This document shows, in pieces, positions 1 through 64,000 of a stretch of DNA of 64,000 nt. How positions within the stretch are numbered: position 1 is the stretch's first letter; the number at the start of each line of letters is the position of its first letter. This DNA comes from a bacterium (GTDB taxonomy: Bacteria > Krumholzibacteriota > Krumholzibacteriia > LZORAL124-64-63), in NCBI GenBank assembly GCA_003353795.1, contig PIVY01000002.1:12552-76551 (forward strand), in the 5' to 3' direction. Under the pieces are notes generated by a model, which did no database searches, had not been told where the DNA came from, and saw only the letters and a list, made by a program, of their open reading frames with translations. Both the position numbers and the translations under genes were made by a program.

Positions 1-4
1 CAAC

Positions 5-2104
5 GTGGAGATCGATCCGCTGGGCATCCCGGTGGGCGTGACCACGCCGGTCACCATCATCGTGACCGATCCCGACACCGGCGACGGCATGGACGTGATG
101 ATCGACGTCTCCGGTTTCGGCTTCGACGCTACGGCCGTGCAGACCGATGCGTTCGGACGCGTCACCATCGATGTCACTCCCGAGTATGGCGAGACGCTGG
201 TCGTGCGCGGCCAGGAGGTCGGCGCCACCTACTTCATGTTCCACGAGGATCTGGTGGTCACCGGCGCCGGCGTGCTCGGCGATCCCGCCGTGACCGCGGG
301 CGTGCCGGCCATCGGTCTGGACGGAGCGCTGACGCCGCACATCGAGGGCGAGATCACGGCCTCGATCCGCAATCAGGGCTTCACGCTCTTCCTCGCCGGG
401 GGCGGTCGCAACGACGTGTACGAGTCGCCGGGCACCAGCCTCACCGTTCCGTTCACGCCCACCGACCTGAGTGACGTGACGGCCACCATCGCGAGCCCCG
501 GATTCGGCATCTTCCAGCAGCAGATCGCCGTGGTGGAAGCCTTCGGCACGATCAGCGGAACCGTGGTCGACGCGGATGCCGGTCAGGCGCCCGTCGAGGG
601 CGCGCGGGTTTCCGGGTTCGCGCAGGGAGCCGATCCCCAGGGCGTGCCGCTGTTCGATCTGGTGAGCGGCGTCGACGGTTCCTTCGCCTTCGCCGACGAC
701 CTGGCGGTGGGCTACTACGACCTCTACGTGGAAAAATTCGGCTACCTGTCGCACCAGGAGATCTACTTCCAGACCTACGGGGCGGCGACCCACGGCGTGG
801 CCTTGAATCAGGCCCCGTCCGGGACGCTGTCCGGCGTGGTGACCTCGGCCGATCTGGGCACCCCGCTGGCCGGCGAGGTGAGCATCTTCCGGTCGGACAA
901 CGGCGACCTGTATGACTCGGCGACTGCCGATGTCCTCACCGGCGCCTACACCACCGGCCCGTTGCCATTCTTCGATTACGAGGTGCGCGTGACCGCGCCA
1001 GGCCATATGCCGCTCGACGAATCGGTGACCATCGCCGCAGTGAACGTGACTGCCGACTTCGCCCTGGCCGGAACGGTGGCCGACGTGCTCGTGCTGGACG
1101 ACAACAGCGCCGAGCCGCGACAGGTGCCGGCCAAGTTCGCCGCCGACGGAGCCTTCCTCGCGTCCGGCTATCCGGCCGCAGCCGACCGTGCTGCCGGCGA
1201 CCTGGTCGCGGCGCTGGAGTACCAGGGCTACGCGGTGGTGCTCGAAAGCGCCGCGGTCAGCGATCCGGCGACCTGGACCCAATACGGCATGGTGCTCGTG
1301 TCGGCGGGTTCCAATACCGGCGCCCTGGGCAGCGCCACCTTCCGCGCCGACCTGAGGACGTACTCCGAGGCGGGTGGCCGACTCATGGTCGAGGGCGGCG
1401 AGGTGGCCTACAACGTCAACTACAGCGACGTCGATTTCATGAACGAGGTGCTGTACGTGTCTGCCTGGAACGGCGACCAGAGCGGGGCGGTGGCGGTGGA
1501 GGATCCGCTGCATGCGGTGGTCACCGTGCCCAACGCCGTGACCGGTACCATCGCCAACAACTACTCCGGCTACGGCGACGCCGACCGGGCCACCCCCGCC
1601 GATCTCGGCCACATGGTGTGCGACTGGACCACCTATGCCGGCACGGCCAGCGTCATCGTCCACGACGACGACGCCGATCCGGCGTTCGGCCAGTTCGTGT
1701 TCTTCCTGTTCAACTACAGCTCCATGGGCAGCGGAGCCGCCGAGTTGCTGGAGAACGCGGTCCACTACCTCGTCGGCGCGCCGGCGCCCCTCGACACCAC
1801 GCCGGTGGACGACCAGCGCATTCCCACGGCGCTGGCCCTGCACGGCAACCATCCGAACCCGTTCAATCCGAAGACGGTGATCCGGTTCGCCCTGCCGGCC
1901 ACCGCGGACGTGACCCTCGCCGTCTACGACGTGCGCGGTCAGCGGGTGCGCACGCTGCTGCGGGATGCCCTCGAAGCCGGTCAGCACGAGGCGGTGTGGT
2001 TGGGGCGGGACGACACCGGTCGTCAGGTGGCCAGCGGCGCCTACTTCTACCGTCTCACCGCGGGGGGCGAGCAACTGGTGGGCAAGATGCTACTGGTGAA
2101 ATAG
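5..2104 (+). CDS. Secreted multidomain protein with N-terminus off-window; carboxypeptidase-regulatory-like beta-sandwich repeats plus a C-terminal T9SS-type (FlgD-Ig-like) sorting domain
   Basis: The frame is open to the window edge, so the track start GTG at 5 is arbitrary. Two CarboxypepD_reg-like stretches are present (GTISGTVVDADAG...YYDLYVEKFGY; GTLSGVVTSADLG...YEVRVTAPGH). The last ~85 aa (HPNPFNPKTVIRF...VYDVRGQRVRTL...SGAYFYRLTAGGEQLVGKMLLVK) match the C-termini of 18242-19909, 22422-24290 and 33724-37026. Confidence 0.7.
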   Translation: MEIDPLGIPVGVTTPVTIIVTDPDTGDGMDVMIDVSGFGFDATAVQTDAFGRVTIDVTPEYGETLVVRGQEVGATYFMFHEDLVVTGAGVLGDPAVTAGVPAIGLDGALTPHIEGEITASIRNQGFTLFLAGGGRNDVYESPGTSLTVPFTPTDLSDVTATIASPGFGIFQQQIAVVEAFGTISGTVVDADAGQAPVEGARVSGFAQGADPQGVPLFDLVSGVDGSFAFADDLAVGYYDLYVEKFGYLSHQEIYFQTYGAATHGVALNQAPSGTLSGVVTSADLGTPLAGEVSIFRSDNGDLYDSATADVLTGAYTTGPLPFFDYEVRVTAPGHMPLDESVTIAAVNVTADFALAGTVADVLVLDDNSAEPRQVPAKFAADGAFLASGYPAAADRAAGDLVAALEYQGYAVVLESAAVSDPATWTQYGMVLVSAGSNTGALGSATFRADLRTYSEAGGRLMVEGGEVAYNVNYSDVDFMNEVLYVSAWNGDQSGAVAVEDPLHAVVTVPNAVTGTIANNYSGYGDADRATPADLGHMVCDWTTYAGTASVIVHDDDADPAFGQFVFFLFNYSSMGSGAAELLENAVHYLVGAPAPLDTTPVDDQRIPTALALHGNHPNPFNPKTVIRFALPATADVTLAVYDVRGQRVRTLLRDALEAGQHEAVWLGRDDTGRQVASGAYFYRLTAGGEQLVGKMLLVK

Positions 2105-2141
2105 CCGTTCTCGAGAGTCTTTCGCGACAGTTTTGCGAGAC

Positions 2142-2175
2142 GGACCCCGGCCGAAATGGTCGGGGTTCGTTTTTT
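2142..2175 (+). terminator. Intrinsic terminator after the first gene
   Basis: GGACCCCGGCC (2142-2152), loop GAAAT, GGTCGGGGTTC (2158-2168). This gives 11 bp including two G-U pairs, followed by G + TTTTTT (2170-2175). Confidence 0.8.
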
Positions 2176-2293
2176 CTTTCTCGAATCGTCGCGGGCTATT
2201 GATCTTGTGATGCCGATTAACGAAATTCATCGGCGTACTTCACGCCGCGCGCGATGCGCGGCTCGTCCGACAACATTCCGAGGGGGAGAACCC

Positions 2294-2914
2294 ATGTCTC
2301 GCCATTGCCTCGTCCTGCTCGCCATCATCATCCTCGCCACCGCCGCCCACGCCATCGACGAACCCGAGGATCTGGGTTTCGGCGTCCTCGGCGTCTTCAC
2401 TGCTCCCGAGGTCGGCGACGACGTCTACGACTACCACATCGACGTGTCGGCCGGCCAGCCGGTCGACCTGTACTTCACGCTCTATCACCATCGCCTGGCC
2501 AGCACCCAGATGGGTGGCTTCGAGTTCACCTGGGAAGTGCTGCCGGGCAACCTGGACTACCTGGTCCTCGACGCGGAACTGCTGGTCTGGGACTCCTTCA
2601 ACTTCGGAGACTCGAACAACCTGATCGTGGGCGTGCGCCTGCCGACGACCTACAACTTCAATCCCATTCCGCTGGTCAAGGTCACGATCATGTTCACCGA
2701 GGCTCCCGACGGTGCGTCCATTCGCCTGCAGCCGTCGTGGCTGGAGTCCATCGCCGGCGAGATGGCCTACGCCGGCTACCGCCTGCCCGACGACCTGCTG
2801 ATCATGCGGCCCAACAATGCGAACCAGTCACTGGACGATCCCGTGTTCTGGTTCAACCCCAGCGTTGCCGTTGAGAATCACAGCTTATCAAGCGTGAAGG
2901 CGCTGTTCGACTAG
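2294..2914 (+). CDS. Secreted hypothetical protein (206 aa)
   Basis: Track ORF 2156-2914 trimmed to ATG 2294, which follows GGGGGAG. The N-terminus MSRHCLVLLAIIILATAAHA is a signal peptide. No recognisable domain; compositionally normal. Confidence 0.55.
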   Translation: MSRHCLVLLAIIILATAAHAIDEPEDLGFGVLGVFTAPEVGDDVYDYHIDVSAGQPVDLYFTLYHHRLASTQMGGFEFTWEVLPGNLDYLVLDAELLVWDSFNFGDSNNLIVGVRLPTTYNFNPIPLVKVTIMFTEAPDGASIRLQPSWLESIAGEMAYAGYRLPDDLLIMRPNNANQSLDDPVFWFNPSVAVENHSLSSVKALFD

Positions 2915-2935
2915 CCCGCTCCGGTTCCGACACGA

Positions 2936-2972
2936 AGGGCCCGCTCTCGGCAAGAGCGGGCCCTTTCTCTTT
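2936..2972. terminator. GC-rich hairpin terminator between convergent genes
   Basis: AGGGCCCGCTC (2936-2946), loop TCGGCAA, GAGCGGGCCCT (2954-2964), then TTCTCTTT. The stem is perfect at 11 bp. Confidence 0.75.
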
Positions 2973-2990
2973 GGCGATTGTCGCCGCGGA

Positions 2991-3605
2991 TCAGGCGAGC
3001 TGGAGGTCGATCTCGCCGCACTCGATGAGCGGGTGCACGTCCAGGCGGTTGCGCAGGTCAAGGACCAGATCGAAGCGTCCGGCCAGGATACCCGAACCGG
3101 TGGATTCGAAATCGTGCACCGCCGTGTACGACTCGATTCCCTTGGCCTCCGGGTCCGTCTCCACCTTGCGTTCGAGATCCGTGAGCTTCACGCCGCGCGG
3201 CAGATCCTTCAGCAGGATCTGGACCTCATCGTCGTAGCGCTTGGCATACGTGTGATACCGCACCTCGGCCCGCGCCTGCTTGATCCGCTTGACGGCGACC
3301 ACCACGCCGATCCCCTCCGCGGCGATGCGGCGTGTGGCGGCGCGCAGCACCTTGGCCAGCGGCGCTTCGACCACCGCCCGCACCTCGGAGACCGGCAGCA
3401 GGTGCAGCTTTTCGGCGGCGCGGCGCATGGAGGCCGACCGGTCGCCGGGAGCGATGTCCTCGTCCTGGTGGTACCAGCAGCAATGCTCCAGGTCGTGCCC
3501 CAGAGACAGGCCGGCGATCAGACCCCGCACGGCCTTGGGCGAACCCTTGATGACCACCTCGTAGTAGGCGGCCGCCGGCGTCCTCGTCTTGATGTTCTTG
3601 GCCAT
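2991..3605 (-). CDS. Hypothetical cytoplasmic protein (204 aa), co-transcribed with the upstream permease
   Basis: ATG 3605 lies behind GAGGAG, 16 nt after the permease stop. There is no signal peptide or TM segment. Two beta-alpha-beta-like halves (YYEVVIKGSPKAVRGLIAGL..; AEVRYHTYAKRYDDEVQILLKDL..) are visible. I cannot assign a family. Confidence 0.6.
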   Translation of the reverse strand: MAKNIKTRTPAAAYYEVVIKGSPKAVRGLIAGLSLGHDLEHCCWYHQDEDIAPGDRSASMRRAAEKLHLLPVSEVRAVVEAPLAKVLRAATRRIAAEGIGVVVAVKRIKQARAEVRYHTYAKRYDDEVQILLKDLPRGVKLTDLERKVETDPEAKGIESYTAVHDFESTGSGILAGRFDLVLDLRNRLDVHPLIECGEIDLQLA

Positions 3606-3621
3606 GACGTCGCTCCTCGGG

Positions 3622-5169
3622 CTACAGGAAGAAGACGAAGGTCACCAGCACGAAGGTCGGGAGCAGGTAGACCAGCGCGTACTTGAACAGGTAGCCGAAG
3701 AAGCTGGGCATGGGGATGCCCTGTTCCTCGGCGATGGACTTGACCATGAAGTTGGGCGCGTTACCGATGTAGGTGTTGGCGCCCATGAACACCGCGCCGG
3801 CCGAGATGGCGGTCAAAGTCTTGATGAAATCGGGGTTGCGCGCCGCCTCGTCGGCGTAGCCGAGCATGTCGTCGACCATGGACTCGGGCATGCCGAGTTG
3901 GCCGAGGGCCGCGTTGAAGAAGGTCAGGTAGGTGGGGGCGTTGTCCAGGAACGACGAGAGCCCGCCCGTGACCCAGAAGTACTGCCAGGGCTCCTGGACC
4001 GCGGTCACCAGGCCGGCGAGGGCACCGTCGGCGCCCGCCTTCAGGATGGCCAGCGCCGGGATGATCGTCATGAAGATGCCGAAGAAGAGGTAGGCCACTT
4101 CCTGGATCGGGAACCAGTTGAAGCCGTTGGCCTCGCGCAGCATCTTCTTCGTGGTCACCAGGCTCAGCACGCCCATGCCCACGAGGATGAGATCCTTGAT
4201 GATGTTGCCCAGGGGGATCTCCACGTGTCCGTAGACGTGGACGGACGGCAGGCCCTTGGCCATGGCGCTGCCGCTGAAGACCACGCCCGCCATGACACCC
4301 AGCAGGAACAGGAAGTTGTGGGTGCCCTTGAGGGCGATGCCCAGGGTCCCGGAGGGCTTGGGCTTGGTGGTCTCGCGATTGTAGTGGTAGCGGTCCAGGA
4401 AGTAGAACATCACCAGCAGGATGACGACCACGAGGGTCATGTGCTTGAACAGGCCCGTGGTCACCCAGAAGAAGGGCACGCCGTGCAGGAAGCCGAGGAA
4501 CAGCGGCGGGTCGCCCAGGGGCGTGAGGCTGCCGCCGACGTTGGCGACCAGGAAGATGAAGAAGCAGATGATGTGGACCTTGGAGGATCGCCATTCGTTG
4601 GCGCGCAGCAGGGGCCGGATCATCAGCATGGCGGCGCCGGTGGTGCCGATCCACGAGGCCAGGAGCGTGCCCACCAGCAGCACCATCAGGTTGGCCTTGG
4701 GGGTGCCGCGCAGGTCGCCCTCGAGCACGATGCCGCCAGAGATGGTGAACAGCGCCCAGAGCAGGATGATGAACGGCACGTAGTCGGCCAGCATGATGTG
4801 CAGGATCGATTGGGCCGCGTCGCCTCTCATGATGATCAGGAAAGGCACGGCGAAGATCACCGCCCAGGCGAAGCTCACCTTGGGGAAGTGGCGGTGCCAG
4901 AAGTGGGGGGCCACCAGCGGGCCCAGCGCGATGCTCAGGAGCATGCCCACGAACGGCAACACGGTCCACAGGGGGAGCTGGCCCACGGGGTCGACGTGGT
5001 GGTCGCCCACACCGTGGGCGTCCACGCCGTGTCCGTCGTCGACCGCTGCGGCGTGTTCGCCGTGTTGCTGCGCGTGGGCGGGATCCAGAAGGGATCCGGC
5101 CCACAAAATGACGGCGGACAGGGTGACCAGGACGAGGATCCTGATCGTGAAGGAGCGGGGTGATTTCAT
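3622..5169 (-). CDS. Polytopic permease of the NhaD/ArsB/CitMHS ion-transporter superfamily (usually annotated sodium:proton antiporter) with a His-rich N-terminal loop
   Basis: Track ORF (to 5502) trimmed to ATG 5169 (MKSPRSF..) preceded by GGGAGG. There are many hydrophobic helices and motifs such as GSLTPLGDPPLFLGFL and GANTYIGNAPNFMV. Residues 32-58, AHAQQHGEHAAAVDDGHGVDAHGVGDHH, contain 7 His. Confidence 0.75.
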   Translation of the reverse strand: MKSPRSFTIRILVLVTLSAVILWAGSLLDPAHAQQHGEHAAAVDDGHGVDAHGVGDHHVDPVGQLPLWTVLPFVGMLLSIALGPLVAPHFWHRHFPKVSFAWAVIFAVPFLIIMRGDAAQSILHIMLADYVPFIILLWALFTISGGIVLEGDLRGTPKANLMVLLVGTLLASWIGTTGAAMLMIRPLLRANEWRSSKVHIICFFIFLVANVGGSLTPLGDPPLFLGFLHGVPFFWVTTGLFKHMTLVVVILLVMFYFLDRYHYNRETTKPKPSGTLGIALKGTHNFLFLLGVMAGVVFSGSAMAKGLPSVHVYGHVEIPLGNIIKDLILVGMGVLSLVTTKKMLREANGFNWFPIQEVAYLFFGIFMTIIPALAILKAGADGALAGLVTAVQEPWQYFWVTGGLSSFLDNAPTYLTFFNAALGQLGMPESMVDDMLGYADEAARNPDFIKTLTAISAGAVFMGANTYIGNAPNFMVKSIAEEQGIPMPSFFGYLFKYALVYLLPTFVLVTFVFFL

Positions 5170-5337
5170 GGTGCCTCCCGAAGAGGGTGACGAGCAGGCC
5201 GGAATCCCGGGGCCGGCGCGGGCCGGCGGCGGTGTCGGTCGCGTGCTGGTGCCCGGCAGGAACCTAGAATATGATGCAGTGGCTGTCAAACTCAGCCTGA
5301 CGAGGCTGCAAGGTCGTTGCCGGAAGGCCCGGAAGTC

Positions 5338-6483
5338 ATGCGAATCGCCATGTTCAGTTCGCAGATGGCGTACTACGGAGGCGAGGTCCACCTGAGGGAT
5401 CTCGCTCACGGTCTGCGCGAGCGTGGTCACGAGGTCGTCGGATTCGTGAGGCCCGGCAGCGCTCTCGAACGACGTCTGCAGACCGACGGCCATACCGTGC
5501 ACGCGTTGCCCCTGGTGGACTGGTACGAGCCGCTGGGCATGGTCAGGTTGGCGCGCCGCCTACGCCGCCTGCAGCCGGACATCCTCCACACCCACAATCC
5601 TCGCGACTACTACGTGGCGGCTGCTGCCACCCTGGGCACCGGCATCCGCAATGTGGGCACGCGACATCAACTCCGGCCCATCACCTGGCCGGGTCTCAAG
5701 CGACCGTTCCTGGACCGGTTCTCCGCCATGATCGCCGTGAGCGAGGCGGTGCGCGACGGCTTGCTGGCCTCGGGCCTTCCGGCGCGCCGCCTGGTAACCG
5801 TGCCCAACGGCATCGGTACGCCGGGGGCCGGGCCGCCGGTGGCGGAACTGCGTCGGGAACTGGGCCTGCCGACGGCGAGCGGTCCGGTGGTGGGATTCGT
5901 GGGGCGGCTCTGTCCCAGCAAGGGGCCCGACACACTGCTCTGGGCCGCGTCGCTGCTGCGTGGTCGCTGGCCCGGACTCCAGGTCGTGCTCGTGGGGGGC
6001 GACACCGGTGATGGCGCCTACACCCGGCGTCTGAGAGAACTGGCCGCCGATCTGCGCCTGCAGGTGCACTTCTGCGGCTATCGCGACGGGGCGGTGCGGC
6101 TGCTGCGCGCCTTCGATCTGCTGGCGGTGCCGTCGCGGGCCGAGCCCTTCGGGCTGGTCACGGCCGAGGCTCTGGCGCAGGCAGTGCCGGTGGTGGCCAC
6201 GCGGTCGGGCGGCAGCCGCGAGGTGGTGCGCCACGAGGAGGACGGTCTGCTGGTGCCGCCGGGCGATCCGGAGGCGCTGGCCGCAGCCGTTCATCGCCTG
6301 CTGGTCGATTCGGCGTTGCGCGACCGTTGCCGCCACGCCGGGCCGCGCCGGGTGGCGGCGCACTTCACCCTGCAGCGGCAGGTGGCGGCCACCGAGAAGG
6401 TCTACGCTCTGGTGCTGGCCGACGCGCCGTTGCCCGCCGATTTCCCGGTGAACGATGCGCTGACGGCCCGCGGCGAGGGCTAG
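5338..6483 (+). CDS. Glycosyltransferase family 4 (GT-B, group 1)
   Basis: MRIAMFSSQMAYYGGEVHLRDLAHGLRERGHEV.. is a GT4 N-domain. VPSRAEPFGLVTAEALAQAVPVVATRSGGSREVV..DGLLVPPGD is the EX7E-type C-domain. The start could also be TTG 5317. Confidence 0.85.
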   Translation: MRIAMFSSQMAYYGGEVHLRDLAHGLRERGHEVVGFVRPGSALERRLQTDGHTVHALPLVDWYEPLGMVRLARRLRRLQPDILHTHNPRDYYVAAAATLGTGIRNVGTRHQLRPITWPGLKRPFLDRFSAMIAVSEAVRDGLLASGLPARRLVTVPNGIGTPGAGPPVAELRRELGLPTASGPVVGFVGRLCPSKGPDTLLWAASLLRGRWPGLQVVLVGGDTGDGAYTRRLRELAADLRLQVHFCGYRDGAVRLLRAFDLLAVPSRAEPFGLVTAEALAQAVPVVATRSGGSREVVRHEEDGLLVPPGDPEALAAAVHRLLVDSALRDRCRHAGPRRVAAHFTLQRQVAATEKVYALVLADAPLPADFPVNDALTARGEG

Positions 6484-7133
6484 GACGTCAGGCTGCGGAT
6501 CACCGGCCCGATGCCGTCGATCACCAGTTGCACGGCGATCACCGTCAGCAGCAATCCCATGAGCTTCTCGATGATACGCAGGCCGGTGCGGCCGAGGCGC
6601 CCGAGCACGCGATCGGCGCCGGCGAGGATGAGCCCGGTGATGATCAGGATCAGGAGGACCGCCGCGGTCACCAGGAGGGCGCCGGTGGGGCCTTCCACCT
6701 GGGGGCGGAGCACCATGACGGTGGTGATGGAGCCGGGCCCGGCCAGTAACGGGATGGCCAGCGGCGTGATGGACGGATCCTCTTCTTCGTCCTCTTCCTG
6801 GGCCGCCTCCTGATCGCGGGCGAAGGCGCGGTTGATGCCCGTACGCCAGCGCCGCGGCTGGCTCTGCAGCATGTCCAGGCCGATGCCGAAGAAGATCACG
6901 CCGCCGGCGATGCGGAAGGCGTCGATGGTGATGCCGAAGAGGTGCAGCAGTTGCGGCCCGAACCAGACGAAGACCGAGAGCACGCAGAAGGCCACGACCA
7001 GCGCCCGCCAGAGGGTGCGGCGCTTCTGGCCGTTCTTCATGTGCGACGTCAGCCCGCTGAAGAAGGGGATGCACCCCAGCGGGTCGATGACCGCGAAGAG
7101 GGAAGAGACCGAGAGCAGGACGAATGTGATCAT
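6480..7133 (-). CDS. MarC family (UPF0056) integral membrane protein
   Basis: Trimmed to ATG 7133 (MITFVLLSVSSLFAVIDPLGCIPFF..). About six TM helices. Its stop shares the CTAG at 6480-6483 with the convergent GT4 gene. Confidence 0.8.
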   Translation of the reverse strand: MITFVLLSVSSLFAVIDPLGCIPFFSGLTSHMKNGQKRRTLWRALVVAFCVLSVFVWFGPQLLHLFGITIDAFRIAGGVIFFGIGLDMLQSQPRRWRTGINRAFARDQEAAQEEDEEEDPSITPLAIPLLAGPGSITTVMVLRPQVEGPTGALLVTAAVLLILIITGLILAGADRVLGRLGRTGLRIIEKLMGLLLTVIAVQLVIDGIGPVIRSLTS

Positions 7134-7299
7134 TTGCGGACCTCCAGGGCCTGCGTGCCACCATCTGGCGGCGCAAGATAGCCAACGGCCCGCGCCGGGC
7201 AAGGGAAATCAGCTCGGGGCCCTGCGTCGTGGTCGGAACTTGCCGTCGGTGGCGTTCCCGGTTTCAATGGCCGAGTGCCCTCTTGCCCGGAAGGTGACC

Positions 7300-8070
7300 A
7301 TGAATCGCATCGCTCGAGTCCTCGGTTTCTGCTTTCTGACGGTGCCGGCACTGGTGGCCGCGGTGGAGCGGCCGCTGGTCTCCGATCGTCCCACCCAGAC
7401 CTTCAGCGCACTGACCGTGCCCGCGGGGCGGGTCCAGAACGAGTTGGGCTATTCCCACGACCAGACCGGCGACGTCACCCTCGACAAGGTCGGCGAGTGG
7501 TACTTCCGCTGGGGCGTGGTCCGTGACTTTGAGATCTTCGTGGAGATCGGCAGCCTCGCCTGGGAGGAGACGGCAGGCGCCGGAACCGTCCACGGCTGGA
7601 CCGACGGCGGACTCGGTCTGCGCTGGACCAGTCAGCACGGCGAGGGGGCTCGGCCCACCGCGGCGCTTCTAGCCAGTACGACGTTGCCCACCGGAGGCGC
7701 GGACTTCAGCGAGGACACGCTGCAGCCGGAGGTCATCATCGCCATGGAGTGGGGACTGGGAGGCGGCGTGGCGCTGTCGTCGAACGTGGCCTGGGCCTGG
7801 GCCAGCGAGGACCTGGAACGGTTCGATCGCTGGTGGGGCAGCCTGGTGCTCGACGTGAATCTGGGCCGCGGATTCGGGCTGTTCACGGAGGGGTTCGGTT
7901 ACCTGAGCGAGCGGCCGGACGGCCCTTCCACCGGATATCTGAACGCCGGAGTCAGCTATCTCGTCTCGTCGCGGGTCTTGCTGGACGCCAGGGTCGAGCT
8001 GGGGCGCAACGGCCTCGATGACGACTGGCTCGTCGGCGTGGGAGCGTCGTGGCGGTCGGCGGGTCCGTGA
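7300..8070 (+). CDS. Outer-membrane beta-barrel of the MetA-pathway/transporter-like family
   Basis: Trimmed from 6832 to ATG 7300 (MNRIARVLGFCFLTVPALVAA, a signal peptide). ERPLVSDRPTQT.. and the alternating amphipathic strands are typical of this barrel family. Confidence 0.6.
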   Translation: MNRIARVLGFCFLTVPALVAAVERPLVSDRPTQTFSALTVPAGRVQNELGYSHDQTGDVTLDKVGEWYFRWGVVRDFEIFVEIGSLAWEETAGAGTVHGWTDGGLGLRWTSQHGEGARPTAALLASTTLPTGGADFSEDTLQPEVIIAMEWGLGGGVALSSNVAWAWASEDLERFDRWWGSLVLDVNLGRGFGLFTEGFGYLSERPDGPSTGYLNAGVSYLVSSRVLLDARVELGRNGLDDDWLVGVGASWRSAGP

Positions 8071-8326
8071 TCGATGGCGATGGTCGTGTCGGCCCATTCC
8101 ATGCGGCCGAGTCCGGCCACGGCGATCACCGCCCGGAATACGGGTGATTCGTCCCAGGACATGAATTCCATCCCCCAAAAAGTCGTCATTCAAAGGTGTC
8201 GTTGTCTGGTTTCCCCCCGACCGCGCGAGTCGGCGCGGATGTCTGAATTTAGAGACCAGCGAGACCGGGTCAAGCGGCGTAACGTATTTTGCGGATAACA
8301 CTTAGTTGATAACGTGGGGATATCGG

Positions 8327-9355
8327 TCAACCGGCTTCGAAGCCCGTGAGATCCCGCACGCCGCCGAAAAGCGCCACGCTCTCAGCCCCTGCCCGCAGCG
8401 CGCCGGCGACGGCTTGGGCGAGGTCCGCGTCGGTGGGCAGGTGGGGCAGGTAGAGGCCCGCGTGGAGCGGTCGCGCGCCCGCCAGGGCGACCACGCCTTC
8501 CCGCACCGCCGATTCGATCCAGGCGACGTCCTGCTCGTAGAACCCGTGGTAGACCATGGGCAGCACGGCGTCCAGATTCCAGCGAGGCCAGTCCTGCCTG
8601 ACGAGGCGTCGGGCCAGGGTCGGGGTGGGGAAGACCGCCGCGGTGATCTGCTTGTCGCCATCGTGGACCGCGGCCGCGAGGCGGTTCACCAGGGTCGTCA
8701 CCCGTTCCCAGCGAAACTGTCGCCAGGCCGCCGATGCGGTGGGGTCGGCCAGCGCCGCAACATCACTGCCGGTCTCGGCTGCGAAGGCGGCGCGACAGGT
8801 ATCGCAGTAGCAGAAGTCGAACTCCGGCAGCTCGCGGTCCTGGACCAGGCCGTACTTGTCCCAGAGGCCGCGGGGGAGGATGACGTCGGGGTAGCGTACG
8901 TAGTCGAGGTGGACACCAGCGAGGTCATCGTTGGCGGCCAGTTCGGTGACCTGCTGCTCGAGGTGCGCCGCCACTTCCGGCCGCGATGGGCAGAGGAATC
9001 GGTAGTAGGGCACGTACGGAGGATGATCGCGGGTGGACTTGCCCTCGCGACTCACGGCGTAGCAATCGGGGAGTACGTCCATGAGATCGCCGCGGCAGAG
9101 GGTCCACATCCAGGCATGGACTTCGAGTCCCGCTTCCCGCGCCAGGGCGTAGGCGGCCGCCGAGCCGCCGCCCACCAGCACGCGCGCGATTCCGGCGGCG
9201 CGCAGCTCGGCGAATCGGCGACGCAGGTCGGCCGGGTCGGCGTCACGGCGAGCATTGATCCAGGCCCAGTGGCGCCGGGCGGCGCCGGCACGGGCCGTGA
9301 CGGCCAGACCCAGGACGCCGCAGCTCACGAGGTACAGGAAGTCGCGTCGATCCAT
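8327..9355 (-). CDS. Tat-exported glycoside-hydrolase-like family 10 (GHL10/DUF187-type) protein
   Basis: MDRRDFLYLVSCGVLGLAVTARA is a twin-arginine signal. GVHLDYVRYP is a TIM-barrel motif shared with the paralog at 16157-17332. Confidence 0.7.
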   Translation of the reverse strand: MDRRDFLYLVSCGVLGLAVTARAGAARRHWAWINARRDADPADLRRRFAELRAAGIARVLVGGGSAAAYALAREAGLEVHAWMWTLCRGDLMDVLPDCYAVSREGKSTRDHPPYVPYYRFLCPSRPEVAAHLEQQVTELAANDDLAGVHLDYVRYPDVILPRGLWDKYGLVQDRELPEFDFCYCDTCRAAFAAETGSDVAALADPTASAAWRQFRWERVTTLVNRLAAAVHDGDKQITAAVFPTPTLARRLVRQDWPRWNLDAVLPMVYHGFYEQDVAWIESAVREGVVALAGARPLHAGLYLPHLPTDADLAQAVAGALRAGAESVALFGGVRDLTGFEAG

Positions 9356-9401
9356 GATCGGTCGATTCTAAACCTGCGCGGCCGCCGGGTCTATGAAACA
9401 C

Positions 9402-9431
9402 CGACGCCGCCCCCTGGAGGAGGCGGCGTCG
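9402..9431 (-). terminator. Candidate hairpin terminator downstream of the MCP gene
   Basis: CGACGCCGCC (9402-9411) and GGCGGCGTCG (9422-9431) form a perfect 10-bp stem. On the minus strand only a weak GTGTTTC tract follows. Confidence 0.4.
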
Positions 9432-9450
9432 TGACGATCTTCGCGGTGTC

Positions 9451-11598
9451 TCAGAAGTCGGCCAGGTCGTCGTCGTCGAGGCCCAACACGTCGCAATCGA
9501 GATTGCCTGCGGGCACCGGCACCGGAGCCGGAGCCGGGGCAGCCGCCGCCGCCGGGGCCGGTCGTGAGGCCACGGGCGCCGGCCGGGGTGCGACGACCGC
9601 GCGGGCTGCGCCGGTGATCGCGGGGGCCGCTGCCGACGCACCGCCGTCGACCAGGCGTCGCAGGTCGTTCACCGAGTTGTGCACCATGAGGGCCTGGTGT
9701 TCGAGGGTCTTGCTGGCGGCGGCCGATTCCTCGCTGCTGGCAGCATTGCCCTGGGTCACCTGGTCGAGGCGGGAAACGGCGCCGTTGATCTCGCCGATGC
9801 CGTCGGCCTGCTCCTTGCTGGCCGACGCCACGTCGCCCACCAGTTGCTTGGCCCGATCCACACTTCCGGTAATCTCGCCCAGGATCTCGCTCACCTGTTC
9901 GGTGGCCTTGACGCCGCTGTCGGCCGACTGCTGGCTGGCCTCGATGAGCGTGGCCGTGCTGCGCGCCGCCTCGGCCGACCGCTGCGCCAGGTTGCGCACC
10001 TCCTCGGCCACCACGGCGAAACCCTTGCCCGCCTCGCCGGCCCGGGCCGCTTCCACGGCGGCGTTGAGGGCCAGCAAGTTGGTCTGAAAGGCGATCTCGT
10101 CGATGGTCTTGAGGATGCGCGCGGTCTCGTCGCTGCTGGCCTTGATGTCGCCGATCACGGACGACATCTGCTTCATGGCGTCCACGCCCTTGCGCGCTGC
10201 GTCGGCGGCCACGCCGGTTTCGCGGTCGGTTTCCGTGGCGTTGGCGGCGGTCTGCTGAGTGCCTGCGGACATCTCCTGCAACGAGGCGGCGATCTCCTCG
10301 AGGCTGGCGGCCTGTTCCGAGGCTCCGTCGGCCATCAACTGGCTGGTGGAGGCGATCTCGCCGGACGAGTGTCCCAGCTGGTCGGACGCGCTGCCGAGCT
10401 GGTCGGCCATGCCGTTGAGCTGCCGGCTCACGCTGCCGGCCAGGAGGAACCAGAGCACGCCCACCAGCAGCAGGGTGATGCCGCCGGTGATCAGGATGGT
10501 GATCATGTTGGCCCGGCCGAGGTCGGCCACGGCCTGCTCGGCAGCCATGAATTCCGACTCGTAGGATCCGGCGCCGATGACCCAATCCCAGGGTGCGAAG
10601 TAGGTGAGGCGCGCCACCTTCATGCGCGGCTCGGCGTCGCCCTTGTTCTGCCAGGGGTACCACTGCTCATCGATGTCGCCGGCCGGCAGGGCCTTGGCCT
10701 TGGCGATGATCTCCTGGATGAAGAGCACGCCGTTGCTGTCCTTGGCCTGCAGGATATTGTCGCCGTCGCGCTTGCCGCCGGCGGAGATGACGTAGTTGCC
10801 CTTGCTGTCCAGCACGTAGACATAACCGGTCTGGCCCACCTTGGTGTCCATGATCGACTGGCGTAGCGCCGTGGCCGATTCCATGGGTACGCCGAAGTAG
10901 CTGATGCCGACCACGTCGCCGCTCGATCCCTTGATGGGCTCGTAGGCGGTGATGTACCAGCGGTCCACTACGTAGGCCTTGCCGCGGAACGTCTGGCCGG
11001 ACATGACGGTCTGGATCACGGGGTTGGGCTGACCGTCGGGATTGATGGCCGGAATGAAGGTGCCGATGGCGCGATTGCCGTCGGTCTTCATCACGTTGGT
11101 GCACACGCGCAGCATGTCGCCGCGGTCGTTCATGCGCTGGAAGATGGTGGCCGTGCCGCCGACCATGTCGCGGGCCTCGTCCACCACGGGGCTCGCCGAC
11201 GCAGGGCTGCGGTTCTGACCCAGCCACTCGCCGCCCACCAGCATGCGCGGCAGGGCGAGCTCGGTGCTCGCCTTGGTGTACTGATTCACGGCTGTCCACT
11301 TGGCGGTGGCGTCGTCGAAGGTGACCTCGCCGTGATTGTTCATGGTCGCGCGCATGGTCGACAGCCCGTGGTTCACGTGCTCCTGGAGTACGGCCTGTTG
11401 CGCCGCGCACATGTTGTAGATGCCCTCGACGATGTGGTCGAGGTCGGTGAAGGCCAGCACGCGGCACTCTTCGGCCGCGGCAGCCCGCATCTGGTTCTGC
11501 TTGACCATCACCACGCCGGTGATGACGACCAGCGGGACCAGGATGACGACCATGCCGGTGGTCAGCAGGCGTGTGCGGAGAGACATGTTGGCGAACAT
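9451..11598 (-). CDS. Methyl-accepting chemotaxis protein with a periplasmic Cache (Cache_3-Cache_2-like) sensor
   Basis: Start at ATG 11598 ([12 protein letters not shown].., AAAGGA upstream). Order is TM1, Cache region ([21 protein letters not shown]...[14 protein letters not shown]), TM2, HAMP, then the signalling domain with the hairpin tip motif [38 protein letters not shown]. Confidence 0.9.
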
Positions 11599-11845
11599 TG
11601 GCGAGCGTCCTTTCACCGAAACGGATCCTGCGGCATGCCCATCCCCCGACATCTCCCGAACGCCGCTGTCTTTCGATTCAGATCGGCGGATTCAATTCGG
11701 GCTTGAGGGCGGTTGCGAGGATTTTTGAACAAACTCCGTCCGCTGTTCACGAAGAGGGTCAAGGTCGATCTTCTTTGGCCGATATACGGAATGACAGATG
11801 CGACGGGAAGGATCCCGTCAGGGTCATCCGGAGAAGGAGCCAGTC

Positions 11846-12352
11846 ATGGATTCCATTCTTTCCACTTCTCGCAACGTGGCCGCGCCGGAGCCAAGGCCGA
11901 TGGTGCCCAGCCCGAGTACGGCGGCGCGGGAGCCCGATCAAGACAAGCCGGCCCGGCGTCTCGATCATTCGCGCAACCACGGCAAGCACCACGAGCGTGG
12001 TCGCTCGCACGTGCAGCAGGGCATGCGCCACATCATTCGCGACATCCGTCACGCCATTCGTGACGAGGTGAAGGCCGGGGTCAAGTCCGGCGAGATCGAC
12101 CTCGAGACCATGGGCTCGATCCGCGACCTCCAGCGCAGTTTCCGTCGCGATCTCCAGGGCATGTTCCTGGATGCCGGCCAGAAGGGCGGCGTCGATCGCA
12201 ATCAGGTGCTCGAGGGCATGATCGAAGCGCTGCAGAGTCTGGCGGCTGGACTGCGGGAGATCACCGGCAACGAGCCGGAGCCGGCCAAGCTGGACCCCGA
12301 GATCCCGGTCGTGAGCAGCGAGCCCGGATCGTTGCTGGACCTCACGGTCTAG
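11846..12352 (+). CDS. Hypothetical protein (168 aa), basic/His-rich N-half
   Basis: ATG 11846 follows GAAGGAG. Contains HSRNHGKHHERGRSH and RHIIRDIRHAIRDEV. No recognised domain. Confidence 0.5.
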   Translation: MDSILSTSRNVAAPEPRPMVPSPSTAAREPDQDKPARRLDHSRNHGKHHERGRSHVQQGMRHIIRDIRHAIRDEVKAGVKSGEIDLETMGSIRDLQRSFRRDLQGMFLDAGQKGGVDRNQVLEGMIEALQSLAAGLREITGNEPEPAKLDPEIPVVSSEPGSLLDLTV

Positions 12353-13457
12353 GCGCGGTCGGTGCAGCCAGCGCGGCGGCCATCTCGGCCACCAGCGCAT
12401 CCGCGAGATGACGCCCGTTCACGGCGTCGTGATTGAGGATTGCGCCAGACACCGTCACGTCCAGCGACGGGACGTGGAAGGCGAACGTGTTCCAGAACCC
12501 CTGGTGACCCCAGGCCAGGGATCCGCCTAGCTCCATGCACATCAATCCCAGTCGATAGGGCGGCGTGCCCGAACCGGTCATGGCGGCCAGGGTCGCCTCG
12601 TCGTGCAGCACCGTGCCCGCCAGGAGCGCGCGCATGAAGGCGGCCAGGTCGCGCGCGTCGCAGACCAGACCGCCGCCGCCGTAGAGGTCGAACGAGGGAT
12701 GGAAGTCGGTGCAGTCGACCTCGCCATAGTACTGGTGCGCGCGGGGGCCGGCCGTGGTGGGTTGCGGCTCCAGGGTCTCCCACCAGGTGGCGTCGAGGCC
12801 GAGACGCCGGTAGTCGATCAGGTCGCGAGTCGCCTCGCCGAGGTTGCGACCGGTGGTGCGCTCGATGATGGCCCCGAGCAGCACGTAGCCCGTGTCGGAA
12901 TACTTGTAGCGCTCGCCGGGCGCTCCCACCGGATCGAAGAGTTTCACGCACATGGTGAGCACCTCGTGCCGCGTCCAGTGGTGCTGAGGCTCGGCGAAGA
13001 TGCGCTCGCCGTAGGTGTCGCCGTCGCTGTGATCGGCGAGACCGGCGGTGTGGCTGAGTACGTGGCGCAGGGTGATGGCGTCGAGGTCGTAGCCGTCGCC
13101 GGCCAGGAGGGCACGCTCTTCGACCATGAGGTGTCGGCCGAGGGGGTCGTCCAGTCCGAGACGACCCTGCTCCACCAGGCGCAGCATCGCGGCGGCGGTG
13201 TAGGTCTTGGTGTTGCTGGCGATGCGCACGGTGTGGTTGGCCGCCAGGGGCGTCGGATCGTCGTGAGAGACGGTGCCGGCGGTTCCCGTCCAGTCGAGAT
13301 CGAGGCCAGGACAGGTCACGTGGACCACGATCCCGGGGGCGATCGGATTCTCGGCGAGGGTGCGGTCGACGACGGTCTGCAGGTCGCCGACGATACCCGC
13401 AGAGGCGGCCGTGGCGGAGATCAGCAGCAGGAAGAGGCTCGTGGCGCGGAGGTTCAT
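12342..13457 (-). CDS. Secreted serine hydrolase of the beta-lactamase / DD-peptidase (class C-like) family
   Basis: Trimmed to ATG 13457 (MNLRATSLFLLLISATAASA, a signal peptide). The SxxK motif is in VRIASNTKTYTAAAML, and YSDTGYVLLG is a Y-x-N-like region. The start overlaps the sfsA stop (ATGA). Confidence 0.85.
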   Translation of the reverse strand: MNLRATSLFLLLISATAASAGIVGDLQTVVDRTLAENPIAPGIVVHVTCPGLDLDWTGTAGTVSHDDPTPLAANHTVRIASNTKTYTAAAMLRLVEQGRLGLDDPLGRHLMVEERALLAGDGYDLDAITLRHVLSHTAGLADHSDGDTYGERIFAEPQHHWTRHEVLTMCVKLFDPVGAPGERYKYSDTGYVLLGAIIERTTGRNLGEATRDLIDYRRLGLDATWWETLEPQPTTAGPRAHQYYGEVDCTDFHPSFDLYGGGGLVCDARDLAAFMRALLAGTVLHDEATLAAMTGSGTPPYRLGLMCMELGGSLAWGHQGFWNTFAFHVPSLDVTVSGAILNHDAVNGRHLADALVAEMAAALAAPTAPRP

Positions 13458-14272
13458 GCTCGAACTCCCGGAAGGTTGGTGGGATCGGTGATCACGGCAA
13501 TGGAGCCGGCAGGTTCGACACCGGCCGGGGAGACGCGGGCCAGCAAGCCGCAGCAGGCCACGCCGGACAGCGCGGCCTGGTGCAGGGCGACGGCGTAGTC
13601 GGGGTCGATGTCGGCGGCGGCCGCCACGCAATGGGCGTCGCCGCGCTGGACGCAGAGCACGAGTGCCGCGCGCTGGCCGCGATCCACGCACCGTGCCAGG
13701 TCGGCCAGATGCTTGCGGCCGCGCTCGGTGGGCGCGTCGGGAAAGCCTGCCACGCCGCCACGGGTCCAGGTCACGTTCTTGATCTCGACCCAGACCGGCG
13801 CACCGGCCGGGTCGCGCAGGAGCAGGTCCGCGCGGCTCCGGGGGGCGATGTCGGCGGGGTAGCGGGCTTCCTGGCGATCCAGGGTACAGTCTGCCAACTC
13901 GGCGATGAGGCCGGCCTCCAGGGCGGCGATCACGATGCCGTGCGGCGCCGCGGTATTCACGCCCACGAGCACCTGATCCGGCGCCGGTGCCGGTGCGTCC
14001 AGGGGAATCGGCGCTTCAGGCGCTGAGGACGAGGCAGCCATGCCGTTGGGCCAGGCGGGAGCTTCCATGACTTCCAGGGTCCAGGGCAGCTTGCGGCGAG
14101 GATTCGACGCCGGGCTCAGCCAGCATCGGGCGCCGGGTTCGCCGCAGCCGGTGAGGCGGCCGGTGTTGTTGGTGTGCACGGTCACCCGCTCGCCGCCGGC
14201 CAGTTCGGCATGCACGGTGAAGCGTTTCTCGCGCCCGAGGTATCGCGCCACGGTCCAGGGTGCGTCGGCCAA
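13454..14272 (-). CDS. sfsA: Sugar fermentation stimulation protein A homolog (SfsA nuclease-fold family)
   Basis: TTG start at 14272, 5 nt after GGGAGG; the track ATG at 14425 adds 51 junk codons. Diagnostic stretches are ARYLGREKRFTVHAEL..VTVHTNNTGRL, WVEIKNVT and GFPDAPTERGRKHL. Confidence 0.85.
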   Translation of the reverse strand: MADAPWTVARYLGREKRFTVHAELAGGERVTVHTNNTGRLTGCGEPGARCWLSPASNPRRKLPWTLEVMEAPAWPNGMAASSSAPEAPIPLDAPAPAPDQVLVGVNTAAPHGIVIAALEAGLIAELADCTLDRQEARYPADIAPRSRADLLLRDPAGAPVWVEIKNVTWTRGGVAGFPDAPTERGRKHLADLARCVDRGQRAALVLCVQRGDAHCVAAAADIDPDYAVALHQAALSGVACCGLLARVSPAGVEPAGSIAVITDPTNLPGVRA

Positions 14273-14419
14273 GCTGGCCTCCCGTTGGCGGCTGTTGTGC
14301 CGCGCCAGATCCTGGGTTAAGTTCCAACGGTGCCGGCCTTGCCGGGCCGGTCCCGCGCGAACCCCACAACCCGCGGGTCGCGACGCTTCGTGCGACGCGA
14401 GTTCCGCTTCCGGGATAGC

Positions 14420-15274
14420 ATGCAACTCGGTAACTGGACCTTCAAGATCTTCAGCGACGGCTTCTTCCGGCTGGACGGCGGCGCATCCTTCGGGATCGTG
14501 CCCAAGCCCATGTGGGAAAAGCAGATACCGGCGGATGGCCGCAATAGAATTCGGGTGGCCCTTCGCTGCCTATTGGCCGAGGGCCACGGCCGCCGCGTCC
14601 TCATCGACACGGGAATCGGCGATCGCTGGGACGCCAAGCAGCGCGAGATCTACGGCATGGACCGCCGCGCCGGTCAGCTCCTCACCGAGTTGGGCGACGC
14701 CGGTATCTCGCGCGAATCCATCACCGACGTGGTCCTCACCCACCTGCACTTCGATCATGCCGGCGGCGCTTGCCTGGATATGGCCAGCGGCATGGCCCCG
14801 GCCTTTCCCCGCGCCCGCTGGTGGTTGCAGCGCGCCCACTGGGAATGGGCCCGCAACCCCAGCGAACGCGACCAGGGCAGCTTCCGTCCCGACGACTTCG
14901 AGGCCCTGGCCGACACCGATCGCCTCGAACTGGTGGAAGGAAACGTGGAGATCCTGCCCGGACTGCGCGTCAGCCCCGTGGGCGGACACACACCGGGCAT
15001 GCAGATCCCCGAGTTTCACACCGAGGACGGCACGCTCGTGTTCCTGGCCGACCTCATCCCTTCGGTGGCGCACATCCACCTGCCGTGGGTGGCGGGATTC
15101 GATCTCAACCCGCTGCTGACCCTCAGCGAGAAACGCCAGCTCCTGAGCCGCGCCGTGGAGGACGACTATCTGCTTGTCTTCCAGCACGATCCCGACCACG
15201 AGGCCTGTCGGGTCACGTTCCAGGACGGCCGTTTCCAGGCCCGCGAGACCCTGACGCTGAATCAGTCGGAATAG
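14420..15274 (+). CDS. MBL-fold metallo-hydrolase
   Basis: Trimmed to ATG 14420 (MQLGNWTF..). The zinc motif is VVLTHLHFDHAGGA (HxHxDH). Confidence 0.85.
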   Translation: MQLGNWTFKIFSDGFFRLDGGASFGIVPKPMWEKQIPADGRNRIRVALRCLLAEGHGRRVLIDTGIGDRWDAKQREIYGMDRRAGQLLTELGDAGISRESITDVVLTHLHFDHAGGACLDMASGMAPAFPRARWWLQRAHWEWARNPSERDQGSFRPDDFEALADTDRLELVEGNVEILPGLRVSPVGGHTPGMQIPEFHTEDGTLVFLADLIPSVAHIHLPWVAGFDLNPLLTLSEKRQLLSRAVEDDYLLVFQHDPDHEACRVTFQDGRFQARETLTLNQSE

Positions 15275-15287
15275 AAAGGAGCGCTCC

Positions 15288-16160
15288 TTGAGCCCACGCA
15301 TCACCGAGCGCAAACCCGATTGGTTGCGCATGCCGCGCCAGGGTGGCGAAGCATACAACCGCATGCAGCGGCTGCTGCGCACGGCGTCCCTGAGCACGGT
15401 GTGCGAGTCGGCCAATTGCCCCAACCGAGGCGAGTGTTTCGCCAGCGGTACGGCCACCTTCCTGCTCATGGGCCACACCTGCACCCGCCACTGCACGTTC
15501 TGCAACATCCCCGGCGGTCGTGTCACCGCGCTCGATCCCGACGAGCCGCGCCGCGTCGCCGACACGGTACAGCACCTGGGCCTGGAGTTCGCCGTGGTGA
15601 CCAGCGTGACCCGGGACGACCTGCCCGACGGTGGCGCCGCCCACATCGCGGCGGTCATCGGTGAGATCCGCCGGCTCAATCCCGGCTGTGGCGTGGAGGT
15701 GCTCATTCCGGATCTGCGCGGAGAGCATCGCAGCCTGGAGACCGTGTTCGAGGCCGCGCCCGACGTGCTCAACCACAACCTCGAGATCGTGCCACGCCTC
15801 TACCCGGCCATGCGGCCCCAGGCCAGCTACGACACCTCGTTGCAGGTGCTGCGCCGGGCGCGCCGGTCGGGGACCATGACGGTGAAGACCGGGATCATGG
15901 TGGGCGTGGGCGAACGCCGCGACGAGGTCACGAGGGTCATGAGCGACGCGGTCGATCACGGTGTGGAGGTGTTCACCATCGGCCAGTACTTGCAGCCGAG
16001 CCGCGCGCACCATCCCGTGGAGCGGTACGTCGAGCCCGCCGAATTCGACGAGCTGGCGGCCCTCGGTCGCGAGCTCGGCCTGATCTGGGTGGAGGCCGGC
16101 CCCATGGTCCGGTCCAGCTACCACGCACGTCAGCAGAGCGAAGCGGTGGGTCGATCGTGA
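15288..16160 (+). CDS. lipA: Lipoyl synthase
   Basis: TTG start 7 nt after AAAGGAG. Both cluster motifs are present: CESANCPNRGEC and the radical-SAM CTRHCTFC. Confidence 0.95.
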   Translation: MSPRITERKPDWLRMPRQGGEAYNRMQRLLRTASLSTVCESANCPNRGECFASGTATFLLMGHTCTRHCTFCNIPGGRVTALDPDEPRRVADTVQHLGLEFAVVTSVTRDDLPDGGAAHIAAVIGEIRRLNPGCGVEVLIPDLRGEHRSLETVFEAAPDVLNHNLEIVPRLYPAMRPQASYDTSLQVLRRARRSGTMTVKTGIMVGVGERRDEVTRVMSDAVDHGVEVFTIGQYLQPSRAHHPVERYVEPAEFDELAALGRELGLIWVEAGPMVRSSYHARQQSEAVGRS

Positions 16161-17332
16161 CGCGTCCGGCCCGGATCGCGGTGCTGATCATGGTGGCGTT
16201 GCTCGCCGGTTGTGCGGGCTCGCCACCGCCGCCCGTCGAACAACCGGGATTCGAACCCGAACCCGAGCCGGAGGTGGCCGCCTTCCGTGGACTCTGGATC
16301 ACCCGCTGGGATTACCGCACCGCCCAGGACGTGGAGCGCGCCATCGACGAGTCCGCGGACCTCGGCGTGACCGACGTTTTCTTCCAGGTGCGCGGACAGG
16401 CCGACGCGTTCTACCGCAGCGATCTCGAGCCCTGGGGCCATCAGCTCGGCGACGACCCCGGCTACGATCCTCTGGCCCTGGCGGTGGTGCGCGCCCATCA
16501 CCGGGGATTGCGGCTGCACGCCTGGGTCAACGTCTATCCGCTCTGGAAGGGCCTCGACGAACCCACCAATCCAGAGCATCCGTATCTGGTCCATCCCGAG
16601 TGGCGTCTCCACGACGAGACCGGCGCCGAGCAGCCCCGGAGCGAGTACTACGTGGTGGCCGATCCCACCAATCCGGAGGCCCAGGAGCACATCGCTGCAG
16701 TGATGCGCGACATCTGCAGCCGCTACGAGATCGACGGCTTGCACCTGGACTACGTGCGCTTCGTGGGCGAGACCCTGGATCAGGGGCATCTCTGGCCCGG
16801 CGACGCCGCCAGCATCGCGCGCTGGCGCGCTGCCGGCGGCACCAGCGACCCGAACACGCCGGACGGACGAATTCTGCATCGGGCGTGGGTTCGCGCCGAG
16901 ATCTCCGCGCTGGTCATGCGTATCGGCCACGAGTGCCGTGCTCTGCGACCCTCGCTCGCCTACACTGCCGCGGTCCTGCGAAATCCCGACATCGCTCGCG
17001 ACACATACTTGCAGGACGCCGCCGCGTGGGTCCGGGACGGTCATCTCGACCAAGTGTTGCCCATGATCTACACCACCGACGAGGCCGCTTTCCGCGTCGA
17101 TCTCGATGCCTGGCGCGCCGCCGCGCCGCCCGATCGCGTCGTGGCCGGCATCGGCGTCTACAAGCACGCGGCCACTGATCTGGGTCCACAGATCGCGGCC
17201 AGCGCCGGGACCGCCGGGTGGTCGTTGTTCGCTTACAGCTCGCTGCTCGAGAGCGCCAATCCCGAGCAGGATCGCAGCGACGAGGCCCGCGAACTGAGGC
17301 GCCAGCTCCGGGCGGTTCTCGGCGCCCCTTGA
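16157..17332 (+). CDS. Lipoprotein, glycoside-hydrolase-like family 10 (GHL10/DUF187-type)
   Basis: The GTG start overlaps the lipA stop (GTGA 16157-16160). Lipobox is VALLAGC. FRGLWITRWDY.., VNVYPLW and GLHLDYVRF mark it as a paralog of 8327-9355. Confidence 0.75.
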   Translation: MTRPARIAVLIMVALLAGCAGSPPPPVEQPGFEPEPEPEVAAFRGLWITRWDYRTAQDVERAIDESADLGVTDVFFQVRGQADAFYRSDLEPWGHQLGDDPGYDPLALAVVRAHHRGLRLHAWVNVYPLWKGLDEPTNPEHPYLVHPEWRLHDETGAEQPRSEYYVVADPTNPEAQEHIAAVMRDICSRYEIDGLHLDYVRFVGETLDQGHLWPGDAASIARWRAAGGTSDPNTPDGRILHRAWVRAEISALVMRIGHECRALRPSLAYTAAVLRNPDIARDTYLQDAAAWVRDGHLDQVLPMIYTTDEAAFRVDLDAWRAAAPPDRVVAGIGVYKHAATDLGPQIAASAGTAGWSLFAYSSLLESANPEQDRSDEARELRRQLRAVLGAP

Positions 17333-17359
17333 CGTTGCCTCGCCTCCTGGAGGAATCGA

Positions 17360-18166
17360 TTGTCGGCCTGGTCGTATGCTCGCAAGACCATCTTCAATGG
17401 ACGCTCGCGGGCGTGCTTCTGGAAGCATCCGGTGCGGGCGGCGAGCATGGTCCTGGGCGCCGGGGGGAACCGACTCCTGGATTTCGAGGAGCGATTCCGA
17501 TCGCGACACGACCAGACCTGCCCCGTGTGTCGCTGGGAGGGGCGCCGCTTCCGGACCTTCGTGTCACCTGACGTGGTGATTCCGGCGAGCATCTGTCCGG
17601 TGTGTGGATCATTCGACCGACATCGCCACCTGGTCCTGGGCATGCGCGAGGTGCTGTCGGACCAGGATCGGGTTCCGCGCACCTTACTGGGCCTCTCTTT
17701 GGCACCGGCCATGAGCTATCTGCTGGCCCACGAGGGTCTGGGTCGGTGTTTCAAGAGCGACTACGACGGCCGCGATCCTCGCCACGAGCACGAGGTCATC
17801 GCAGACCTGGCGCGGGCAGGCTTCGGCGATGCGGTATTCGACTGGGTGGTCTGCAGCCATGTCCTGGAGCATGTACCGGATCTCGAGCCGGCGGTGGATG
17901 AACTGGTGCGCGTCCTGCGCCCCGGGGGGCTTGCCTGGATCCAGGTGGCCTACCAGCAGGGCCTGGTGCAGAGCTGCCGCATTCCTCTGGATCCCCACGA
18001 CTTCGACGCACACGTCTGGCGGTTCGGCACCGACTTCACCGCGCGCCTGGCGCGGCCGGGCTGGGAGGTGATCTGCGAACAGGCGGCCTCCCTGACGCCG
18101 ACCGCGCGGCAGCGCCACGGAATCCACCCGGTCGAGCGTTACTGGCTGGCGCGCAAGCTCCCTTGA
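17360..18166 (+). CDS. Class I SAM-dependent methyltransferase with an N-terminal Cys4 zinc-ribbon
   Basis: TTG start 5 nt after GGAGGA. CPVCRW...CPVCGS is the zinc ribbon. VFDWVVCSHVLEHVPDLEPAVDELVRVLRPGGLAWIQV is Methyltransf_11-like. Confidence 0.75.
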   Translation: MSAWSYARKTIFNGRSRACFWKHPVRAASMVLGAGGNRLLDFEERFRSRHDQTCPVCRWEGRRFRTFVSPDVVIPASICPVCGSFDRHRHLVLGMREVLSDQDRVPRTLLGLSLAPAMSYLLAHEGLGRCFKSDYDGRDPRHEHEVIADLARAGFGDAVFDWVVCSHVLEHVPDLEPAVDELVRVLRPGGLAWIQVAYQQGLVQSCRIPLDPHDFDAHVWRFGTDFTARLARPGWEVICEQAASLTPTARQRHGIHPVERYWLARKLP

Positions 18167-18241
18167 CCCGCGGTCCTTGTCCCCATGGCCGAAAAGCGGG
18201 ATAATCATGGGTGCCACCTCCGCTCTGTCCGGGAGAGACCC

Positions 18242-19909
18242 ATGCGTATCGCTCTCATGTTCGCCTGTTGCTGGCTCGCCGGCGCCGCCGCGGCCCAGCA
18301 GGTCCCGCTTCCCACCGCGCCGACCTGGATGTCGGACGAGACCGAATACAATGGGACGGGCCTCGACATCGGCGACGTCGACCTCGACGGCTGGCTCGAC
18401 CTTGCCGTGAGCAACGGCAACGACATCACCCAGTCGCCCAATCTGGTCTACCTCAACGACGGCACCGGCCACCCGCTCACCACGGCCGACTGGGCCAGCA
18501 CCGACGAGCGCTACAGCGGCCACTGCCAGCTCGCCGACGTCGACCAGGACGGCTATCCCGAGCTCATGGTGGCCAACTACATCGGCACCGCCTGGGGTCC
18601 TGCCCAGGTGCAGGTCTACAAGAACAACGGCGGTGTCCTCGAGCTGTGGCCCAGCTGGGAGTCGCCCAACGACATCCACACCTTCCGGGCTTCGTTCGGC
18701 GATCCCGACGGCGACGGTGACCTGGATCTGGCCGTGGCCACCGGCGAGTCGTACAACAGCTACGACGAGCAGAACCTGATCTTCTTCAACACGGGCGGTC
18801 AACTCGAGGCCACCGCGAGCTGGCGCAGCACGATCTACGACGCCTGCTACGACACCAAGTTCGTGGATTACGACGGCGACGGCGACCAGGACGTGGCCTT
18901 CCTCGGCGGCGGCGGCCGCACCACCATCTACGAAAATGTGGGCGGCGTGATCGCCACCTCGCCGGTCTGGATGACCGCCACCAACGACGACGGCAACACC
19001 TTCGACTTCGACGACCTCGACGGCGACGGTCGCATGGACATGCTCGTGGGATTCAACTCCCAACTCGGCGGCAGCGGACGCTTTGCCGTGTTCCTCACGG
19101 GCGGTGGCGACCTGCCCACGTCGCCCACCTGGACCAGCGACTTCATCGGCTACTGCTCGGCCGTGGTCTGCGCCGACATGGACCAGCAGAACGGCCCCGA
19201 CCTGGTGACAGGCGGCTGGTGGGAGCCCATGCGCATCTACCTCAACGACGGCAGCGGCGGCTTCGCCACCACGCCGGAGTGGGAGTCCGACGCAGCCTGG
19301 GAGTCAGTGGTGGAGAATATCGCCCTGGCGGACCTGGACGAGGCCGAGACGCGCCTCGAGGTCGCCAATTTTCCGGCGGGCGCGCAGTTGCTCGAACTGC
19401 CGGATCGGCATCTGCAACGCATCGTGAGGGTGAGCACGACCAGCGGTCCGATCCCGGGCGATCGCTGGTGCTCCAGCCTGCGCGACGGCTGGGTGTCGCT
19501 GGACGCTCCCCTGACCGAAGCGGGCACCGTGGAGTACGCCGTGTCCGACGCTCTCGACCTCGCGATCAGCAACTGGGACGACGCCACCTTCGTGTTCCAC
19601 AGCTTGCTGACCACGGCGGCCGTCGACGAACAGACTCCAGGCGTGGTGCTGACCGACGTGCGGGCCTGGCCGAATCCGTTCAATCCGCGGACCACCATCG
19701 GGCTGCGGCTCACGACGGACGTGGGCACGGCCCGGTTGCGGGTGTTCGATCTGCGGGGCCGACTGGTGGAGGTCTTGCACGACGGGCCGTTGCCGGCGGG
19801 CGATCATCGCGTCGATTGGATGGCGCGGGGTGTGCCGAGTGGAGTGTATCTCTACCGGCTGGAGGCGGGCGGCGAGGTCCAGAGCGGCAAGGTCGTGCTC
19901 GCCAAGTGA
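18242..19909 (+). CDS. Secreted FG-GAP/VCBS-repeat beta-propeller protein with a T9SS-type C-terminal sorting domain
   Basis: Trimmed to ATG 18242 (MRIALMFACCWLAGAAAAQQ). It has repeated D-x-D-x-DG-x-x-D calcium-type motifs (GDVDLDGWLDLAV, ADVDQDGYPELMV, GDPDGDGDLDLAV, VDYDGDGDQDVAF, DDLDGDGRMDMLV). The C-terminus is WPNPFNPRTTI...VFDLRGRLVEVL...SGVYLYRLEAGGEVQSGKVVLAK. Confidence 0.85.
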   Translation: MRIALMFACCWLAGAAAAQQVPLPTAPTWMSDETEYNGTGLDIGDVDLDGWLDLAVSNGNDITQSPNLVYLNDGTGHPLTTADWASTDERYSGHCQLADVDQDGYPELMVANYIGTAWGPAQVQVYKNNGGVLELWPSWESPNDIHTFRASFGDPDGDGDLDLAVATGESYNSYDEQNLIFFNTGGQLEATASWRSTIYDACYDTKFVDYDGDGDQDVAFLGGGGRTTIYENVGGVIATSPVWMTATNDDGNTFDFDDLDGDGRMDMLVGFNSQLGGSGRFAVFLTGGGDLPTSPTWTSDFIGYCSAVVCADMDQQNGPDLVTGGWWEPMRIYLNDGSGGFATTPEWESDAAWESVVENIALADLDEAETRLEVANFPAGAQLLELPDRHLQRIVRVSTTSGPIPGDRWCSSLRDGWVSLDAPLTEAGTVEYAVSDALDLAISNWDDATFVFHSLLTTAAVDEQTPGVVLTDVRAWPNPFNPRTTIGLRLTTDVGTARLRVFDLRGRLVEVLHDGPLPAGDHRVDWMARGVPSGVYLYRLEAGGEVQSGKVVLAK

Positions 19910-19926
19910 CGCTGTGATCGAGCTGA

Positions 19927-19947
19927 CAGGCGCCGGGGCGGCGCCTG
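19927..19947. terminator. Small GC hairpin between convergent genes
   Basis: CAGGCGCC / GGGGC / GGCGCCTG (8-bp stem). No U-tract on either strand. Confidence 0.3.
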
Positions 19948-19971
19948 CAGCTCATCACGCGACCGGGTGGG

Positions 19972-20655
19972 CTAGAAATCTTCCCCGATGGCATTGCAGA
20001 GGAACTTGAGCATGGGCTTCATGTCCTTGTAGAGGGCGCCCAGGCGGTCGGGGGCGTCGGCGGCGAGGACGTCCTTCTGGCTCAGGGGCACCCACAATCC
20101 CCAGTCCTTCCACTTCAATTCCTCGGCGGCGGGGTGGTCCTTGGGATACCCGGCGGGGACGCGTTGCAGGCTTTCGCTAAAACGCCTCATGCCGGCCAGG
20201 GCCGGGGCGTCGTTGATCTTGCGCCACTTCGCGTGGTTGCCGGCGACGGCCTCGCGGATGAGCCGGAGTTGCTCGGTGGGCGGTCGCCAGAGGCCGGCGG
20301 CGGCGCCGCAGTTGCCGGGCTCGAGATGCAGGTAGAGACCGGGAGCGTGGGCATCCTTGCCGGCCTCGTGCCGGAACTGCAGGGCGCAGTGGGTCTTGTA
20401 CGGGCTCTTGTCCTTGCTGAAGCGGACGTCGCGATAGATGCGGAAGAGCGCGCCGCCGGTGGGGCGCGGGTCGCAGACGATGTGTGGGCTCACGGCGCGC
20501 ACCTGGGGACCGAAGTCGGCGACGAAGCGCAGGGCGGGCTGTTTGAGCGACTCCTCGTAGCGCTCCTTGTTGGCCTGGAACCAGTCGCGGTTGTTGTTGG
20601 CGGCGAGGTCCTTGAGGAAGTCGAAGAGCGCCTTGGTGAAGTAGGGCTTGGCCAT
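19972..20655 (-). CDS. DUF2461 (TIGR02453-like) family protein
   Basis: Trimmed to ATG 20655 (MAKPYFTKALFDFLKDLAANNNRDWFQANKERYE..). FRIYRDVRFSKDKSPYKTH is the family signature as I recall it. Confidence 0.8.
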   Translation of the reverse strand: MAKPYFTKALFDFLKDLAANNNRDWFQANKERYEESLKQPALRFVADFGPQVRAVSPHIVCDPRPTGGALFRIYRDVRFSKDKSPYKTHCALQFRHEAGKDAHAPGLYLHLEPGNCGAAAGLWRPPTEQLRLIREAVAGNHAKWRKINDAPALAGMRRFSESLQRVPAGYPKDHPAAEELKWKDWGLWVPLSQKDVLAADAPDRLGALYKDMKPMLKFLCNAIGEDF

Positions 20656-20687
20656 GGGCGATTCCTTTTCTCGGTCGAAGGCCCGCT

Positions 20688-21446
20688 TCAGGGCAGGGCG
20701 ATGGCTTCGAAGCTGCGGTCGGGATAGGAGACCCACAGCTGATCGTCCACCACGGAGATGCCGCTGGCCTGGACGTCCTGGATGACGATGCTGTAGGTGT
20801 TGCCGCCGCCGTCGTGGCCCAGGATCAGCGTATTCCCATTCTCGTCGAAGCCCAGCTTCCAGAGCCAACCCGGCGACCAGGCCGCGGCGATCACGCCGGG
20901 ATCGGTGGCGAACTGCGGCCAGTAGTGCTGCACGGGTTCGCTCGACTCGCCCTCGAAGCCGGGGCCGTAGTTGAGCGTGGTGTAGCTCGCCGTTCCGGGC
21001 TGCCGGTAAATCACCACGAACGAGTCCACGTCGGCGCTGTAGGCCATGCCACTGGCCCGCTGGTCACTGCCGGCGAAGGGGTCGACGCGGGTCCAGTCCA
21101 TCTCGCCCACGGCGGACACGCGGAAGAGCTGACCGTTGTCGCGGGTCTGCAGGTAGACGAAGTCGCCGTCAGTGGCTGCGGCCAGGTAGCCCACGTGGTT
21201 GATGCCCAGATCGAAGCGATCCACGGCGAACCCGTCGGTGGCGAACTTGAAGAGGTCGACCTGGCTGCCACCGTTGCCGGAGCGGTCGTCGTTGGTGGCG
21301 AAGAGGTGGCCGTCGAGGGCCACGATGTCGCCGAGCGGGTCGCCGAGGGTGTCCTTGGTGAGGTCGACCTCGGGATCCTCGTTGCAGGCGGCCAGGGCCA
21401 GCAACGAGCAGGCGAGGAGCACAAAGAGCAGGGCACGATTCGTCAT
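20688..21446 (-). CDS. Hypothetical lipoprotein, probably a beta-propeller-like fold
   Basis: ATG 21446 follows AGGAGG. The lipobox is LLALAAC. No recognised domain. Confidence 0.6.
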   Translation of the reverse strand: MTNRALLFVLLACSLLALAACNEDPEVDLTKDTLGDPLGDIVALDGHLFATNDDRSGNGGSQVDLFKFATDGFAVDRFDLGINHVGYLAAATDGDFVYLQTRDNGQLFRVSAVGEMDWTRVDPFAGSDQRASGMAYSADVDSFVVIYRQPGTASYTTLNYGPGFEGESSEPVQHYWPQFATDPGVIAAAWSPGWLWKLGFDENGNTLILGHDGGGNTYSIVIQDVQASGISVVDDQLWVSYPDRSFEAIALP

Positions 21447-21589
21447 GTCGGACCTCCTGGTCGGTATCATTGAACGGCGAATCATCGGGTCCGTCAACCG
21501 GGCCCATCCCGCAGAGTTCCGTTTCGGCGGGAACTTCCGCGCCTTCCGCGCTATTATCCCTGGCGACCCCTGCCCGAAAGGACCCGATC

Positions 21590-22408
21590 ATGCGCCGCCT
21601 TCTCGCCCTCACGGCCGCTTTGCTCGCGGCCGGCCTCGTCATTGCACAGGACGAAACCGACCTGCCGGAAACACCGCCCGACGAGACCACCCCCATCACC
21701 AAGCTCGTCCTCGTGCCTGCCGGCGAGTTTACCATGGGCTGGCCCGGCAGCGACGAGATGCCCGCACATCGGGTCCGCGTGGATGCCTTCATGCTCGACG
21801 AGCACGAGGTCACCAACGAGCAGTACAAGGCCTACTGCGACGCCACCGGCGCCAAGCTGCCCGTCTACTGGGGCATGGAGGAGTTCCGCAGCGGCGACGA
21901 ATGGCTCGACCATCCTGTGGTGGGCGTGAGCCACGGCGCGGCGCGCAAGTACGCCCGCTGGGTGGGCAAGCGGCTGCCCAGCGAGGCGGAGTGGGAGTAC
22001 GCCGCCCGCGCGGGGACCAAGCTCAAGTACGCCGTCACCGACACCATCAATCCCGACCTCGCCAACTACAAGTCGAGCAAGCGCGGCGGCCCCGTGGCGG
22101 TGAAGAGCTACCCGGGCAACCCCTTCGGCCTCTACGACCTGATCGGCAACGTGCGCGAGTGGTCGGCCGACTTCTACGGCATCGTGCTGCCCGAGGGCGC
22201 GCTGATTCCCGACGAGGGCGAGGGCCCGCTGGACGGGGTCGTGCCGATGGAGAACCCGGTGAACATCGAGCGCAACAAGCTGGGCATCGTTCGGGGCGGC
22301 GGCTGGTACTCCGGCGGCGGCTGCAACTCGGCGTACGTGCGCAACGGGTATCCGCGGGGGTGGGGCGACTTCGCGGTGGGATTCCGCTGCGCGCGGAGCG
22401 TGGACTAG
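21590..22408 (+). CDS. Secreted formylglycine-generating-enzyme (SUMF1/FGE-sulfatase) family protein
   Basis: Trimmed to ATG 21590 (MRRLLALTAALLAAGLVIA). Family stretches are HRVRVDAFMLDEHEVTNEQY, RLPSEAEWEYAARAG, GNVREW and RGGGW...FRCAR. Confidence 0.85.
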   Translation: MRRLLALTAALLAAGLVIAQDETDLPETPPDETTPITKLVLVPAGEFTMGWPGSDEMPAHRVRVDAFMLDEHEVTNEQYKAYCDATGAKLPVYWGMEEFRSGDEWLDHPVVGVSHGAARKYARWVGKRLPSEAEWEYAARAGTKLKYAVTDTINPDLANYKSSKRGGPVAVKSYPGNPFGLYDLIGNVREWSADFYGIVLPEGALIPDEGEGPLDGVVPMENPVNIERNKLGIVRGGGWYSGGGCNSAYVRNGYPRGWGDFAVGFRCARSVD

Positions 22409-22421
22409 CTCGACTAGTCTC

Positions 22422-24290
22422 TCAGCGCGCCAGCAACAGTTTGCCCACAGCTGTCTCGTGGGGCGTGGTGATCCGACAGAAGTACACGCCCGACGCCACG
22501 GCGGAACCCCGCTGGTCAGTGCCGTCCCAGCGCCAGCTGCATCGGCCGGCCGCAATCGGGCCTCGAACCAGTTCACGCACCAGCATGCCTCGGGCGTCAT
22601 GGATTCGTACCTGCACCGTCGCGGCGCGGTAAAGGTCGTATTCGATGACGGTGCTGGGATTGAAGGGATTCGGGTGGACTCTCACGCCAGGCGCCACCAG
22701 CGGTGTCGAACCAACCGCCGTGGCGTATCCCTCATTGACCAGAGAAGTATTCGCGATGCCACGAACTTCAATGTTCACGCTGCCGATCTCCATGGGCGCG
22801 GCGAAGTCCAGGTAGAACAGGGTGCCGGGCTGATCGACCACTGCGTCCTCGCCGATGAGGGCGTAGGTGACGTCGAATGGGAACACGTCATCCAGGCCGT
22901 GGAAACCGACGCCGGCCAGTTGCTGGGCCAGAGGACCTTCGCGGCAATCCACGTCGCCCAGCGGTACGGGTCCCGTGAGGTGAAGGCCGATGAATCCCGG
23001 ACCCGGATCGATGACCTCGCAGAGCACCTCTGTGTCGCTGAACTGGGTGAGACGGACATCGGCGACCAGCGGACCGTCTATCGCCGGCCGCGGTTCGTAG
23101 GCGTAGATAGCGCCGAATCCGGTCGTGGCCAGCATCAGATCCTCGAAGTCGATGCGCCCGTCGGGAATCGGGAAGCCGTCGACGTAGCCGGAGCTGTTCG
23201 GGGCAATGTCGGCGATGGGCTCGAAGAGCGGGTCTCCGTCGCCGGTCGCGAACAGGTTGACGAAACGGCCGAGGTCGAACCAGTCCACGGCGCCGTCCTC
23301 GGCCGCGACGTCTCCGATGAGGTAATTGGTTCCGGCGTTCTCCGCGATCATCGCCGACGTGTACTGCTCGCCTGCCAGTTCGGTGAACAGCACGTAATGG
23401 TACCGACCACGCGTGACCAGGACGTCCTCGTAGTAGACGACGTGCGCCGGCACGGTATTGACCAGTTCCCACAGCGGCGAATCTACGGCGTCCTGGCGCG
23501 AGCTCGGATTGACGGGAACGACGGCATCGGGATGGCGCTCGTAGAGAGGGTACGCCGACGCGCCGTCCGGTGTGGCCACGACGGCGCGGTAGATCTCCGT
23601 GGCCACGATCTCGACCCCGACGGGATTGACCCAGTCGAGCACGATCCGACCGTGACGGGGAGAGACGGCGAGCCGGGGAATGGACGTGTCGGTCACCGCG
23701 ACGAAGTCGTAGGCGACGGATGCCTCAGCCGCCGAGCCGCCCACGAAGCAGGCCATGGCCAGACCGCCGGTCGTGTACGGCGGAGCCCAGGAATCGAACG
23801 TGAGGGCAAGCTCGCCGTCAATGGCCGCGGTGAACGATTGGCCTTGCGCTTGGACCTCGATGTCGAACCATTGCAGGTTGAACGCCGGTGGCACGTCCGC
23901 GTTGGCAAGCAGAGTCGAGTTACCGCCGGCGACCCAGTAGAGCCTGATGTCGTCGAAGGGCGTCGTGCGATAATTGAGGTGGTAGTGGTCGCCCGTCTCC
24001 TGCATCAGGAAATTCATGATATGGTTGGCGCCGACGTCAGACCGCATGCGATAGGAGACGACGAAATCTACGTCGAGGACGTCGAGATCGGTGATCGCCT
24101 GTGACAGGGTTCCGGAGCCTTGAATCGAGCAACGCGCGGCTCCGGCGCTGACCGACCAGCCGGTGTCGCGATAGAAGAACGGACCGAAAGTGCCGTCCTC
24201 GAAATCGACCATGCCGATCCAGCCTGCCGTCGATGGTCCCGCGGCCGCAAAGAGGCTCACCACGAAAAGGGCACCAATAGACATACGCAT
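22422..24290 (-). CDS. Secreted protein with an N-terminal LamG/ConA-like jelly-roll and a T9SS-type C-terminal sorting domain
   Basis: ATG 24290 follows GGGAGGAGG. The signal peptide is MRMSIGALFVVSLFAAAGPSTA. The C-terminus is HPNPFNPSTVIEY...IHDARGMLVREL...SGVYFCRITTPHETAVGKLLLAR. Confidence 0.75.
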   Translation of the reverse strand: MRMSIGALFVVSLFAAAGPSTAGWIGMVDFEDGTFGPFFYRDTGWSVSAGAARCSIQGSGTLSQAITDLDVLDVDFVVSYRMRSDVGANHIMNFLMQETGDHYHLNYRTTPFDDIRLYWVAGGNSTLLANADVPPAFNLQWFDIEVQAQGQSFTAAIDGELALTFDSWAPPYTTGGLAMACFVGGSAAEASVAYDFVAVTDTSIPRLAVSPRHGRIVLDWVNPVGVEIVATEIYRAVVATPDGASAYPLYERHPDAVVPVNPSSRQDAVDSPLWELVNTVPAHVVYYEDVLVTRGRYHYVLFTELAGEQYTSAMIAENAGTNYLIGDVAAEDGAVDWFDLGRFVNLFATGDGDPLFEPIADIAPNSSGYVDGFPIPDGRIDFEDLMLATTGFGAIYAYEPRPAIDGPLVADVRLTQFSDTEVLCEVIDPGPGFIGLHLTGPVPLGDVDCREGPLAQQLAGVGFHGLDDVFPFDVTYALIGEDAVVDQPGTLFYLDFAAPMEIGSVNIEVRGIANTSLVNEGYATAVGSTPLVAPGVRVHPNPFNPSTVIEYDLYRAATVQVRIHDARGMLVRELVRGPIAAGRCSWRWDGTDQRGSAVASGVYFCRITTPHETAVGKLLLAR

Positions 24291-24488
24291 GACGGACCTC
24301 CTCCCAGAGACATTCGGGCAATGAACACAGCATATCATGATTGGCGGCCCGCTTCAACGGTGTCCGTTGGTGGCTCACTTTCGATTCATGGGCGCGCGTG
24401 TTATCTTCCTGCGGCCCGTAGGGCGATTCTGTGGGCCCGAACTCGAACCCAAACTCGTTCGACCAGAACGAAAAAGGACCAATGACCC

Positions 24489-25970
24489 ATGGCCGACATC
24501 ACCAAGCGCTCCGAGGACTACAGCCGCTGGTACCAGGACGTCATCCGCGAGGCCGAACTGGCCGACAACTCGCCGGTACGCGGCTGCATGGTCATCCGCC
24601 CCAACGGCTACGCCATCTGGGAGAACATCCAGGCCACCCTGGACAAGCGCTTCAAGGAGCTCGGCCACGTCAACGCCTACTTCCCGCTCCTGATCCCCAA
24701 GAGCTTCCTGGCCAAGGAAGCCGAGCACGTGGATGGGTTCGCCAAGGAGTGCGCCATCGTCACGCACCACCGGCTCAAGCAGGTCACGCGCGACGGCAAG
24801 GTCGACCTCATCCCCGATCCCGATTCGAAGCTGGAGGAGGAGTACATCATCCGCCCCACCAGCGAGACGGTGATCTGGGACATGTACCGCAAGTGGATCC
24901 AGAGCTACCGCGACCTGCCCATCCTGATCAACCAGTGGGCCAACGTCATGCGCTGGGAAATGCGTACGCGCATGTTCCTGCGCACCACCGAGTTCCTCTG
25001 GCAGGAGGGCCACACCGCCCACGCCACCGAGAAGGAAGGTCGCGACGAGACCCTGCAGATGCTCGAGACTTATCGCTGGTTCGCGGAGGACATCCTGGCC
25101 ATGCCCGTGATCACCGGCACCAAGACCGCCAACGAGCGGTTCGCCGGGGCGGTGGAGACGTTCTCCATCGAGGCCATGATGCAGGACAACAAGGCGCTGC
25201 AGGCGGCCACCAGTCACGACCTCGGTCAGAATTTCGCCAAGGCCTTCGACGTGAAGTACCAGCCCGCCGAGGGCAAGGTCGACTACGTGTGGGCCACGAG
25301 CTGGGGCATGTCCACGCGTATCGTGGGCTCCTTGATCATGGTCCACAGCGACGACGACGGCCTCGTGCTGCCCCCGAAGATCGCCGGCACCAAGGCCGTG
25401 ATCGTGCCCATCTGGAAGAGCGACGAGGAGAAGGCCGCGGTGTGCGAGGCGGCGCAGAAGCTGGCGGCCGAACTGCGCCCCGTGATCGGCCCTGTGCACA
25501 TCGACGACCGCGACAACCTGCGCCCCGGCTGGAAATACAGTGAGTGGGAGCGCAAGGGCGTGCCGCTGCGCCTGGAGCTGGGTCCTCGCGACCTGGCCGG
25601 CGAGTCGGTCATGCTCAAGGCGCGGCACGACCGGGCCAAGAACATCGTGCCCTTCGCCGATGTCGTTGCGGGCGTGCAGGCCGAACTGGACCGCATCCAG
25701 CAGGACCTCTACGACCGCGCCAAGCAGCGCATGGTCGAGAACACGCACGTGATCGACAGCTGGGACCAGTTCACCGACCTGTTCGAGAACAAGGACGGCG
25801 GCTTCGCCATGGCTCACTGGTGCGGCGACGGCACTTGCGAACAGACCGTGCAGGACAAGACCAAGGCCACCATTCGCAACATCCCCTTCGAGCGGGACGA
25901 GACCAAGGGCGAGTGCGTGCACTGCGGCAACGAGTCCATCGGGCGGGTGGTGTTCGCGCAGGGGTACTAG
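24489..25970 (+). CDS. proS: Proline--tRNA ligase (archaeal/eukaryote-like short form)
   Basis: MADITKRSEDYSRWYQDVIREAELADNSPVRGCMVIRPNGYAIWE.. The class II motifs are present (FRPTSETV-like IIRPTSETVIW; RTTEFLWQEGHTAH). The C-terminal zinc-type CGDGTCE...CVHCG is also there. Confidence 0.95.
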   Translation: MADITKRSEDYSRWYQDVIREAELADNSPVRGCMVIRPNGYAIWENIQATLDKRFKELGHVNAYFPLLIPKSFLAKEAEHVDGFAKECAIVTHHRLKQVTRDGKVDLIPDPDSKLEEEYIIRPTSETVIWDMYRKWIQSYRDLPILINQWANVMRWEMRTRMFLRTTEFLWQEGHTAHATEKEGRDETLQMLETYRWFAEDILAMPVITGTKTANERFAGAVETFSIEAMMQDNKALQAATSHDLGQNFAKAFDVKYQPAEGKVDYVWATSWGMSTRIVGSLIMVHSDDDGLVLPPKIAGTKAVIVPIWKSDEEKAAVCEAAQKLAAELRPVIGPVHIDDRDNLRPGWKYSEWERKGVPLRLELGPRDLAGESVMLKARHDRAKNIVPFADVVAGVQAELDRIQQDLYDRAKQRMVENTHVIDSWDQFTDLFENKDGGFAMAHWCGDGTCEQTVQDKTKATIRNIPFERDETKGECVHCGNESIGRVVFAQGY

Positions 25971-25994
25971 GCGCGCTGATCGACGAATGAATCA

Positions 25995-26030
25995 GGGCCC
26001 CGGCCATCGCGGCTGGGGCCCTTCGTTCTT
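25995..26030 (+). terminator. Intrinsic terminator after proS
   Basis: GGGCCCCGGCC (25995-26005), loop ATCGC, GGCTGGGGCCC (26011-26021), then TTCGTTCTT. Confidence 0.7.
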
Positions 26031-26042
26031 GTCGGTGCGGTG

Positions 26043-27302
26043 TCAGGCCAGCGTTTCCCGCCCGACCGGCAACGTCATGCACCGGCACCCGCCCCCGCCG
26101 CGCGCCAGCTCCGACCCGTCGATGGTGATCACGCAACGCTCGTGCGCCTCGATGTCGGCCTTGCCGGCGATCACGTCGGGCGCTGCGAGGACGGTGAAGC
26201 CCCGGCGGTCGAGCTCCTCGATGGTGTGCACGTTGCGCGCGTAGCCGATGACCTTGCCGGGAGCCAGGGCGAAGAAGTTGGTGCCCGAGTGCCACTGCTC
26301 GCGCTCCATGAGCCAGCGGTCGTCGCCACCGCCGCAGGGAATCGCCTCGAGGTCGAAGTCCAGGTCGCGCAGGCCGTCCATGAGGCAGTCGATCTCGCGG
26401 ATGCGCTTGACCTCGCCGCCTTCCACGTGGATGTGCACGGTGGGGAAATGGTTGTGCTCGGTCACCAGCGGCGCGTAGACCACGCAGGCGTTGCGGTCGA
26501 CGAAGGTGAAGACCATGTCGAGGTGGATGAACGACTCCGGTTTCTCGGGCATGACCTGCACCAGGAGGTGCCGCGCCACACCGTGGGCCTTGAGCCGCTC
26601 GATGAGGAAATCGACGCCCTCGGTGGACGTGCGCTGGCCCACGCCGACCATGAGCACGTCCTCGCGGGCCACCAGCACGTCGCCGCCCTCGATGGTCACG
26701 CCGGGCCCGGGGGCGCCCAGGCGCACGGGGTTGACGGTCTCGGTCTCGAAGCCCGGATGGTGATCGAAGATGGCCTCCATGATGAGCGCCTCGCGCTCGC
26801 GGACGGCGCTGGCCATGCGGCCTACCAGGATGCGATTGCCCACCGCGGCGGCGGCGTCGCGCATGAAGAAGAAGTTGTGCAAGGGCGGCAGGGAGAAGCG
26901 GTCCTCGCTGAGGAAGCGCGTGAGATTGTCGCGTACGATGGGCACGCCTTCGATGAGGGCGCGGGTCAGGTCGACCGGCTCGAGTTCGCGCAGGGCGTCA
27001 CGGATCAGGCCGGCCTTTTCCTGGACGCAGATCCGGCTCACGACCGACTCGCGGACCCGGTCGTTGGCCAGGATGTCGGTGAGCAGGTCGCGCACCTGGA
27101 ACGTCGTGGTCCAGCGCTCGAGCACGCCATGGAGCTGGTCGTACTGGGTCTCGGCCACATCCAGATTGAGGATGTCGCTGTAGAGGGCGCGTTCGGCCGT
27201 GGCCGGGGTCATGGCGGCCACTTCGGGGCCGGGGCGGTGCAGGATCACGCCGGTGAGGCGTCCTACCTCGCTCTGGACGTCGACGGTGAACTTCTGGGTC
27301 AT
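26043..27302 (-). CDS. Arginine deiminase family (guanidino-group modifying enzyme)
   Basis: Trimmed to ATG 27302 (MTQKFTVDVQSEVGRLTGVILHRPG..). FFMRD is present, and the C-terminal catalytic-Cys context GGGGCRCMTLPV. No arcB/arcC neighbours. Confidence 0.8.
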   Translation of the reverse strand: MTQKFTVDVQSEVGRLTGVILHRPGPEVAAMTPATAERALYSDILNLDVAETQYDQLHGVLERWTTTFQVRDLLTDILANDRVRESVVSRICVQEKAGLIRDALRELEPVDLTRALIEGVPIVRDNLTRFLSEDRFSLPPLHNFFFMRDAAAAVGNRILVGRMASAVREREALIMEAIFDHHPGFETETVNPVRLGAPGPGVTIEGGDVLVAREDVLMVGVGQRTSTEGVDFLIERLKAHGVARHLLVQVMPEKPESFIHLDMVFTFVDRNACVVYAPLVTEHNHFPTVHIHVEGGEVKRIREIDCLMDGLRDLDFDLEAIPCGGGDDRWLMEREQWHSGTNFFALAPGKVIGYARNVHTIEELDRRGFTVLAAPDVIAGKADIEAHERCVITIDGSELARGGGGCRCMTLPVGRETLA

Positions 27303-27580
27303 GGTCGGCTCGATCTCCGTTGAAGGTGTCGAATGATGCCCCGGGCGCCGGCGCCGATCCTGACGAACACGCCCTGGCAGGGAATCGCGCGCCACGCTAC
27401 CACAAGACTGCCGTTCTCGGCGAGTATCGTCGGCGCCGACGGCTGCGGCCGTACTTCCAAGATAAAGCTTGCGTACCGGTATTCGAGGAGATAATCGTGC
27501 GGACAAATAGATGGTGGTCGGTCCGTTCGGACCACGATCGGCCGCGCTTCCGGAACGGGCCACGACGAAAGGATCATAGC

Positions 27581-28426
27581 GTGCGTATCAAGCACCTCGC
27601 CCGCCTAGTCGCTCTCTGTTTCTGTTTCCCCCTTCTGGCGTCAGTCGCAACGGGCCAATCGGTCACCGCTTCCGATTTCCGCAGCGCCGGTCGCTTCCTC
27701 GAGTTCAGCTACGGCACGGCTACGCCGAAGTTCAAGGGCATGGATGGTTCGTTCGCCAGCCTGGGTATCCTGGAATTCAAATCGGGCTACAGTCTCCGCG
27801 ACAGCGTCACCGCGAACGTGATCGGCATGGACGACTTCTATTCCTTCGGCAGCTACATGGACGAAGACCTCCGGGCCTTCGGTACGACCGGGGCCGACGA
27901 GGACGTGGCTCGGCTCGGTCGGTTCGGAATCGGCAACCGGATGGGCTACGGCTACGACTGGCAAGGCACCGCTCTCGAGCTGTACAACCAGAACTCCATC
28001 AACTGGACCACCCTGCACGCGGACCACTATCCGGACGCCTCGGACGACGCCCAGGCCATCTTCGACCGCTACGGTACCCAGCTCCGGTTCGGACAGCTCA
28101 TGGAAGCCGGCGCGAAGTTCCACGTGTCGCAGACTGTCGCATTCACCGGTGGTATGGAGGGTGCGGTGATCTTCCCGCGGTACGTGTTCTGGCCCTGGCT
28201 GGGAAGCGTGGCGATCTACTCGATCGCCGAAGGTGCTGTCGAGCTGATCGCCGATCAGATCATGGAGTCCAACCCGACCATTGGTCCCGTCGCCTACTTC
28301 TTGCTCAAGAACGGACTGTCGCTCGCCTACTACTCGCTCCTGCGCGGCGACATGGCCTGGCCCTTCAACTACGAGCAGCCGCTCACCGTGGAGTCATTCA
28401 AGCTGGGGTTGAACCTCACGTTCTAG
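27581..28426 (+). CDS. Hypothetical outer-membrane protein
   Basis: GTG 27581 follows AAAGGA. The signal peptide is ..ALCFCFPLLASVATG. The C-terminus FKLGLNLTF has the terminal-Phe OMP signature. Confidence 0.5.
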   Translation: MRIKHLARLVALCFCFPLLASVATGQSVTASDFRSAGRFLEFSYGTATPKFKGMDGSFASLGILEFKSGYSLRDSVTANVIGMDDFYSFGSYMDEDLRAFGTTGADEDVARLGRFGIGNRMGYGYDWQGTALELYNQNSINWTTLHADHYPDASDDAQAIFDRYGTQLRFGQLMEAGAKFHVSQTVAFTGGMEGAVIFPRYVFWPWLGSVAIYSIAEGAVELIADQIMESNPTIGPVAYFLLKNGLSLAYYSLLRGDMAWPFNYEQPLTVESFKLGLNLTF

Positions 28427-28446
28427 CGGGATCGTCGACGATCGTT

Positions 28447-28471
28447 CGGGCCCGGCGCCATGCCGGGCCCG
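28447..28471. terminator. Perfect 10-bp GC hairpin between convergent genes
   Basis: CGGGCCCGGC / GCCAT / GCCGGGCCCG. No clear U-tract. Confidence 0.4.
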
Positions 28472-28478
28472 AGCAGAG

Positions 28479-29330
28479 TCACGGTGCGGGGACCGCCAGT
28501 TCGTGGAGGCGCCGCTGCGCCGATTCCAGGTCCGGACATCCCGCGACTCCCAGTGCCCCACTGTCGGTTTTCCGCATGACCACCACTCCCTGATAAGGGA
28601 TCTCGCGCCACGCGACCACGTGGCCGCCGTCTTCCTGCACGTGCCACTGGCGGGAGATGGTGGCGAAGGGGTCGCCGCCGGCCCGCATGGCGAACACCTG
28701 GTACGCCTGTCCCGAGTCCGGATCCTCGTAGTCGGCGTGGAGGCAGTTGCGCAGGTCGGCCAGGCCGAGGTAGTCGCGACCGGTGTAGGCGACCGAGCCC
28801 GGAACACGATCGGCGTTGGGAATCAGGGCGAGTTCGGCGGGCGGGGAGTCCGCTCCTTCCAGGCCCGCGGCCGCGGCGGCGAGGATCTCGCGCAGCAGCG
28901 TTTCGTCGACATCGCCGCCGCCGGCCTCGACCTTCACGTAGAAGCGGTCCTTGTACATGAGGCCCTGGTAAGGCGGCTGCAGGATCGCACCGGCGCCGGG
29001 TTCGTCGAGGATCTCCCGATCGGCGGGACTCTCGCGCTCGAAGATGCCGAAGGCGCTCATGGGGTGGCCCATGTCGTAAACGCTGAGGGTGGCGTACTGG
29101 TCGCCGCGTTCGAGGTCGCGCACCGCCAGTTCCCGGAAGTTGTAGGTGAGATAAAGCTCGGCCGCGCCGTTGATGTACTCCCAGAGGTTGTCGGGACCGT
29201 AGCGATATTCCTGGTCGGGGGCGTCCCAGCCCTCGGGGATGGGCACGATGTTCTCCTCGCCGGTCGTCTGGGCGACGACCGACGAGACGGTGCAGGCGGC
29301 GATCAGGATGGCCGCGAAGATGGCGCGCAT
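28479..29330 (-). CDS. Secreted hypothetical protein, last gene of the DUF362/polyferredoxin/AKR operon
   Basis: The signal peptide is MRAIFAAILIAACTVSSVVAQ. Contains NLWEYINGAAELYLTYNF. It starts 12 nt after the AKR stop. No family assigned with confidence. Confidence 0.6.
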   Translation of the reverse strand: MRAIFAAILIAACTVSSVVAQTTGEENIVPIPEGWDAPDQEYRYGPDNLWEYINGAAELYLTYNFRELAVRDLERGDQYATLSVYDMGHPMSAFGIFERESPADREILDEPGAGAILQPPYQGLMYKDRFYVKVEAGGGDVDETLLREILAAAAAGLEGADSPPAELALIPNADRVPGSVAYTGRDYLGLADLRNCLHADYEDPDSGQAYQVFAMRAGGDPFATISRQWHVQEDGGHVVAWREIPYQGVVVMRKTDSGALGVAGCPDLESAQRRLHELAVPAP

Positions 29331-29342
29331 GTCGATTCCTTC

Positions 29343-30725
29343 CTAGGCCATGGTGAGCAGGCCGTGAGCCTCGAACAGACGGGCGGGCACCGCCACGCCG
29401 CGGGAGCAGGCTCCCACGCAGGGGGCGTCGCAGTCGAGGCAGACACCGGCGTTGCGAGCGCCGAGCTTGGCGTACTTCTGCATGGCGTGCTTCTGCCGCC
29501 CCTGCTTCTGGTAGTAGTAGGCGTAGCGCATGATGGTGCTCACGGGCAACTGCTCCGGGCAGGCGCCGAAACACTCGGTGCAACCGAAGCGGCAGTCGCG
29601 TGCAGCGTAGGCCGCGGCGTACTCCTCGAGCAGGCGGGCGCCGCTGTCGGAGATCTCGGTGCCGGACAGTGGCAGGAACTTGTCGAGCATGTCGAAGTTG
29701 GGCATGGACGGCACGATGGTGTGAGCGTCGGGATTGCGCAGCACCCACTGGAGGCTGGCGTAGTCCAGCTCGTCCTGGGTCTTGATGCCGTGCTTCTCCA
29801 TGAACGGCTTGGCCGCCGCCACGCCCTTCTCGAATTCCGGCTTCTGCCGCTCCATGTAGGTGCGGATCCGCTCGATGGCCTCCTCGCGGGTGGCGCCGGT
29901 GCCCATGACGTAGTCGATCCAGCCCTGGACCTGCTCGCTGGGGTTGTCGGGATCGAGGACCGGCATCTCAAGCAGCCCCGTCACCGACTTCATGATGGTG
30001 GTGCCGATGTCCTTGTCCTTGCAGACCTTCAGGATGTTCTCGCCCTCTTCCTGGTTCGTGAAGCCGTAGCTCAGCAGCATGACGTCGAAGCGACCGTCCT
30101 CGGCGGCCAGGCCGAGCACCTTCTCCATGCTGTCGGGCTCGTCGCCGCGGGGGCCGTGGCTGGAGATGCCGGCGTGCTTGAGCCTGCCGTCGGCCTTGAG
30201 CTTGGCCACCGCGATATGGAAGGGCTCGTGGGTGATCAGCTTCACGTCGGCGATACCGTGCATGTAGAGCGCGTCGGCGTAGGGGGTCTGCAGGCGCTCG
30301 AGGCTCTTCATGTAGCGGTCGATGATCTCCTGCTCGTCGGGGTACTCGTCGATGCCCATCTTGGTGACGATGAAGATCTTCTCGCGGTCCATGTACTGCA
30401 TGGCCTGGCCGATCTTGGTCTCGGAATCGCCATTTCCGTAGCTCTCGGCGGTGTCGAAGCAGTTGATGCCGTGGTCGTAGGCGTAGCGGATCACGTTGGG
30501 GTCGGCGATGGAACCGCAGCCCATACCCAGGTCGGAAACCTGGAACTCGGTGCGACCGAGGCGGCGGTGGCGTGTGACCTTGGCGACGGCGGGCTCCGCG
30601 GCGGCGACGGGGTCGGACTGCGCTTCGGGCTTGCTGCCGCAGCCCGCGGCGGCCAGGCCGAGAGCGGCGGTGCCTCCCAGCTTGAAGAACGCGCGGCGGT
30701 CGAGCTTGCTCTGTTCGGTCTTCAT
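29343..30725 (-). CDS. Tat-exported (possibly lipidated) aldo/keto reductase with a C-terminal Fe-S cluster-binding extension
   Basis: Trimmed to ATG 30725 (GAGAGGG upstream). The Tat motif is DRRAFFKLGGTAALGLAAAGC. The AKR core is YDHGINCFDTAESYGNG..IFIVTKMG. C-terminal Cys clusters are CRFGCTECFGACP and CLDCDAPCVGAC. Confidence 0.8.
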   Translation of the reverse strand: MKTEQSKLDRRAFFKLGGTAALGLAAAGCGSKPEAQSDPVAAAEPAVAKVTRHRRLGRTEFQVSDLGMGCGSIADPNVIRYAYDHGINCFDTAESYGNGDSETKIGQAMQYMDREKIFIVTKMGIDEYPDEQEIIDRYMKSLERLQTPYADALYMHGIADVKLITHEPFHIAVAKLKADGRLKHAGISSHGPRGDEPDSMEKVLGLAAEDGRFDVMLLSYGFTNQEEGENILKVCKDKDIGTTIMKSVTGLLEMPVLDPDNPSEQVQGWIDYVMGTGATREEAIERIRTYMERQKPEFEKGVAAAKPFMEKHGIKTQDELDYASLQWVLRNPDAHTIVPSMPNFDMLDKFLPLSGTEISDSGARLLEEYAAAYAARDCRFGCTECFGACPEQLPVSTIMRYAYYYQKQGRQKHAMQKYAKLGARNAGVCLDCDAPCVGACSRGVAVPARLFEAHGLLTMA

Positions 30726-30742
30726 GATCTCGCCCTCTCTTT

Positions 30743-32389
30743 TCAATAACCTAGATCTTGGCCATAGGGATCGTTGCCGCCCGGCAGGACGGGCTGGTTG
30801 TCGGGATGCCGATCCTCGCCGGCACTGGTGACGCGGATCGCGGCCAGGTCCTGGAACGGACACTTGGTCTCGCAGATGCCGCAGCCGGTGCACAGGTCGG
30901 GATCGACCACGGGAAATTTCAGGGTGCGCGAGGAACCGTCACGCAGTTCGACGTCGCGCAGTTCGAAGGTGATGGCCTTGGTGGGGATGGGACAGTGCTC
31001 CTCGCAGACGATGCACTCGCGGTCGTAGGCGAAGGGCAGGCAGCGGGTGGTGTCGATCACCGCCAGGCCGATGTTGGCCTTCTTCTTCACGTCCAGAGTC
31101 AGCGGCTCGATGGCCTGCGTGGGGCAGACCTGTCCGCAGGCGTGACACTCGAACTCGCAATAGCCGATGGCCGGCACCAGCACCGGCGACCAGAGGCCCT
31201 CGAGGCCCGCCTGCTCCCAGGCCGGTTGCAGCGCCGCCGTGGGGCAGACCTGCATGCAGAGGCCGCACTGCACGCAGCGTTGCAGGAATTCGCGCTCGGC
31301 ACGCGAGCCGGGCGGGCGGATGAGCGCCGGATTGAAGGTCTTGCCGTGGGCCTGCGGCGTCATGCGCATGAGCGCGAGGCCGCCGGCGCCGGCGACCAGC
31401 GAGGTGATCAGGCGGCGTTTGCCCACATCGAGCGTGCCGCTGGAGGTCTTCGCCGTGGGCAGATGCCAGGTGAAGTCGAGGCTGCCGTTCTTGCACGCGT
31501 CCACGCAGTTCCAGCAGCCGAAGCACTCGGTGCCGAGCCACTGGTCGGGCTTCTCGGGCTGGGCAGCCGCGGGGCAGCTGAGGGTGCACTTGCCACAGCT
31601 GTTGCAGCTCTCGCTGTCGCTGGTCAGGCGCAGGAGTGGTCGGATGGAGAAGGCGCCAAGCAGACCGCCCAACGGGCAGAGATAGCGGCACCAGAAACGG
31701 TTGCGCACCAGGTTCAGGGCCAGCGCGGTCATGAAGATCAGGAAGATGAAGCCGGCGCCGGAGAAGACGCGCAGTTCGGTGGCCGTGACCTGGTTGCGCC
31801 ACCAGGTGTAGACCGGTTCGGTGAGGTCGCGCAGGTGCAGCGCGCCCAGGTGCGGATCGCCCATGTAGATCGCGTTGGCGACGGCGCCCACGGCCACGTC
31901 CAGGGCGGGGACCACGGTGAGGGAGAGGCTGCGGTAGAGGAGGGAGAAGGGGTCGAGGACCCCGATCCAGTTGGCGCCGCAGACCGCGAGCAGGAGAAGC
32001 GCGGCGAGGATGTAGTACTTGCCGCGTTGCCAGCGGCTGTAGCCCTCGACGCGCGGCGTGATGCGGCGGAACTGGTCGCGAAGGGAACCCACCATGTTGT
32101 GGAGCGTGCCGAGGGGGCAGAACCAGCCGCAGAAGACCCGGCCGAACACGAGGGTGACGGCGATAGTCGCCAGGCCCAGCAGCGACGCGCCGGCCAGGGT
32201 GTGGGTCGACAGCCAGGTGGCAATCATCACCAGCGGGTCGAGATCGAAGAACACGCCGACCGGTGCGTCCGGCGCCAGGCCGGTGGTGGGGCGGTTGGCG
32301 GCGAGCAGCACGACGAACAGCAGAAGCGCGAGGCCTTGGACCGTGCGGCGCGTCCAGATGAGGCGGCGGGCTCGCGCGTGGGCGCTCAC
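30743..32389 (-). CDS. Integral-membrane polyferredoxin (NapH/CcoG/NosR-like membrane domain plus multiple 4Fe-4S motifs)
   Basis: GTG 32389 overlaps the DUF362 stop (GTGA); the track N-terminal 99 codons are discarded. Membrane CxxxCP motifs are FCGWFCPLG and FWCRYLCPLG. Ferredoxin motifs are CNSCGKCTLSCP, CFGCWNCVDAC, CVQCGLCMQVCP, CHACGQVCP, CIVCEEHCP and CTGCGICETKCP. Confidence 0.85.
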   Translation of the reverse strand: MSAHARARRLIWTRRTVQGLALLLFVVLLAANRPTTGLAPDAPVGVFFDLDPLVMIATWLSTHTLAGASLLGLATIAVTLVFGRVFCGWFCPLGTLHNMVGSLRDQFRRITPRVEGYSRWQRGKYYILAALLLLAVCGANWIGVLDPFSLLYRSLSLTVVPALDVAVGAVANAIYMGDPHLGALHLRDLTEPVYTWWRNQVTATELRVFSGAGFIFLIFMTALALNLVRNRFWCRYLCPLGGLLGAFSIRPLLRLTSDSESCNSCGKCTLSCPAAAQPEKPDQWLGTECFGCWNCVDACKNGSLDFTWHLPTAKTSSGTLDVGKRRLITSLVAGAGGLALMRMTPQAHGKTFNPALIRPPGSRAEREFLQRCVQCGLCMQVCPTAALQPAWEQAGLEGLWSPVLVPAIGYCEFECHACGQVCPTQAIEPLTLDVKKKANIGLAVIDTTRCLPFAYDRECIVCEEHCPIPTKAITFELRDVELRDGSSRTLKFPVVDPDLCTGCGICETKCPFQDLAAIRVTSAGEDRHPDNQPVLPGGNDPYGQDLGY

Positions 32390-33327
32390 GAGAGGACGCG
32401 ATCCACGGGTGCCAGCGAGGCGTAGTCGATGGTGCCCAGGCCGGCGGCGACCGCGGCGTTCAGGGTGCTGATCGCCGTGGGGTCGTGCCCGAGGAGCGTG
32501 GACCCGAAGGCGTCGAGGGCCACGATGTCGGTGCCGGCGGCCACGATGCCGTGCACGGTGACGTCGCCCGGGTCGCCGCCCTGGGGACCGTGGGCGTCGA
32601 GTACGCGCACCGCGTCGATCACCGTGAGGCGGGGACGCATGAAGCGGGTGATGTCCACCAGACAAGGATCCATGTGCTGGTGCCAAGCGGTGCGCTGGCC
32701 GCCGATGGTGCCCATGTAGTTCTTCATGGCCAGCGACGCGTTAGTCAGGCCGTGGTGCTTGACCACCGGCACGTTGATCACCAGGTCGGCCTCTGCGATC
32801 TCGGTGTAGACGGGCCACGTCTCGAGCCGGTCGCCGCCCAGCTCCATGTCGCGGAAGCGGCGCTCGTCGAGGTAGACCACCTGGCCTCCGCCCGCCTTGG
32901 TGGCTGCCGCGATGCCGCTGGTGCGGTAGGCCTGCTTGGCGGGATGGCAGGGGTGATCGCCCACCTTGACGGTCTTGGCGCCGGCCTCGACACAGAGGCG
33001 TACCAGGGTGCCGACCACGTCCGGGTTGGTGTTGGCGGCCAGCTCGGGGCGGCGATTCCAGCCGATGTTGGGCTTGATCCAGACCACGTCGCCCTTGCTG
33101 ACGAATCGGGTCATGCCGCCGATGGACGACATGGCGGCCTCGGTGAGGCGAGTGGCGGCCGCGGTGAGATCGGCGTCGGCGAGGGCGGCCTGGTCCCAGC
33201 GGGCGATGGCCATCTGGGCGGGGTCGTCGGCGGCTCGAGCGAGACGGATCAGCGGATCGGAAAGGGCGATGGCGCCGGTGGCCAGGGCCGCGTTCCGCAG
33301 GAACTCGCGACGGTCGCAGCGGGGCAT
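32386..33327 (-). CDS. Tat-signal DUF362 domain protein
   Basis: The twin-arginine signal is MPRCDRREFLRNAALATGAIAL. VWIKPNIGW..., VINVPVVKHHGLT and DIVALDAFG are typical DUF362 blocks. Confidence 0.8.
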   Translation of the reverse strand: MPRCDRREFLRNAALATGAIALSDPLIRLARAADDPAQMAIARWDQAALADADLTAAATRLTEAAMSSIGGMTRFVSKGDVVWIKPNIGWNRRPELAANTNPDVVGTLVRLCVEAGAKTVKVGDHPCHPAKQAYRTSGIAAATKAGGGQVVYLDERRFRDMELGGDRLETWPVYTEIAEADLVINVPVVKHHGLTNASLAMKNYMGTIGGQRTAWHQHMDPCLVDITRFMRPRLTVIDAVRVLDAHGPQGGDPGDVTVHGIVAAGTDIVALDAFGSTLLGHDPTAISTLNAAVAAGLGTIDYASLAPVDRVLS

Positions 33328-33723
33328 GATGCCTCCTCACAGGTGGTCGGGCGAGCCGGGCAGCTCGCCGACAGGTGCTGGCGAGCATACGGCGTTGATT
33401 CTAGCGCGGTTGCAGGGGATGTGTCCAGGGGGCGACAGGATCGGTCGTCGATCTACGAGGAATCCGCCAAGAATCCTAAACCTTGAACTCACGCTTGGTG
33501 AAGTTCTCGCTAATTGACCGATGATTATCGGCGTTCTATTGTGCCCTGGCTGGCGAATCTCCCGAGTATCGCAACGTGGGTCGGCAACGGCGAGATCTTA
33601 TTCAAGTTGTTTATTTGATACCAGTTATCGTTTCAGTGTCTCGACAAAGGAGGCCTCTCTGTCGCCTCTTCGATCAACTCGCCCGTTCCATTTTCCGGAT
33701 CGATCAATGAGGAGGATTCCGAC

Positions 33724-36700
33724 ATGAATCATCGCCCAACCCGACTGATCATCGTGCTGCTCACCTTGTTTGCCATCGTCCTCTCCGCGTCGTCGGCGCT
33801 GGCGGCGCTGGAGTGGGAGAAACGGGCCGCCATCGATCACGGCCTCGTGTGGCTGGCAACCAACCAGTCCATCAACGGCGACCTGGGATACTGGAGCTAC
33901 TCCAACGACGGCACCCTCGCCTGCACCGCCGCTGCGGCGCTGGCATTCATCGAGGAGGACTTTCTGCCCGGCGAGGACGTTGTCATCGACGACATCAACT
34001 ACGGCGACGTGGTGGGCTTCGCGCTCAACTACGTCTTCAATCACGCCGTCGCGGACTCGCGATTCGGCGTGGAGTACGCGGTCTACGAGCGATATGCCGA
34101 GGACTACGACAACGACGGCATCTACGACGACGGTAACGACCAGGCCATCTACTTCGATCCGGGGAATCCCAACCGGCGGGTCTACACCACCGGCATCTGC
34201 GTGCCCATGGTCTTCGCTCTGGGCGAACGTCTGGGAATCAATACCGTCATCGGTCGCGGCTCGGCGGTCGTCAGCGGCATGACCTACGCCGAGGCCATGC
34301 AGGATCTCATCGACTGGTTCTGCTTCGCCCAGGTCGAGCCGAATCGCGGCAACTACCGCGGAGGCTGGCGCTACGATGCGAACTACCCCGACTCGGACAA
34401 TTCCACCGCGCAGTGGGGATCCCTTCCGTTGCTCTACGGCGATTCGTGGGGGCTGGGAGCGCCCGACTACGTGTTCGCCGAACTGGAACTCTGGGTGAAC
34501 TACATCCAGAACGCCAACGGCGGCTCCGGGTATTCCAATCCCGGTAACTACGTCAACGTGGCCAAGACGGGCGGACTCCTGCTCGAGTTGGCGGCCATCG
34601 GCGCACCGGTGAGCGACGCACGGGTGCAGGCGGCGATCGGCTTCATCAACGGCCGCTGGAACACCGGGCCGTCTGGCACCTGGTACGGCAACCTGAATCA
34701 TCCCTATGCCATGTGGGCGGTCTTCAAGGGGCTCGAGGTCTATGACCTCATGGATACCATCACTCTGGATGATCTCGAGATCCTCTTCGGTTTCGGAATG
34801 TCCGCTGCACCTGGCGGCTTCCCCATCGGCACCGTCGACGACTTCGTCATATCCGAGAGTGGCGATTGGTACTCGCACTACTGCGACTACCTCGTGGGGA
34901 TCCAGAACGGAGATGGGGGCTGGAACGGCTATCTGCACTGGGTCGGCGCCATGGCGACCGGCTGGTACATCAACATCCTCGATGGCATCCGCGTGCCGGG
35001 AATCGGCAATCCGGCCATCAGGCTGGTCTCCGAGATTCCCGATGCTTGCGCCAATCCTGGCGACCCGGTGCTCCACACCGCCGCATTCTGGTACGGCACG
35101 CCGGGCTTCCCCGATCCCGACACGCTGCCGGCCGAGAACGTCGAGGTGCTGCTCACCCTCAATCAGCACATGACGTTCGTCGCAGCCAGCGATGGCGGCA
35201 CCTACGACGTGGGCGCCCATACGGTCACCTGGTCCATCGGTGAACTGGCCGACGGAGAGGTGGATACGGTCACCGTGGACGCGGTCGTCGCCGGCACGGC
35301 GCCTGCCGACGCCGAGCTGATCACCGAAGTCGACGTGAGTGCGACCAACGTACAGGAGGAGGACTGGGGCCACGACGAGACGGAGGTTCTCACCTGCGTG
35401 TCCACCTGCGTCTGGAACGTCGCTACCGACGTGGTCGAGCGCGGCGCCACCCACGGCGTGGCCTGGGGCGATTACGACAATGATCAGGACCCCGATCTCC
35501 TGGTCACCGGCAGCGGCTTGAACCACCTGTACGAGAACGTGGACGGCGTGCTCGTGATGGTCGAGGGCTGGTGCGAAGACGAGGAGCCGTCCTACGGAGC
35601 CGCCTGGGCCGACTACGACAACGACGGCGATCTCGATGTCTACGTCGTGAACTCCCTGGTGGCCAACGCGCTCTACAACAACGACGCCGGCGTGTTCACC
35701 CGGGTCGCCGCCGGCGATGCCGAGGACGCCGGAGACGGCTACAATGCCGCCTGGGCGGACTTCGACGGCGACGGCGATCTCGATCTCTACATCTGCAACC
35801 GAGACGGCACCAACCGGTTGCTCGAGAACGACGGCGGCATGTTCACCTCGGTGGGCGGCGTGACCGAGTACACGGGCATCACCCGCGGCTGTGCATTCGC
35901 CGACTACGACAACGACGACGATCCGGACCTCTACATCAGCGTCTACGGCGACAACATGCTCTTTCGCAACGACGGCGGCGTGTTCGTCGACGTCTCGGCC
36001 CCGCCGATGAACGACGGCGGCGAGGGCAAGGGCGTGGCCTGGGCCGACTACGACAACGACGGCGATCTGGATCTCTACCTGGTCAACACCCACGGCGCCA
36101 ACAAGCTGTTCCGGAACGACCTCGATGCCGGCTTCGTCGACGTGACCGACGCACTTCTCGGCGACGAGAACAACGGTCGCACGTGCGCCTGGGCCGACTA
36201 CGACAACGACGGCTGGATGGACCTCTTCTTCACCAACATCACCAGCGGTCGGAACATCCTCATCGAGAACGACGAGGGTGTGTTCACGGATGCCAATTGC
36301 GGTGTGCTCGAGGACACGGCGACGCTGGAATCGTGGGGCTGCGCCTTCGCCGACTACGACGGTGACGGCGACCAGGATCTGGCCATGGCGGTGCGCACGC
36401 TCAACGGTCCGAGCAAGGTGTTCCGCAACGATCTGACGTTCGGCGAGCCGGCGAACTGGCTGCAGATCGACCTGCGCGGCGTGGCCAACAATCGCTTCGG
36501 TGTGGGCGCCCGCATCGTGGTCGATACCGGCGAGCAGACCCTGATGCGCGCCGTGAATGCCAACGGCGCCTACCTGGGGCAGCAGCCGCTCACCGCCAGC
36601 TTCGGGCTGGGCGCGGCCACGCACGTGGATCTGACCGTGCACTGGCCCAACGGCGAGGTCCAGACCCTGGCGAATCTGCCGGTGAACCGCCGGCTGGAGA

Positions 36701-37026
36701 TCGTGGAAGCCGCCGGCGCGGTGGGCGTGGACGAGTTGCCGACGTCGCCGCTCCTGACGGTGACCAACTATCCGAATCCGTTCAACCCCAGCACGACCCT
36801 GGAGTTCTCGCTGCCGCGCAGCGCCGAGGTCGAGTTGAAGGTGCTGGATGCGCGCGGTCGGCTGGTCAGGACGTTGCTGGCCGGCGAGACCATGGTTGCC
36901 GGCGTGCATCGCGTGCGGTGGCAGGGCGGCAGCGACTCCGGTCGGGATGTGCCGTCGGGCGTGTACTTCTATCGGTGCGGTGCGGGCGGTGAGGTCGTGA
37001 CCGGAAGGATGGTGCTCTTGAAGTAG
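33724..37026 (+). CDS. 1100-aa secreted protein: alpha/alpha-toroid repeats, DUF11-like Ig domain, 7x FG-GAP/VCBS propeller, ASPIC/UnbV (CRTAC1-like) domain and a T9SS-type C-terminal domain
   Basis: GAGGAGG lies upstream. The signal peptide is ..LSASSALAA. Toroid repeats include GGWRYDANY, NGGSGYSN and QNGDGGWNGY. There are seven xAWADYDNDGDLDLY-type repeats. GARIVVDTGEQTLMRAVNANGAYLGQQ..HWPNGEVQ is ASPIC-like. The C-terminus is YPNPFNPSTTLEF...VLDARGRLVRTL...SGVYFYRCGAGGEVVTGRMVLLK. Confidence 0.9.
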   Translation: MNHRPTRLIIVLLTLFAIVLSASSALAALEWEKRAAIDHGLVWLATNQSINGDLGYWSYSNDGTLACTAAAALAFIEEDFLPGEDVVIDDINYGDVVGFALNYVFNHAVADSRFGVEYAVYERYAEDYDNDGIYDDGNDQAIYFDPGNPNRRVYTTGICVPMVFALGERLGINTVIGRGSAVVSGMTYAEAMQDLIDWFCFAQVEPNRGNYRGGWRYDANYPDSDNSTAQWGSLPLLYGDSWGLGAPDYVFAELELWVNYIQNANGGSGYSNPGNYVNVAKTGGLLLELAAIGAPVSDARVQAAIGFINGRWNTGPSGTWYGNLNHPYAMWAVFKGLEVYDLMDTITLDDLEILFGFGMSAAPGGFPIGTVDDFVISESGDWYSHYCDYLVGIQNGDGGWNGYLHWVGAMATGWYINILDGIRVPGIGNPAIRLVSEIPDACANPGDPVLHTAAFWYGTPGFPDPDTLPAENVEVLLTLNQHMTFVAASDGGTYDVGAHTVTWSIGELADGEVDTVTVDAVVAGTAPADAELITEVDVSATNVQEEDWGHDETEVLTCVSTCVWNVATDVVERGATHGVAWGDYDNDQDPDLLVTGSGLNHLYENVDGVLVMVEGWCEDEEPSYGAAWADYDNDGDLDVYVVNSLVANALYNNDAGVFTRVAAGDAEDAGDGYNAAWADFDGDGDLDLYICNRDGTNRLLENDGGMFTSVGGVTEYTGITRGCAFADYDNDDDPDLYISVYGDNMLFRNDGGVFVDVSAPPMNDGGEGKGVAWADYDNDGDLDLYLVNTHGANKLFRNDLDAGFVDVTDALLGDENNGRTCAWADYDNDGWMDLFFTNITSGRNILIENDEGVFTDANCGVLEDTATLESWGCAFADYDGDGDQDLAMAVRTLNGPSKVFRNDLTFGEPANWLQIDLRGVANNRFGVGARIVVDTGEQTLMRAVNANGAYLGQQPLTASFGLGAATHVDLTVHWPNGEVQTLANLPVNRRLEIVEAAGAVGVDELPTSPLLTVTNYPNPFNPSTTLEFSLPRSAEVELKVLDARGRLVRTLLAGETMVAGVHRVRWQGGSDSGRDVPSGVYFYRCGAGGEVVTGRMVLLK
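35602..36213 (+). repeat. Coding nucleotide repeats (FG-GAP blades)
   Basis: gcctgggccgactacgacaacgacggc(gatct) recurs identically at 35602, 36037 and 36187, inside the propeller region. It encodes AWADYDNDG. Confidence 0.9.
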
Positions 37027-37094
37027 GCGGCATCTCCAGCAGGAGAATCGATCCGCAATCGTAATGGGCCCGGGGCGTCAGCGCTCCGGGCTCG

Positions 37095-39887
37095 TCATCG
37101 GGGGAGATGTCCGACCTCCAGTTCGTAGGTCAACCAGGTGAGGTTCGCCCCGGAATCTGCTGCGATGTGGCGGCGGCGGACCTCGCTGAGCGCGTCCCAC
37201 GCGCCGGTCAGCCCCGCGCCGCGGGTGCGTGCGAGGAACTCGCTCATGAACGCCGCCGCGGCGGCGTCCTCGATGGTCCAGCGGGCGGCGATCACGCCCG
37301 CAGCGCCGGCGTCCGTGAAGGCATCGGCGAGGGACGGTCCGGTCACGGTTCCGATCGCGTGGCCCGAGGCGCTCCGGCAACTGGAGAGCACCACCAGCTC
37401 GCAGCCGGAGAGGTCCCGGCCCAGGATGTCGGCAAAGGTGAGCCGGTCACCGACGGGATCGTGATCGGCCGGGTCGGCGGCGCAGGGCAGGTAGCTGCGG
37501 TAGGGCATCTCCGGGTCATGGGTGGCGTGGCCCGCGAGGTAGATCATGCGGGCCCGGGGCAGGTGCTCGAGGATGGCCTGCTTGCGGGCGGCGGCGTCCA
37601 TCAGCAGCACGGGGTCGGGCAATCGCGCGGCGGCCAGCTCGGCCTCGACCCGGACGTACGGCAGGGAGCGGAGCGATGGGCGCTCGCGCTTCAGGGACGA
37701 CGAAAGCTCCGGCACGCCGACCACGCAGCTCAGGCGGTTGTCGCTTGCCGCGGTGGGCCCGTCGTCCACGAGCCGCAGGTAGGCCGTCTGCCAGCGCGCC
37801 GCGAGGGGCTGATAGTCCGCCGGATCGCCGAGATTGCAGGCCTCGAGCGCCAGCGGATCCACTGCTGCGGTGGTGGCGATGAGCAGGCGGCCGCCCGTGT
37901 CGGCCCGCACCCAGTCCGGCATGAGAACCTCGGTGACCTCGGCGAGCTCTCGCGCCAGCTCGCGGGATACGGGCGCGTGCGGCGTGGCTACCCCCTCGGC
38001 GAGGCGTAGAGGTACCACTGCCAGCAGGGGCGCCACGGCGTTCGCCGGGATCGAGTCGCAGGCGACGCTGCCGTCGATGATCTGCCAGCGGAGCACCTGG
38101 TCGCCGAGCCGGGCATACACCAGCGCCCGGTCGTCGCCGGTTCGCGTCCAGTCGGCGAGCTCGTCGGCCTCGCTGCGGCCAAAGGCCAGCAGGCGCTCCA
38201 CCGTGCCGCCTGCGCCGGTGACGTGGTGGGTGGTCGCGTATCGTCGGAGTTGTCGCCACGCCAGTTCGACGGCGAGGCCGCCGCGCGGATCGTCGGCGAA
38301 GTGGCGGTGGAGCTGCTCACGGAATCCGTCGAGGCGGCTCAGCATGAGGTACACCTCGACCCGCTCGCCCCAGGCCGAGAGCCTGGTCAACAGGTCGGCG
38401 AGAGCCGCGTCCGCGTGCACTGCAGCGAGGCTGGCGTCGCCCTGCAGCTCGGCGATCTGCAGCGCGAGGCGGCTAGTCTCGAAGCTCGGCGGCCCCGCGT
38501 CGACGGACCTGGCCAGGTGAATCGCGGCGCTGTCCGCCCGTCCCGCCGCCACGTGGCCCGACGCGATGATGGTGTGGAGGCGGCGGCCGTGGTCGCCGAG
38601 GCCTTCCCGCCGGACGTAGGCGAGGCCCTCGTAGGCAAGGGCGATGGCGCGGCGGTGCTCCCCCCGCTCGACGAGCCAGGATGACCAGTCGGCCAGGACG
38701 GTGGCGTAGTCGTAGTTCCGCGGCAATGAGGTCGTCAACTCGGCGAGGCACGCGTAGACCGAGTCCGCCGCGGCATGCCGACCCACGTGTGTCAGGTAGC
38801 CAGCCTGGGTGCGGAGGGTGACCGCCAGGTAGCTGGCCTGCCGCGGTTCGGCATTCAGGAGCGTGACCTGCCCGAGCAGCAGTTCGGCCCGCGGCAGTCT
38901 GCGGCCGACCAGGTCCCAGCAGCCGAGGTCAGCGTGGAAGGCGAGCCTGGCCGCCAGGAAGCGGACCTCGATGTATCCGGCGTCGAGCCGGCGCGCCACG
39001 GCCACGGCCTCGTCGTAGTGCTCGGCCGCCAGGCTGAGCTCGCCGCGACCGCGATGGTAGGCGGCCAGGATGGTGTGGATCCGGCCGGCCTGGGCGGGGA
39101 GTCGGGCTGCGAGGGCTAGTTCGAGGGCCTCGTCGGCCAGCAGCATGGCGGTGTCCCGGCGGCCGGCAGCGAGACGGTCGTCGCAGAGCGTTCCGAGCAT
39201 ATGGCTGAGCTGGGGCGTGAGTCCCGCCTCGCGAGCGAGGCGGATTCCGCGGTAGAGGTGCGCCCGCTTGCGGTGGTCCTGGCCGGCGTCGGCGGACAGT
39301 TCGACCATCCGGCTCTCGATATAGGTCTCGGACCAGGGGCAGCCGGCGAGGGAATCGGATAGGGCCTGCATGGCTCGGTACTTCTCGTCGACCGGGGCGT
39401 CGGTGGTCCGGTGGACGCGCATCACCTCATTCTTGAGGCGGGTCACGCGCAGGCCTTCGCTCGTCGGGTGCTCGCGCAGGTAGCGGACCAATGTCTGTGG
39501 ACCCTGCGAGTGACCGCGGTCGGCGACGATGGCGGCCAGGCGTTCGATGGCCGGCATCGTCTGCGCCAGTGACGATTCGTAGGCTGCGAGAGAGGTGTCG
39601 TCGATCGAGTCGATGATCAGGCCGACGTGGTCGATGAGCTGATGCGCATCGAGCGCGTCGCAGACCGCGGCGAGCTCGTCGTCGGTGCCGGAGACCAGGG
39701 CGTCGGCGAGGCGGGGGTCGAGGTTGGGCGCATGGCGGATCAGGATCGCGCCGGGAGCTTCGGCACCGGTGAGGCGCATGAGGACGATCACGGCCACGAC
39801 GACCACGATCGACGCGGCGGCGATCGACCATTTCGAAAGGGAACCGTGCCGGTGGGTGAAGGCCATCATCACGGGGTCACGGTTCAC
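37095..39887 (-). CDS. Membrane-anchored TPR-like / CHAT-domain (caspase-fold) protease
   Basis: GTG 39887 overlaps the anti-sigma stop (GTGA). There is one N-terminal TM (SIAAASIVVVVAVIVLMRL) with basic residues before it. About 590 aa of helical repeats follow. The C-terminal CHAT domain carries the His/Cys dyad contexts MIYLAGHATH and LVVLSSCRSASG. Confidence 0.85.
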   Translation of the reverse strand: MNRDPVMMAFTHRHGSLSKWSIAAASIVVVVAVIVLMRLTGAEAPGAILIRHAPNLDPRLADALVSGTDDELAAVCDALDAHQLIDHVGLIIDSIDDTSLAAYESSLAQTMPAIERLAAIVADRGHSQGPQTLVRYLREHPTSEGLRVTRLKNEVMRVHRTTDAPVDEKYRAMQALSDSLAGCPWSETYIESRMVELSADAGQDHRKRAHLYRGIRLAREAGLTPQLSHMLGTLCDDRLAAGRRDTAMLLADEALELALAARLPAQAGRIHTILAAYHRGRGELSLAAEHYDEAVAVARRLDAGYIEVRFLAARLAFHADLGCWDLVGRRLPRAELLLGQVTLLNAEPRQASYLAVTLRTQAGYLTHVGRHAAADSVYACLAELTTSLPRNYDYATVLADWSSWLVERGEHRRAIALAYEGLAYVRREGLGDHGRRLHTIIASGHVAAGRADSAAIHLARSVDAGPPSFETSRLALQIAELQGDASLAAVHADAALADLLTRLSAWGERVEVYLMLSRLDGFREQLHRHFADDPRGGLAVELAWRQLRRYATTHHVTGAGGTVERLLAFGRSEADELADWTRTGDDRALVYARLGDQVLRWQIIDGSVACDSIPANAVAPLLAVVPLRLAEGVATPHAPVSRELARELAEVTEVLMPDWVRADTGGRLLIATTAAVDPLALEACNLGDPADYQPLAARWQTAYLRLVDDGPTAASDNRLSCVVGVPELSSSLKRERPSLRSLPYVRVEAELAAARLPDPVLLMDAAARKQAILEHLPRARMIYLAGHATHDPEMPYRSYLPCAADPADHDPVGDRLTFADILGRDLSGCELVVLSSCRSASGHAIGTVTGPSLADAFTDAGAAGVIAARWTIEDAAAAAFMSEFLARTRGAGLTGAWDALSEVRRRHIAADSGANLTWLTYELEVGHLPR

Positions 39888-40744
39888 TCATCACCGTGAC
39901 GCGCGAGGATGGCCGCCGCGCGCGCGGCAACGGCCGATGGCGCGTGTCCGGCAAGCTGCTGGAGTGTCGGCAGGGCGTCGTCGGCATGGCCCAGGTCCAG
40001 CTGCACGATGGCCAGGTTCAGCAGCGTGGCTGGCTCCGTGTCGCCCGCCGCGATGGCGTCCTGTAGGAGAGCCTGCGCCCGTTCGAACTCTCCGCCGCGG
40101 TAGGCGACCACGGCGGCTGCCACAAGGACGGTCTCCGCGTCGGGGTAGCGCCGCAGGGCGTCCGTGGCAAAGGTGCGGGCGGTGGAGACCTCGTCCAGGG
40201 CGAGGTAGCCGCCGATCAGCCACATCGCGGCCGAGGGGTCGTTTGCCGAGTCGTGGTAGCGGTCGGCCAGGGCCTGCACGGAGGCCACGAGCGCCGAGTC
40301 TTCGGCGATGCCGCGCAGCGCCGGGCCGGCCTCGGGTTCGCCGACGGCGCCGGGGAAGACCATGGCGCCACCGTGCCGATCGGCCAGGACCCCGGCGATG
40401 GGGCCGACCAGTTCCGGCGCCAGCGGCGGCGGGTCGACGACGGGCGATACGATCAGGAACACCAGCACTGCGGCCATTGGCAGTCCCACGATCGCCGCCC
40501 AGCGCCGACGGGCCACGCGGGGTCTGACGCTGCCGCTCGTGCTGGCCAGAATGGTCGCCACCATCGAGGCCGGCGCGGCGAGCCCCTTCCGGGCGCGGAA
40601 TTCACGGCTCGTCGCCTCCGCCTCGAATACCGCATCCCGGCAATGCCGGCAGGACGCGAGGTGATCGCGTTGCCCTCGGCTCAGGCCGGACTCGCCGTGA
40701 TCGGCCAGCCGCGCCAGGAGTGCCGGGGACAGGTGCACGTTCAC
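39884..40744 (-). CDS. Zinc-binding (HxxxCxxC) anti-sigma factor with one TM and an extracytoplasmic TPR domain
   Basis: GTG 40744 overlaps the sigma stop (GTGA); the track N-terminal 230 codons are discarded. The ZAS motif is HLASCRHC. The TM is WAAIVGLPMAAVLVFLIVSPVV. The C-terminal TPR-like repeats are ..EFERAQALLQDAIAAGD..LNLAIVQLDLGHADDALPTL. Confidence 0.8.
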   Translation of the reverse strand: MNVHLSPALLARLADHGESGLSRGQRDHLASCRHCRDAVFEAEATSREFRARKGLAAPASMVATILASTSGSVRPRVARRRWAAIVGLPMAAVLVFLIVSPVVDPPPLAPELVGPIAGVLADRHGGAMVFPGAVGEPEAGPALRGIAEDSALVASVQALADRYHDSANDPSAAMWLIGGYLALDEVSTARTFATDALRRYPDAETVLVAAAVVAYRGGEFERAQALLQDAIAAGDTEPATLLNLAIVQLDLGHADDALPTLQQLAGHAPSAVAARAAAILARHGDE

Positions 40745-41640
40745 GACTTTGCCTCCAGCCCGAGGACGAGACGGCCGGCGCTGACGCCGTCGGCGACGCC
40801 GAAGGCCTTGCGGAGCTTCCGCAGGGCCCGTTCGACCACGGTGTAGGCCTGCCGCTGGTTCTTCAGCTTCATTTCCGACGCGATCTGGCGGGCCGACAGG
40901 TTGCGGCCGAAGCGCATGGCCAACGCCTGGCGCTCCTGCTCGTCGAGGCGGGCGAGTTCCGCGCGCATCCTGCTGAGCAAGTGGTCCCGCTCGTCGGTGT
41001 GCGACTCCGCCTCCGGCTCGATCTCGACGGTTCGGGACGAGGCCTCGTAGCGCACATGGTCCACGTACTCGAGCCAGCGACCCGAGGGCACGCCGAGGCG
41101 GTGGGCCTGGCGGTCGAAGCGCAGTCGACGGCGCGCACGGTGGTCCAGCTGTCCGTCCATGTCCGAGAGCAACGACAGGAAGTCTTCGTAGTCGAGCCGT
41201 GCGCCTTCCGATTGCATCCGGCCGTAGACCGCTTTCGACGGCCAGCCCTGGACGAAGAACAGCTCGAAGACCCGCTGGTCCGTGGCCGGACGGCGCAGGA
41301 TCGGTGCGGGCAGGCGCACACGGCCGCGTTCGCGGCGGAGGCGGTCGACGGCCGCGTTGCGGACGATGAGTACCAGCCAGGTCCCGAAGGACGAGCGGCC
41401 GTCGAACTGCTCGAGCTTGCCGCGGAAGAGGCACTCGAATACGTCGGCCACGACGTCGCGGGCGAGGTCGTGATCATGGAGATGTCTATGGGCGACGGAT
41501 AGGGCGAGGCCCGTATAGTCCGTCACGAGGTCGCGCCAGGCCTCCGTGGAGCCAGAGACGGCAGACTGGACCTGGGCGAGATCCTGGTGTCCTTGCAAGA
41601 GTGGTATCGCTCCGGTAGCTGCGGGGTTCGGCGCCGGCAA
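40741..41640 (-). CDS. Sigma-70 family (ECF-like) sigma factor with an unusually long sigma2-sigma4 spacer
   Basis: The sigma2 region is WRDLVTDYTGLALSVAHRHL..ARDVVADVF...FGTWLVLIVRNAAVDRLRRE. The sigma4 HTH is LDEQERQALAMRFGRNLSARQIASEMKLKNQRQAYTVVERALRKLRKAF. The start is assigned to TTG 41640 (uncertain). Confidence 0.8.
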   Translation of the reverse strand: MPAPNPAATGAIPLLQGHQDLAQVQSAVSGSTEAWRDLVTDYTGLALSVAHRHLHDHDLARDVVADVFECLFRGKLEQFDGRSSFGTWLVLIVRNAAVDRLRRERGRVRLPAPILRRPATDQRVFELFFVQGWPSKAVYGRMQSEGARLDYEDFLSLLSDMDGQLDHRARRRLRFDRQAHRLGVPSGRWLEYVDHVRYEASSRTVEIEPEAESHTDERDHLLSRMRAELARLDEQERQALAMRFGRNLSARQIASEMKLKNQRQAYTVVERALRKLRKAFGVADGVSAGRLVLGLEAKS

Positions 41641-41660
41641 ACGCCGTGGTTCCGCGACGA

Positions 41661-41689
41661 TTGTAACACATACTCGCCGTGCGTGTAAT
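41661..41689. promoter_or_regulatory. Promoter-like element of ambiguous orientation
   Basis: Plus strand reads TTGTAA (41661-66), 17 nt, TGTAAT (41684-89). The minus strand reads ATTACA, 18 nt, TACAAT pointing at the sigma gene. Both readings are plausible. Confidence 0.4.
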
Positions 41690-41695
41690 CCTCGG

Positions 41696-41784
41696 GACTC
41701 GTCCGTCTATAGCTACCATAGTTGGGGGATGAGGGAGAGACGCCGTCGGGACCGTCCAGCCATCGGGGCTGGGCGGTCCTTTTT
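41696..41784 (+). ncRNA. Candidate ~90-nt small RNA (promoter-like element to intrinsic terminator)
   Basis: It is defined only by the plus-strand reading of the 41661-41689 promoter and the strong terminator at 41749-41784. No convincing ORF is present, since MRERRRRD.. has no spacing to its G-run. Confidence 0.25.
41749..41784 (+). terminator. Strong intrinsic terminator with no annotated plus-strand gene upstream
   Basis: GGACCGTCCAGC (41749-41760), loop CATCGGG, GCTGGGCGGTCC (41768-41779). This gives 12 bp with one G-U, then TTTTT (41780-41784). Confidence 0.7.
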
Positions 41785-41816
41785 GGTATCGGCACGGGAA
41801 TCGATCCTGATTGGTC

Positions 41817-41845
41817 TTGACGGATCGCGCTCGTTGTCGTAATAT
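41817..41845 (+). promoter_or_regulatory. Sigma70-type promoter of the trp leader/operon
   Basis: TTGACG (41817-41822), 17-nt spacer, TAATAT (41840-41845). It sits in a locally AT-rich patch, ~50 nt upstream of the leader ATG. Confidence 0.6.
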
Positions 41846-41896
41846 TAAACATCAAATTCAAGCGCGCCGAGGTGCGCGCCCCGTCCGGAACCCGGA

Positions 41897-41986
41897 ATGG
41901 ACCCGATGACCCGCATCCGCAGCATCCTGATCGCGACCGACAGCCACCGTTATTGGTGGTCCTGGCGCGATCTGCCTTGCGGATAG
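41897..41986 (+). CDS. trpL: Tryptophan operon leader peptide (29 aa from ATG 41897, or 26 aa from in-frame ATG 41906)
   Basis: It encodes MDPMTRIRSILIATDSHRYWWSWRDLPCG*. UGG codons lie at 41954, 41957 and 41963. The stop TAG (41984-86) is embedded in attenuator segment 2. The ORF is too short for the ORF track. Confidence 0.65.
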   Translation: MDPMTRIRSILIATDSHRYWWSWRDLPCG

Positions 41987-42057
41987 GGGTCGTTCCGGAC
42001 ATCGAGACCAGCTGACAGACAGCCACCGGAACCGAAGCAGACCCGCTATCCGCAAGG
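41908..42057 (+). promoter_or_regulatory. Attenuator alternative pairings (segments 1, 2, 3)
   Basis: Segment 2, CCTTGCGGATAGGGGTC (41975-41991), pairs with segment 3, GACCCgCTATCCGCAAGG (42040-42057), over 17 bp with one bulge. Segment 1, GACCCGCATCCGCA (41908-41921), is a degenerate copy of segment 3 and can also pair with segment 2 (7 + 5 bp). Confidence 0.7.
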
Positions 42058-42072
42058 AGCGCGGGTTTTTTT
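42041..42072 (+). terminator. Attenuator terminator (segments 3:4)
   Basis: ACCCGC (42041-46) pairs with GCGGGT (42061-66). The upper stem is TCC-GCAA-GGA with a GNRA loop. A T7 run follows at 42066-42072, 27 nt before the trpE SD AAGGAG (42099-42104). Confidence 0.8.
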
Positions 42073-42111
42073 GTGCCCGGCAATGGCGCCGGGCGAACAA
42101 GGAGCGACCCC

Positions 42112-43590
42112 ATGGTCACGCCCGGCCTCTCGGACTTCCTCGATCTCGCACGCGACGGACGCACGGCGCCCCTGCGCCGCCGCATCCCCGCCGACCTGGA
42201 GACGCCGGTCTCTGCGTATCTCAAGCTGGCGCCCCTCGGTGCGGTCTGTCTGCTGGAGAGCGTGGAGCAGGGGATCCAGGTGGGGCGCTACTCGTTCATC
42301 GGCCTGGCGCCGCGATGCGCGGTCACCATCGAGGGCGACGCGGTCACCGTTGAGCGGGGCGGCGTCACCGAAACCAGCGACCTCGATCCCGCCGCGCCCT
42401 TCGCCGCCATCCAGGCCGAGCTCGAGCGGGCGCTGGACCTGGCCACCGGTGATCTGCCCGGCCCTCTCGGCGCGGCCGTGGGCTACCTCGGCTGGGAAAC
42501 CGTCCGCTACTTCGAGCGTGTGCCGCTGCCCACCGAAGGCCACGACGGTCTGCCCGATGCGCGCTTCGTGTTCCCGTCGCAGCTGGTGGTGTTCGACCAC
42601 GTGAAGAGCGAGATCGAGGTGGCGGTGCTGCCGCCGACCGAGCTTGCCGCGGAACCGGGATACGCGGCGGCGCAAGAGCACCTCGACCGTCTGCTCGCCG
42701 CCCTGCGCAGCCCGCTGCCGGCCGGCGCCATGCCCGAGCCGTGCGACCCGCTGGAGCCGGCGTCGCCCGAGATCCCGCGCGAACGTTTCGAGGCCTCCGT
42801 CGAGACCGCTCGCGAGCACATCCTGGCCGGCGACGCCTTCCAGATCGTGCTCTCGCAGCGTCTGCGTGGCCGCACGGCGGCGCATCCGTTCACGGTCTAC
42901 CGCGCGCTGCGCATCCTGAATCCTTCGCCCTACCTCTTCTACCTCGACTTCGGCGACTCCCAGCTCATCGGTTCGTCGCCCGAATCGCTGGTGGCCCTGG
43001 AGGGCGACCGCGCCCAGGTCTGCCCCATCGCCGGCACGCGGCCTCGTGGCGCCACGCCGGCCGAGGACAGCGAACTGGAAGCCGAGCTGCTGGCCAGCGA
43101 GAAGGAGAGGGCCGAACACCTGATGCTGGTGGACCTCGGCCGCAACGACCTCGGTCGCGTCTGTCGGCCGGGGACGGTCCGTCCGTCGAGCTTCCAGCAG
43201 GTGGAGCGCTACAGCCACGTCATGCACCTGGTCTCGCGGGTGGACGGTCGATTGCGGGAAGGTCTGGACGGCTGGGACCTGCTGCGCGCCACCTTCCCCG
43301 CGGGCACTCTCAGCGGCGCGCCGAAGATTCGCGCCATGGAGATCATCGGGGAGCTGGAGGACCGTCGGCGCGGTCCCTACGGCGGCGCGGTGGGCTACTT
43401 CGCGCCCGGCGGCGACCTCGACCTGTGTATCGCCATCCGCACCCTCGTGATGCAGGGCGACCGCTGGTGGGCCCAGGCCGGCGCCGGCATCGTGGCCGAC
43501 AGCGATCCCGCCTTCGAGTACGAGGAGACCCTGCACAAGCTGCAGGCCGTGACCCGCGCGGTGACCCGCGCCGAAGGAGGTCTGGAGTGA
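42112..43590 (+). CDS. trpE: Anthranilate synthase component I
   Basis: ATG 42112 lies 7 nt after AAGGAG; the track start 42073 falls inside the terminator. Family stretches are LLESVEQG..GRYSFIG, SPYLFYLDFGD, GTLSGAPKIRAMEII and RGPYGGAVGYF. Confidence 0.95.
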   Translation: MVTPGLSDFLDLARDGRTAPLRRRIPADLETPVSAYLKLAPLGAVCLLESVEQGIQVGRYSFIGLAPRCAVTIEGDAVTVERGGVTETSDLDPAAPFAAIQAELERALDLATGDLPGPLGAAVGYLGWETVRYFERVPLPTEGHDGLPDARFVFPSQLVVFDHVKSEIEVAVLPPTELAAEPGYAAAQEHLDRLLAALRSPLPAGAMPEPCDPLEPASPEIPRERFEASVETAREHILAGDAFQIVLSQRLRGRTAAHPFTVYRALRILNPSPYLFYLDFGDSQLIGSSPESLVALEGDRAQVCPIAGTRPRGATPAEDSELEAELLASEKERAEHLMLVDLGRNDLGRVCRPGTVRPSSFQQVERYSHVMHLVSRVDGRLREGLDGWDLLRATFPAGTLSGAPKIRAMEIIGELEDRRRGPYGGAVGYFAPGGDLDLCIAIRTLVMQGDRWWAQAGAGIVADSDPAFEYEETLHKLQAVTRAVTRAEGGLE

Positions 43591-44180
43591 TGTTGCTCAT
43601 GATCGACAACTACGACAGCTTCACCTACAACGTGGTGCAGGCGCTCGGCGAACTGGGCGCCGAGGTGACCGTGCGGCGCAACGACGCCGTCTCGCCGGAC
43701 GAGGCGGCGGCCCTGGCGCCGGCGGGCCTCATCATCTCGCCGGGCCCCGGCACGCCCGCCGACGCCGGCGTCTCCGCCGCGCTCATCGAGCAGTTTGCCG
43801 GACGCGTTCCGGTGCTCGGCATCTGTCTCGGCCACCAGACCATCGTCGAGGTCTTCGGCGGACGGATCCAGCGGGCCGAGCGGGTGATGCACGGCAAGAC
43901 CAGCCCGGTCTACAACGACGGCCGCACCATCTACTCCGGTCTGGGCAATCCGTTCACGGCCACCCGGTACCACTCGCTCATCGCCGTGGAGGGCGACCTG
44001 CCCGAAGCGCTCGAGATCAGCGCCTACACCGCCGAGGGCGAGATCATGGGCGTGCGCCATCGCCAGCTCGCCATCGAGGGCGTGCAGTTCCACCCCGAAT
44101 CGGTGATGACGCCCGAGGGCGCCCAGCTCCTTGGCAACTGGCTGCAGATCTGCACCGCGACGGGAGCGGTGGCGACATGA
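43590..44180 (+). CDS. trpG: Anthranilate synthase component II (glutamine amidotransferase)
   Basis: MLLMIDNYDSFTYNVVQ.. The triad context is GICLGHQ plus GVQFHPES. The start overlaps the trpE stop (TGATG), and GAAGGAGG lies upstream. Confidence 0.95.
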   Translation: MLLMIDNYDSFTYNVVQALGELGAEVTVRRNDAVSPDEAAALAPAGLIISPGPGTPADAGVSAALIEQFAGRVPVLGICLGHQTIVEVFGGRIQRAERVMHGKTSPVYNDGRTIYSGLGNPFTATRYHSLIAVEGDLPEALEISAYTAEGEIMGVRHRQLAIEGVQFHPESVMTPEGAQLLGNWLQICTATGAVAT

Positions 44181-45223
44181 ACGAGAATGTGATGAACGAC
44201 CTCCTCGCCGGACGTAGCCTCGATGCCACCGGCGCCGAGGCCCTCATGGGCGACATCATGACCGGCGCTCTGGACGCGGCTCGTCTCGGCGCCGTGCTGG
44301 CGGCGCTCCAGGTTCGGGGCGTCACGGCCGTCGAGCTCGGCGGCTTCGCCCGGGGCATGCGGGCCCGCGCTGTACCGGTCACCGCCGACTGCATCGACCG
44401 CGCCATCGACACCTGCGGCACCGGCGGCGACGGTCAGGGCACCTTCAACATCTCCACGGCCGCGGCGCTGGTGGCCGCCGCTGCGGGTGCGCCGGTGGCC
44501 AAGCACGGCAATCGCGCGGCCAGTTCCCTGTGCGGATCGGCCGATGTGCTCCAGGCCCTGGGCGTGAATCTGGACCTGGAGCCGGCCGCTCTGGGCCGCC
44601 TGCTCGACGAGGTCGGCATCGCCTTCCTGTTCGCACCGAATCACCACCCGGCCATGCGCCATGCCGTGCCGGTGCGGCGGTCGCTGGGCGTGCGCACGGT
44701 GTTCAACCTGCTGGGGCCGCTGACCAATCCAGCCGGCGTCCGTCGACAACTCCTCGGGGTGTACGCGCCCGAACTGGTGGACCTCATGGCCGGCGCCCTG
44801 CTCGAACTGGGCGCGGTGCGGGCGCTGGTGGTTCACGGCCACGACGGTCAGGACGAACTGGCGCTCACCGGCGAGACGCTGGTGGCCGAGATCGCGGACG
44901 GCAGCGTGACGCGACACACGGTGACGCCCGAGGATGCGGGACTGCAGCGGTGCGCCGCGGCCGACCTGGCCGGCGGTGACGCCGCGGCCAATGCCGACCT
45001 GATGCGCGGCGTGCTGACCGGCGAACCCGGACCGCGTACCGACGCCGTCCTTTTCAACGCGGGAGGCGCGCTCATGGCCGCCGATCTCGCCATCGATTTG
45101 CGCGAGGGCGTGGGTCTCGCGCGCGCGGCCGTGGGCGACGGCCGCGCCGCGACGCTGCTGGCCGATCTGGCCGCGGCTACCCACGACCTCGCGCGTGAAT
45201 CCAACGTGGGAGGCGAATCGTGA
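44177..45223 (+). CDS. trpD: Anthranilate phosphoribosyltransferase
   Basis: CGTGGDG.GTFNISTAAA..VAKHGNRA is the signature. ATGA overlap with trpG. Confidence 0.95.
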   Translation: MNENVMNDLLAGRSLDATGAEALMGDIMTGALDAARLGAVLAALQVRGVTAVELGGFARGMRARAVPVTADCIDRAIDTCGTGGDGQGTFNISTAAALVAAAAGAPVAKHGNRAASSLCGSADVLQALGVNLDLEPAALGRLLDEVGIAFLFAPNHHPAMRHAVPVRRSLGVRTVFNLLGPLTNPAGVRRQLLGVYAPELVDLMAGALLELGAVRALVVHGHDGQDELALTGETLVAEIADGSVTRHTVTPEDAGLQRCAAADLAGGDAAANADLMRGVLTGEPGPRTDAVLFNAGGALMAADLAIDLREGVGLARAAVGDGRAATLLADLAAATHDLARESNVGGES

Positions 45224-46026
45224 ACGGATTCCTGGAACGCGTCCGGGCCCAGAAGGAGGCCGAGGTCACCGTCGGTCAAGCCGGCCGCAGCCTGGCCGAT
45301 CTGCGCGCGGGGGTCGCCGACATGGCGCCGTGCCGCGATTTCCGCGGGGCGCTCACCGCGGGCAGCGACCGCATCATCGCCGAGGTGAAGCGCCGGTCGC
45401 CCAGCGTGCCGCAGTTCCTGCGACGGGAGCCGCCCGCCGAACTGGCCGCTCTTTACCACGAGGCCGGCGCCGCCGCGCTGTCGCTGGTGACCGACCGGGC
45501 CAATTTCGGCACGGGTCCGGCCGACATCGCACCCATGCGAGCGGCGGCGCCCCTGCCGCTCATCGCCAAGGACTTCATCATCGACCCCTGGCAGGTCCTG
45601 GCCTTGCGCGCCGCGGGCGCCGACGCCGTGCTACTCATCGCTCGATTGCTGGAGCCGAACCAGCTGGCCGACCTCCACGGACTCGCGCACGAGCTGGGTC
45701 TCGCCGCACTGGTGGAATGCCACACGGCGGGCGACCTGCGCGCCGCCCTCGCCGGCGGCGCCGACCTGGTGGGATTCAACAATCGAAACCTCGATACCTT
45801 CGAGGTCTCCCTGGACGTGAGCCGAGCCCTCCTGCCACAGGTGCCCGTGGGTTGCGCAGCCGTGGTGGAAAGCGGGCTGGCCGGACGGGCCGAGGTGGCG
45901 GCGCTGCAGGGCCTGGGCGCCACGGCGTTCCTGGTCGGCGGGTCGCTGCTCCAGTCGGATGATCCGGCCGCGATGCTGCGGGCCCTGCGAGGCGCCGACG
46001 ATTCGCGCCGCGAGGAGGTGTCGTGA
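45220..46026 (+). CDS. trpC: Indole-3-glycerol phosphate synthase
   Basis: The GTG start overlaps the trpD stop (GTGA). Family stretches are IIAEVKRRSPS, LSLVTD..F.G, LIAKDFIIDPWQV and VGFNNRNL. Confidence 0.93.
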   Translation: MNGFLERVRAQKEAEVTVGQAGRSLADLRAGVADMAPCRDFRGALTAGSDRIIAEVKRRSPSVPQFLRREPPAELAALYHEAGAAALSLVTDRANFGTGPADIAPMRAAAPLPLIAKDFIIDPWQVLALRAAGADAVLLIARLLEPNQLADLHGLAHELGLAALVECHTAGDLRAALAGGADLVGFNNRNLDTFEVSLDVSRALLPQVPVGCAAVVESGLAGRAEVAALQGLGATAFLVGGSLLQSDDPAAMLRALRGADDSRREEVS

Positions 46027-46682
46027 TGCGACCGCTCGTGAAGATCTGCGGCCTGACCCGGCCCGAGGACGCGCGCCTCTGCCGCGACGCCGGCGCCGAT
46101 CTGCTCGGCGTCATCTTCGCCGATAGTCCGCGCCAGGTAACCGTTGGACAGGCCGCCGACATCCGCGCCGCCTGTAGCCACGCGCCCCTGGTCGGCGTGT
46201 TCACCGACGGAACGCCCACGGCCATCGCCGAGGTGGTGGCCGCCGTGGGGCTCGACCTGGTGCAGTTGCACGCCTGCGACGACCCTGCTCGCTGGGAGGC
46301 GGTGGGCCGGGCGTCCGGAGTGTCGGTGCTGCCGGCGGTCACGGCCGACCGTGCCGACGACGCGGTCTCCGCCATGCTCGCGCGGCCCGACCTCTTGCTG
46401 GCGGGCCTGCTCCTCGACCTCCCCAAGCGTACCCGCGACGCCGGATCCGACGGCCGGGTCACATTGATCGAGACGGCGCGGCGTTGCCGCGATCGCGGTA
46501 TCCGCGTCATGCTTGCCGGCGCGCTCGATGCTGCTACCGTGCCGCTCGCCATGCGCGAGGTGAAACCGTTTGGGTTGGACGTTTGCCGCGGCGTGGAATC
46601 GGCGCCCGGTGTGAAGGATCCCGAACTGGTCGCACGATTCCTCGCCGCCGTCGATCATCCGGAGGTGGATCATGTCCACTGA
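46023..46682 (+). CDS. trpF: Phosphoribosylanthranilate isomerase
   Basis: [24 protein letters not shown]. The start is GTG 46023 (GTGA overlap) or ATG 46026. Confidence 0.9.
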
Positions 46683-47850
46683 GATTACTCGCGCCGGCCG
46701 CTTCGGCCCTTTCGGCGGACAGTACGTGCCGGAGACCCTCATGCCGGCGATCACCGAACTGGCCGCCGCTCACATCGAGGCGCTCGCCGACCCGGCGTTC
46801 GCCGCGGAACTCGATGCTCTGCTGGCCGACTTCGCCGGCCGGCCCACCCCGCTGTATCGCGCGCGCCGACTCGAGTCGGTGTTGCCCGGGGAAGCGCAGG
46901 TGTGGCTCAAGCGGGAAGACCTGGTCCACACCGGCGCCCACAAGCTCAACAACTGCCTCGGTCAGGTGCTGCTGGCGCGGCGCATGGGCAAGCGGCGCAT
47001 CATTGCCGAGACCGGCGCCGGCCAGCATGGCGTTGCCACCGCCGCGGTATGCGCCCACTTCGGCCTGGAGTGCACCGTCTACATGGGCGAGACCGACATG
47101 CAGCGGCAGCGTCCCAACGTGCAGCGCATGCGGCTGTTCGGCGCCGAGGTCCGGCCCGCGCTCACCGGCAGCCGCACCCTCAAGGACGCCACCAGCGAGG
47201 CCATCCGCGACTGGGTGGCCTCGGTGGCGACGACCCACTACATCATCGGATCGGTGGTCGGTCCGCATCCGTATCCGTCGCTGGTGGCCGACTTCCAGGC
47301 GGTGATCGGTCGCGAGGCGCGCGAGCAGATCTTCGCCGCCGCCGGCCGCCTTCCCAGCCACGCCCTGGCCTGCATCGGCGGCGGCAGCAATGCCATGGGA
47401 TTGTTCCGCGGCTTCCTCGATGACGGCGACGTCCGGCTGGTCGGCGTGGAGGCCGGCGGCGGTCCCGAGGGGCATGCTGCGACTCTCGGAAAGGGCGATC
47501 CCGGGGTGCTGCACGGCACGCTCTCGCTCCTGCTACAGGATCAGGACGGCCAGGTCGCGCCGGTGCACTCCATTTCCGCCGGCCTCGACTACCCGGGGGT
47601 CGGCCCCCAGCTGGCGCACCTCAAGGACAGCGGCCGGCTCGCCGTGGCCAGCGCCACCGATGCCGAGGCGCTGGACGCGCTGCGGTCGCTCTGCCGGCTC
47701 GAAGGCATCTTGCCGGCCCTGGAAACGGCCCACGCTCTGGCGCACCTGCAGACGCTCGCTGCCGATCCCGATGCCGATCTCATCGTGGTGAACCTTTCCG
47801 GGCGCGGCGACAAGGACCTCGACCACTTGCCCCCGGAGGTGTCGGCATGA
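46672..47850 (+). CDS. trpB: Tryptophan synthase beta chain
   Basis: [15 protein letters not shown] and [16 protein letters not shown] (the PLP Lys context) plus GGGSNAMG. It overlaps trpF by 11 nt, and GGAGGTGG lies upstream. Confidence 0.97.
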
Positions 47851-48650
47851 CCGCTCTCGAACGCGCGTGCCGCGACCGCCGCCAGCGAGGCGAGAAGGCG
47901 CTGGTGCCGTTCCTCACCGCGGGCTTCCCGGACGAGCGCACGTCGCTGGAACTGCTGGCCGCCTGCGCGCGGCGCGGCTGCGAGGTGGTGGAGATCGGCG
48001 TGCCGTTCTCCGACCCCGTGGCCGACGGCCCCGTGATCCAGCAGGCCAGCCAGGCCGCCCTGGCCGGCGGCATGACCCTGCGCCGAGCCCTCGACCTGGT
48101 GACCGAACTGAAGGACGAGGCGGTGCAGCCGGTGATGATGACCTACCTAAATCCGGTGCTGCGCCTGGGTCTGGACGAGTTCGCACGGCGGTCTGCGCGC
48201 GCCGGTTGCGCCGGCGTGATCGTGCCCGACCTGAGCAGCGAGGAAACGGCGCCGCTGCGCGACGCCCTCTCCGGCGAAGGCGTGGCCCTCGTCGACCTGG
48301 TGGCACCGACCACCACCGAGGATCGCATGGCCGCGATCACCGCCACCGCCGGCGGCTTCCTCTACCTGGTGGCGGTGGCTGGCGTGACCGGCACGACCAG
48401 CGCGAATGCTGCCGACCTGCAGTCCTTCACCGACCGCGTCCGCCGGCACACCGACCTGCCGCTCTACGTCGGCTTCGGCATCGACGGCGCCGTGAAGGCC
48501 CGCGAGGCCGTCCAGGCCGCCGACGGCGCCATCGTGGGCAGTGCGCTCATCCGGCGCCTGCTCGACAACCCGGATTCCGGCGGCGTGACAGCCGTCCTCG
48601 ACCTGGTCGACGAAATGCTCGCCGCCCTTTCCCGGAGGACCACCTCATGA
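47847..48650 (+). CDS. trpA: Tryptophan synthase alpha chain
   Basis: [11 protein letters not shown].., [17 protein letters not shown] and [17 protein letters not shown] overlap with trpB. Confidence 0.95.
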
Positions 48651-49699
48651 TGATCGTGACCATGCAGCCCGGCGCCTCGGTGGCCCAGATCGGCGCCGTG
48701 TTGCGGCACTGTCAGGAGCGCGACCTGCGACCGGTACCCAGCCACGGAACCGAGCGCACGGTGATCGGCGTCATCCATGCCGATCAACGCACCGACCTGT
48801 CCGCCGTGGCGTCCCTGCCGGGCGTGGACCAGGTCACGCCCGTGTCGGCCGCGCTCCAGCTGGTGAGCCGCGAGTTCCGCGACGAACCCACCGTGGTGCA
48901 CGTCGGCGGCGTGGCCATCGGCGGCCCCGAGTTCGTGGTCATGGCGGGCCCGTGTTCGGTGGAGACCGAGGCGCAAATCAATGCCTGTGCCCGTCAGGTG
49001 GGCGCCTGCGGCGGTCGCATCCTGCGAGGTGGCGCCTACAAGCCGCGCACGTCGCCGTACAGCTTTCAGGGACTGGGCGAGGAGGGGCTGCAACTCTTGA
49101 CCGCGGCCGGCCGCGCGGTGGGATTGCCCACGGTCACCGAGGTCATGCACCCCGATCTGGTGGAGACAGTGGCGAGGTATGCGGATATCCTGCAGATTGG
49201 CGCCCGCAACGTGCAAAACTACGCGTTGTTGTCGGCAGTGGGCAGGGTGCGCAAGCCCGTCCTTCTCAAGCGTGGGCTCATGACCACCATCGAGGAACTG
49301 CTCATGGCGGCCGAGTACATCCTGGCCGGAGGCAATGGACAGGTGATCCTCTGTGAACGCGGCATCCGCACCTTCGAGACGTCCGTGCGCAACACGCTGG
49401 ACGTGTCGGCCGTGCCGGTGATCAAGAGCCAGAGTCACCTGCCGGTGATCCTCGACCCGAGCCACGCTGCCGGCAAGCGCGAGTTCGTGCCGGCGCTGGC
49501 GCTGGCGTCGCTCGCCGCCGGCGCCGACGGCATCATGGTGGAGATGCATCCGGTGCCCGAGGAGGCGTACAGCGACGGTCGGCAGAGTCTCGACTTTCCC
49601 GGCTTCGCGGCGCTCATGGATTCGTTGCGGCCCGTGGGCGCGGCCCTGGGCCGACACGTGGCCGCGGTCCGGCCCGATCTGACGGAGGCGTCTGCATGA
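48647..49699 (+). CDS. aroF: 3-deoxy-7-phosphoheptulonate (DAHP) synthase, type I-beta, with an N-terminal ferredoxin/ACT-like domain
   Basis: ATG 48647 overlaps the trpA stop (ATGA), and CGGAGGA lies upstream. The core stretches are [43 protein letters not shown] and DPSH. The first ~85 aa ([19 protein letters not shown]...VTPV) are an extra domain. The track ORF 47867-49699 is a frame chimera. Confidence 0.92.
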
Positions 49700-51024
49700 G
49701 AGCGGTGGTGCGCGGCGCCCGAGGCGTGAACGGCGAGTTGAGTCTGCCGGGCGACAAGTCCCTGGCTCACCGCGCCCTCCTCTTCGGCGCGCTGGCCGAC
49801 GGCGAGATGCGCGTACGCGGACTGCCACCCGGCGGCGACGTTGCGAGCACGCGGAGCTGTCTCGAAACTCTCGGCGCACGTTTCGAGGACATCCCCGGCG
49901 GCGTGCGCGTGCTGCCGCCCGAGTCATGGCGTACCGGCGAGACGCTCGATTGCGGCAACTCCGGCACCACGACTCGCCTGCTCGCCGGCGTGCTCGCGGG
50001 CCTCGGCCTGGCGACCACCCTTGACGGCGACGCCTCGCTTCGCCGTCGTCCCATGCGCCGCGTGGCCGATCCGTTGCGCCTGCTTGGCGCGTCGGTGACG
50101 ACCCGCGAGGACGGCTGCCTGCCCCTGATAATCGCACCGCCGCGCGACCGGCTCGACGGCATCCGCGTGGAACTGGCCGTGGCCAGCGCACAGGTCAAGA
50201 GCGCGATCCTGCTGGCGGGATTGTTCGCCACCGGTCCGACCACCGTGGTCGAGCCGGCCCTGAGCCGCGACCACACCGAGCGCATGCTCGCGGCCATGGG
50301 TGTCGACGTGCAGCGCGACGGCCTGGCGGTGACCGTTCCCGGGCGACGCGACGACGGTGCCGCTCCCCGCCTTCACGGCCTGACGCTGGACCTGCCGGGC
50401 GACATCTCCACGGCGGCATTCTACCTCGCTGCCGGCGCCATGCGGCCGGGGTCGTCGGTGATTCTCCGGGGTGTGGGGATCAACCCGTCGCGCACCGGAA
50501 TCCTGGATGCCCTTCACGGCATGGGGGCGGCCGTGAAGCTGGCCAACGAACGCACGGCCGCCGGCGAGCCCGTGGCCGATCTGGCCACCGAGAGCTCGCC
50601 CATGCGGGGCATCTCGATCGGCGGCGACCTGGTGCCGCGCCTCATCGACGAGCTTCCCATTCTCGCAGTGGCGGCCACGGCGGCCGATGGCGCCACCGAG
50701 GTACGCGACGCCGCCGAGTTGCGGCACAAGGAATCCGACCGCATCGCGACCACGGTGACCCAGCTCGCACGCCTGGGCGCCGACATCCACGAACGGCCGG
50801 ACGGTTTCACCATTCACGGTCCTTGCCGCTTGCGCGGCGCCGAGGTGGATGCCGGCGGCGATCATCGTCTGGCCATGGCATTGGCCGTGGCGGCGCTGTC
50901 GGCCGAGGGCGAAACGGTGATCTCCGGCGCGGAGGCGGCCTCGGTCTCGCATCCCGACTTCTGGTCGGACGTGGCGCGCCTCGCCGGTCCCGATGCCGTG
51001 CGCCTCGAGGAGGAGAACGCGTGA
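49696..51024 (+). CDS. aroA: 3-phosphoshikimate 1-carboxyvinyltransferase (EPSP synthase)
   Basis: [30 protein letters not shown] and DHRLAMA. ATGA overlap with aroF. Confidence 0.95.
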
Positions 51025-51875
51025 CCGTTGGCGGCGCTTCCCGCGTATACGGCCTCATCGGCGACCCCGTGGCGCACAGCCTGTCCCCGCGCCTGATGAA
51101 CGACGCCTTCGCGCGGCTGGGCATCGACGCGGTGTACGTGGCCTGGCGCCTGGCGTCCGACTACGTGGGCTCGGCCGTGGCCGGCCTCGTGACCCTGGGC
51201 GTGGCCGGCGTCAACGTGACCTACCCGCACAAGGCCGCGGTGCTGCCTCACGTGGCGTCCCGCTCCAACGCGGTCGCAACGCTGGGCGCGGCCAATGTAC
51301 TGGCCCTCGACGCCGACGGTTTCCGGGCCGAGAACACCGACGCCGGGGGGACCGCACTGGCCTTGACCGAGTTGCTCGACTGGCCGGTGACCCACCGTCG
51401 CGTGGTGATCCTCGGCGCCGGCGGCGCGGGCCGGGCGGCGGCGCTGGGCCTGCTGGTCGCGGGAGCCGAGCGCGTCGACTTCCTGGTGCGCGACCGTTCG
51501 CGTGCCGAAGCCGGACTTGTCGGCTTGCGCGCGGCTCATGAAGCGGTCGCCGTCCACGTTCTCGACAGCCGCGACGCAGCCGGGTGCCTGGACGCTGCCC
51601 ACCTCGTGGTGCAGGCCACCCCGGTGGGTCTCGACGATCCCGGCGCTGCTTCCCTAATCGACCCGGCACAGGCGCCGAACGCCGCGGGATTCGAACTGGT
51701 CTACGGCGAACGCCCCACCGCGTTCGCCGCCGCCTGGCGCGGCGCCGGTCGACCGTGTCTCGACGGACGCGATCTGCTGGCGGCCCAGGCCCACCTGGCT
51801 CTTCATGTCTGGCTGAACGACGCGCCCGACCTGGCCGACATGCGCCGGGTCATTGCGCCCGAGGAGGTCGCGTGA
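51021..51875 (+). CDS. aroE: Shikimate dehydrogenase
   Basis: GTG 51021 overlaps the aroA stop (GTGA). Family stretches are YGLIGDPVAHSLSPRLMN, GVNVTYPHK, NTDAGG and ILGAGGAGRAAA. Confidence 0.9.
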   Translation: MTVGGASRVYGLIGDPVAHSLSPRLMNDAFARLGIDAVYVAWRLASDYVGSAVAGLVTLGVAGVNVTYPHKAAVLPHVASRSNAVATLGAANVLALDADGFRAENTDAGGTALALTELLDWPVTHRRVVILGAGGAGRAAALGLLVAGAERVDFLVRDRSRAEAGLVGLRAAHEAVAVHVLDSRDAAGCLDAAHLVVQATPVGLDDPGAASLIDPAQAPNAAGFELVYGERPTAFAAAWRGAGRPCLDGRDLLAAQAHLALHVWLNDAPDLADMRRVIAPEEVA

Positions 51876-53545
51876 CCACGACGAAACGCAACGTGGTGCT
51901 CACCGGATTCATGGGCACCGGCAAGACCGCCGTCGGCCGCGTTCTGGCCGACCTGCTCGGCCGCCCCTTCTGCGATCTGGATGCGGTGATCGAGGAGGCG
52001 GCCGGCTGTCCGGTGGCCGAGATCTTCGCGGCCGAAGGCGAGGACGGTTTCCGACGCCGCGAGCGGGAGGCCGCCGCCGCGGTTGGTGCCCGGCGCGGCC
52101 TGGTGGTCGCCACTGGCGGCGGCACCCTCATCGACCCGGCCAATCGCGAGGCACTCTCCGCCGGCGGCGACCTGGTCCTCCTGACCACTGCGGCGCCCGA
52201 ACTGGCCGACCGCCTCGGCGACGGCGCCGGGCAACGCCCGCTGCTGGCTGGCCACGATGACCTGCGCGCCCGCATCGCTGAACTCCTCGCCGAGCGCGCG
52301 TCCGTCTATGCCGGCTGCGACCACGAATTCGACACGACAGCGCTCGATGCCGACGAGGCCGCCGCCCTGCTGGCTGCGCGCCTGGCCACGCCGTTGACGG
52401 AGATCGACATCCCCGTTCCCGGCGCCGCCGGTCTGCCCGTGCTCGCTGCCCGCGAGCTCACCGGATCGCGCGTGGTCACCGGCCGCGGCACGGTCTGTCG
52501 GCTCGGCGCCGAACTGCGCGACCGCGGTGTCACCGGCCGCGTGGTGCTGGTCATGCCCGAGGTGGTGCGCGATCACTACCTTCCGCGCCTGGTCGCCTCT
52601 CTCGACGCCGCCGAACTGTCGTGGGGCCTGCTGGGAATTCGCGACGGCGACCAGGAGAAGACCTTCGCCCAGGTGGAGGATCTGGTGGACGCCCTGGCCG
52701 GCCTCAGCGCCGATCGTGGCACCTGCGTGGTGGCCGTGGGCGGCGGCGTGACCGGCGACCTGGTGGGCTTCAGCGCCGCGGTCTACATGCGCGGCGCGGC
52801 CCTGGCCATGGTGCCGACCACCCTGCTGGCCCAGGTCGACGCCCACATCGGCGGCAAGACCGGCGTCAACGGTCGCCGCGTCAAGAACCTGGCCGGCTGT
52901 TTCCATCCGCCCATTCTGGTGGTGGCCGACCCCTGCATGCTGGCCACCCTGCCGGACCGTGAGCTGGCCGGCGGCATGGCCGAGGTGGTCAAGTCGGCGC
53001 TCATCGGCGACCCCGCGCTCTTCGACCAGCTCGAGGCGGCGCTTGTCGATCCGGCCGAGAATCGCGACGGCGATCCGCGCCGCGACCCAGAACTGCTCGA
53101 GACCTGTGTGGCGGCTTGCGCCGCCGTGAAGGGCGGCGTGGTCAGTCGCGATCCCTGGGAACTGGGGGAGCGGCGCTTGTTGAACCTGGGCCACACTCTC
53201 GGCCATGCCCTCGAAGCCCAGAGCGCCTACGGTCTGAGCCATGGCGAGGCCGTGTCCATCGGCACCGTGGCGGCCCTGCAAGTGGCCGTGGCGCGCGGCG
53301 CCGCCGAGGCCGATCTCCTCGACCGTACCCGCCGCCTGCTGCAGGCCTGCGGGCTGCCCACCACACCGCCCGAATACGATGCCGCCGACCTCCTCTCGCG
53401 ATTGCATCTGGACAAGAAGCGGCGTGACGGTCGACAGTTCTTCGTGCTGCCACTCGCCGCGGGCGACGTGGTGGTCGTGGACGACGTCGACGATGACGAG
53501 GCCCTCGCGGCCCTGGCCAGGGAGCAAGCGTGCGCATCCTCGTGA
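51872..53545 (+). CDS. aroKB: Bifunctional shikimate kinase / 3-dehydroquinate synthase fusion
   Basis: GTG 51872 overlaps the aroE stop (GTGA). The N-terminal kinase has the GFMGTGKT Walker A and DGFRRRE. The C-terminal DHQ synthase has [32 protein letters not shown] and [12 protein letters not shown]. Confidence 0.9.
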
Positions 53546-53991
53546 TTCACGGACCGAACCTGAACCTCTTGGGCATCCGCGAGCCGGAAGTCTACGGCAA
53601 GACGACCCTGCAGGAGATCAACCGGAGCCTGCGGGCGCGCGGCGAGGAGATCGGCGCGGCCATCTCCGATTTCCAGAGCAACCACGAGGGCGACATCGTC
53701 GACCGCATCCAGGCGGCGGCCCTCGATATTCCTCGGGCCGACGGCATCATCCTCAACCCGGCGGGCTACACCCACACCAGCGTGGCCATCCGCGATGCGC
53801 TCACGGCGGTGAGCCTGCCCACCTGGGAGATCCACATCTCCGATCCGTCGAAACGCGAGAAGTTCCGCCACGTGTCGCTGGTGCGCGACATCTGCGTGGG
53901 CTGCACCGCCGGCCGCGGCTCGGGCGGCTACATCGAGGCACTGGACGGGCTCGTGGCACACTTGAATTCCGGCGGGGAGGCGTCGTCATGA
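53530..53991 (+). CDS. aroQ: Type II 3-dehydroquinate dehydratase
   Basis: The GTG start gives [30 protein letters not shown] and [11 protein letters not shown] are present. It overlaps aroKB by 16 nt. Confidence 0.93.
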
Positions 53992-55073
53992 GTAGCGTCT
54001 TCGGCCGCCTGTTTCGCGTGAGCACTTTCGGCGAGAGCCATGGCGCCGGCCTCGGAGCGGTGGTGGACGGCTGCCCGCCCCGGCTGCCCCTCTCGGTGAC
54101 CGACATCCAGGCCGCTCTCGATCGTCGGCGTCCCGGCCAGAGCGCGCTGACCACGCCGCGCCAGGAGCCTGATCAGGTGGAGATCCTCTCCGGCGTTCAG
54201 GATGGCGCCACCCTGGGAACGCCCATCGGCCTCCTGATCCGCAACACCGACCAGAAGCCGGCCGACTACAAGGACACCGACGAGGTCCCGCGGCCGAGTC
54301 ACGCCGACTACACCTACCAGATGAAGTATGGTATGCGCGCCCGCAGCGGCGGCGGTCGGGCCAGCGCTCGCGAGACGGCAGCCCGGGTCGCAGCCGGCGC
54401 CGTGGCCTCGCAGCTCCTGCGCTTGCGCTGGGGCGTGGAGGTGGTGGCCTGGGTGGACGCGGTGGGCGACGAGGATCCCGCCCTCGTGGATCCCGCGACC
54501 GTCACCCAGGATGCCGTCGATACCAATGCCGTGCGTTGCCCCGACATCGACGCGGCCGATCGCTTCACCGATCTGATCACCAGCGCCCGCGACGCCGGCG
54601 ATTCGGTGGGCGGCGTGGTGGCCTGCGTGGTGCGCGGCTGTCCTGCCGGCTGGGGCGAGCCGGTGTTCGAGAAGGCCGAGGCACGCCTGGCCGGCGCCAT
54701 GCTGTCGCTGCCGGCGAGCAAGGGATTCGAGATCGGCAGCGGATTCGCCGGCACGCGGTTGCGCGGCAGTCAGCACAACGATGCGTTCGTGGCGCGGGCC
54801 GATGGTTCTCTCGGCACGGCTACCAATCGCAGCGGCGGTGTGCAGGGCGGCATCACCAACGGGGAGCCGGTGGTCATCCGGGTGGCGTTCAAGCCGACGT
54901 CGACCATCGCCATGCCGCAGCCGACGGTGGACTACGAGGGCAAGGCGACGGTGCTGGAGGCGAAAGGGCGCCATGATCCCTGCGTGTTGCCGCGGGCGGT
55001 GCCCATCGTGGAGGCGATGGCGGCGCTGGTGATGGCGGATCTGGGGATGTTGCAGGCGGGGCGGGACGACTAG
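53988..55073 (+). CDS. aroC: Chorismate synthase
   Basis: ATG 53988 overlaps the aroQ stop (ATGA). Family stretches are [34 protein letters not shown] and GRHDPCV. Confidence 0.95.
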
Positions 55074-55476
55074 GGCCAGCCAGTGGGAAGCCGGGCGGCG
55101 GTCATCCGACCTGCCCCGCGATCTTGTAGAGTACAAAGGTCGAGCACCCCGTCCTGCCGCGCAGTGCCTCGAGCCGCACCTCATCGAGCTGAATCCGGCA
55201 CCGGCGCACGGACTGCAGTTTCCGCCAATTGGGGGCGTCATTGTTGCGGAGCCAGGCCGTTCGGGCTCCGATTCCAGCCTGTGAATCGAAGGCACACTGG
55301 GCAGGGCGCGCACTCGTCGGCAAGCCTGGTCGGCGTCATCCGGTTCATTATGTAACTCATATAACAACAAAGTTTTGCGGTTGCCGTGGGACGTGTCGTT
55401 CACGATGGCACGACCGCTGCTTTGCCGGCTGGTGAAGCAACGGTTCCTCAACCATCGACTCTGTGGAGGCAACACC

Positions 55477-56160
55477 ATGCAATCCTTCGTCGCAGAATTC
55501 TTCCGCTCCGGCGGCCCCCTCATGTGGGTCATCCTGGCGGTCCTCGCGGCGGCCGCCGCAGTCATCGTCGAGCGACTGCACTTCTACCTGGTGGTCTGCC
55601 GCGACGACGCCGACCACCTCGCTACCGGCGCCATCCGCCGGCTCAACGGCGGCGACTTCAAGGGTGCTCTCGCCCAGGTCAGCGGCCGCCGCAGCCCGGC
55701 GGCCGCGATCCTCGGCCAGGCCGTCTCGCGCTTCAATGCCGGCCACTCGCTCACCGAGGTCCGCCACGGTGTCGAGGAAGTGGCCATCCGCGCGGTGCCG
55801 CTCTACGGACGGCGCGTGGGCTACCTTGCCATGCTCGCCAACATCGCCACGTTGACCGGTCTGCTGGGCACCATCTTCGGGTTGCAGAAGAGCTTCAGTT
55901 CGCTGGCCATGGTGGAGGCGGCGGAGAAGGCGTCGGTGCTGGCCGGCGGCATCAGTCAGGCCATGAACACCACCGCCTTCGGCCTCATCGTGGCCATCCC
56001 CTGCCTGGTGGCCTACACCCGGCTGTCCAGCCTGCAGTCGCGCAAGACCGAGGAGTGCGACGCCGCGGCCGTGAAGCTGCTCAACTACCTGGAGGCCCGT
56101 CAGGACGCCGACGATGTCGAGACCGAGACCGTGCGCTCCCTGCAGCGCGCGGCGGTGTGA
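55477..56160 (+). CDS. exbB: MotA/TolQ/ExbB proton-channel protein
   Basis: Trimmed to ATG 55477 (GTGGAGG upstream). Contains LANIATLTGLLGTIFGL and GGISQAMNTTAFGLIVAIP. Confidence 0.9.
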   Translation: MQSFVAEFFRSGGPLMWVILAVLAAAAAVIVERLHFYLVVCRDDADHLATGAIRRLNGGDFKGALAQVSGRRSPAAAILGQAVSRFNAGHSLTEVRHGVEEVAIRAVPLYGRRVGYLAMLANIATLTGLLGTIFGLQKSFSSLAMVEAAEKASVLAGGISQAMNTTAFGLIVAIPCLVAYTRLSSLQSRKTEECDAAAVKLLNYLEARQDADDVETETVRSLQRAAV

Positions 56161-56165
56161 TCACC

Positions 56166-56672
56166 ATGAGCGCGCGCCAGGCATCGATCCTCTCGCGGCG
56201 GCCGACCGCACTCGGTGATTCCGTCGAGATCGACGTGACCCCCATCATGAACATGTTCATCATCCTGATCCCCTTCCTGGTGAGCATGGCGGTGTTCACC
56301 CACCTCGCGACGCACACGTTCAGCCTGCCCGCCGAGGATGGTCCGAGCCAGGCCCGCACCGCCGACGAGGTGCCGCTGACGGTGGCCGTCACTTCCAGTG
56401 CCGTGGCCGTGGTCTGGGGTGACGTGGAGGTGGCGCGCTTCGTCGTGGCCGCCGACGGCTCTTTCGACACGGTCGCCCTCGAGACCGTGCTGGCTGCCGA
56501 GCGCACGCGCCGCCCCGAAGTGGACCAGGTGGTGGTCGCCGTGGACGACGGCGTGATCTGCGCCGATGTGGTGCGCTGCCTTGATCATTGCAAGGCCGCC
56601 GGATACCGGGACGTGGGGCTGGCTGCCGGCGCCAATCTCGGCTCTTCGCAGGACCCGGAGGTGACGCCGTGA
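56166..56672 (+). CDS. exbD: Biopolymer transport protein ExbD/TolR (copy 1)
   Basis: ATG 56166. IDVTPIMNMFIILIPFLVSM is the TM, followed by the periplasmic ExbD fold. It lies in the frame of track ORF 55386-56672. Confidence 0.85.
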   Translation: MSARQASILSRRPTALGDSVEIDVTPIMNMFIILIPFLVSMAVFTHLATHTFSLPAEDGPSQARTADEVPLTVAVTSSAVAVVWGDVEVARFVVAADGSFDTVALETVLAAERTRRPEVDQVVVAVDDGVICADVVRCLDHCKAAGYRDVGLAAGANLGSSQDPEVTP

Positions 56673-57133
56673 TCGCCGCCCGCAACGCCCTGCCGCGTTC
56701 CCGGCCGAAGACCAACGGTATTGCGCGGCCTCAGCTCACCTCGCTGGTCGACATGATGGTCATCCTGCTGGTGTTCCTGCTGAAGAGCTTCTCGGTGGAG
56801 GGCCAGCTCGTCACGCCGTCGCCCGATCTGCACCTGCCCGAGTCCGCCGCCACGACGCCGGTGGAGTCGGCGTTGAGCCTGGAAGTGACCACCGGCGGCA
56901 TCGTGCTCGACGGTCGCCACGTGGCCGACCTGCCCACGGCGAGCACCGACAGCCTGCTCATCGCGCCGCTCGCCAGCGCGCTGCGCGACCTCGGGCCCGG
57001 TGGCGAAGGCCAGGCGCTCTCCATCCAGTGCGACCGTCGCGTGGACTTCGCCGTGCTCAAGCGGGTGCTCTTCACCTGCGACCGCACCGGACACGACGAC
57101 CTGTCGCTGCTGGTGATCCGGGAGGATGCGTGA
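56669..57133 (+). CDS. exbD: Biopolymer transport protein ExbD/TolR (copy 2)
   Basis: GTG 56669 overlaps the copy 1 stop (GTGA). Contains QLTSLVDMMVILLVFLL. Confidence 0.85.
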   Translation: MIAARNALPRSRPKTNGIARPQLTSLVDMMVILLVFLLKSFSVEGQLVTPSPDLHLPESAATTPVESALSLEVTTGGIVLDGRHVADLPTASTDSLLIAPLASALRDLGPGGEGQALSIQCDRRVDFAVLKRVLFTCDRTGHDDLSLLVIREDA

Positions 57134-57936
57134 TGTCGGCCCATGCGAGCAAGCTCGCCGTCTACGCCCAGCCGGCCGCCCGCCACGGCCGCGGCGGATT
57201 CCTCTCCGGCAGCCTCGGCACGAGCCTGCTGATCTTCGGGGGTCTCGGTCTGTTGCTACTGGCCGTGGACCTGCCCGAGGTGGTCCGCAGTCCCCAGCGG
57301 GTCGCCCATCGCATCGCTTTCCACGCGCCGACGCCGGCACCGGCGCCGGTTCCCGACATCAAGCCGGTAGTGGCCGAGATCGTTCCGGATACCCGGCTCG
57401 CGCAACCCATCGACCGACCGGCAACCGTGCCGGTGATCGAAACGCCCGTGGTGGCTGCACCGGATCCCGAGCCGGTGCCCACCGCGCCGGCGCCTCGTCG
57501 CGTCTATGGCGTGCGCAAGGTCATGGCCCGCGGCCTCGGCAGCGGCAGCGGCGCCGGGTCGGTGGGCCTGGTGACCAGGCGCGGCAACGTGCTCGACGGC
57601 GTGGCCGACACTCTCACCGCCACCGCCGGCGACCTGCGCGGCGATCTGGCCGCCCTCAGCACCGTGGAGCGCGCGCCCGAGCCCGTGCACCAGGTGAAGC
57701 CGCGCTACAGCGAGGCGCTCATCGCCGCCCGCGCCGGCGGCGTGGTCACCGCCAAGCTACTCGTCGACGCCGAAGGATCGGTGGCCGACGTCGTGGTGCT
57801 CGAGCACATCGGCCACGATTCGGCCCAGCTCGCCGCCGACGCCTTCCGGCAATTCCGCTTTCACCCCGCACTGCGTCACGGTGAGGCCGTGGCGGTGTGG
57901 ATCGTCTATCGCATGCGTTTCGAGTTCCAGAAGTGA
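57133..57936 (+). CDS. tonB: Energy transducer TonB
   Basis: ATG 57133 overlaps the exbD stop (TGATG). Order is an N-terminal TM, a Pro-rich spacer (PTPAPAPVPDIKP..PDPEPVPTAPAP), then the TonB-C domain KPRYSEALIAARAGGVVTAKLLVDAEGSVADVVVLE...FRFHPALRHGEAV. Confidence 0.85.
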   Translation: MSAHASKLAVYAQPAARHGRGGFLSGSLGTSLLIFGGLGLLLLAVDLPEVVRSPQRVAHRIAFHAPTPAPAPVPDIKPVVAEIVPDTRLAQPIDRPATVPVIETPVVAAPDPEPVPTAPAPRRVYGVRKVMARGLGSGSGAGSVGLVTRRGNVLDGVADTLTATAGDLRGDLAALSTVERAPEPVHQVKPRYSEALIAARAGGVVTAKLLVDAEGSVADVVVLEHIGHDSAQLAADAFRQFRFHPALRHGEAVAVWIVYRMRFEFQK

Positions 57937-57944
57937 GCCAGAAC

Positions 57945-60599
57945 ATGATGCTTCGCACCCTGATCCCCGTCGTGCTCCTGCTGGCCCTGCCTGCCATGGC
58001 GACCGCGCAGGACGATGCTCCCGAGATCCTCGAACCCGACGTGGCTCCCACGCTGAGCCACTTCGCCGAGGCCGTCTATCCACCGGTCGCCCTGCGCGAG
58101 GGACGCGAAGGCGCCGTGTTGCTGGAGATGCTGGTCCTGGAGACCGGCCGGGTCGACTCGGTGATCGTGGTCGACGGCCTCGCGCCTGACCTCGACGCCG
58201 CCGCCGCGGCCGCCGTCGCAGAGTTCGTCTTCACGCCGGCCGAGGCCGGCGGCGAGCCCGTACCCGTCTGGGTGCAGTTCGAGTACGTCTTCTCCATCAG
58301 CGAGCAGACCCGATTCATCGCCGAGTACGTCAACGTCCGTGGCCGGCTGCGCGAGATGGGCACTCGGGTGCCGCTGGCAGGCGCCATGGTGGTTGCCGCG
58401 TTTCCGGATTCGTTGGCGCGCCCGGCGCTGGACGTTCCCTGGGACGCGTACCTCGACCGCATCGGACACTTCGCCGGCCAGTACCTGGAGGAGGGCCGGC
58501 TCGTCGCCTTCACTGACGATGACGGGCGCTTCTCGTTCAAATCGCTGCCGCCCGGCGAGGTCGTGTTCTCCTTTCCCAACGCCGGCTACGAGGCTTTCCA
58601 GGAGACCGTCCTGATCGCGGCGGAAGAACTCGTGGAGGTGGATTCCTGGGCCCGCCGCAGCGCCTACAACGAGTACGAGGTCGTGGTCTACGGCCGCGGC
58701 GAGGAAACCGAAGTCTCGCGGCAGACCCTGTCGGTGACCGAGGTCGAGCGCATCGCCGGCTTCGGCGGTGACGTCATCAAGAGCATCCAGGCCCTGCCCG
58801 GCGTGGCTCGGCCCACCATGGAAAATCCCGCGGCCATCGTGATCCGCGGCAGCGGCAACTACGACACCCGCTTCTTCCTGGACGGCATCGACATCCCGTT
58901 GCTCTTCCACTACGGCGGCCTCAAGTCCACCTACAACTCGCTGTCACTGGGTAGCGTCGACATGTATCCCGGCGGCTTCGGCACCTCGTTCGGCAACGCC
59001 ATCGGCGGTGTGGTGGAGCTCAAGGGTCGGCCCGGTCGCAAGGATCGCTGGCGCACCGTGCTCGACGCCAGCATGCTCGACGCCAGCTTCCATACCGAGG
59101 GGCCCCTGGGCGACAAATTCTCCCTCACCCTCAGCGCCCGCCGCAGCTTCATCGGCGAAGTCATGGACGCCGCACTCTCGGGCAACGACGATTTCAACAT
59201 GGCCATGGCGCCCTACTACTGGGACGCGATCGGCCGGCTCGACTACGACCCGGCACCGGGCCACCACCTCTTCGCCACGGCCTTCGCGGTGAAGGACAAG
59301 ATGTCCATGGTGGTGGCCGACGCGCAGGAGGGCAGCGCCTCGGTCAACGCGGCCACCGACGAGGTCGCCATGGACATTCGCTTCAGCCGCTACATCCTCG
59401 GCTACGACGCGCGGCTGGGCGAGCGTGTCCAGAATACATTCCGCGCCGCCTACGGCCGTCAAAGCGAATCCGGCCACGTGTTCGGCCACTTCGACTGGGA
59501 GGGCGGGGGACCCTTGTGGCAGCTGCGCGACGAGCTGTCGGTGTCGTGGAATCCCTGGCTGGCCACCGTGGTGGGCGGCGAGTGGATCCGCACGCCGTAC
59601 ACCTATTCGGTGGCCGCCGAGGGCTGGCGTCGCAGCACCGTGGAGCAGACGTTCGGGCTGCAGGGCGTCTGGGCCAATCTCGAGCTGCGCCCCACCAAGA
59701 ATCTTCTGCTCATCCCGGGCGTCCGCTACGACTACTACGACCACCTCGACAAGGACGAGGTGTCCTACCGGTCGAGCGCCCGCTGGCGCTATCATCCCGA
59801 CCGCTCCTTCACCGCGTCCTACGGAACCTACAACCAGATGCCCGCTCCCTCCGGCCAGTCCACCGATCCGGTCTTCGGCAATCCCGACCTGCCGCCCACG
59901 CTGGCCCGCCACGCGACCCTGGGCCACGAGTGGCGCATCAACGACCGCCTCTCGCTCAAGGTGGAGGGCTACCACAACACCCAGGAACTGATCCCGTCGG
60001 AGACCGACAGCCTTGGCCTGAACTTCGCGCCCGACACCGACGCCCGCATGTACGGCTTCGAGTTCATGCTCCGCCACGAACCCAGCGAGCGTTTCTTCGG
60101 CTGGATCAGCTACAGCCTCGGTCGTAGCGAGCGCCAGTACTCGCGCCGACCCAGCACCTCGGTGACCGAGTGGGATCCGGCGGACTGGATCCTCTTCGAG
60201 ATGGACCAGACTCACCACGTCGAGGCCGTGGGCTCGTGGAACCTGGGACGGAACTGGAGCTTCGGCACCCGCATCCAGTACGTCAGCGGCGTGCCCGTGA
60301 CCCCGCTGCTCAGCTATTCCTCGGGTCTCTTCGAGTTCGACGCCGACTCCGGCGAGTACATCGAGGTGGGCGGCGAGTACCTGTCCGACCGTATGGAGCC
60401 GTACTTCCGCACCGACCTGCGTCTCGACAAGAAGTGGATCAACAAGCGCACCATCTGGACGGCGTATCTCGATCTGCAGAACGCGAACTACTTCGTCCAC
60501 AACAGCCCCGAGGGCTTCACCTACAACTACGATTACTCGGAGCGCGAGGAGTACGGCTGGATCTTCATGCCGTCTCTCGGGCTGCGCGTGGAATTCTAG
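57945..60599 (+). CDS. TonB-dependent receptor with an N-terminal TonB-C-like domain and a carboxypeptidase-regulatory-like domain
   Basis: ATG 57945, with signal peptide ..LLLALPAMATAQ. Residues ~35-115, AVYPPVALREGREGAVLLEMLVLETGRVDSVIVVDG..LDAAAAAAVAEFVFTPAEAGGEPV, are TonB_C-like. RGRLREMGTRVPLAGAMV is CarboxypepD_reg-like. The TonB-box-like element is YEVVVYG. The plug is DVIKSIQALPGV...IVIRGS. A long barrel ends in the OMP signature LGLRVEF. Confidence 0.88.
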   Translation: MMLRTLIPVVLLLALPAMATAQDDAPEILEPDVAPTLSHFAEAVYPPVALREGREGAVLLEMLVLETGRVDSVIVVDGLAPDLDAAAAAAVAEFVFTPAEAGGEPVPVWVQFEYVFSISEQTRFIAEYVNVRGRLREMGTRVPLAGAMVVAAFPDSLARPALDVPWDAYLDRIGHFAGQYLEEGRLVAFTDDDGRFSFKSLPPGEVVFSFPNAGYEAFQETVLIAAEELVEVDSWARRSAYNEYEVVVYGRGEETEVSRQTLSVTEVERIAGFGGDVIKSIQALPGVARPTMENPAAIVIRGSGNYDTRFFLDGIDIPLLFHYGGLKSTYNSLSLGSVDMYPGGFGTSFGNAIGGVVELKGRPGRKDRWRTVLDASMLDASFHTEGPLGDKFSLTLSARRSFIGEVMDAALSGNDDFNMAMAPYYWDAIGRLDYDPAPGHHLFATAFAVKDKMSMVVADAQEGSASVNAATDEVAMDIRFSRYILGYDARLGERVQNTFRAAYGRQSESGHVFGHFDWEGGGPLWQLRDELSVSWNPWLATVVGGEWIRTPYTYSVAAEGWRRSTVEQTFGLQGVWANLELRPTKNLLLIPGVRYDYYDHLDKDEVSYRSSARWRYHPDRSFTASYGTYNQMPAPSGQSTDPVFGNPDLPPTLARHATLGHEWRINDRLSLKVEGYHNTQELIPSETDSLGLNFAPDTDARMYGFEFMLRHEPSERFFGWISYSLGRSERQYSRRPSTSVTEWDPADWILFEMDQTHHVEAVGSWNLGRNWSFGTRIQYVSGVPVTPLLSYSSGLFEFDADSGEYIEVGGEYLSDRMEPYFRTDLRLDKKWINKRTIWTAYLDLQNANYFVHNSPEGFTYNYDYSEREEYGWIFMPSLGLRVEF

Positions 60600-60611
60600 G
60601 AGGCGCGAGCC

Positions 60612-61769
60612 ATGAAGACCCTGCTGACCGCGATCCTGCTCGTGTCCGCATTGCTGACCGGCTGCGGCGACGGCTTCCCCGGCCAGGAGATGAGCCTGGG
60701 CACCGAGGACAAGACCCGGCCCTACGCCGTCACCGTCGAGCCGCCCGAGGTGGCGCCCGGCGACACCGTGACCGTGCGCCTGCGGTACCAGGCGGCGCGA
60801 CCCAGCGACGTCGTGTCCACGTGGCGCGTGGCCCTCGACTACGCCACCGGTCCCTACGAGGCCGACGAGATCGAGCGTAGGCTGGTGCCGCTGCCCGACG
60901 TGGCGCCGCCGGTGGTCGACCAGTTCGGATTCATGACCCAGGTCTTCCAGTACGCGGTGCCCGATTCGGTGCCGCTGTGGTCGACCGCCATTGCCGACGT
61001 GATCACGGACCCGTCCATGCTCTACATCCTCGACCTCCTGGAGCCCGACGGCGTCGGCGAGCCGCCGCACAAGACCGAGGTGGACGCCTGGTTGCGCGGC
61101 CTCACTCCCGACGACCTCGCCGCCATGAACCCGCTCGAACGCACGGCCACCCAGCGCCTGGCCGACCTCTTCAGCTGCTCCATCCGGTTCCGCGTCACCC
61201 TTGACGCCAACACGTCGGTGGACGTGACCCGCAACCTCACCGTGCGGTACAGCAGTCGGCTGGGCAGCGACAACGTCAACGTCAACGCCGAGATTACGCG
61301 GTTCGAGATCGGCGTGATCCCGGCGCCCGACGTGGACATCTCCGATCTCGAGGAGTGGGAGGACCGGATCGTGTGGTACGCCTTTGATGGTACGTCGGAG
61401 AACGGCCTGCCCGAGGCGCGGGTGCCCAACGAGCCGGGTAATACCTACCTCGTAAGCGTGCGACAGGATCCGCAGCTATACACGTCGCCGTTCGAACTGG
61501 ACCAGACGCTCGAGGAGCAAGGTGACTACCGCTGGTACTTCCTGCGCCTCGACGCGCCCGAATCCGGCCACGATCTCTACGTGGACGAGGAGGGTGAGCC
61601 CACCGAGATGTTCATGCTGGACGAGGATGTCCGGATGCTGCTGCCGGGAGGCGACTCGAACTTCCGGCTGCTGTCGGTGGTGTACGACAAGCGGCCCGAG
61701 TGGATCCAGTACGCGGCCGTGCCCGGGGCTACCGTGACGGTGGGGGAGGTGGTGTTCGAGGCGCCCTGA
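60612..61769 (+). CDS. Hypothetical lipoprotein downstream of the TonB-dependent receptor
   Basis: TAGGAGG lies upstream. The lipobox is SALLTGC. There is no recognisable domain. It starts 12 nt after the receptor stop. Confidence 0.65.
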   Translation: MKTLLTAILLVSALLTGCGDGFPGQEMSLGTEDKTRPYAVTVEPPEVAPGDTVTVRLRYQAARPSDVVSTWRVALDYATGPYEADEIERRLVPLPDVAPPVVDQFGFMTQVFQYAVPDSVPLWSTAIADVITDPSMLYILDLLEPDGVGEPPHKTEVDAWLRGLTPDDLAAMNPLERTATQRLADLFSCSIRFRVTLDANTSVDVTRNLTVRYSSRLGSDNVNVNAEITRFEIGVIPAPDVDISDLEEWEDRIVWYAFDGTSENGLPEARVPNEPGNTYLVSVRQDPQLYTSPFELDQTLEEQGDYRWYFLRLDAPESGHDLYVDEEGEPTEMFMLDEDVRMLLPGGDSNFRLLSVVYDKRPEWIQYAAVPGATVTVGEVVFEAP

Positions 61770-61796
61770 TTCCGGACGCCCCGATGATGTTCGGAA

Positions 61797-61824
61797 AGAG
61801 CCCCCGCCGGTCGGCGGGGGCTCT
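61797..61824. terminator. Perfect 12-bp hairpin between convergent genes
   Basis: AGAGCCCCCGCC / GGTC / GGCGGGGGCTCT. TTTCC follows on the minus strand and TCGTG on the plus strand. Confidence 0.65.
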
Positions 61825-61846
61825 TCGTGCAATCGTCGGTCGCGGA

Positions 61847-63118
61847 TCAGTGGGCGATCTCGTAGCAGACGACCGCTGGCAACGCGGGCTCGCCGTCCTC
61901 GCCGCCGTAGGTGCTGCCGTCGCCGAACTGGGCGGCCAGGGATTCGAAGTAGCTCTCGATCACCAGGATGCGATCCGGTCCGGCCAGGACGATGCCCACC
62001 TCGCTGGCCCGGTGCGGCGCCTTCAGCGCCACCTGCTCGGCAAACTCGCCGCTCGGCTCGAACACGTCGTACACGGCCATCACGCCGGGCGCGTCGGGTC
62101 GCGCGCCACGGCCGCTGAGGACCCAGAGGCGTCCGTCGACAGCCACCTGGATGCCGCGGGCCAGGCTCATGACGGCGGCCTCCTGACGCTCCACCTCGAT
62201 GCGGACCTCCATGGGCATCCCGGTCATCGCCGTCTCGATCATGCCGTAGAGCGCCCGATACTCGCGATCGGTCCGTTGCAGCGGCTCGTAGTCCCGTTCG
62301 ATGACCCGGCTCACCGAGCCGTCCGGCGCGTGGACCGTGATTGCGTAGCGGTCGCGGTCGTGGACCGTGTAGACCGAGCCGTCGGCGCCGGCGGCGAAGC
62401 AGAACCAGAACGGGGGCAGGTGCTCGCGCTCATCGAAGACGAAGTCGTTGAAATCGTACTGGGAAAGGGCGCTCACGAAATGGGCCTTCAGCGTGCTGTC
62501 GGAGTCGTAGCTCTCGAGAAAGTTGTCGCGAAGACTGATACCCGGGCCGCCGTCGCTCTGGTGGGTTCCCGAGAGCACGACCCGATCGCCGGCGCCCTGG
62601 CAGGCGGTGAGACTGTGGGCGCCGCCGTCGGTGCCGCCGACCCTCAGACGCCCGGCCGGCAAGCCCTCGCCGTCGACCATCACCACCATGCCGGGAAACT
62701 CCTGGATCAGCCCCACGCGACCGTCGTCGAGCAACAGCATGTCGCGCGGCCGCCGTACCTCGCCCGGTCCCTCGCCCTCGCGGAACAGGGTGCGCACCAG
62801 CTCGCCGTCGGTGTCGTAGACGGAGACCTGGCAGAGCTGAGAGTCGAGGACGTAGGCATGGCCGCTAGCGTCGGCGGCGACGCGGGGGATGAGCCCGAAG
62901 AAAGCATCGTCGTCCTCGCCGCCCACGCGCCAGACTTCACGCAACTCCACGGTGCGCAGGCCGTCGCGGGATTCGGCGCCGTTGCGGACGTGGGGGACGC
63001 CGTCGATGATCGTCGTCTCGGCGGCCCTGGTAGGCTCGACGAGGCCGATGATTACGAGGTGGATGAGCAGCAGTCCGGCGAGCCATGCCGTCAACTGGGC
63101 GGAGACGCGGGGATTCAT
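61847..63118 (-). CDS. Hypothetical N-terminally anchored/secreted protein, probably a 6-bladed beta-propeller (NHL-like)
   Basis: ATG 63118 follows AGAGAGGA. The N-terminus is hydrophobic (LTAWLAGLLLIHLVIIGLV). Strand-rich periodic motifs recur (..VYDTDGELV.., ..VYTVHDRDRYAITVHAPDGSV.., ..VYDVFEPSGEF..). Confidence 0.55.
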   Translation of the reverse strand: MNPRVSAQLTAWLAGLLLIHLVIIGLVEPTRAAETTIIDGVPHVRNGAESRDGLRTVELREVWRVGGEDDDAFFGLIPRVAADASGHAYVLDSQLCQVSVYDTDGELVRTLFREGEGPGEVRRPRDMLLLDDGRVGLIQEFPGMVVMVDGEGLPAGRLRVGGTDGGAHSLTACQGAGDRVVLSGTHQSDGGPGISLRDNFLESYDSDSTLKAHFVSALSQYDFNDFVFDEREHLPPFWFCFAAGADGSVYTVHDRDRYAITVHAPDGSVSRVIERDYEPLQRTDREYRALYGMIETAMTGMPMEVRIEVERQEAAVMSLARGIQVAVDGRLWVLSGRGARPDAPGVMAVYDVFEPSGEFAEQVALKAPHRASEVGIVLAGPDRILVIESYFESLAAQFGDGSTYGGEDGEPALPAVVCYEIAH

Positions 63119-63188
63119 GGTGGGTCCTCTCTGCGGTCGGTCGGTGATGGAACATCACCGAGACGCACCGCCGCCATACCGGGTTGCA

Positions 63189-63503
63189 TCAGGTGAGGAG
63201 ACTGAGCAGCCAGAGCGCCGCCATCCCCGCCGCGAGCGTGGCGAAGATGCTCCGAGTGCGTACGGCGGTCACCGTCGCCAGCACTGCGGCCACGGGCCGA
63301 ATCCAGCTTGCCCAGTCCGCGGCTCCCGCGCCGGTGTCCGGCACCACCGCCGGCACGACCAGCGCCGCCAGCACCGCCGCCGGCACGAGCCGGAGGATCC
63401 GTTGCACGAGCAGCGGTACGTCTCCACGCACCAGGGCCAGGAACGAGAGCCGCAGCAAGAAGGTGCCGGCGCCGGCGACCAGCATGAGAGACCAGGGGGT
63501 CAT
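63189..63503 (-). CDS. azlD: AzlD-family small membrane protein (branched-chain amino-acid export accessory)
   Basis: Trimmed to ATG 63503 (MTPWSLMLVAGAGTFLLRLSF..). It is 104 aa with 3-4 TM. ATGA overlap with the azlC stop. Confidence 0.75.
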   Translation of the reverse strand: MTPWSLMLVAGAGTFLLRLSFLALVRGDVPLLVQRILRLVPAAVLAALVVPAVVPDTGAGAADWASWIRPVAAVLATVTAVRTRSIFATLAAGMAALWLLSLLT

Positions 63504-64000
63504 GCCGCCGACCTCCGGGATTCGGTCGCCTCGACCGCCCGGGTGCGGTTCTCGACCAGCAGCCCGACCGCAATGCCCACCACGGCCGCCACGATCAACC
63601 CGAGGTTCCAGGGCAGTCCGCGCCCCACGAGCGCCACGGCGCCTGCGACACCGGCGGTCACCAGGCTGGCGCGGTCGCTGACCAGCGGCACCAGCAACGC
63701 CAGGAACGCCAGCGGCACCGAGAAATCCAGATGCCACGACGCCGGCACCAGCGAGCCCACCAGCACGCCGACCACGGTGCCGGTCTGCCAGGTCAGCCAC
63801 AGCGAGATCGCGGCGCCGAAGTAGTACCACGGCAATCCGGCCGCGTCGGGGCGGCGCCGTTGCCGGGCCACGGTGACGGCGAAGGCCTGGTCGGTGATCA
63901 GGTAGGCAAGCACCGCCTTGATGCGAAGGGGCAGGTGCGACAGCCAGGGCGCCAGCACGGCGCTGTACATGACGAAGCGCAGGTTGATCACCAGGATGGT
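63500..64000 (-). CDS. azlC: AzlC-family permease, 5' end beyond the window
   Basis: LRFVMYSAVLAPWL...AYLITDQAFAV... matches the AzlC C-terminal half. The frame continues to the window edge. Confidence 0.75.
   Translation of the reverse strand, partial: TILVINLRFVMYSAVLAPWLSHLPLRIKAVLAYLITDQAFAVTVARQRRRPDAAGLPWYYFGAAISLWLTWQTGTVVGVLVGSLVPASWHLDFSVPLAFLALLVPLVSDRASLVTAGVAGAVALVGRGLPWNLGLIVAAVVGIAVGLLVENRTRAVEATESRRSAA

Follow-up and report, generated by a model that had tools for sequence, protein, structure and literature searches.

The aldo/keto reductase (AKR) NphT from Alicyclobacillus cellulosilyticus binds the nickel-pincer mononucleotide (NPMN) covalently and acts as an NPMN-dependent hydride transferase, the chemistry of which is redox-neutral (Semersky et al., Nat Chem 2026; PMC13524815). 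The His and Lys residues that are diagnostic of NphT have been reported to be absent from the characterised NAD(P)H-dependent AKRs, and the paper nowhere mentions Fe-S clusters, the Tat pathway or the periplasm. Another relevant system is the family of dual Sec/Tat polyferredoxins described by Tooke et al. (eLife 2017; PMC5449189), which includes a member from Latescibacteria. The rule given there for the hand-over is a twin arginine ahead of a weakly hydrophobic fifth helix, which is followed by basic residues. The paper also describes NapGH as a quinol dehydrogenase supplying periplasmic reductases.

Organization of the operon

The locus considered here lies within a window of 64 kb, which is the whole stretch of DNA analysed (64,000 nucleotides); all features given below are on its minus strand. 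Gene 1 (33327..32386) encodes a DUF362 protein of 313 residues and has an ATG start with a GGAGG sequence 7 nt upstream. Gene 2 (32389..30743) encodes a polyferredoxin of 548 residues, and its GTG start is part of a GTGA overlap with gene 1 at 32386-32389; a 4-nt overlap is also present between the called genes of two relatives, L001 and L085. Gene 3 (30725..29343), an AKR of 460 residues, follows after a gap of 17 nt, and gene 4 (29330..28479), a DUF6599 protein of 283 residues, after a gap of 12 nt. A scan for the sigma-70 consensus returned a weak promoter candidate upstream of the operon (TGGACA-18-TAGAAT, 33398..33427). A GC-rich hairpin without a T-tract (28446..28472) is located directly 3' of the gene 4 stop codon and likely represents the end of the operon. 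Its minimum free energy is -32.2 kcal/mol (z -3.7), and none of 200 shuffled sequences folded equally well. The four reading frames and their junctions, as noted in the initial annotation, were borne out, and its description of an operon of exported and membrane redox proteins is supported.

Two separable gene pairs

The arrangement recurs in other genomes, which shows that it is more than a chance association. The unit is composite, however, and consists of two separable pairs: the Tat-exported DUF362 protein with the polyferredoxin, and the Tat-exported AKR with DUF6599. The polyferredoxin gene directly follows that of DUF362 in 66 of the 69 assessable DUF362-anchored metagenomic loci, so that the coupling of the two is near-obligate; apart from the polyferredoxin, no conserved neighbor was found at these loci. 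The pairing of the AKR with DUF6599 is frequent. In most AKR-anchored loci the AKR is accompanied by DUF6599 or stands alone, with no polyferredoxin nearby, and most DUF362-anchored loci contain the DUF362-polyferredoxin pair without an AKR. DUF6599 accompanies either module.

Even so, there are three or more arrangements or lineages in which the two pairs are found side by side. They are colinear in the clade to which the window belongs, where in the window itself they are packed at a spacing of 12-17 nt, and divergently adjacent in 12 Gemmatimonadota loci. They are divergently adjacent also in locus L158, the AKR of which is only 23% identical but is of the same Tat, Fe-S and His-Lys type. 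The four genes do not make up the single, indivisible module proposed earlier: the two pairs also occur apart.

The polyferredoxin

Gene 2 matches the NCBIfam models of NapG (2e-32, residues 321-521) and NapH/MauN (5e-27), both below the equivalog cut-offs. Its Pfam matches comprise Fer4_5 in two stretches and many other Fer4 families. The hydropathy profile has four peaks, at about residues 20-38, 65-83, 127-145 and 210-228, that correspond to N-terminal membrane segments. A motif scan located the pair of CX3CP motifs (at 87 and 234) and the six ferredoxin-type Cys motifs (at 262, 289, 372, 411, 450 and 500) that had been read from the sequence earlier. The last four of these, which are of the [4Fe-4S] type, lie in a NapG-like domain (30746..31276) predicted to be periplasmic.

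The internal Tat-like segment of the initial annotation is real as well. A twin arginine (R325 R326) precedes a weakly hydrophobic fifth membrane segment that falls under the hydropathy threshold reached by the other four, and basic residues follow (RLITSLVAGAGGLALMRMTPQAHGK, 31355..31417). In every relative whose sequence extends over this segment, the KRR at 324-326 is kept as RR or RRK. The arrangement agrees with the rule that Tooke et al. (PMC5449189) give for the hand-over. Judged by its sequence, in which all three features of the family are found, the protein is a dual Sec/Tat NapH-NapG fusion.

Sec would insert the four helices, with both CX3CP motifs and two [4Fe-4S] clusters left facing the cytoplasm, as the motifs and the hydropathy profile strongly indicate. 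The internal twin-arginine segment would then pass the four-cluster NapG-like domain to Tat, and this domain would therefore face the periplasm. As the NapH-like part and the NapG-like domain are joined by the internal Tat segment, the link to the quinone pool suggested by the initial annotation is plausible, although the "feeding" of periplasmic enzymes that it envisaged is just one of the possible directions. The Nap nitrate reductase system proper was considered and rejected: the protein scores 112 bits with the NapG equivalog model (cut-off 269) and 90 bits with that of NapH (cut-off 234). Nor was any nap gene, napA, napB and napC included, found among the annotated ORFs of the window.

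The exported aldo/keto reductase

Gene 3 belongs to the AKR family (Pfam PF00248, Aldo_ket_red, 1e-27). Its Tat motif, with the twin arginine at residues 10-11, is not an artifact of the choice of start, because RR is present in every called AKR of these loci the N-terminus of which lies on the contig. The candidate lipobox Cys, C29, is there, but it is found in only about two thirds of the aligned homologs. The catalytic tetrad D91/Y96/K122/H156 is canonical.

The closest solved relative is NphT (PDB 9YEB), with E-values of 3e-12 for the single sequence and 1e-21 for the family profile. Both phmmer and profile alignments place S188 and H190 on T142 and H144 of NphT, and the profile alignment, which runs through the strand carrying K200, places M245 and K246 on I199 and K200. 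The S188-x-H190 motif (30156-30164) is thus aligned with the Ni-binding His and M245-K246 (29988-29993) with the tethering Lys. Where the contig includes the relevant part of the gene, H190, K246, S188, M245, the tetrad and the twin arginine are invariant in 84 homologs of 27-72% identity, with the sole exception of an Arg in place of K122 in one. The canonical AKR 4XK2, when aligned to the family profile, has a Phe at the position of the His.

The exported AKR therefore most likely carries a covalent nickel-pincer cofactor in place of NADPH, as far as alignment can tell. This would answer a question raised by the initial annotation, namely how an AKR can function in a periplasm that has no NADPH. 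The predicted answer lies in the NphT-type His/Lys motif and in the larEBC genes attached to the operon in close relatives: if the pincer cofactor is tethered and loaded before export, free NAD(P)H is not needed.

In four close relatives (L001, L005, L006 and L091) larE, larB and larC directly follow the DUF6599 gene; all three are bona fide, with scores above the NCBIfam cut-offs. Neither LarA nor another AKR is called beside larEBC in L001. Lar genes are present in eight of 80 GTDB loci. They also adjoin distant gammaproteobacterial members of the AKR family; there a second, cytoplasmic NphT-like AKR flanks larCEB too, so that this association is no independent proof. There are no lar genes within the 64-kb window.

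One might suppose instead that the AKR uses a nicotinamide in the conventional manner, is exported with its NADP(H) held tightly, and owes the His/Lys match to an irrelevant coincidence. Glucose-fructose oxidoreductase of Zymomonas is exported in just this way, and both the canonical tetrad and the lack of lar genes in the window agree with the idea. We nevertheless regard it as very improbable, given that NphT is the top structural relative, that the diagnostic His and Lys, reported as missing from characterised NAD(P)H enzymes (PMC13524815), are conserved throughout the family, and that larEBC is joined to the operon in the four close relatives.

The two C-terminal Cys clusters of the AKR were also confirmed. 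They have the form C378x3Cx2Cx3CP ... C429x2Cx3Cx3C (29406..29594), and all eight Cys are complete in 78 of the 84 homologs. They are missing in naturally short forms, such as those of L011, L013 and L081, and in genes cut by contig ends. In L011 and L013 the variants without the Fe-S domain reside in an unchanged four-gene context. The distant AKR of L158 gives weak Fer4_9 and Fer4_10 matches over its C-terminal domain.

The DUF362 protein and its similarity to LarA

Gene 1 is assigned to DUF362 (Pfam PF04015, 1e-50), for which a homolog search returned more than 6,000 cluster representatives (50% identity) at E <= 0.001. Its Tat motif (RR at residues 6-7) is likewise genuine and not created by a wrong start, as the twin arginine is present in nearly all copies at the loci and in 112 of 130 diverse representatives.

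An AF2 model of the protein (pLDDT 88.6) was compared with the PDB using Foldseek. The top 18 matches are all chains of the LarA superfamily (E 1e-6 to 8e-5, probability 1.00), and no significant fold match was obtained outside these 18. The LarA sequence itself matches the PF04015 model at 5e-5, and DUF362 and LarA belong to one Pfam clan. Among 131 diverse DUF362 sequences, K190, H192 and K202 are conserved in 100% and H216 in 97% (H192, 32752-32754; K202, 32722-32724; H216, 32680-32682). In weak, local alignments, whether made with BLASTP (E 0.04), hmmsearch or hhalign (probability <1%), H192 and K202 are in register with H174 and K184 of LarA; a deeper profile aligned elsewhere and not in this register. 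H216 is located 14 residues past the Lys, and its putative LarA counterpart 16 residues past. Alignment placed no equivalent of the second catalytic His of LarA (His108) in DUF362, and the C-terminal domain of LarA (PF21113) has no match in the 313-residue protein even at E <= 10. DUF362 has no association with lar genes of its own: they occur in one of 80 DUF362-anchored metagenome loci, where the AKR is present as well, and they track the AKR rather than DUF362.

The case for DUF362 being a second pincer enzyme, with residues that would match the cofactor residues of LarA, is thus weak. The earlier remark that DUF362 has no assigned function in this context can still be refined, as the protein is no longer free of context, having a LarA-like predicted fold and LarA-like His/Lys/His residues. 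The most likely catalytic subunit for the polyferredoxin to serve is DUF362, given that it is the fixed partner.

The DUF6599 protein

Gene 4, previously described as a secreted protein of unknown family, is indeed predicted to be exported by Sec, but the second half of that label needs correcting: the protein belongs to DUF6599 (PF20244; 1e-25, 90.7 bits against a gathering cut-off of 27). It has two alpha/beta sub-domains with a fold similar to the PknH sensor and PsbP/Mog1. No conserved Cys/His cofactor motif was found in DUF6599, and by its modeled fold the protein is non-catalytic.

Possible mechanism of periplasmic electron transfer

By combining these observations, it is possible to describe how the operon might work. 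The explanation towards which the evidence leans, by a modest degree, is that it encodes two cofactor-bearing periplasmic oxidoreductases and a membrane wire. In the AKR, the NphT-type motif strongly indicates that the pincer cofactor would be attached to K246, with its Ni held by H190. The cofactor and the two Fe-S clusters would be loaded in the cytoplasm, and the folded holoenzyme would then be exported by Tat. In the periplasm, the AKR may exchange a hydride, in either direction, with a sugar-like alcohol or carbonyl by means of its D/Y/K/H tetrad. Reducing equivalents would pass from the pincer sites to the quinone pool, or back, by way of two domains, the di-cluster domain of the AKR and the NapG-like one of the polyferredoxin. 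DUF362 may bind a pincer cofactor of its own at K202 and H216, and DUF6599 possibly serves either enzyme as a non-catalytic binding or docking subunit.

Electrons would most likely flow from the substrate to the quinone. The reduction of aldehydes and ketones by quinol or menaquinol is thermodynamically uphill, as judged from the midpoint potentials, and collecting electrons from substrate oxidation should be easier than feeding them. The opposite direction, implied by the initial annotation, would have the NapH-like part oxidize quinol, the electrons going through DUF362, the AKR or both to a carbonyl or some other oxidant in the periplasm, which is reduced in detoxification or respiration. 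NapGH does act as a quinol dehydrogenase for periplasmic reductases (PMC5449189), and reduction is the classical role of an AKR (PMC13524815). This direction is nonetheless unlikely in the face of the uphill thermodynamics, and there is no conserved partner of the terminal-reductase type or regulator nearby.

A possible, though less probable, alternative to the wired pair of enzymes is that the two modules are independent or merely metabolically linked. The AKR would then be a redox-neutral pincer hydride shuttle that carries out disproportionation, transhydrogenation or epimerization of periplasmic sugars, its Fe-S domain would be structural, regulatory or reactivating, and only DUF362 would exchange electrons with the polyferredoxin. 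The redox-neutral chemistry of NphT (PMC13524815), the persistence of Fe-S-less AKRs in the same operon context (L011 and L013) and the separate occurrence of the two pairs at most loci all speak for such independence. The eight Cys, however, persist in 78 of 84 AKRs down to 27% identity, which is unusual for a structural appendage, and the repeated adjacency of the pairs and their close packing here also count against it. Because Fe-S-less AKRs occupy the same four-gene context, a link between the AKR and the polyferredoxin need not use the AKR's own clusters. No precedent for a direct exchange of electrons between a pincer cofactor and an Fe-S cluster was found in the literature covered.

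The preferred reading, that of two enzymes and a wire, can be taken further in a speculation that we consider doubtful: that both the Tat-AKR and the large Tat-DUF362 family bear pincer cofactors and are wired through Fe-S clusters and the NapGH-type fusion to the quinone pool. If so, nickel-pincer cofactors would not be restricted to cytoplasmic, redox-neutral hydride shuttles, and a nickel-pincer site would convert hydride to electrons, which is usually the job of a flavin. DUF362 would be a further pincer-binding family beside LarA and the AKRs, and part of the known surplus of genomes that are larBCE-positive and larA-negative would be explained.

Comparison with known systems

The AKR resembles NphT in its TIM-barrel, the D/Y/K/H tetrad, the (S/T)-x-His motif for Ni, the (I/M)-Lys tether and the association with larB, larC and larE in relatives. 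The identity is low, and the alignment spans only about residues 54-254. NphT is a cytoplasmic monomer of 291 residues with neither a signal peptide nor an Fe-S domain, whereas the AKR has a Tat signal (perhaps with a lipobox), an insertion of about 80 residues and the C-terminal domain with two four-Cys motifs, and has DUF6599, DUF362 and the polyferredoxin as neighbors. The DUF362 protein shares its Pfam clan and predicted fold, and in weak alignments a His/Lys register, with the LarA superfamily (PDB 5HUQ and others), the members of which use nickel-pincer nucleotides; it differs in being about 100 residues shorter, in lacking the LarA C-terminal domain, in being exported by Tat and in having a polyferredoxin partner.

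The polyferredoxin is comparable to Q1NSB0 from the delta-proteobacterium MLMS-1 (PMC5449189) and to NapG plus NapH of E. coli and Wolinella. The features in common are a four-helix NapH-like part, CX3CP motifs, cytoplasmic clusters, the twin arginine, the weak fifth helix, the basic residues and a NapG-like periplasmic domain with four clusters. Its fixed partner is DUF362, of which the passages of PMC5449189 covered here make no mention. The MsrPQ/YedYZ-type systems consist of unrelated proteins and employ Moco and haem b rather than Fe-S clusters and a putative nickel pincer. Their plan is nonetheless alike (PMC5449189): a periplasmic enzyme, exported by Tat with its cofactor already loaded, is combined with a quinone-linked redox protein in the membrane.

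Organization of the operon

The four genes of the operon run in the same direction on the minus strand at 28479-33327, exactly where the initial annotation had placed them. Gene 1 (33327..32386) encodes a DUF362 protein of 313 amino acids and begins with an ATG preceded by a GGAGG sequence. Gene 2, which encodes a polyferredoxin of 548 amino acids, begins at GTG 32389 within a GTGA overlap, and the same 4-nt overlap of the DUF362 and polyferredoxin genes is present in L001 and L085, two homologous loci on other contigs. Gene 3 (30725..29343), encoding an aldo/keto reductase (AKR) of 460 amino acids, and gene 4 (29330..28479), encoding a DUF6599 protein of 283 amino acids, are preceded by gaps of 17 and 12 nt, respectively. 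A sigma-70-like site is found upstream of the operon, and a very stable hairpin (28446-28472, z -3.7) just downstream of gene 4. The coordinates of the key residues were confirmed by translation, and the gene starts originally proposed are those seen in homologues. The longer alternative ORFs and the large antisense ORFs of this region are artefacts in DNA of 66% G+C.

The flanks of the operon (24489-27563 and 33724-37026) are syntenic with the Krumholzibacteria loci L085 and L086, with an FG-GAP/ASPIC protein encoded on the upstream side and with arginine deiminase and ProRS on the downstream side. The AKR is absent from L085, and both the AKR and DUF6599 are absent from L086, which suggests that the AKR-DUF6599 cassette was gained or lost recently at precisely this position. 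In L085, cytochrome bd oxidase genes follow shortly after the module, behind an arginine deiminase gene. On the plus strand of the window, an ORF of 368 amino acids (27320-28426) converges on the end of the operon; it has no Pfam match, its C-terminal end (...GLNLTF) is a possible outer-membrane beta-barrel signature, and in the corresponding position of L086 there is an OMP_b-brl gene. The operon is surrounded by genes for several large secreted FG-GAP, FlgD-Ig and Por_Secre_tail proteins and for a 930-residue CHAT-domain protein (18185-19909, 22422-24338, 33724-37026 and 37095-39887), as is usual in FCB-group or Krumholzibacteriota-like MAGs; an FGE-sulfatase-type gene is present at 21470-22408.

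The aldo/keto reductase and its relation to NphT

The AKR retains the tetrad D91/Y96/K122/H156, and its best solved relative, in both single-sequence and family-profile searches, is NphT (PDB 9YEB). Reported in June 2026, NphT is the first AKR described to bind the nickel-pincer mononucleotide (NPMN) covalently (Semersky et al., Nat Chem 2026, PMC13524815). In NphT the tether is Lys200, the nickel ligand is His144, and Thr142 is in contact with the cofactor; according to the authors, this motif is missing from characterised NAD(P)H-dependent AKRs (PMC13524815). The alignment places S188/H190 of gene 3 on T142/H144 of NphT, and M245/K246 on I199/K200. On the same profile, the canonical AKR 4XK2 has a Phe in the position of the nickel-binding His. 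The conservation of these residues was scored in 84 homologues from 84 loci in many phyla (27-72% identity), each position being counted in those genes whose contig covers it. Apart from one replacement of K122 by Arg and one of S188 by Thr, no change was seen in the twin arginines, the tetrad, S188, H190, M245 or K246, and all eight C-terminal cysteines are retained in 78 of the 84.

The gene 3 product thus carries the sequence features of NphT-type AKRs, and these strongly indicate that it belongs to the NPMN-type lineage, as an Fe-S-bearing enzyme exported by Tat. The description of NphT itself makes no mention of Fe-S clusters, Tat or the periplasm (PMC13524815). As the hydride cofactor would be covalently bound and loaded in the cytoplasm, free NAD(P)H would be unnecessary, which removes the paradox of a periplasmic AKR; cytoplasmic loading would also explain why the enzyme uses Tat. 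Proteins of this family are likely to be systematically mis-annotated as NAD(P)H aldo/keto reductases.

The Tat-AKR also occurs as a natural short form of about 356 amino acids, which stops before the Fe-S domain. This form is found in the homologous loci L011 (6555-7484), L013 (10118-11047) and L081, and comprises the protein cluster P0100 and about 20 further clusters of 354-362 amino acids. In L011 and L013 it lies in the same four-gene context. The short-form loci have neither a separate Fe-S ORF downstream nor adjacent lar genes.

Association with genes for pincer biosynthesis

NphT was discovered through its adjacency to larB/C/E, the genes for cofactor biosynthesis (PMC13524815). In four homologous loci (L001, L005, L006 and L091) larE-larB-larC directly follow the same four genes that make up the operon. 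Those of L001 were verified above the NCBIfam cut-offs, and neither LarA, the nickel-pincer lactate racemase, nor another AKR was called beside them. In distant gammaproteobacterial members of the AKR family, larC-larE-larB are found downstream. This second link is not independent evidence, because the gammaproteobacterial cluster is flanked by the Tat/Fe-S AKR and also by a divergent cytoplasmic NphT-like AKR of 297 amino acids. In three gammaproteobacterial MAG loci (L080, L083 and L084), larC-larE-larB lie between the two AKRs at about 9.8-14.9 kb, and one pincer-biosynthesis cluster appears to serve both the cytoplasmic and the periplasmic enzyme.

The 64-kb window contains no lar genes, and tblastn with LarE, LarB and LarC gave no match in it. 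Occurrence of larBCE without larA has been reported for about 15% of genomes. A run of genes for proteins of 268, 219 and 392 amino acids at 45-48 kb, which resembles larEBC by size, is trpC/trpF/trpB. It belongs to a tryptophan-biosynthesis cluster at 42073-48650 (anthranilate synthase I, TrpD, TrpC, TrpF, TrpB and TrpA), and EPSP synthase is encoded at 49696-51024.

The DUF362 protein

Gene 1 encodes a Tat-type DUF362 protein, and its structure was predicted with a pLDDT of 88.6. The only significant fold matches of this model in the PDB are 18 chains of LarA-family nickel-pincer racemases. LarA and DUF362 belong to the same Pfam clan, and LarA matches the Pfam DUF362 model at 5e-5. BLASTP, hhalign and hmmsearch alignments, although individually weak, share an identical local register (EADLVINVPVVKHH...MK in DUF362 versus EADLLISEGFIESH...RK in LarA), which puts H192 and K202 of DUF362 on the catalytic His174 and the tethering Lys184 of LarA. 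Across 131 DUF362 sequences that differ widely from one another, conservation is 100% for K190, H192 and K202 and 97% for H216. An N-terminal RR motif is present in 112 of 130 representatives and a ferredoxin motif in none of the 130.

This residue mapping is suggestive only, because hhalign of DUF362 against a three-sequence LarA profile gave a probability of <1%, and the cofactor-loop register obtained with a shallow DUF362 profile gave way to an alignment with the LarA C-domain when a deeper profile of 131 sequences was used. A sub-family HMM matched LarA insignificantly, yet in the same register, and a search of PDB sequences with a DUF362 profile gave no match at E <= 10. Given the weakness of each single alignment and the misalignment of one deeper profile, binding of the pincer cofactor by DUF362 is put forward as no more than a hypothesis.

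Gene 1 also has a match of 1e-28, below the cut-off, to the NCBIfam model "Npun_F2552 family protein", which takes its name from a gene of Nostoc punctiforme. Cyanobacteria are reported to make the pincer cofactor without LarA (PMC11796402), and a DUF362-like protein could be their missing pincer user. Literature searches with the name Npun_F2552 gave no paper and those with COG1453 nothing informative; DUF362 was present only as an outgroup or as a CBM-fused DUF.

The polyferredoxin and the DUF6599 protein

The N-terminal part of the polyferredoxin resembles NapH/MauN (5e-27) and its C-terminal part NapG/MauM (2e-32). All NapH and NapG scores are far under the equivalog cut-offs and no nap genes are present among the annotated ORFs of the window, so that a Nap nitrate-reductase system was rejected; the window proteins fall outside NapGH proper. 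Four hydrophobic segments can be recognised in the protein, along with two CX3CP motifs (residues 87 and 234), two ferredoxin-type motifs (262 and 289) and four further cluster motifs (372, 411, 450 and 500). A KRR motif precedes a weakly hydrophobic segment, which is followed by basic residues. The same architecture is found in the dual Sec/Tat "polytopic polyferredoxin", a NapH-NapG fusion defined and tested by Tooke et al. (eLife 2017, PMC5449189), and gene 2 has the sequence features of this MLMS-1 type. The homology, together with the positive-inside distribution, strongly indicates that two of the clusters are cytoplasmic and four periplasmic, which answers by inference the question of sidedness raised in the initial annotation. 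Excerpts of the same article leave the physiological role of the polyferredoxin open and name no DUF362 partner for it (PMC5449189).

Gene 4, once regarded as belonging to no known family, matches DUF6599 (PF20244) in Pfam. A Sec signal peptide is conserved in this family; assignment as a lipoprotein was rejected, the Cys being unconserved. The confident model of gene 4 (pLDDT 90.6) resembles the PknH extracellular sensor, TiME, RseB/MucB, LpqN, DcrB and PsbP/Mog1. The folds in this group serve to bind ligands or partners and are not those of redox proteins. No paper on DUF6599 was found.

Conservation of the gene pairs

Two sets of loci were compared: in one the anchor was the AKR (80 species-representative genomes), in the other DUF362 (80 metagenome loci). 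DUF6599 directly follows the AKR in 29 of the 64 assessable AKR-anchored loci, and DUF362 and the polyferredoxin adjoin the AKR in 16. The two pairs are colinear in the clade of the window and divergent, on opposite strands, in 12 Gemmatimonadota loci. In many lineages the AKR occurs with DUF6599 only, or by itself, and no recurring redox partner lies near the AKRs that stand alone (Aminicenantes, Entotheonella and others).

The polyferredoxin follows DUF362 in 66 of 69 assessable DUF362-anchored loci, strongly indicating that DUF362 is its fixed partner. Clustering of all neighbours in the 80 loci gave no third conserved partner; the third-largest cluster is antisense, beside or over the position of the polyferredoxin, and looks like artefactual ORFs. 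An AKR is present in only four loci. That of locus L158 (23% identity) has the Tat motif, eight Cys, T-x-H and M-K, and stands divergently with DUF6599. DUF6599 accompanies DUF362-polyferredoxin without an AKR in L085, which is syntenic with the window, and in L153, L156 and L161, where the order is DUF6599, a Tat-DUF362 paralogue, DUF362, polyferredoxin. The paralogue has 295-297 amino acids and a weak PF04015 match in its C-terminal half only. These counts resolve the proposed four-gene module into two separable pairs that have been joined repeatedly and also occur apart, with DUF6599 going with either.

Possible mechanism and comparison with known systems

It is possible to outline how the four proteins might work together. 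The AKR would have a sugar-like alcohol or carbonyl as its partner in hydride exchange, and its di-cluster domain, together with the NapG-like domain of the polyferredoxin, would relay electrons from the pincer sites to the quinone pool or back. DUF362 is possibly another pincer enzyme, and DUF6599 might serve as a docking or binding subunit. Oxidation of the substrate would be the favoured direction. Such a direction is favoured on thermodynamic grounds.

The wiring of both pairs to the quinone pool is modestly favoured, and the rival reading, which makes the AKR a hydride shuttle complete in itself, is considered less likely. This weighting reflects three observations that speak against full wiring: AKR variants that lack the Fe-S domain are found in an operon of the same layout (L011 and L013), the AKR/DUF6599 and DUF362/polyferredoxin pairs are often found apart, and the chemistry of NphT is redox-neutral.

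Until 2026 the known nickel-pincer enzymes comprised LarA-type racemases only, to which the cytoplasmic NphT was then added (PMC13524815). The AKR family described here would place a nickel-pincer cofactor in the periplasm, as a covalently loaded holoenzyme exported by Tat, couple it to Fe-S clusters, and set it beside a quinone-linked membrane module. The phyla concerned (Krumholzibacteriota, Gemmatimonadota, Acidobacteriota, KSB1, Myxococcota and others) are dominant in polymer degradation in sediment and soil. The large orphan family DUF362 gains the testable hypothesis of a LarA-like enzyme, possibly pincer-binding, that acts as the catalytic partner of a dual Sec/Tat polyferredoxin. What appears to be new, judged from the sequences, is an exported, Fe-S-linked nickel-pincer AKR adjoining a LarA-like DUF362/polyferredoxin unit, whose nearest known counterparts are NphT, the MLMS-1 polyferredoxin together with NapGH, and LarA.

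Follow-up and report, generated by a model that had tools for sequence, protein, structure and literature searches.

A split sigma/anti-sigma/TPR-CHAT gene module in uncultured bacteria and its possible role in envelope signalling

We found that three adjoining minus-strand open reading frames in the window (the whole 64,000-nucleotide stretch analysed here) encode an ECF-like sigma factor, a zinc anti-sigma factor and an anchored TPR-CHAT protein, and that they are a genuine, single unit. We give about an even chance to the reading that this triad is an envelope signal-transduction module in which the CHAT protein cuts the anti-sigma factor, freeing the sigma factor. By analogy, the mechanism would be the one proposed for DdvA of Myxococcus xanthus, with sensor/protease and anti-sigma placed on two polypeptides. 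The gene coordinates first read from the letters alone (37095-39887, 39884-40744 and 40741-41640) were borne out; the genes and the promoter-like site before them are as follows.

41660-41689, minus strand: promoter-like site of the sigma-70 type with an extended -10 (ATTACA-18-TG-TACAAT), a consensus match upstream of the sigma gene
40741-41640, minus strand: ECF-like sigma gene, 299 aa from TTG at 41640
39884-40744, minus strand: anti-sigma gene, 286 aa, with a GTG start that overlaps the sigma stop codon (GTGA, 40741-40744)
37095-39887, minus strand: anchored TPR-CHAT gene, 930 aa from GTG at 39887 or 924 aa from the likelier ATG at 39869

The sequence-only reading had chained all three genes by GTGA stop/start overlaps. 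The first overlap, at 40741-40744, is present and is kept in relatives, the same four nucleotides being shared by sigma and anti-sigma genes in L001, L019, L046, L003 and L022 (six loci with the window). The second, at 39884-39887, exists as sequence but is probably not the true CHAT start: in the relatives L019, L046 and L018 the CHAT gene begins at an ATG 12-14 nt past the anti-sigma stop, the window junction has the same layout (TGA-N14-ATG, with the ATG at 39869), and the public-database copy of the protein (P0001) has 924 aa and an N-terminus reading MMAFTH. The ATG at 39869 is probably the start, rather than the GTG at 39887, and because translation more likely begins 14 nt downstream, the stoichiometric coupling of the CHAT gene once drawn from the overlap is doubtful. 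The public-database copy of the sigma factor (P0036), at 285 aa, implies a start at TTG 41598. Upstream of the sigma genes of L001 (TGCTATAAT) and L019 (TGATATACT), elements of the form TGnTAnAnT, read by eye, stand at a similar distance, and the putative promoter before the regulator operon looks housekeeping-type rather than ECF-type in these two loci and the window.

The anti-sigma factor has the following parts.

40640-40735, minus strand: zinc-binding signature H4 plus H28-x3-C32-x2-C35 (HHCC type), from homologue alignment and profile matches
40436-40501, minus strand: single TM helix, residues 82-103, predicted N-in/C-out, hydropathy peak 2.6
40247-40435, minus strand: juxtamembrane segment, residues 104-166, predicted periplasmic, from a 12-sequence alignment
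39917-40246, minus strand: predicted periplasmic TPR domain, about residues 167-276, from Pfam TPR_19, TPR_14 and ANAPC3

The earlier description of this protein (an HxxxCxxC motif, one TM helix and a TPR domain) agrees with what we observed, namely invariant ligands, one hydrophobic segment and TPR matches. Residues 28-35 read HLASCRHC, and H4, H28, C32 and C35 are invariant across 11 homologues, which share an M-x-x-H-L N-terminus; an H-x3-C-x2-C motif with an upstream His or Cys ligand in an N-terminal helical domain is the signature of the ZAS, or class I, anti-sigma domain. The N-terminal profile matches RsiW and RslA (E 1.5e-3) and the DdvA N-terminal domain 8rlz (E 4.7e-3), and the Pfam zinc anti-sigma model has no match to the window protein. 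A putative sigma-sequestering, zinc-binding role draws its support from the four-nucleotide overlap with the sigma gene, conserved in six loci. Four to five Lys or Arg residues flank the TM helix on its N side and at most one on its C side, likewise in homologues, and the family profile matches TPR structures with E down to 3e-30. The juxtamembrane segment carries a conserved hhhPG motif (MVFPG, 128-132) and an invariant Arg144 followed by Gly or Ser across the 12-sequence alignment; the segment might serve as a docking or cleavage site, and Arg144 as the point of cutting is a guess from its conservation.

The sigma factor consists of two recognised domains and an insert.

41326-41529, minus strand: sigma2 domain, residues 38-105, Pfam Sigma70_r2, E 2e-13
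40996-41319, minus strand: family-specific insert of about 110 aa, residues 108-215, at the sigma3 position, from alignment, hhalign and AlphaFold
40804-40968, minus strand: sigma4 domain, residues 225-279, Pfam Sigma70_r4, E 2.8e-5

Family models recognise both sigma2 and sigma4, as in ECF (group 4) sigma factors: TIGR02937 (sigma70-ECF) aligns end to end at 82.9 bits (cutoff 42.9), Sigma70_r4 scores 24.0 bits against a cutoff of 24.1, and the closest PDB sequence matches are ECF sigmas. The earlier label of ECF-like therefore stands, but a canonical two-domain ECF factor with a short linker is excluded by the folded insert between sigma2 and sigma4. All relatives carry this insert, and an aligned conventional ECF sigma lacks it. 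Over its first ~55 residues it looks like the helix-turn-helix of the family's own sigma4 (hhalign probability 96%, E 3e-9, over a 59-sequence family alignment, with both controls negative), and two linker helices come next. The AlphaFold model places helices at 98-150 with block-mean pLDDT of ~72-91, and in Foldseek the whole model best matches three-domain sigmas such as SigB, weakly (E 2e-4). A search with the insert alone across 1.84 billion representatives matched 66 clusters. The window sigma belongs to a rare subfamily, and its extra ~110-aa domain is one of three novelties of the module.

The CHAT protein is divided as follows.

39777-39830, minus strand: N-terminal hydrophobic signal-anchor, residues 20-37, hydropathy peak 2.6, helix 18-39 in the model
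38142-39755, minus strand: TPR-like helical repeat region, residues 45-582
37098-38135, minus strand: CHAT (caspase-fold) domain, residues 585-930, PF12770 E 3e-31 over residues 651-911
37527-37529 and 37377-37379, minus strand: codons of catalytic His787 and Cys837, a dyad invariant in relatives

The AlphaFold model (pLDDT 86) has 28 helices within residues 45-582 and then an alpha/beta CHAT fold. The PF12770 match, caspase-like fold and conserved His-Cys dyad place the domain among CHAT proteins of clan CD, and together with the motifs YLAGHATH (783-790) and LSSCRSASG (834-842) they uphold the initial identification of a C-terminal CHAT domain, both catalytic contexts retained, behind TPR-like repeats. 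At an identity of only 23-47%, none of the 11 family members varies at H787 or C837, and this speaks for an active enzyme; the dyad is nearly invariant among 31 diverse CHAT proteins. Within the TPR-like region, W324 of an LGCWDL motif (321-326) is likewise invariant, and C323 occurs in 10 of 11 relatives. Top Foldseek matches of the model are DdvA, Csx29 and separase. To our knowledge, the DdvA-type CHAT active site lacks the three-helix motif of separase and craspase. Hydropathy, the charge rule and signals resembling those of lipoproteins among the relatives predict an extracytoplasmic protein. Each of the 11 full-length family members carries a hydrophobic anchor at its N-terminus, and in L005, L006 and L007 a Cys comes immediately after the hydrophobic stretch. 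This placement had been suggested at the outset, and it gains support from the relatives' anchors and from the periplasmic location of the homologous DdvA domain in cryo-EM (PMC11506125). A catalytic thiol in the oxidising periplasm calls for explanation, which weighs against a cleaving role.

By sequence and by fold, DdvA is the closest solved structure to the window CHAT protein: the family profile matches 8rot_B at E 3.6e-15 (separases ~0.3), Foldseek gives E 7e-15, and the DdvA ATH and AAC motifs (H862 and C907; PMC11506125) align with the family AGH and stC, at ~17% identity in the structural alignment. In DdvA, a zinc anti-sigma, a TM helix and a periplasmic TPR-CHAT domain are fused in a single anti-sigma polypeptide, and a role for its CHAT domain as site-1 protease, clipping the anti-sigma, has already been put forward (PMC11506125), so the activation route that the sequence-only reading called undescribed is not so. 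Loss of the TPR-CHAT domain exposes the DdvA anti-sigma to RseP, and DdvA is without a known activating signal (PMC11506125). Both systems have an adjacent sigma gene, a small N-terminal zinc domain with H28, C32 and C35 at the same spacing, one TM helix, a large TPR-CHAT part with a His-Cys dyad beyond the membrane (predicted here), and a common working hypothesis. In every family locus examined, however, the parts are split over two genes, each of whose products has its own membrane anchor. The window anti-sigma also has a TPR ectodomain of its own, ~110 aa long, and a His as first zinc ligand where DdvA has Cys (C6, H28, C32, C35; PMC11506125), and the window sigma has the extra middle domain of ~110 aa. 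Whereas the DdvS regulon comprises CBASS and type III-B CRISPR (PMC11506125), neither lies near the window triad. Hosts of the window type are uncultured bacteria, one relative being a Candidatus Eisenbacteria MAG, and DdvA-like fusions have been reported only in Myxococcota and one Comamonas. The window module may work in a DdvA-like way, yet it falls outside the DdvA architecture; what is new is that the parts are spread over three genes, that the lineage lies outside Myxococcota and has no defence island beside the triad, and that the sigma belongs to a rare subfamily.

The proposed mechanism would run as follows. The N-terminal zinc-binding domain of the anti-sigma would keep the sigma factor at the inner membrane while its C-terminal TPR domain faces the periplasm. 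The TPR-CHAT cysteine protease, because it would be exported and tethered at its N-terminus, would share the compartment of that ectodomain. The CHAT domain would be activated by a signal from the envelope or from outside the cell, probably a protein that the long TPR array binds, and would then cut the anti-sigma in the flexible segment between TM helix and TPR domain, a candidate site lying after Arg144; a site-2 intramembrane protease and cytoplasmic proteases would clear the remainder and free the sigma factor. The order of events resembles RseA/DegS/RseP and RsiW/PrsW/RasP, in which a single-pass anti-sigma loses its ectodomain at site 1 before site-2 cleavage, and RsiW has the same type of zinc domain as the window protein. 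In those systems the enzymes known to act at site 1 are serine proteases or metalloproteases, whose genes usually lie elsewhere; the window candidate is a caspase-fold cysteine protease from the same operon. ECF54 offers a further likeness, an ECF-type sigma linked to a CHAT-domain gene for which proteolytic control has been proposed, its conserved neighbourhood comprising CHAT, subtilase and carboxypeptidase genes (PMC8999054); comparing the systems by their descriptions, ECF54 has no anti-sigma and is found in Actinobacteria (PMC8999054, PMC7826278), whereas the window has a zinc anti-sigma. The most specific form of the proposal, a signal-sensing, trans-acting periplasmic caspase-fold site-1 protease dedicated to a separate zinc anti-sigma and an unclassified three-domain sigma with a sigma4-duplicate middle domain, we advance only tentatively.

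Alternatively, one could envision a CHAT protein that takes part without cleaving the anti-sigma: its TPR array would bind the anti-sigma TPR domain and protect it against a different site-1 protease, in the way that RseB protects RseA, or would relay ligand binding, and any proteolysis would be aimed at the CHAT protein itself or at a signal protein. Each of the two proteins has TPR modules for protein binding, and both are predicted to occupy one compartment; in the DdvA structure the dyad is in a resting state while the bulk of the domain sterically blocks RseP (PMC11506125). That the DdvA variants H862A and C907A still repress normally (PMC11506125) also counts against cleavage. The invariance of the dyad and its motifs across 11 divergent members points to selection for catalysis, leaving the substrate open, and we regard a non-cleaving partner as improbable.

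The case for cleavage draws on the persistence of the gene set. The sequence-only reading was to be given up if the triad proved confined to this genome; it recurs in related loci, and a search from the sigma side recovered it independently (L046). The sigma, anti-sigma and CHAT proteins have diverged in parallel, as one would expect if the module is inherited together. An anti-sigma-like gene adjoins the CHAT gene in 12 of 13 informative loci and a sigma gene in 9 of 12; where the sigma gene has been deleted (L002/L024 and L023) the anti-sigma-like gene is still beside the CHAT gene, and it is the anti-sigma-like gene, not the sigma gene, that is the CHAT gene's most faithful partner. The order is co-directional in the window, L001, L005, L019 and L046, the CHAT gene is divergent from the regulators in L003, L007 and L025 and convergent in L022, and this outlasting of rearrangement by linkage speaks for cleavage. 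L006, with neither a family sigma nor a family anti-sigma near its CHAT gene, speaks against it. So does the divergent placement in three loci, an arrangement in which target genes, too, are typically found. ECF sigmas often adjoin their target genes, and the CHAT protein could accordingly be the output, an exported protease switched on by the sigma factor against other envelope or foreign proteins; the divergent and convergent loci, and the retention of the CHAT gene where the sigma gene is deleted or absent (L006), would fit this. However, the CHAT gene closes the regulator operon in five loci, 0-55 nt past the anti-sigma, the operon in the window, L001 and L019 appears to lie behind a housekeeping-type promoter, the constant partner is not the sigma gene, and in the DdvA precedent the TPR-CHAT module is fused to the anti-sigma. 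We consider the output reading rather unlikely, if slightly less so than a non-cleaving partner.

CHAT proteases had at first suggested a link to conflict and programmed death, and the triad might be part of an anti-phage system, like Csx29 of type III-E CRISPR or the DdvS regulon. Csx29 and DdvA do rank among the best structural matches, and DdvS/DdvA control a defence island, although just a subset of DdvA-like pairs lies near defence genes (PMC11506125). The neighbours of the window triad are instead trpE/G/D/C, a DUF362 protein and an FG-GAP secreted protein, and no related locus has the same flanking genes. PADLOC defence models matched neither sigma nor anti-sigma, and on the CHAT protein gave a single weak methyltransferase-model match (E 0.003) that is not meaningful. 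Cas7-11/gRAMP and Csx30/Csx31, linkage to which marks a type III-E craspase, were found neither among the window neighbours examined nor among the called genes of related loci. Csx29 and separase are moreover cytoplasmic or nuclear, whereas the window protein has an export anchor; Csx29 is activated by RNA-guided Cas7-11 and separase by loss of securin, and no Cas genes lie at the window triad. The initial link is not borne out, and we hold a role in conflict to be very improbable.

TPR-CHAT-linked sigma control now reaches outside Myxococcota and occurs apart from defence islands, which points to a more general role in envelope sensing. DdvA unites the protease with its proposed substrate in one polypeptide. 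The window encodes the two separately, which makes binding and cleavage directly testable with two ectodomains. The window sigma, with a folded sigma4-like domain at the sigma3 position and an insert of such narrow distribution, lies outside the two-domain definition of ECF factors. If the cleavage proposal is true, the caspase-fold CHAT domain would be a third enzyme class for site-1 cleavage of anti-sigma factors, acting with a new sigma architecture in a phylum without cultured members.

The three minus-strand reading frames from which a sigma factor/anti-sigma/CHAT operon had been proposed are present as described, in the following setting (positions in the window).

33724-37026, plus strand: gene for a secreted FG-GAP/ASPIC protein, convergent with the module and bounding it on one side
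37095-39887, minus strand: CHAT gene, a reading frame of 930 aa
39884-40744, minus strand: anti-sigma gene, 286 aa counted from the GTG at 40744
40741-41640, minus strand: sigma gene, a reading frame of 299 aa
40996-41319, minus strand: insert within the sigma gene, ~110 aa (residues 108-215)
41689-41660: sigma-70-type promoter-like site with an extended -10, a sequence match upstream of the sigma gene
From 42073: trpE-G-D-C cluster, divergent from the module and bounding it on the other side

The GTGA in which the sigma gene ends and the anti-sigma gene begins (40741-40744) is a real junction, because the same 4-nt overlap recurs in the related loci L001, L019, L046, L003, and L022, and the window's anti-sigma and its homologues have a common M-x-x-H-L N-terminus. 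A second GTGA is also present at 39884-39887, but it is probably not the true start of the CHAT gene: in L019, L046, and L018 that start is an ATG 12-14 nt past the anti-sigma stop, the window has an ATG at 39869 in the same layout, and in its public-database copy the window's CHAT protein is 924 aa long and has the N-terminus MMAFTH. Stoichiometric coupling of the CHAT gene to the pair is not established, although the genes are still tightly packed. In a by-eye check of the upstream regions of eight loci, we found no convincing ECF-type promoter common to the module, and a housekeeping-type extended -10 was shared only by close relatives; an Rfam scan of 36900-42200 returned nothing credible. 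Between the sigma and trp promoters lies a strong plus-strand hairpin (41748-41780; 14-bp stem, then T5), which is oriented to stop plus-strand transcripts and has no plus-strand gene upstream of it. Upstream of trpE is a trp attenuator of the classic type (41817-42072, plus strand) for which there was no Rfam match; it comprises a promoter-like TTGACG-17-TAATAT (41817-41845), a 29-codon leader ORF (ATG 41898 to TAG 41987) encoding MDPMTRIRSILIATDSHRYWWSWRDLPCG, with three Trp in four codons, and a terminator-like hairpin (42048-42066) followed by T7 directly before the trpE start.

Relatives of the CHAT protein are rare: across 5.8 billion proteins, a word-indexed search found four at full length, the window's own protein included, and scans of genomes and metagenomes added others, the metagenome locus scan using the CHAT alignment as query because the sigma alignment had no sufficiently conserved stretch. 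Their hosts include one Eisenbacteria MAG and one MAG labelled Fibrobacteraceae. The gene arrangements were as follows.

Sigma, anti-sigma, CHAT, co-directional: window, L001, L005, L019, L046
Anti-sigma, CHAT, at a contig end that cuts off the sigma position: L018
Sigma operon and CHAT gene divergent: L003/L004, L007, L025
Sigma operon and CHAT gene convergent: L022
Sigma remnant only, anti-sigma paralogue and CHAT kept: L002/L024, L023
CHAT gene without family partners: L006

An anti-sigma-like gene adjoins the CHAT gene in 12 of 13 informative loci, as does a sigma gene in 9 of the 12 where this could be judged; the triad is conserved beyond this genome. The linkage is independent of the CHAT protein as a starting point, since L046 was found starting from the sigma factor. 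Each locus has different flanking genes, and the divergence of the three proteins runs in parallel. That the linkage has survived inversion and reshuffling makes a good case for a functional unit. The CHAT gene of L006 (1209-8301), in the Fibrobacteraceae-labelled MAG, has neither the family sigma nor the family anti-sigma nearby; it follows porin-like and transporter-like ORFs, with an ordinary 202-aa ECF sigma 3 kb away. In several loci the module has as neighbours large secreted proteins whose C-terminal sorting domains are of the FlgD_ig or Por_Secre_tail type (window 33724-37026, plus strand, and 22422-24338, minus strand; L005 653-3871; L003 161-3124 and 8814-10994); this may reflect how common such proteins are in these genomes or may hint at a regulon.

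The anti-sigma is predicted to be a zinc-binding, single-pass protein. H4, H28, C32, and C35 are invariant across 11 homologues, a Pfam scan of the N-terminus gave no matches even at E 10, and a profile of the first 72 residues matches zinc anti-sigma domains at E 1.5e-3 for RsiW and RslA and at E 4.7e-3 for DdvA (8rlz), the last being the anti-sigma of Myxococcus xanthus DdvS. The one hydrophobic segment (residues 82-103) has 4-5 Lys/Arg on its N-side flank and at most one on its C-side flank; between it and the TPR domain (about residues 167-276) lies a Pro/Gly-rich segment in which hhhPG is conserved and Arg144, with Gly or Ser as the next residue, is invariant. One branch of the family has a tandem duplication of the anti-sigma gene (L003 3204-4972; L002/L024 3071-4035; L023 1967-2999). 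L002/L024 and L023 have lost most of the sigma gene and the first anti-sigma copy, leaving 30 and 47 sigma codons, respectively, and retain the second copy and the CHAT gene. Next to the duplicated gene, L003 and L002/L024 encode a secreted protein of 987 aa with a sorting domain at its C-terminus, which was not seen in L023; we rejected the L003 protein as a module part, as it lacks an orthologue in the window, where the resemblance is limited to C-terminal sorting domains.

Pfam identifies the third protein as CHAT (E 3e-31), and its AlphaFold model is good (pLDDT 86, pTM 0.81), with a helix near the N-terminus (18-39), 28 more between residues 45 and 582, and an alpha/beta CHAT fold thereafter. 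All 11 full-length family members, which share just 23-47% identity, keep the dyad residues His787 and Cys837. The TPR region contains an LGCWDL motif (residues 321-326; 38910-38927, minus strand) in which W324 is invariant and C323 is kept in 10 of 11 members; C829 (SGCELVV), near Cys837, is conserved equally often, and a redox or disulfide role in the periplasm is conceivable. All 11 members have an N-terminal hydrophobic segment, the charges, where they can be judged, favour N-in/C-out, and in L005, L006, and L007 a Cys directly after the hydrophobic stretch resembles lipoprotein signals. From these simple rules, rather than a dedicated predictor, the bulk of the protein is predicted to lie outside the cytoplasmic membrane alongside the anti-sigma TPR domain, in agreement with the sequence-only reading.

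The regulatory route that reading called undescribed has a published precedent in DdvS/DdvA (PMC11506125). DdvA, a single-pass anti-sigma, combines a zinc domain at its N-terminus (ligands C6, H28, C32, and C35) with a TPR-CHAT domain that lies in the periplasm and bears the dyad His862-Cys907 (PMC11506125), and such fusions were found only in Myxococcota and one Comamonas (PMC11506125). Among solved structures, DdvA is the nearest relative of the window's CHAT protein: the family CHAT profile matches 8rot_B at E 3.6e-15 with the His and Cys motifs aligned (separases, ~0.3), and Foldseek ranks 8rw5 and 8rot (E 7e-15, ~950 aligned columns) above Csx29 and separases. Because this alignment covers nearly the entire modelled DdvA chain (872 residues), the window's protein corresponds to most of DdvA minus the zinc domain, with an anchor of its own. 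The separate anti-sigma, however, carries a small TPR ectodomain, and the module is thus a three-component relative of DdvA rather than DdvA simply cut in two. ECF54 sigmas similarly have CHAT genes nearby but are described as having no anti-sigma (PMC8999054).

For DdvA, the published proposal is that the CHAT domain cuts the juxtamembrane linker of DdvA itself, in trans between the partners of a dimer, and so serves as site-1 protease before RseP acts (PMC11506125; see also PMC6061681). The best-supported model that we propose here is similar: the anchored TPR-CHAT protein would sense a signal in the periplasm and cleave the juxtamembrane segment of the anti-sigma, which would start regulated intramembrane proteolysis and release the sigma factor. 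Our confidence in the cleavage step is moderate at best because neither cleavage nor signal has been demonstrated for DdvA, and its dyad mutants are wild-type-like in unstimulated cells (PMC11506125). Alternatively, the CHAT protein may be a target of the sigma factor, or it may serve as a non-cleaving shield or co-sensor. One could also envision a defence system, given the suggested link to conflict and programmed death, but this has no support: PADLOC defence models give no meaningful match, and the genes around it are housekeeping ones or encode secreted proteins.

The sigma factor fits its "ECF" label only in part. The sigma2 domain is clear (Pfam E 2e-13), a sigma4 domain is present, and the NCBIfam sigma70-ECF model is passed, but the layout is not the canonical two-domain one, owing to the insert, which separates sigma2 from sigma4, is conserved in every relative, and is missing from an ordinary ECF sigma in the same alignment. 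A Pfam scan of the insert gave no matches even at E 10. Its first ~55 residues align with the sigma4 profile of the same family (hhalign probability 96%, E 3e-9; 59-sequence family alignment), whereas the controls, insert versus sigma2 and linker versus sigma4, found nothing. This part is helical in the AlphaFold model (block-mean pLDDT ~72-91), its recognition helix is acidic, and the best Foldseek matches of the whole model, weak ones (E 2e-4), are three-domain sigmas such as SigB. We read the insert as a sigma4-derived domain at the sigma3 position that probably does not bind DNA; a very divergent sigma3 is the other reading. An insert-only search of 1.84 billion representative proteins returned 66 clusters, mostly of 260-320 aa, and the insert-bearing sigmas are a rare, unclassified three-domain subfamily.

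The original observation was thus essentially correct, except for the second overlap and the "ECF" label, and its interpretation was reasonable, though not new. What the module offers is a split layout of a known design, which makes the hypothesis of CHAT as a site-1 protease directly testable, together with an unclassified subfamily of three-domain sigma factors.

Follow-up and report, generated by a model that had tools for sequence, protein, structure and literature searches.

The region directly upstream of trpE in this uncultured metagenome-assembled genome (MAG) very probably functions as a transcription attenuator of the ribosome-mediated (leader-peptide) kind, sensing charged tRNA-Trp. 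The window, that is, the whole stretch of 64 kb (68% GC) that was analysed, encodes a TrpE closest to those of Candidatus Krumholzibacteriia MAGs. A previous reading of this DNA, made from the sequence alone, had proposed a Trp leader with the alternative pairings 1:2, 2:3 and 3:4, and this core proposal is supported here by thermodynamics, by conservation in 13 relatives and by compensatory changes. The coordinates it listed for its sequence features were all correct when checked against the sequence, including the end of the region at 42111, with the trpE ATG at 42112. The leader combines an ORF with its own ribosome-binding site, clustered Trp codons, a terminator and a mutually exclusive antiterminator. 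In addition, although as a result of modelling only, the Trp codons are placed so that a stalled ribosome frees segment 2 and a ribosome further on covers it.

Organization of the trpE leader

The elements of the leader and the mutual exclusion of their pairings were established by sequence, energy or comparison, as were conservation, covariation and the fixed placement of the Trp codons with respect to segment 2. The features, in 5' to 3' order, are as follows.

41817-22 and 41840-45, plus strand: sigma-70-type promoter found by consensus scan, -35 TTGACG, 17-nt spacer, -10 TAATAT
41862-41879, plus strand: 5'-UTR hairpin GCGCGC-CGAGGT-GCGCGC, seen in every fold, 5' of the leader Shine-Dalgarno
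41883-91, plus strand: outer extension of segment 1, GUCCGGAAC, pairing with 41992-42000
41894-41897, plus strand: leader Shine-Dalgarno GGAA, 8 nt 5' of the ATG at 41906
41906-41986, plus strand: trpL-like leader ORF of 26 codons, MTRIRSILIATDSHRYWWSWRDLPCG and stop, from the sequence and homologous ORFs in relatives
41908-41924, plus strand: segment 1, GACCCGCAUCCGCAGCA, from the minimum-free-energy fold
41954-41965, plus strand: regulatory Trp codons UGG UGG (41954-59) and UGG (41963-65), invariant alignment columns
41975-42000, plus strand: segment 2, CCUUGCGGAUAGGGGUC (41975-91) with the extension GUUCCGGAC, containing the stop codon UAG (41984-86)
42026-42057, plus strand: segment 3, CCGGAAC (42026-32) and GACCCGCUAUCCGCAAGG (42040-57), forming the antiterminator with segment 2 and also the 5' arm of the terminator
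42040-51 and 42056-67, plus strand: stem of the intrinsic terminator (3:4), with loop GCAA (42052-55) and T7 (42066-72), from folding and a scan
42075-42094, plus strand: all-GC hairpin GCCCGGC-AAUGGC-GCCGGGC, from folding, between the T-run and the trpE Shine-Dalgarno
42099-42104, plus strand: trpE Shine-Dalgarno AAGGAG, from the sequence, with AGGAG kept in relatives

The promoter had been read from the sequence with exactly these hexamers and spacing, and it was recovered independently by the consensus scan, in which three promoter-like sites, this one among them, were found in a 2-kb region against 0.2 expected. Transcription would start near 41852, about 7 nt past TAATAT. The hairpin at 41862-41879 may serve as a 5'-end stabilizer or as a spacer.

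The short ORF ending at TAG 41984-86, with three TGG codons in four, is present as first described. Two in-frame starts had been offered for it, and of these the ATG at 41906, which gives the 26-aa peptide, is conserved. The longer reading from 41897 to 41986, encoding MDPMTRIRSILIATDSHRYWWSWRDLPCG, was rejected, as its ATG is unique to the window and the relatives all align at ATGACC with GGA[AG] upstream. The leader Shine-Dalgarno is weak, which is a point against the attenuator reading. Clusters of Trp codons are by themselves weak evidence, with 14 comparable ones across the six frames of the window.

Segment 1 takes in the G of the start codon together with codons 2-7, and segment 2 is the alternative partner of segment 1 or segment 3. 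The sequestering of segment 2 by segment 1, suggested earlier for 41908-21, appears in the minimum-free-energy fold of the window, where pairing extends to 41924; with the outer extension, the 1:2 hairpin (41883-42002) reaches -67.6 kcal/mol. The complementarity of segments 2 and 3 was likewise verified from the sequence: the core of segment 2, CCTTGCGGATAGGGGTC, whose reverse complement is GACCC-CTATCCGCAAGG, pairs with GACCCGCTATCCGCAAGG (42040-57) over 17 bp with one bulged G (G45), and a further 7 bp bring the antiterminator to -43.4 kcal/mol (41970-42060). The terminator was predicted at -17.6 kcal/mol. Its hairpin, GCAA loop and T7 are as the sequence-only reading gave them, and its stem also holds a 2x2 internal loop (U47/A48 vs G59/C60) that had been only implicit there. 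The energy order is 1:2, 2:3, 3:4, with 2:3 at -43.4 vs 3:4 at -17.6 kcal/mol, and the fold of 41850-42080, the region which that reading had recommended for folding, has z = -5.8 relative to dinucleotide shuffles. T7 is the only run of at least seven T in the window; it lies 27 nt from the trpE AAGGAG and 39 nt from the trpE ATG.

In the proposed mechanism, a ribosome would load at GGAA/AUG 41906 and translate the 26-codon leader. When Trp is scarce, it would stall with its A site on one of the three UGG codons (41954, 41957 or 41963). Its front would then stand at segment 2 (41975-42000) or just short of it, keeping segments 1 and 2 apart, so that segment 2 could pair with segment 3 (42026-57) once the latter is made. 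The 2:3 helix would block the 3:4 terminator, and RNA polymerase would continue into trpEGDCFBA. When Trp is plentiful, the ribosome would reach the UAG at 41984-86 inside segment 2 and cover this segment, the 3:4 hairpin would form, and termination at T7 (42066-72) would yield a transcript of about 220 nt. If the leader is left untranslated, segment 1, including the start codon, would pair with segment 2 and the terminator would form again. We infer the ribosome stalling, the termination efficiency and the kinetic folding order in this scheme.

Conservation and covariation among relatives

The leader was compared with those of 13 relatives whose TrpE proteins are 58-87% identical to that of the window, giving 14 sequences in total. 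All 13 share the layout upstream of trpE, with a Shine-Dalgarno, a Trp ORF and a hairpin followed by a T-run. The gene upstream varies among these genomes, and the leader element always lies directly before trpE. Homologous leader ORFs of 25-33 codons, carrying three or four clustered Trp codons (WWSW, WWWW, WWYW or WWPWW), were found in 13/13 relatives, and none of them has been called in the gene tables of these relatives. Each opens with a homologous ATGACC... preceded by GGA[AG], which stands 3-9 nt 5' of the ATG in all 14 sequences, and leader length is 25-26 codons in the eight closest sequences. TGGTGG and the next TGG are invariant columns of the 14-sequence alignment. Outside the Trp cluster the peptide is free to vary; conservation lies in the Trp codons and the RNA segments, and the conserved C-terminus of the leader coincides with RNA segment 2.

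The promoter pattern TTGAC[AG]-17/18-TAnnnT is present in the window and recurs in 12/13 relatives (13/14 sequences), 43-88 nt 5' of the ATG of the leader. At the position equivalent to 41862-41879, a GC hairpin with an unrelated sequence occurs in most relatives, and counterparts of the GC hairpin that follows the terminator (42075-42094) occur in several relatives, not in all.

The alignment of relatives proposed earlier as a check retains the W codons and shows covariation in both the terminator and the antiterminator stems. The terminator is the RNAalifold consensus structure; its 12-bp stem is 94.5% paired across the 14 sequences (slid controls, ≤49%), with compensatory changes in 5 of the 12 pairs, and the relatives pair where the window has its internal loop. 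The 17-bp antiterminator helix is 88% paired across the 14 sequences and has both-side changes in 4 of its 17 pairs, such as the succession AU, GC, CG at columns 94/169. The 1:2 pairing is kept in 80.6% of cells, compared with ≤45% in slid controls, and its covariation in the 14 sequences did not exceed that of shuffles. Several relatives retain the 2:3 pairing in their free RNA.

The 11-nt direct repeat GACAGCCACCG reported at 41939-49 and 42018-28 is indeed present in both copies. Its suggested role, in which the second copy offers CCACC partners for the UGG codons, was unsupported: this copy is absent from the relatives, and the local CCACC/UGGUGG hairpin, 65% paired, did no better than a slid control and lacked covariation.

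A covariance model of the trpE leader (R1) was used for searches. Its 28-bit match on the minus strand of the window (25990-26090) is a false positive: inspection showed an ordinary terminator hairpin lying between convergent genes, and the match lacked the whole ORF portion of the model. Weak R1 matches (E 0.02-0.2) in five further sequences (L106, L136, L092, L081 and L084) fall on Trp leaders of their own, which are analogues rather than members of the family.

Ribosome-occupancy models and competing explanations

The effect of the ribosome was modelled by equilibrium folding with an assumed footprint of -18 to +14 around the A site. Masking the footprint on the Trp codons of the window switches the fold to 2:3 and the terminator is lost, while masking it at the stop codon restores the terminator. 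In a scan of A-site positions along the window leader, P(terminator) is 0.00-0.14, mostly about 0, for A sites at codons 2-21; from codon 22 through the stop it is 0.97. A model that allowed pairing across the ribosome gave ambiguous profiles for 5 of the 14 sequences and was replaced by a downstream-only model in which such pairing is forbidden. With the latter, 14/14 sequences sequester the 5' arm of the terminator (P 0.66-0.91) whichever Trp codon occupies the A site, and this arm is released three codons past the last Trp codon in 11 of them and five to six codons past it in the other three. The modelled switch point is two to three codons past the last Trp codon, and the distance from the Trp codons to segment 2 is fixed across the relatives.

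In 7 of the 13 relatives (L165, L170, L171, L172, L001, L168 and L169), no ribosome position makes the antiterminator as stable as the full-length terminator, and these elements must work kinetically. Full-length equilibrium P(terminator) was uninformative for relatives with terminators of -25 to -33 kcal/mol, and transcripts truncated before segment 4 were used in its place.

Other explanations of the region were weighed against attenuation. That the short ORF and its terminator constitute an independent small gene or small RNA, specifying a micropeptide or a trans-acting RNA, with trpE transcribed separately, is very unlikely. Such a gene would fit an ORF with its own promoter, Shine-Dalgarno and terminator and the constant leader length among the closest sequences, and it has a precedent in Sinorhizobium, where the RNA and the peptide of the trp attenuator have trans functions (PMC6614838, PMC7298713). 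However, just 39 nt without a promoter-like site separate the T-run from the trpE ATG, the peptide is not conserved outside the Trp cluster other than at a C-terminus that is also RNA segment 2, and the element always adjoins trpE despite differing upstream neighbours. A trans role would, moreover, supplement attenuation rather than replace it. It is almost certainly not the case that a GC-rich inverted repeat, a T-run and an out-of-frame-type TGG cluster have come together here by chance. Clusters of TGG are fairly frequent in this GC-rich DNA (14 in the six frames of the window), but the recurrence of the arrangement in 13/13 relatives with compensatory changes effectively refutes this explanation, and both the single run of at least seven T in 64 kb and the z-score of the fold also oppose it.

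Alternative structures by themselves do not reveal the sensor, and TRAP or T-boxes control trp operons in other lineages (PMC6614838). The switch could accordingly be real and yet be set by a leader-binding protein or ligand (TRAP-, T-box- or riboswitch-like), with the Trp codons incidental, which we regard as highly improbable. Rfam returned no family at the gathering score in the 64-kb window and none relevant at E up to 10 in 41000-43000. The T-box leader (RF00230) had neither an Rfam match nor its core motif, Rfam and motif searches found no riboswitch signature, and a search for TRAP repeats (9-11 (G/U)AG, spaced 2-3 nt) found no run of at least five spaced triplets, with 5 GAG/TAG in 260 nt. 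Against such a sensor also stand the Trp codons themselves, which are invariant in 14/14 sequences, in frame throughout with an ATG that follows a Shine-Dalgarno, and at a fixed distance from segment 2. There is likewise very little probability that the main effect of the leader is on translation (through delivery of ribosomes or through reinitiation) or on mRNA stability instead of termination. The GC hairpin between the T-run and the trpE Shine-Dalgarno would suit a translational effect, and leader genes have been proposed to boost downstream translation (PMC4833913), but the 125 nt between the leader stop and the trpE start codon exceed the reach of reinitiation, and the hairpin with its T-run is kept, with covariation, in all relatives.

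The downstream cluster, known systems and implications

The attenuator would control a complete trpEGDCFBA set spanning 42112-48650, with genes identified by Pfam.

42112-43590, plus strand: trpE, ATG at 42112
43590-44180, plus strand: trpG
44177-45223, plus strand: trpD
45220-46026, plus strand: trpC
46023-46682, plus strand: trpF
46672-47850, plus strand: trpB
47847-48650, plus strand: trpA

These genes begin a 12-gene cluster (42112-55073) that continues with aroF, aroA, aroE, an aroK-aroB fusion and aroC. Start and stop codons overlap or abut at trpE/G, trpA/aroF and aroF/aroA, as do ORF coordinates at several other junctions, and a simple consensus scan of the trp-aro cluster yielded neither a promoter nor a terminator within it. 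The leader promoter may also drive seven shikimate-pathway functions (six genes). It is conceivable, though unlikely, that the attenuator alone gates transcription of an aromatic supraoperon of 12 genes and 13 kb or that, alternatively or additionally, a trans function resides in the released leader RNA (about 220 nt) or in the 26-aa peptide, whose length is conserved, as with rnTrpL/peTrpL of Sinorhizobium. Were the attenuator the only gate, the charging of tRNA-Trp would by itself determine the level of the entire shikimate pathway in this lineage.

Control of shikimate-pathway genes by Trp only is physiologically awkward, which counts against the attenuator reading.

The trpL attenuator of E. 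coli and Salmonella consists of a leader ORF with adjacent Trp codons and segments pairing as 1:2, 2:3 and 3:4, the last followed by a U-run. The leader described here resembles it in its short ORF with adjacent Trp codons, its four segments with antiterminator 2:3 and terminator 3:4, its energy order, a stop codon placed so that the terminating ribosome covers segment 2, and the same downstream gene set. It differs in having no sequence or structure match to Trp_leader (RF00513), even at E up to 10 (searched in 41000-43000), in its length (26 codons vs 14), in its three or four Trp codons instead of two, and in a much longer antiterminator (17 + 7 bp). The contrast drawn in the sequence-only reading also stands: the Trp codons sit apically, between segments 1 and 2, rather than in segment 1 as in E. 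coli. Segment 1 here, unlike that of trpL, overlaps the start codon (ATGACCC, conserved), and the 1:2 pairing would also hide the initiation site.

Other Trp leaders offer further comparisons. In Sinorhizobium meliloti, trpL is a ribosome-dependent attenuator with Trp codons 5' of trpE(G), whose termination releases a small leader RNA (PMC6614838), and trans functions have been demonstrated for both this rnTrpL RNA and the peTrpL peptide (PMC6614838, PMC7298713). The present element shares its ribosome-dependent design upstream of trpE, but precedes the whole trp, and possibly aro, cluster, whereas the 14-aa leader of S. meliloti precedes trpE(G) only. Experimental support also exists for trpL of Corynebacterium glutamicum and the trpE leader of Streptomyces venezuelae (PMC4833913). 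These likewise place a Trp-codon leader peptide and a terminator upstream of trpE in high-GC genomes, although they belong to an unrelated phylum and showed no sequence similarity in this analysis, which compared them by description. In the trp attenuator and aromatic supraoperon of B. subtilis, the TRAP protein binds (G/U)AG repeats. That system and the present one share a terminator/antiterminator switch before trpE and the grouping of trp and aro genes in one co-directional cluster; here, in contrast, the (G/U)AG repeats are missing and the gene order is trp first, aro after.

The mechanism is a well-known one of the classical E. coli style, the understanding of which is unchanged, and the present leader is a new example of it, from Krumholzibacteriota. 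The literature searched contained no record of leader-peptide attenuation in this phylum, and a 2010 survey listed only Proteobacteria and Actinobacteria besides its own Firmicutes case (PMC2965389). The initial remark on novelty was nevertheless too strong, as the mechanism is textbook and a crude screen found candidates combining a Trp leader with a terminator before trpE in MAGs from several further phyla, among them a Bacteroidetes MAG.

For this uncultured candidate phylum of the FCB group, the analysis adds to the annotation a previously unannotated 260-nt leader and a 26-codon gene. The 14-sequence alignment, with its covarying terminator and antiterminator, represents an RNA family absent from Rfam and can seed a model for MAG annotation. 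These organisms appear to use sigma-70 consensus promoters and Shine-Dalgarno initiation, and their transcription and translation seem to be coupled tightly enough to permit attenuation. The point of most interest is that Trp sensing may govern not only the trp genes but also the attached genes of the shikimate pathway.

The trpE leader and its surroundings

The sequence-only reading had placed a Trp leader peptide and a complete attenuator before trpE. The observation is confirmed, a read of 41500-42400 having shown each of the listed elements at its given position, and the attenuator interpretation is supported, with corrections. As the upstream neighbour, a sigma-70-family gene, is divergent, 41641-42111 is a true intergenic gap.

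Features of the trp leader region, in window coordinates
40741..41640, -, sigma-70-family gene, divergent, upstream neighbour of the leader
41817-22 and 41840-45, +, promoter TTGACG, 17 nt, TAATAT (sequence read and consensus scan)
41897 to 41984-86, +, leader ORF from ATG to TAG (ORF read), second in-frame ATG at 41906
41975-91, +, segment 2, CCTTGCGGATAGGGGTC, includes the leader stop codon
42040-57, +, segment 3, GACCCGCTATCCGCAAGG, reverse complement of segment 2 except for one extra G
42040-51 paired with 42056-67, +, terminator, GCAA loop, then T7 at 42066-72 (fold and scan)
42099-104, +, trpE Shine-Dalgarno AAGGAG, 27 nt past the T-run; trpE ATG at 42112
42112-48650, +, trpE, G, D, C, F, B, A in this order (Pfam)

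The promoter lies where it had been claimed, and the consensus scan returns it among 3 promoter-like sites in 2 kb (0.2 expected). The leader ORF encodes ...YWWSW..., with UGG codons at 41954, 41957 and 41963. Segments 2 and 3 have the complementarity ascribed to them. The terminator hairpin, its T7 and its distance to the Shine-Dalgarno also stand, but the stem contains a 2x2 internal loop (U47/A48 against G59/C60) that has to be added to the original description.

Further hairpins occur on the + strand of this region. GCGCGC-CGAGGT-GCGCGC (41862-41879) lies in the 5'-UTR just past the predicted transcription start, and most relatives also have a GC hairpin at this position, of unrelated sequence. 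An all-GC hairpin of seven bp (42075-42094) separates the attenuator T-run from the trpE Shine-Dalgarno; its type recurs at the same place in the related loci L161, L162, L165, L170 and L083, though not in every relative. A strong terminator-like hairpin of 14 bp (GGGACCGTCCAGCC-ATCGG-GGCTGGGCGGTCCT plus TTTTT, 41748-41785) stands about 35 nt 5' of the trp promoter, without a preceding + strand gene and with the divergent sigma-70-family gene as its neighbour. It forms no repeat family in the window, and may serve to insulate against antisense read-through or mark the end of a small RNA. On the - strand, the sigma-70-family ORF shares about 690 nt, in another frame, with that of a TPR protein (39884..41434), and therefore at least one of the two starts is mis-set; a CHAT-domain protein (37095..39887, -) is next after the TPR protein.

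For the 231-nt leader the fold reaches -109.5 kcal/mol, compared with -82 ± 4.7 in dinucleotide shuffles (z = -5.8), and the T7 run is the sole run of at least 7 T on both strands of the 68%-GC window. The only other run of at least 6 T in the 64 kb is at 2170 (+). TGG-rich stretches number 14 in the six frames of the window and 2.4 in mononucleotide shuffles, and the Trp-codon cluster by itself is weak evidence against chance.

Leader conservation and covariation among relatives

The decisive evidence against chance comes from the relatives. The window TrpE is nearest to those of Candidatus Krumholzibacteriia MAGs (76% identity to JAWKQQ010000008). Regions upstream of trpE were gathered from one GTDB genome (L001), from metagenome contigs (L081-L083 and others) and from eleven contigs of the L161-L172 range, with TrpE 67-87% identical to that of the window. 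All 13 relatives used carry, just 5' of trpE, a short ORF in which Trp codons cluster; it is absent as a called gene from their gene tables.

Leader peptides of the window and its relatives
Window: MTRIRSILIATDSHRYWWSWRDLPCG
L161: MTRDRKPTSNVIGHHYWWSWRALPCG
L162: MTLDRSSATIAPAHRYWWSWRSLPCG
L163: MTFDRSIRIHVTASWRWWSWRGLSCG
L165: MTLTRGSANHPTSLQYWWWWRSLSCG
L170: MNLDRCSLNAMTSTTWWAWQSLSSG
L171: MTHIQGSTLATSSTNWWYWPGLSSG
L172: MSRSHGSPARIHTTRWWYWRGLSSG
L166: MTLDRGIASPTTTLRNWWWWHGVPAGRGRGPDE
L167: MTRDLIISTVISAPSTWWWWHGALAGRGRGPDG
L001: MTRLGICTAALGTTGWWWWRSVPVDGGRRPD
L169: MARLSIRTAALGTTSWWWWRSVTADGGRRPV
L168: MNRKSRGLDMATFTTGWWWWAGMPVDGGRRPVV
L083: MTRISLRSDIFAGRQWWPWWIMRRADGSCGSAL

Across this alignment (A1, 14 sequences), the Trp codons (14/14), the start ATGACCC and the segment 2 nucleotides are kept, and outside the Trp cluster the amino-acid sequence is free to vary. 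This pattern fits an element that works through RNA and the placement of ribosomes, not a peptide with a function of its own. Every relative starts at the homologue of ATG 41906, with GGA[AG] 3-9 nt 5' of the leader ATG in 14/14 sequences, and ATG 41897 is unique to the window, having arisen within the Shine-Dalgarno region of ATG 41906. This sets the leader at 41906-41986, 26 codons, so that the Trp codons and stop of the ORF first described stand but its upstream start does not. A TTGAC[AG]-17/18-TAnnnT promoter precedes the leader ATG by 43-88 nt in 13 of the 14 sequences. The gene upstream varies among relatives (ADI, PAS kinase, FGE-sulfatase and others), which indicates that the leader element travels with trpE.

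Pairing and covariation in alignment A1 (cells paired; pairs changed on both sides; slid controls)
12-bp terminator: 94.5%; 5; at most 49%
17-bp antiterminator core: 88%; 4; at most 43%, measured over all 24 pairs of the 2:3 structure
1:2 pairing: 80.6%; covariation not above shuffles; at most 45%
Local CCACC/UGGUGG hairpin: 65%; none; equals slid control

Covariation is thus seen in both the terminator, which is also the RNAalifold consensus structure, and the antiterminator, where two-sided changes include AU/GC/CG at columns 94/169 and AU/GC at 92/171; a 7-bp extension of 2:3 is kept less well (62%). Segment 1 does pair with segment 2 in the free-RNA fold, as had been suggested, and its pairing potential is conserved; as its covariation does not rise above shuffles, it is likely but unproven. 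The proposal that an 11-nt repeat offers CCACC partners to UGGUGG is not supported, its second copy not being conserved. The L166/L167 group has GGGUCGGGG in place of GGAUAGGGG in segment 2 and CGACCC in place of CUAUCC in segment 3, with a matching change in segment 4. The segment 2 change deletes the stop codon, moving the ORF end some 20 nt further on, yet complementarity is kept; three-way complementarity is thus essential, and the exact position of the stop codon is not.

Ribosome position and the choice of structure

In the window, the extended 1:2 hairpin (41883-42002) reaches -67.6 kcal/mol, the 2:3 antiterminator (41970-42060; 17 bp with a bulged G, plus the GUUCCGG/CCGGAAC extension) -43.4 kcal/mol and the 3:4 terminator (hairpin 42040-67, folded stretch 42036-42072) -17.6 kcal/mol, the ranking of stabilities known from the E. 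coli paradigm. Free window RNA folds as 1:2 plus terminator. When a ribosome footprint (A site -18 to +14) was masked on any of the three UGG codons in the window fold model, 2:3 formed and the terminator was lost, and when it was masked at the stop codon the terminator came back, which bears out the E. coli-like logic first proposed. In an A-site scan of the window, the mean terminator-pair probability was 0.00-0.14 (mostly about 0) at codons 2-21 and 0.96-0.97 from codon 22 to the stop. Given this jump, Trp codons 17, 18 and 20 are, in the model, the last positions at which a paused ribosome would still permit antitermination.

For the 14 sequences, a geometry model considered the RNA 3' of the ribosome (A site + 15 onward) to the terminator loop, before segment 4. 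With the A site on a Trp codon, the terminator 5' arm was paired upstream in 14/14 sequences (P = 0.66-0.91). Arm pairing fell below 60% of this value 3 codons past the last Trp in 11 sequences and 5-6 codons past it in 3. A preceding model, which permitted pairing across the ribosome, was ambiguous in 5 sequences and was rejected. At equilibrium, the terminators of 7 of the 13 relatives (-25 to -33 kcal/mol) beat the antiterminator, so these relatives would have to rely on the order of synthesis.

Mechanism, known systems and the aromatic gene cluster

Classical ribosome-mediated attenuation is the best-supported explanation of the trpE leader. Among alternatives, no Rfam family, Trp_leader and T-box included, matched even at E up to 10, and neither TRAP-type (G/U)AG repeats nor a T-box core were found in the leader. 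A covariance model built on A1 (R1) recovers only the window's clade; its weak matches (E 0.02-0.2) are independent Trp leaders of more distant loci. A 28-bit match at 25990-26090 (-) was rejected as a second attenuator and counts as a false positive: it leaves out the ORF part of the model and covers only a plain GC hairpin (GGGCCCCAGCC-GCGA-TGGCCGGGGCCC), a generic terminator between two convergent genes. Compared with E. coli trpL, the window leader is longer, the antiterminator is much longer, and the three to four Trp codons of the clade lie between segments 1 and 2, not within segment 1. Segment 1 overlaps the start codon, and 1:2 pairing would therefore close the initiation site as well.

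Leader-peptide attenuation of trp operons is textbook knowledge. Experimental support exists for E. coli, Corynebacterium glutamicum and Streptomyces venezuelae (PMC4833913) and for Sinorhizobium (PMC6614838). A 2010 survey, which added a Firmicutes case, described leader-peptide systems as known only in Proteobacteria and Actinobacteria (PMC2965389). The sequence-only reading knew of no such attenuation in a lineage of this kind; no record of leader peptides in Krumholzibacteria was found in the literature searched, but the mechanism is familiar and candidates of the same design occur in several MAG lineages. When 153 diverse trpE loci were screened crudely, 22 showed a Trp-cluster ORF plus terminator, among them MAGs labelled Bacteroidetes (L015, ORF 2759-2839), Victivallales (L009, 2769-2870), Spirochaetales (L006, 2651-2818) and Desulfobulbia (L034, 448-513). 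Attenuators of this type had reportedly also been predicted for some Bacteroidetes/Chlorobi and Thermotogales by Vitreschak et al. 2004 (FEMS Microbiol Lett 234:357). Further Trp-cluster leader ORFs lie in L136 (2133-2207), L106 (1050-1130) and L084, L086 and L092, the last three with two tandem terminators each. These independent leaders, from labelled MAGs or genomes and unnamed metagenome contigs, include NSWWWHLS, NNWCWW and NSWWWP, with terminator-like hairpins next, all 5' of trpE. Four Stenotrophomonas loci (L031, L041, L118, L120) have an RRWWRWWP-type ORF but did not pass the terminator screen. As the positives span several labelled lineages, the design is widespread and patchy. With the window element, a known mechanism gains a new sequence family and is recorded in a new phylum.

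Aromatic genes attached to the trp cluster
48647-49699, +, aroF (DAHP synthase), next after trpA
49696-51024, +, aroA
to about 51875, +, aroE
to 53545, +, aroK-aroB fusion
to 55073, +, aroC

At the trpA/aroF and aroF/aroA junctions, the stop codon of one gene overlaps the start codon of the next, and a simple scan found neither a promoter-like site nor a convincing terminator between the trp genes and aroC. The cluster (42112-55073) has the look of an aromatic supraoperon with the Trp attenuator at its head. Should one transcript carry both the trp and the aro genes, the common aromatic pathway would be gated by Trp sensing.
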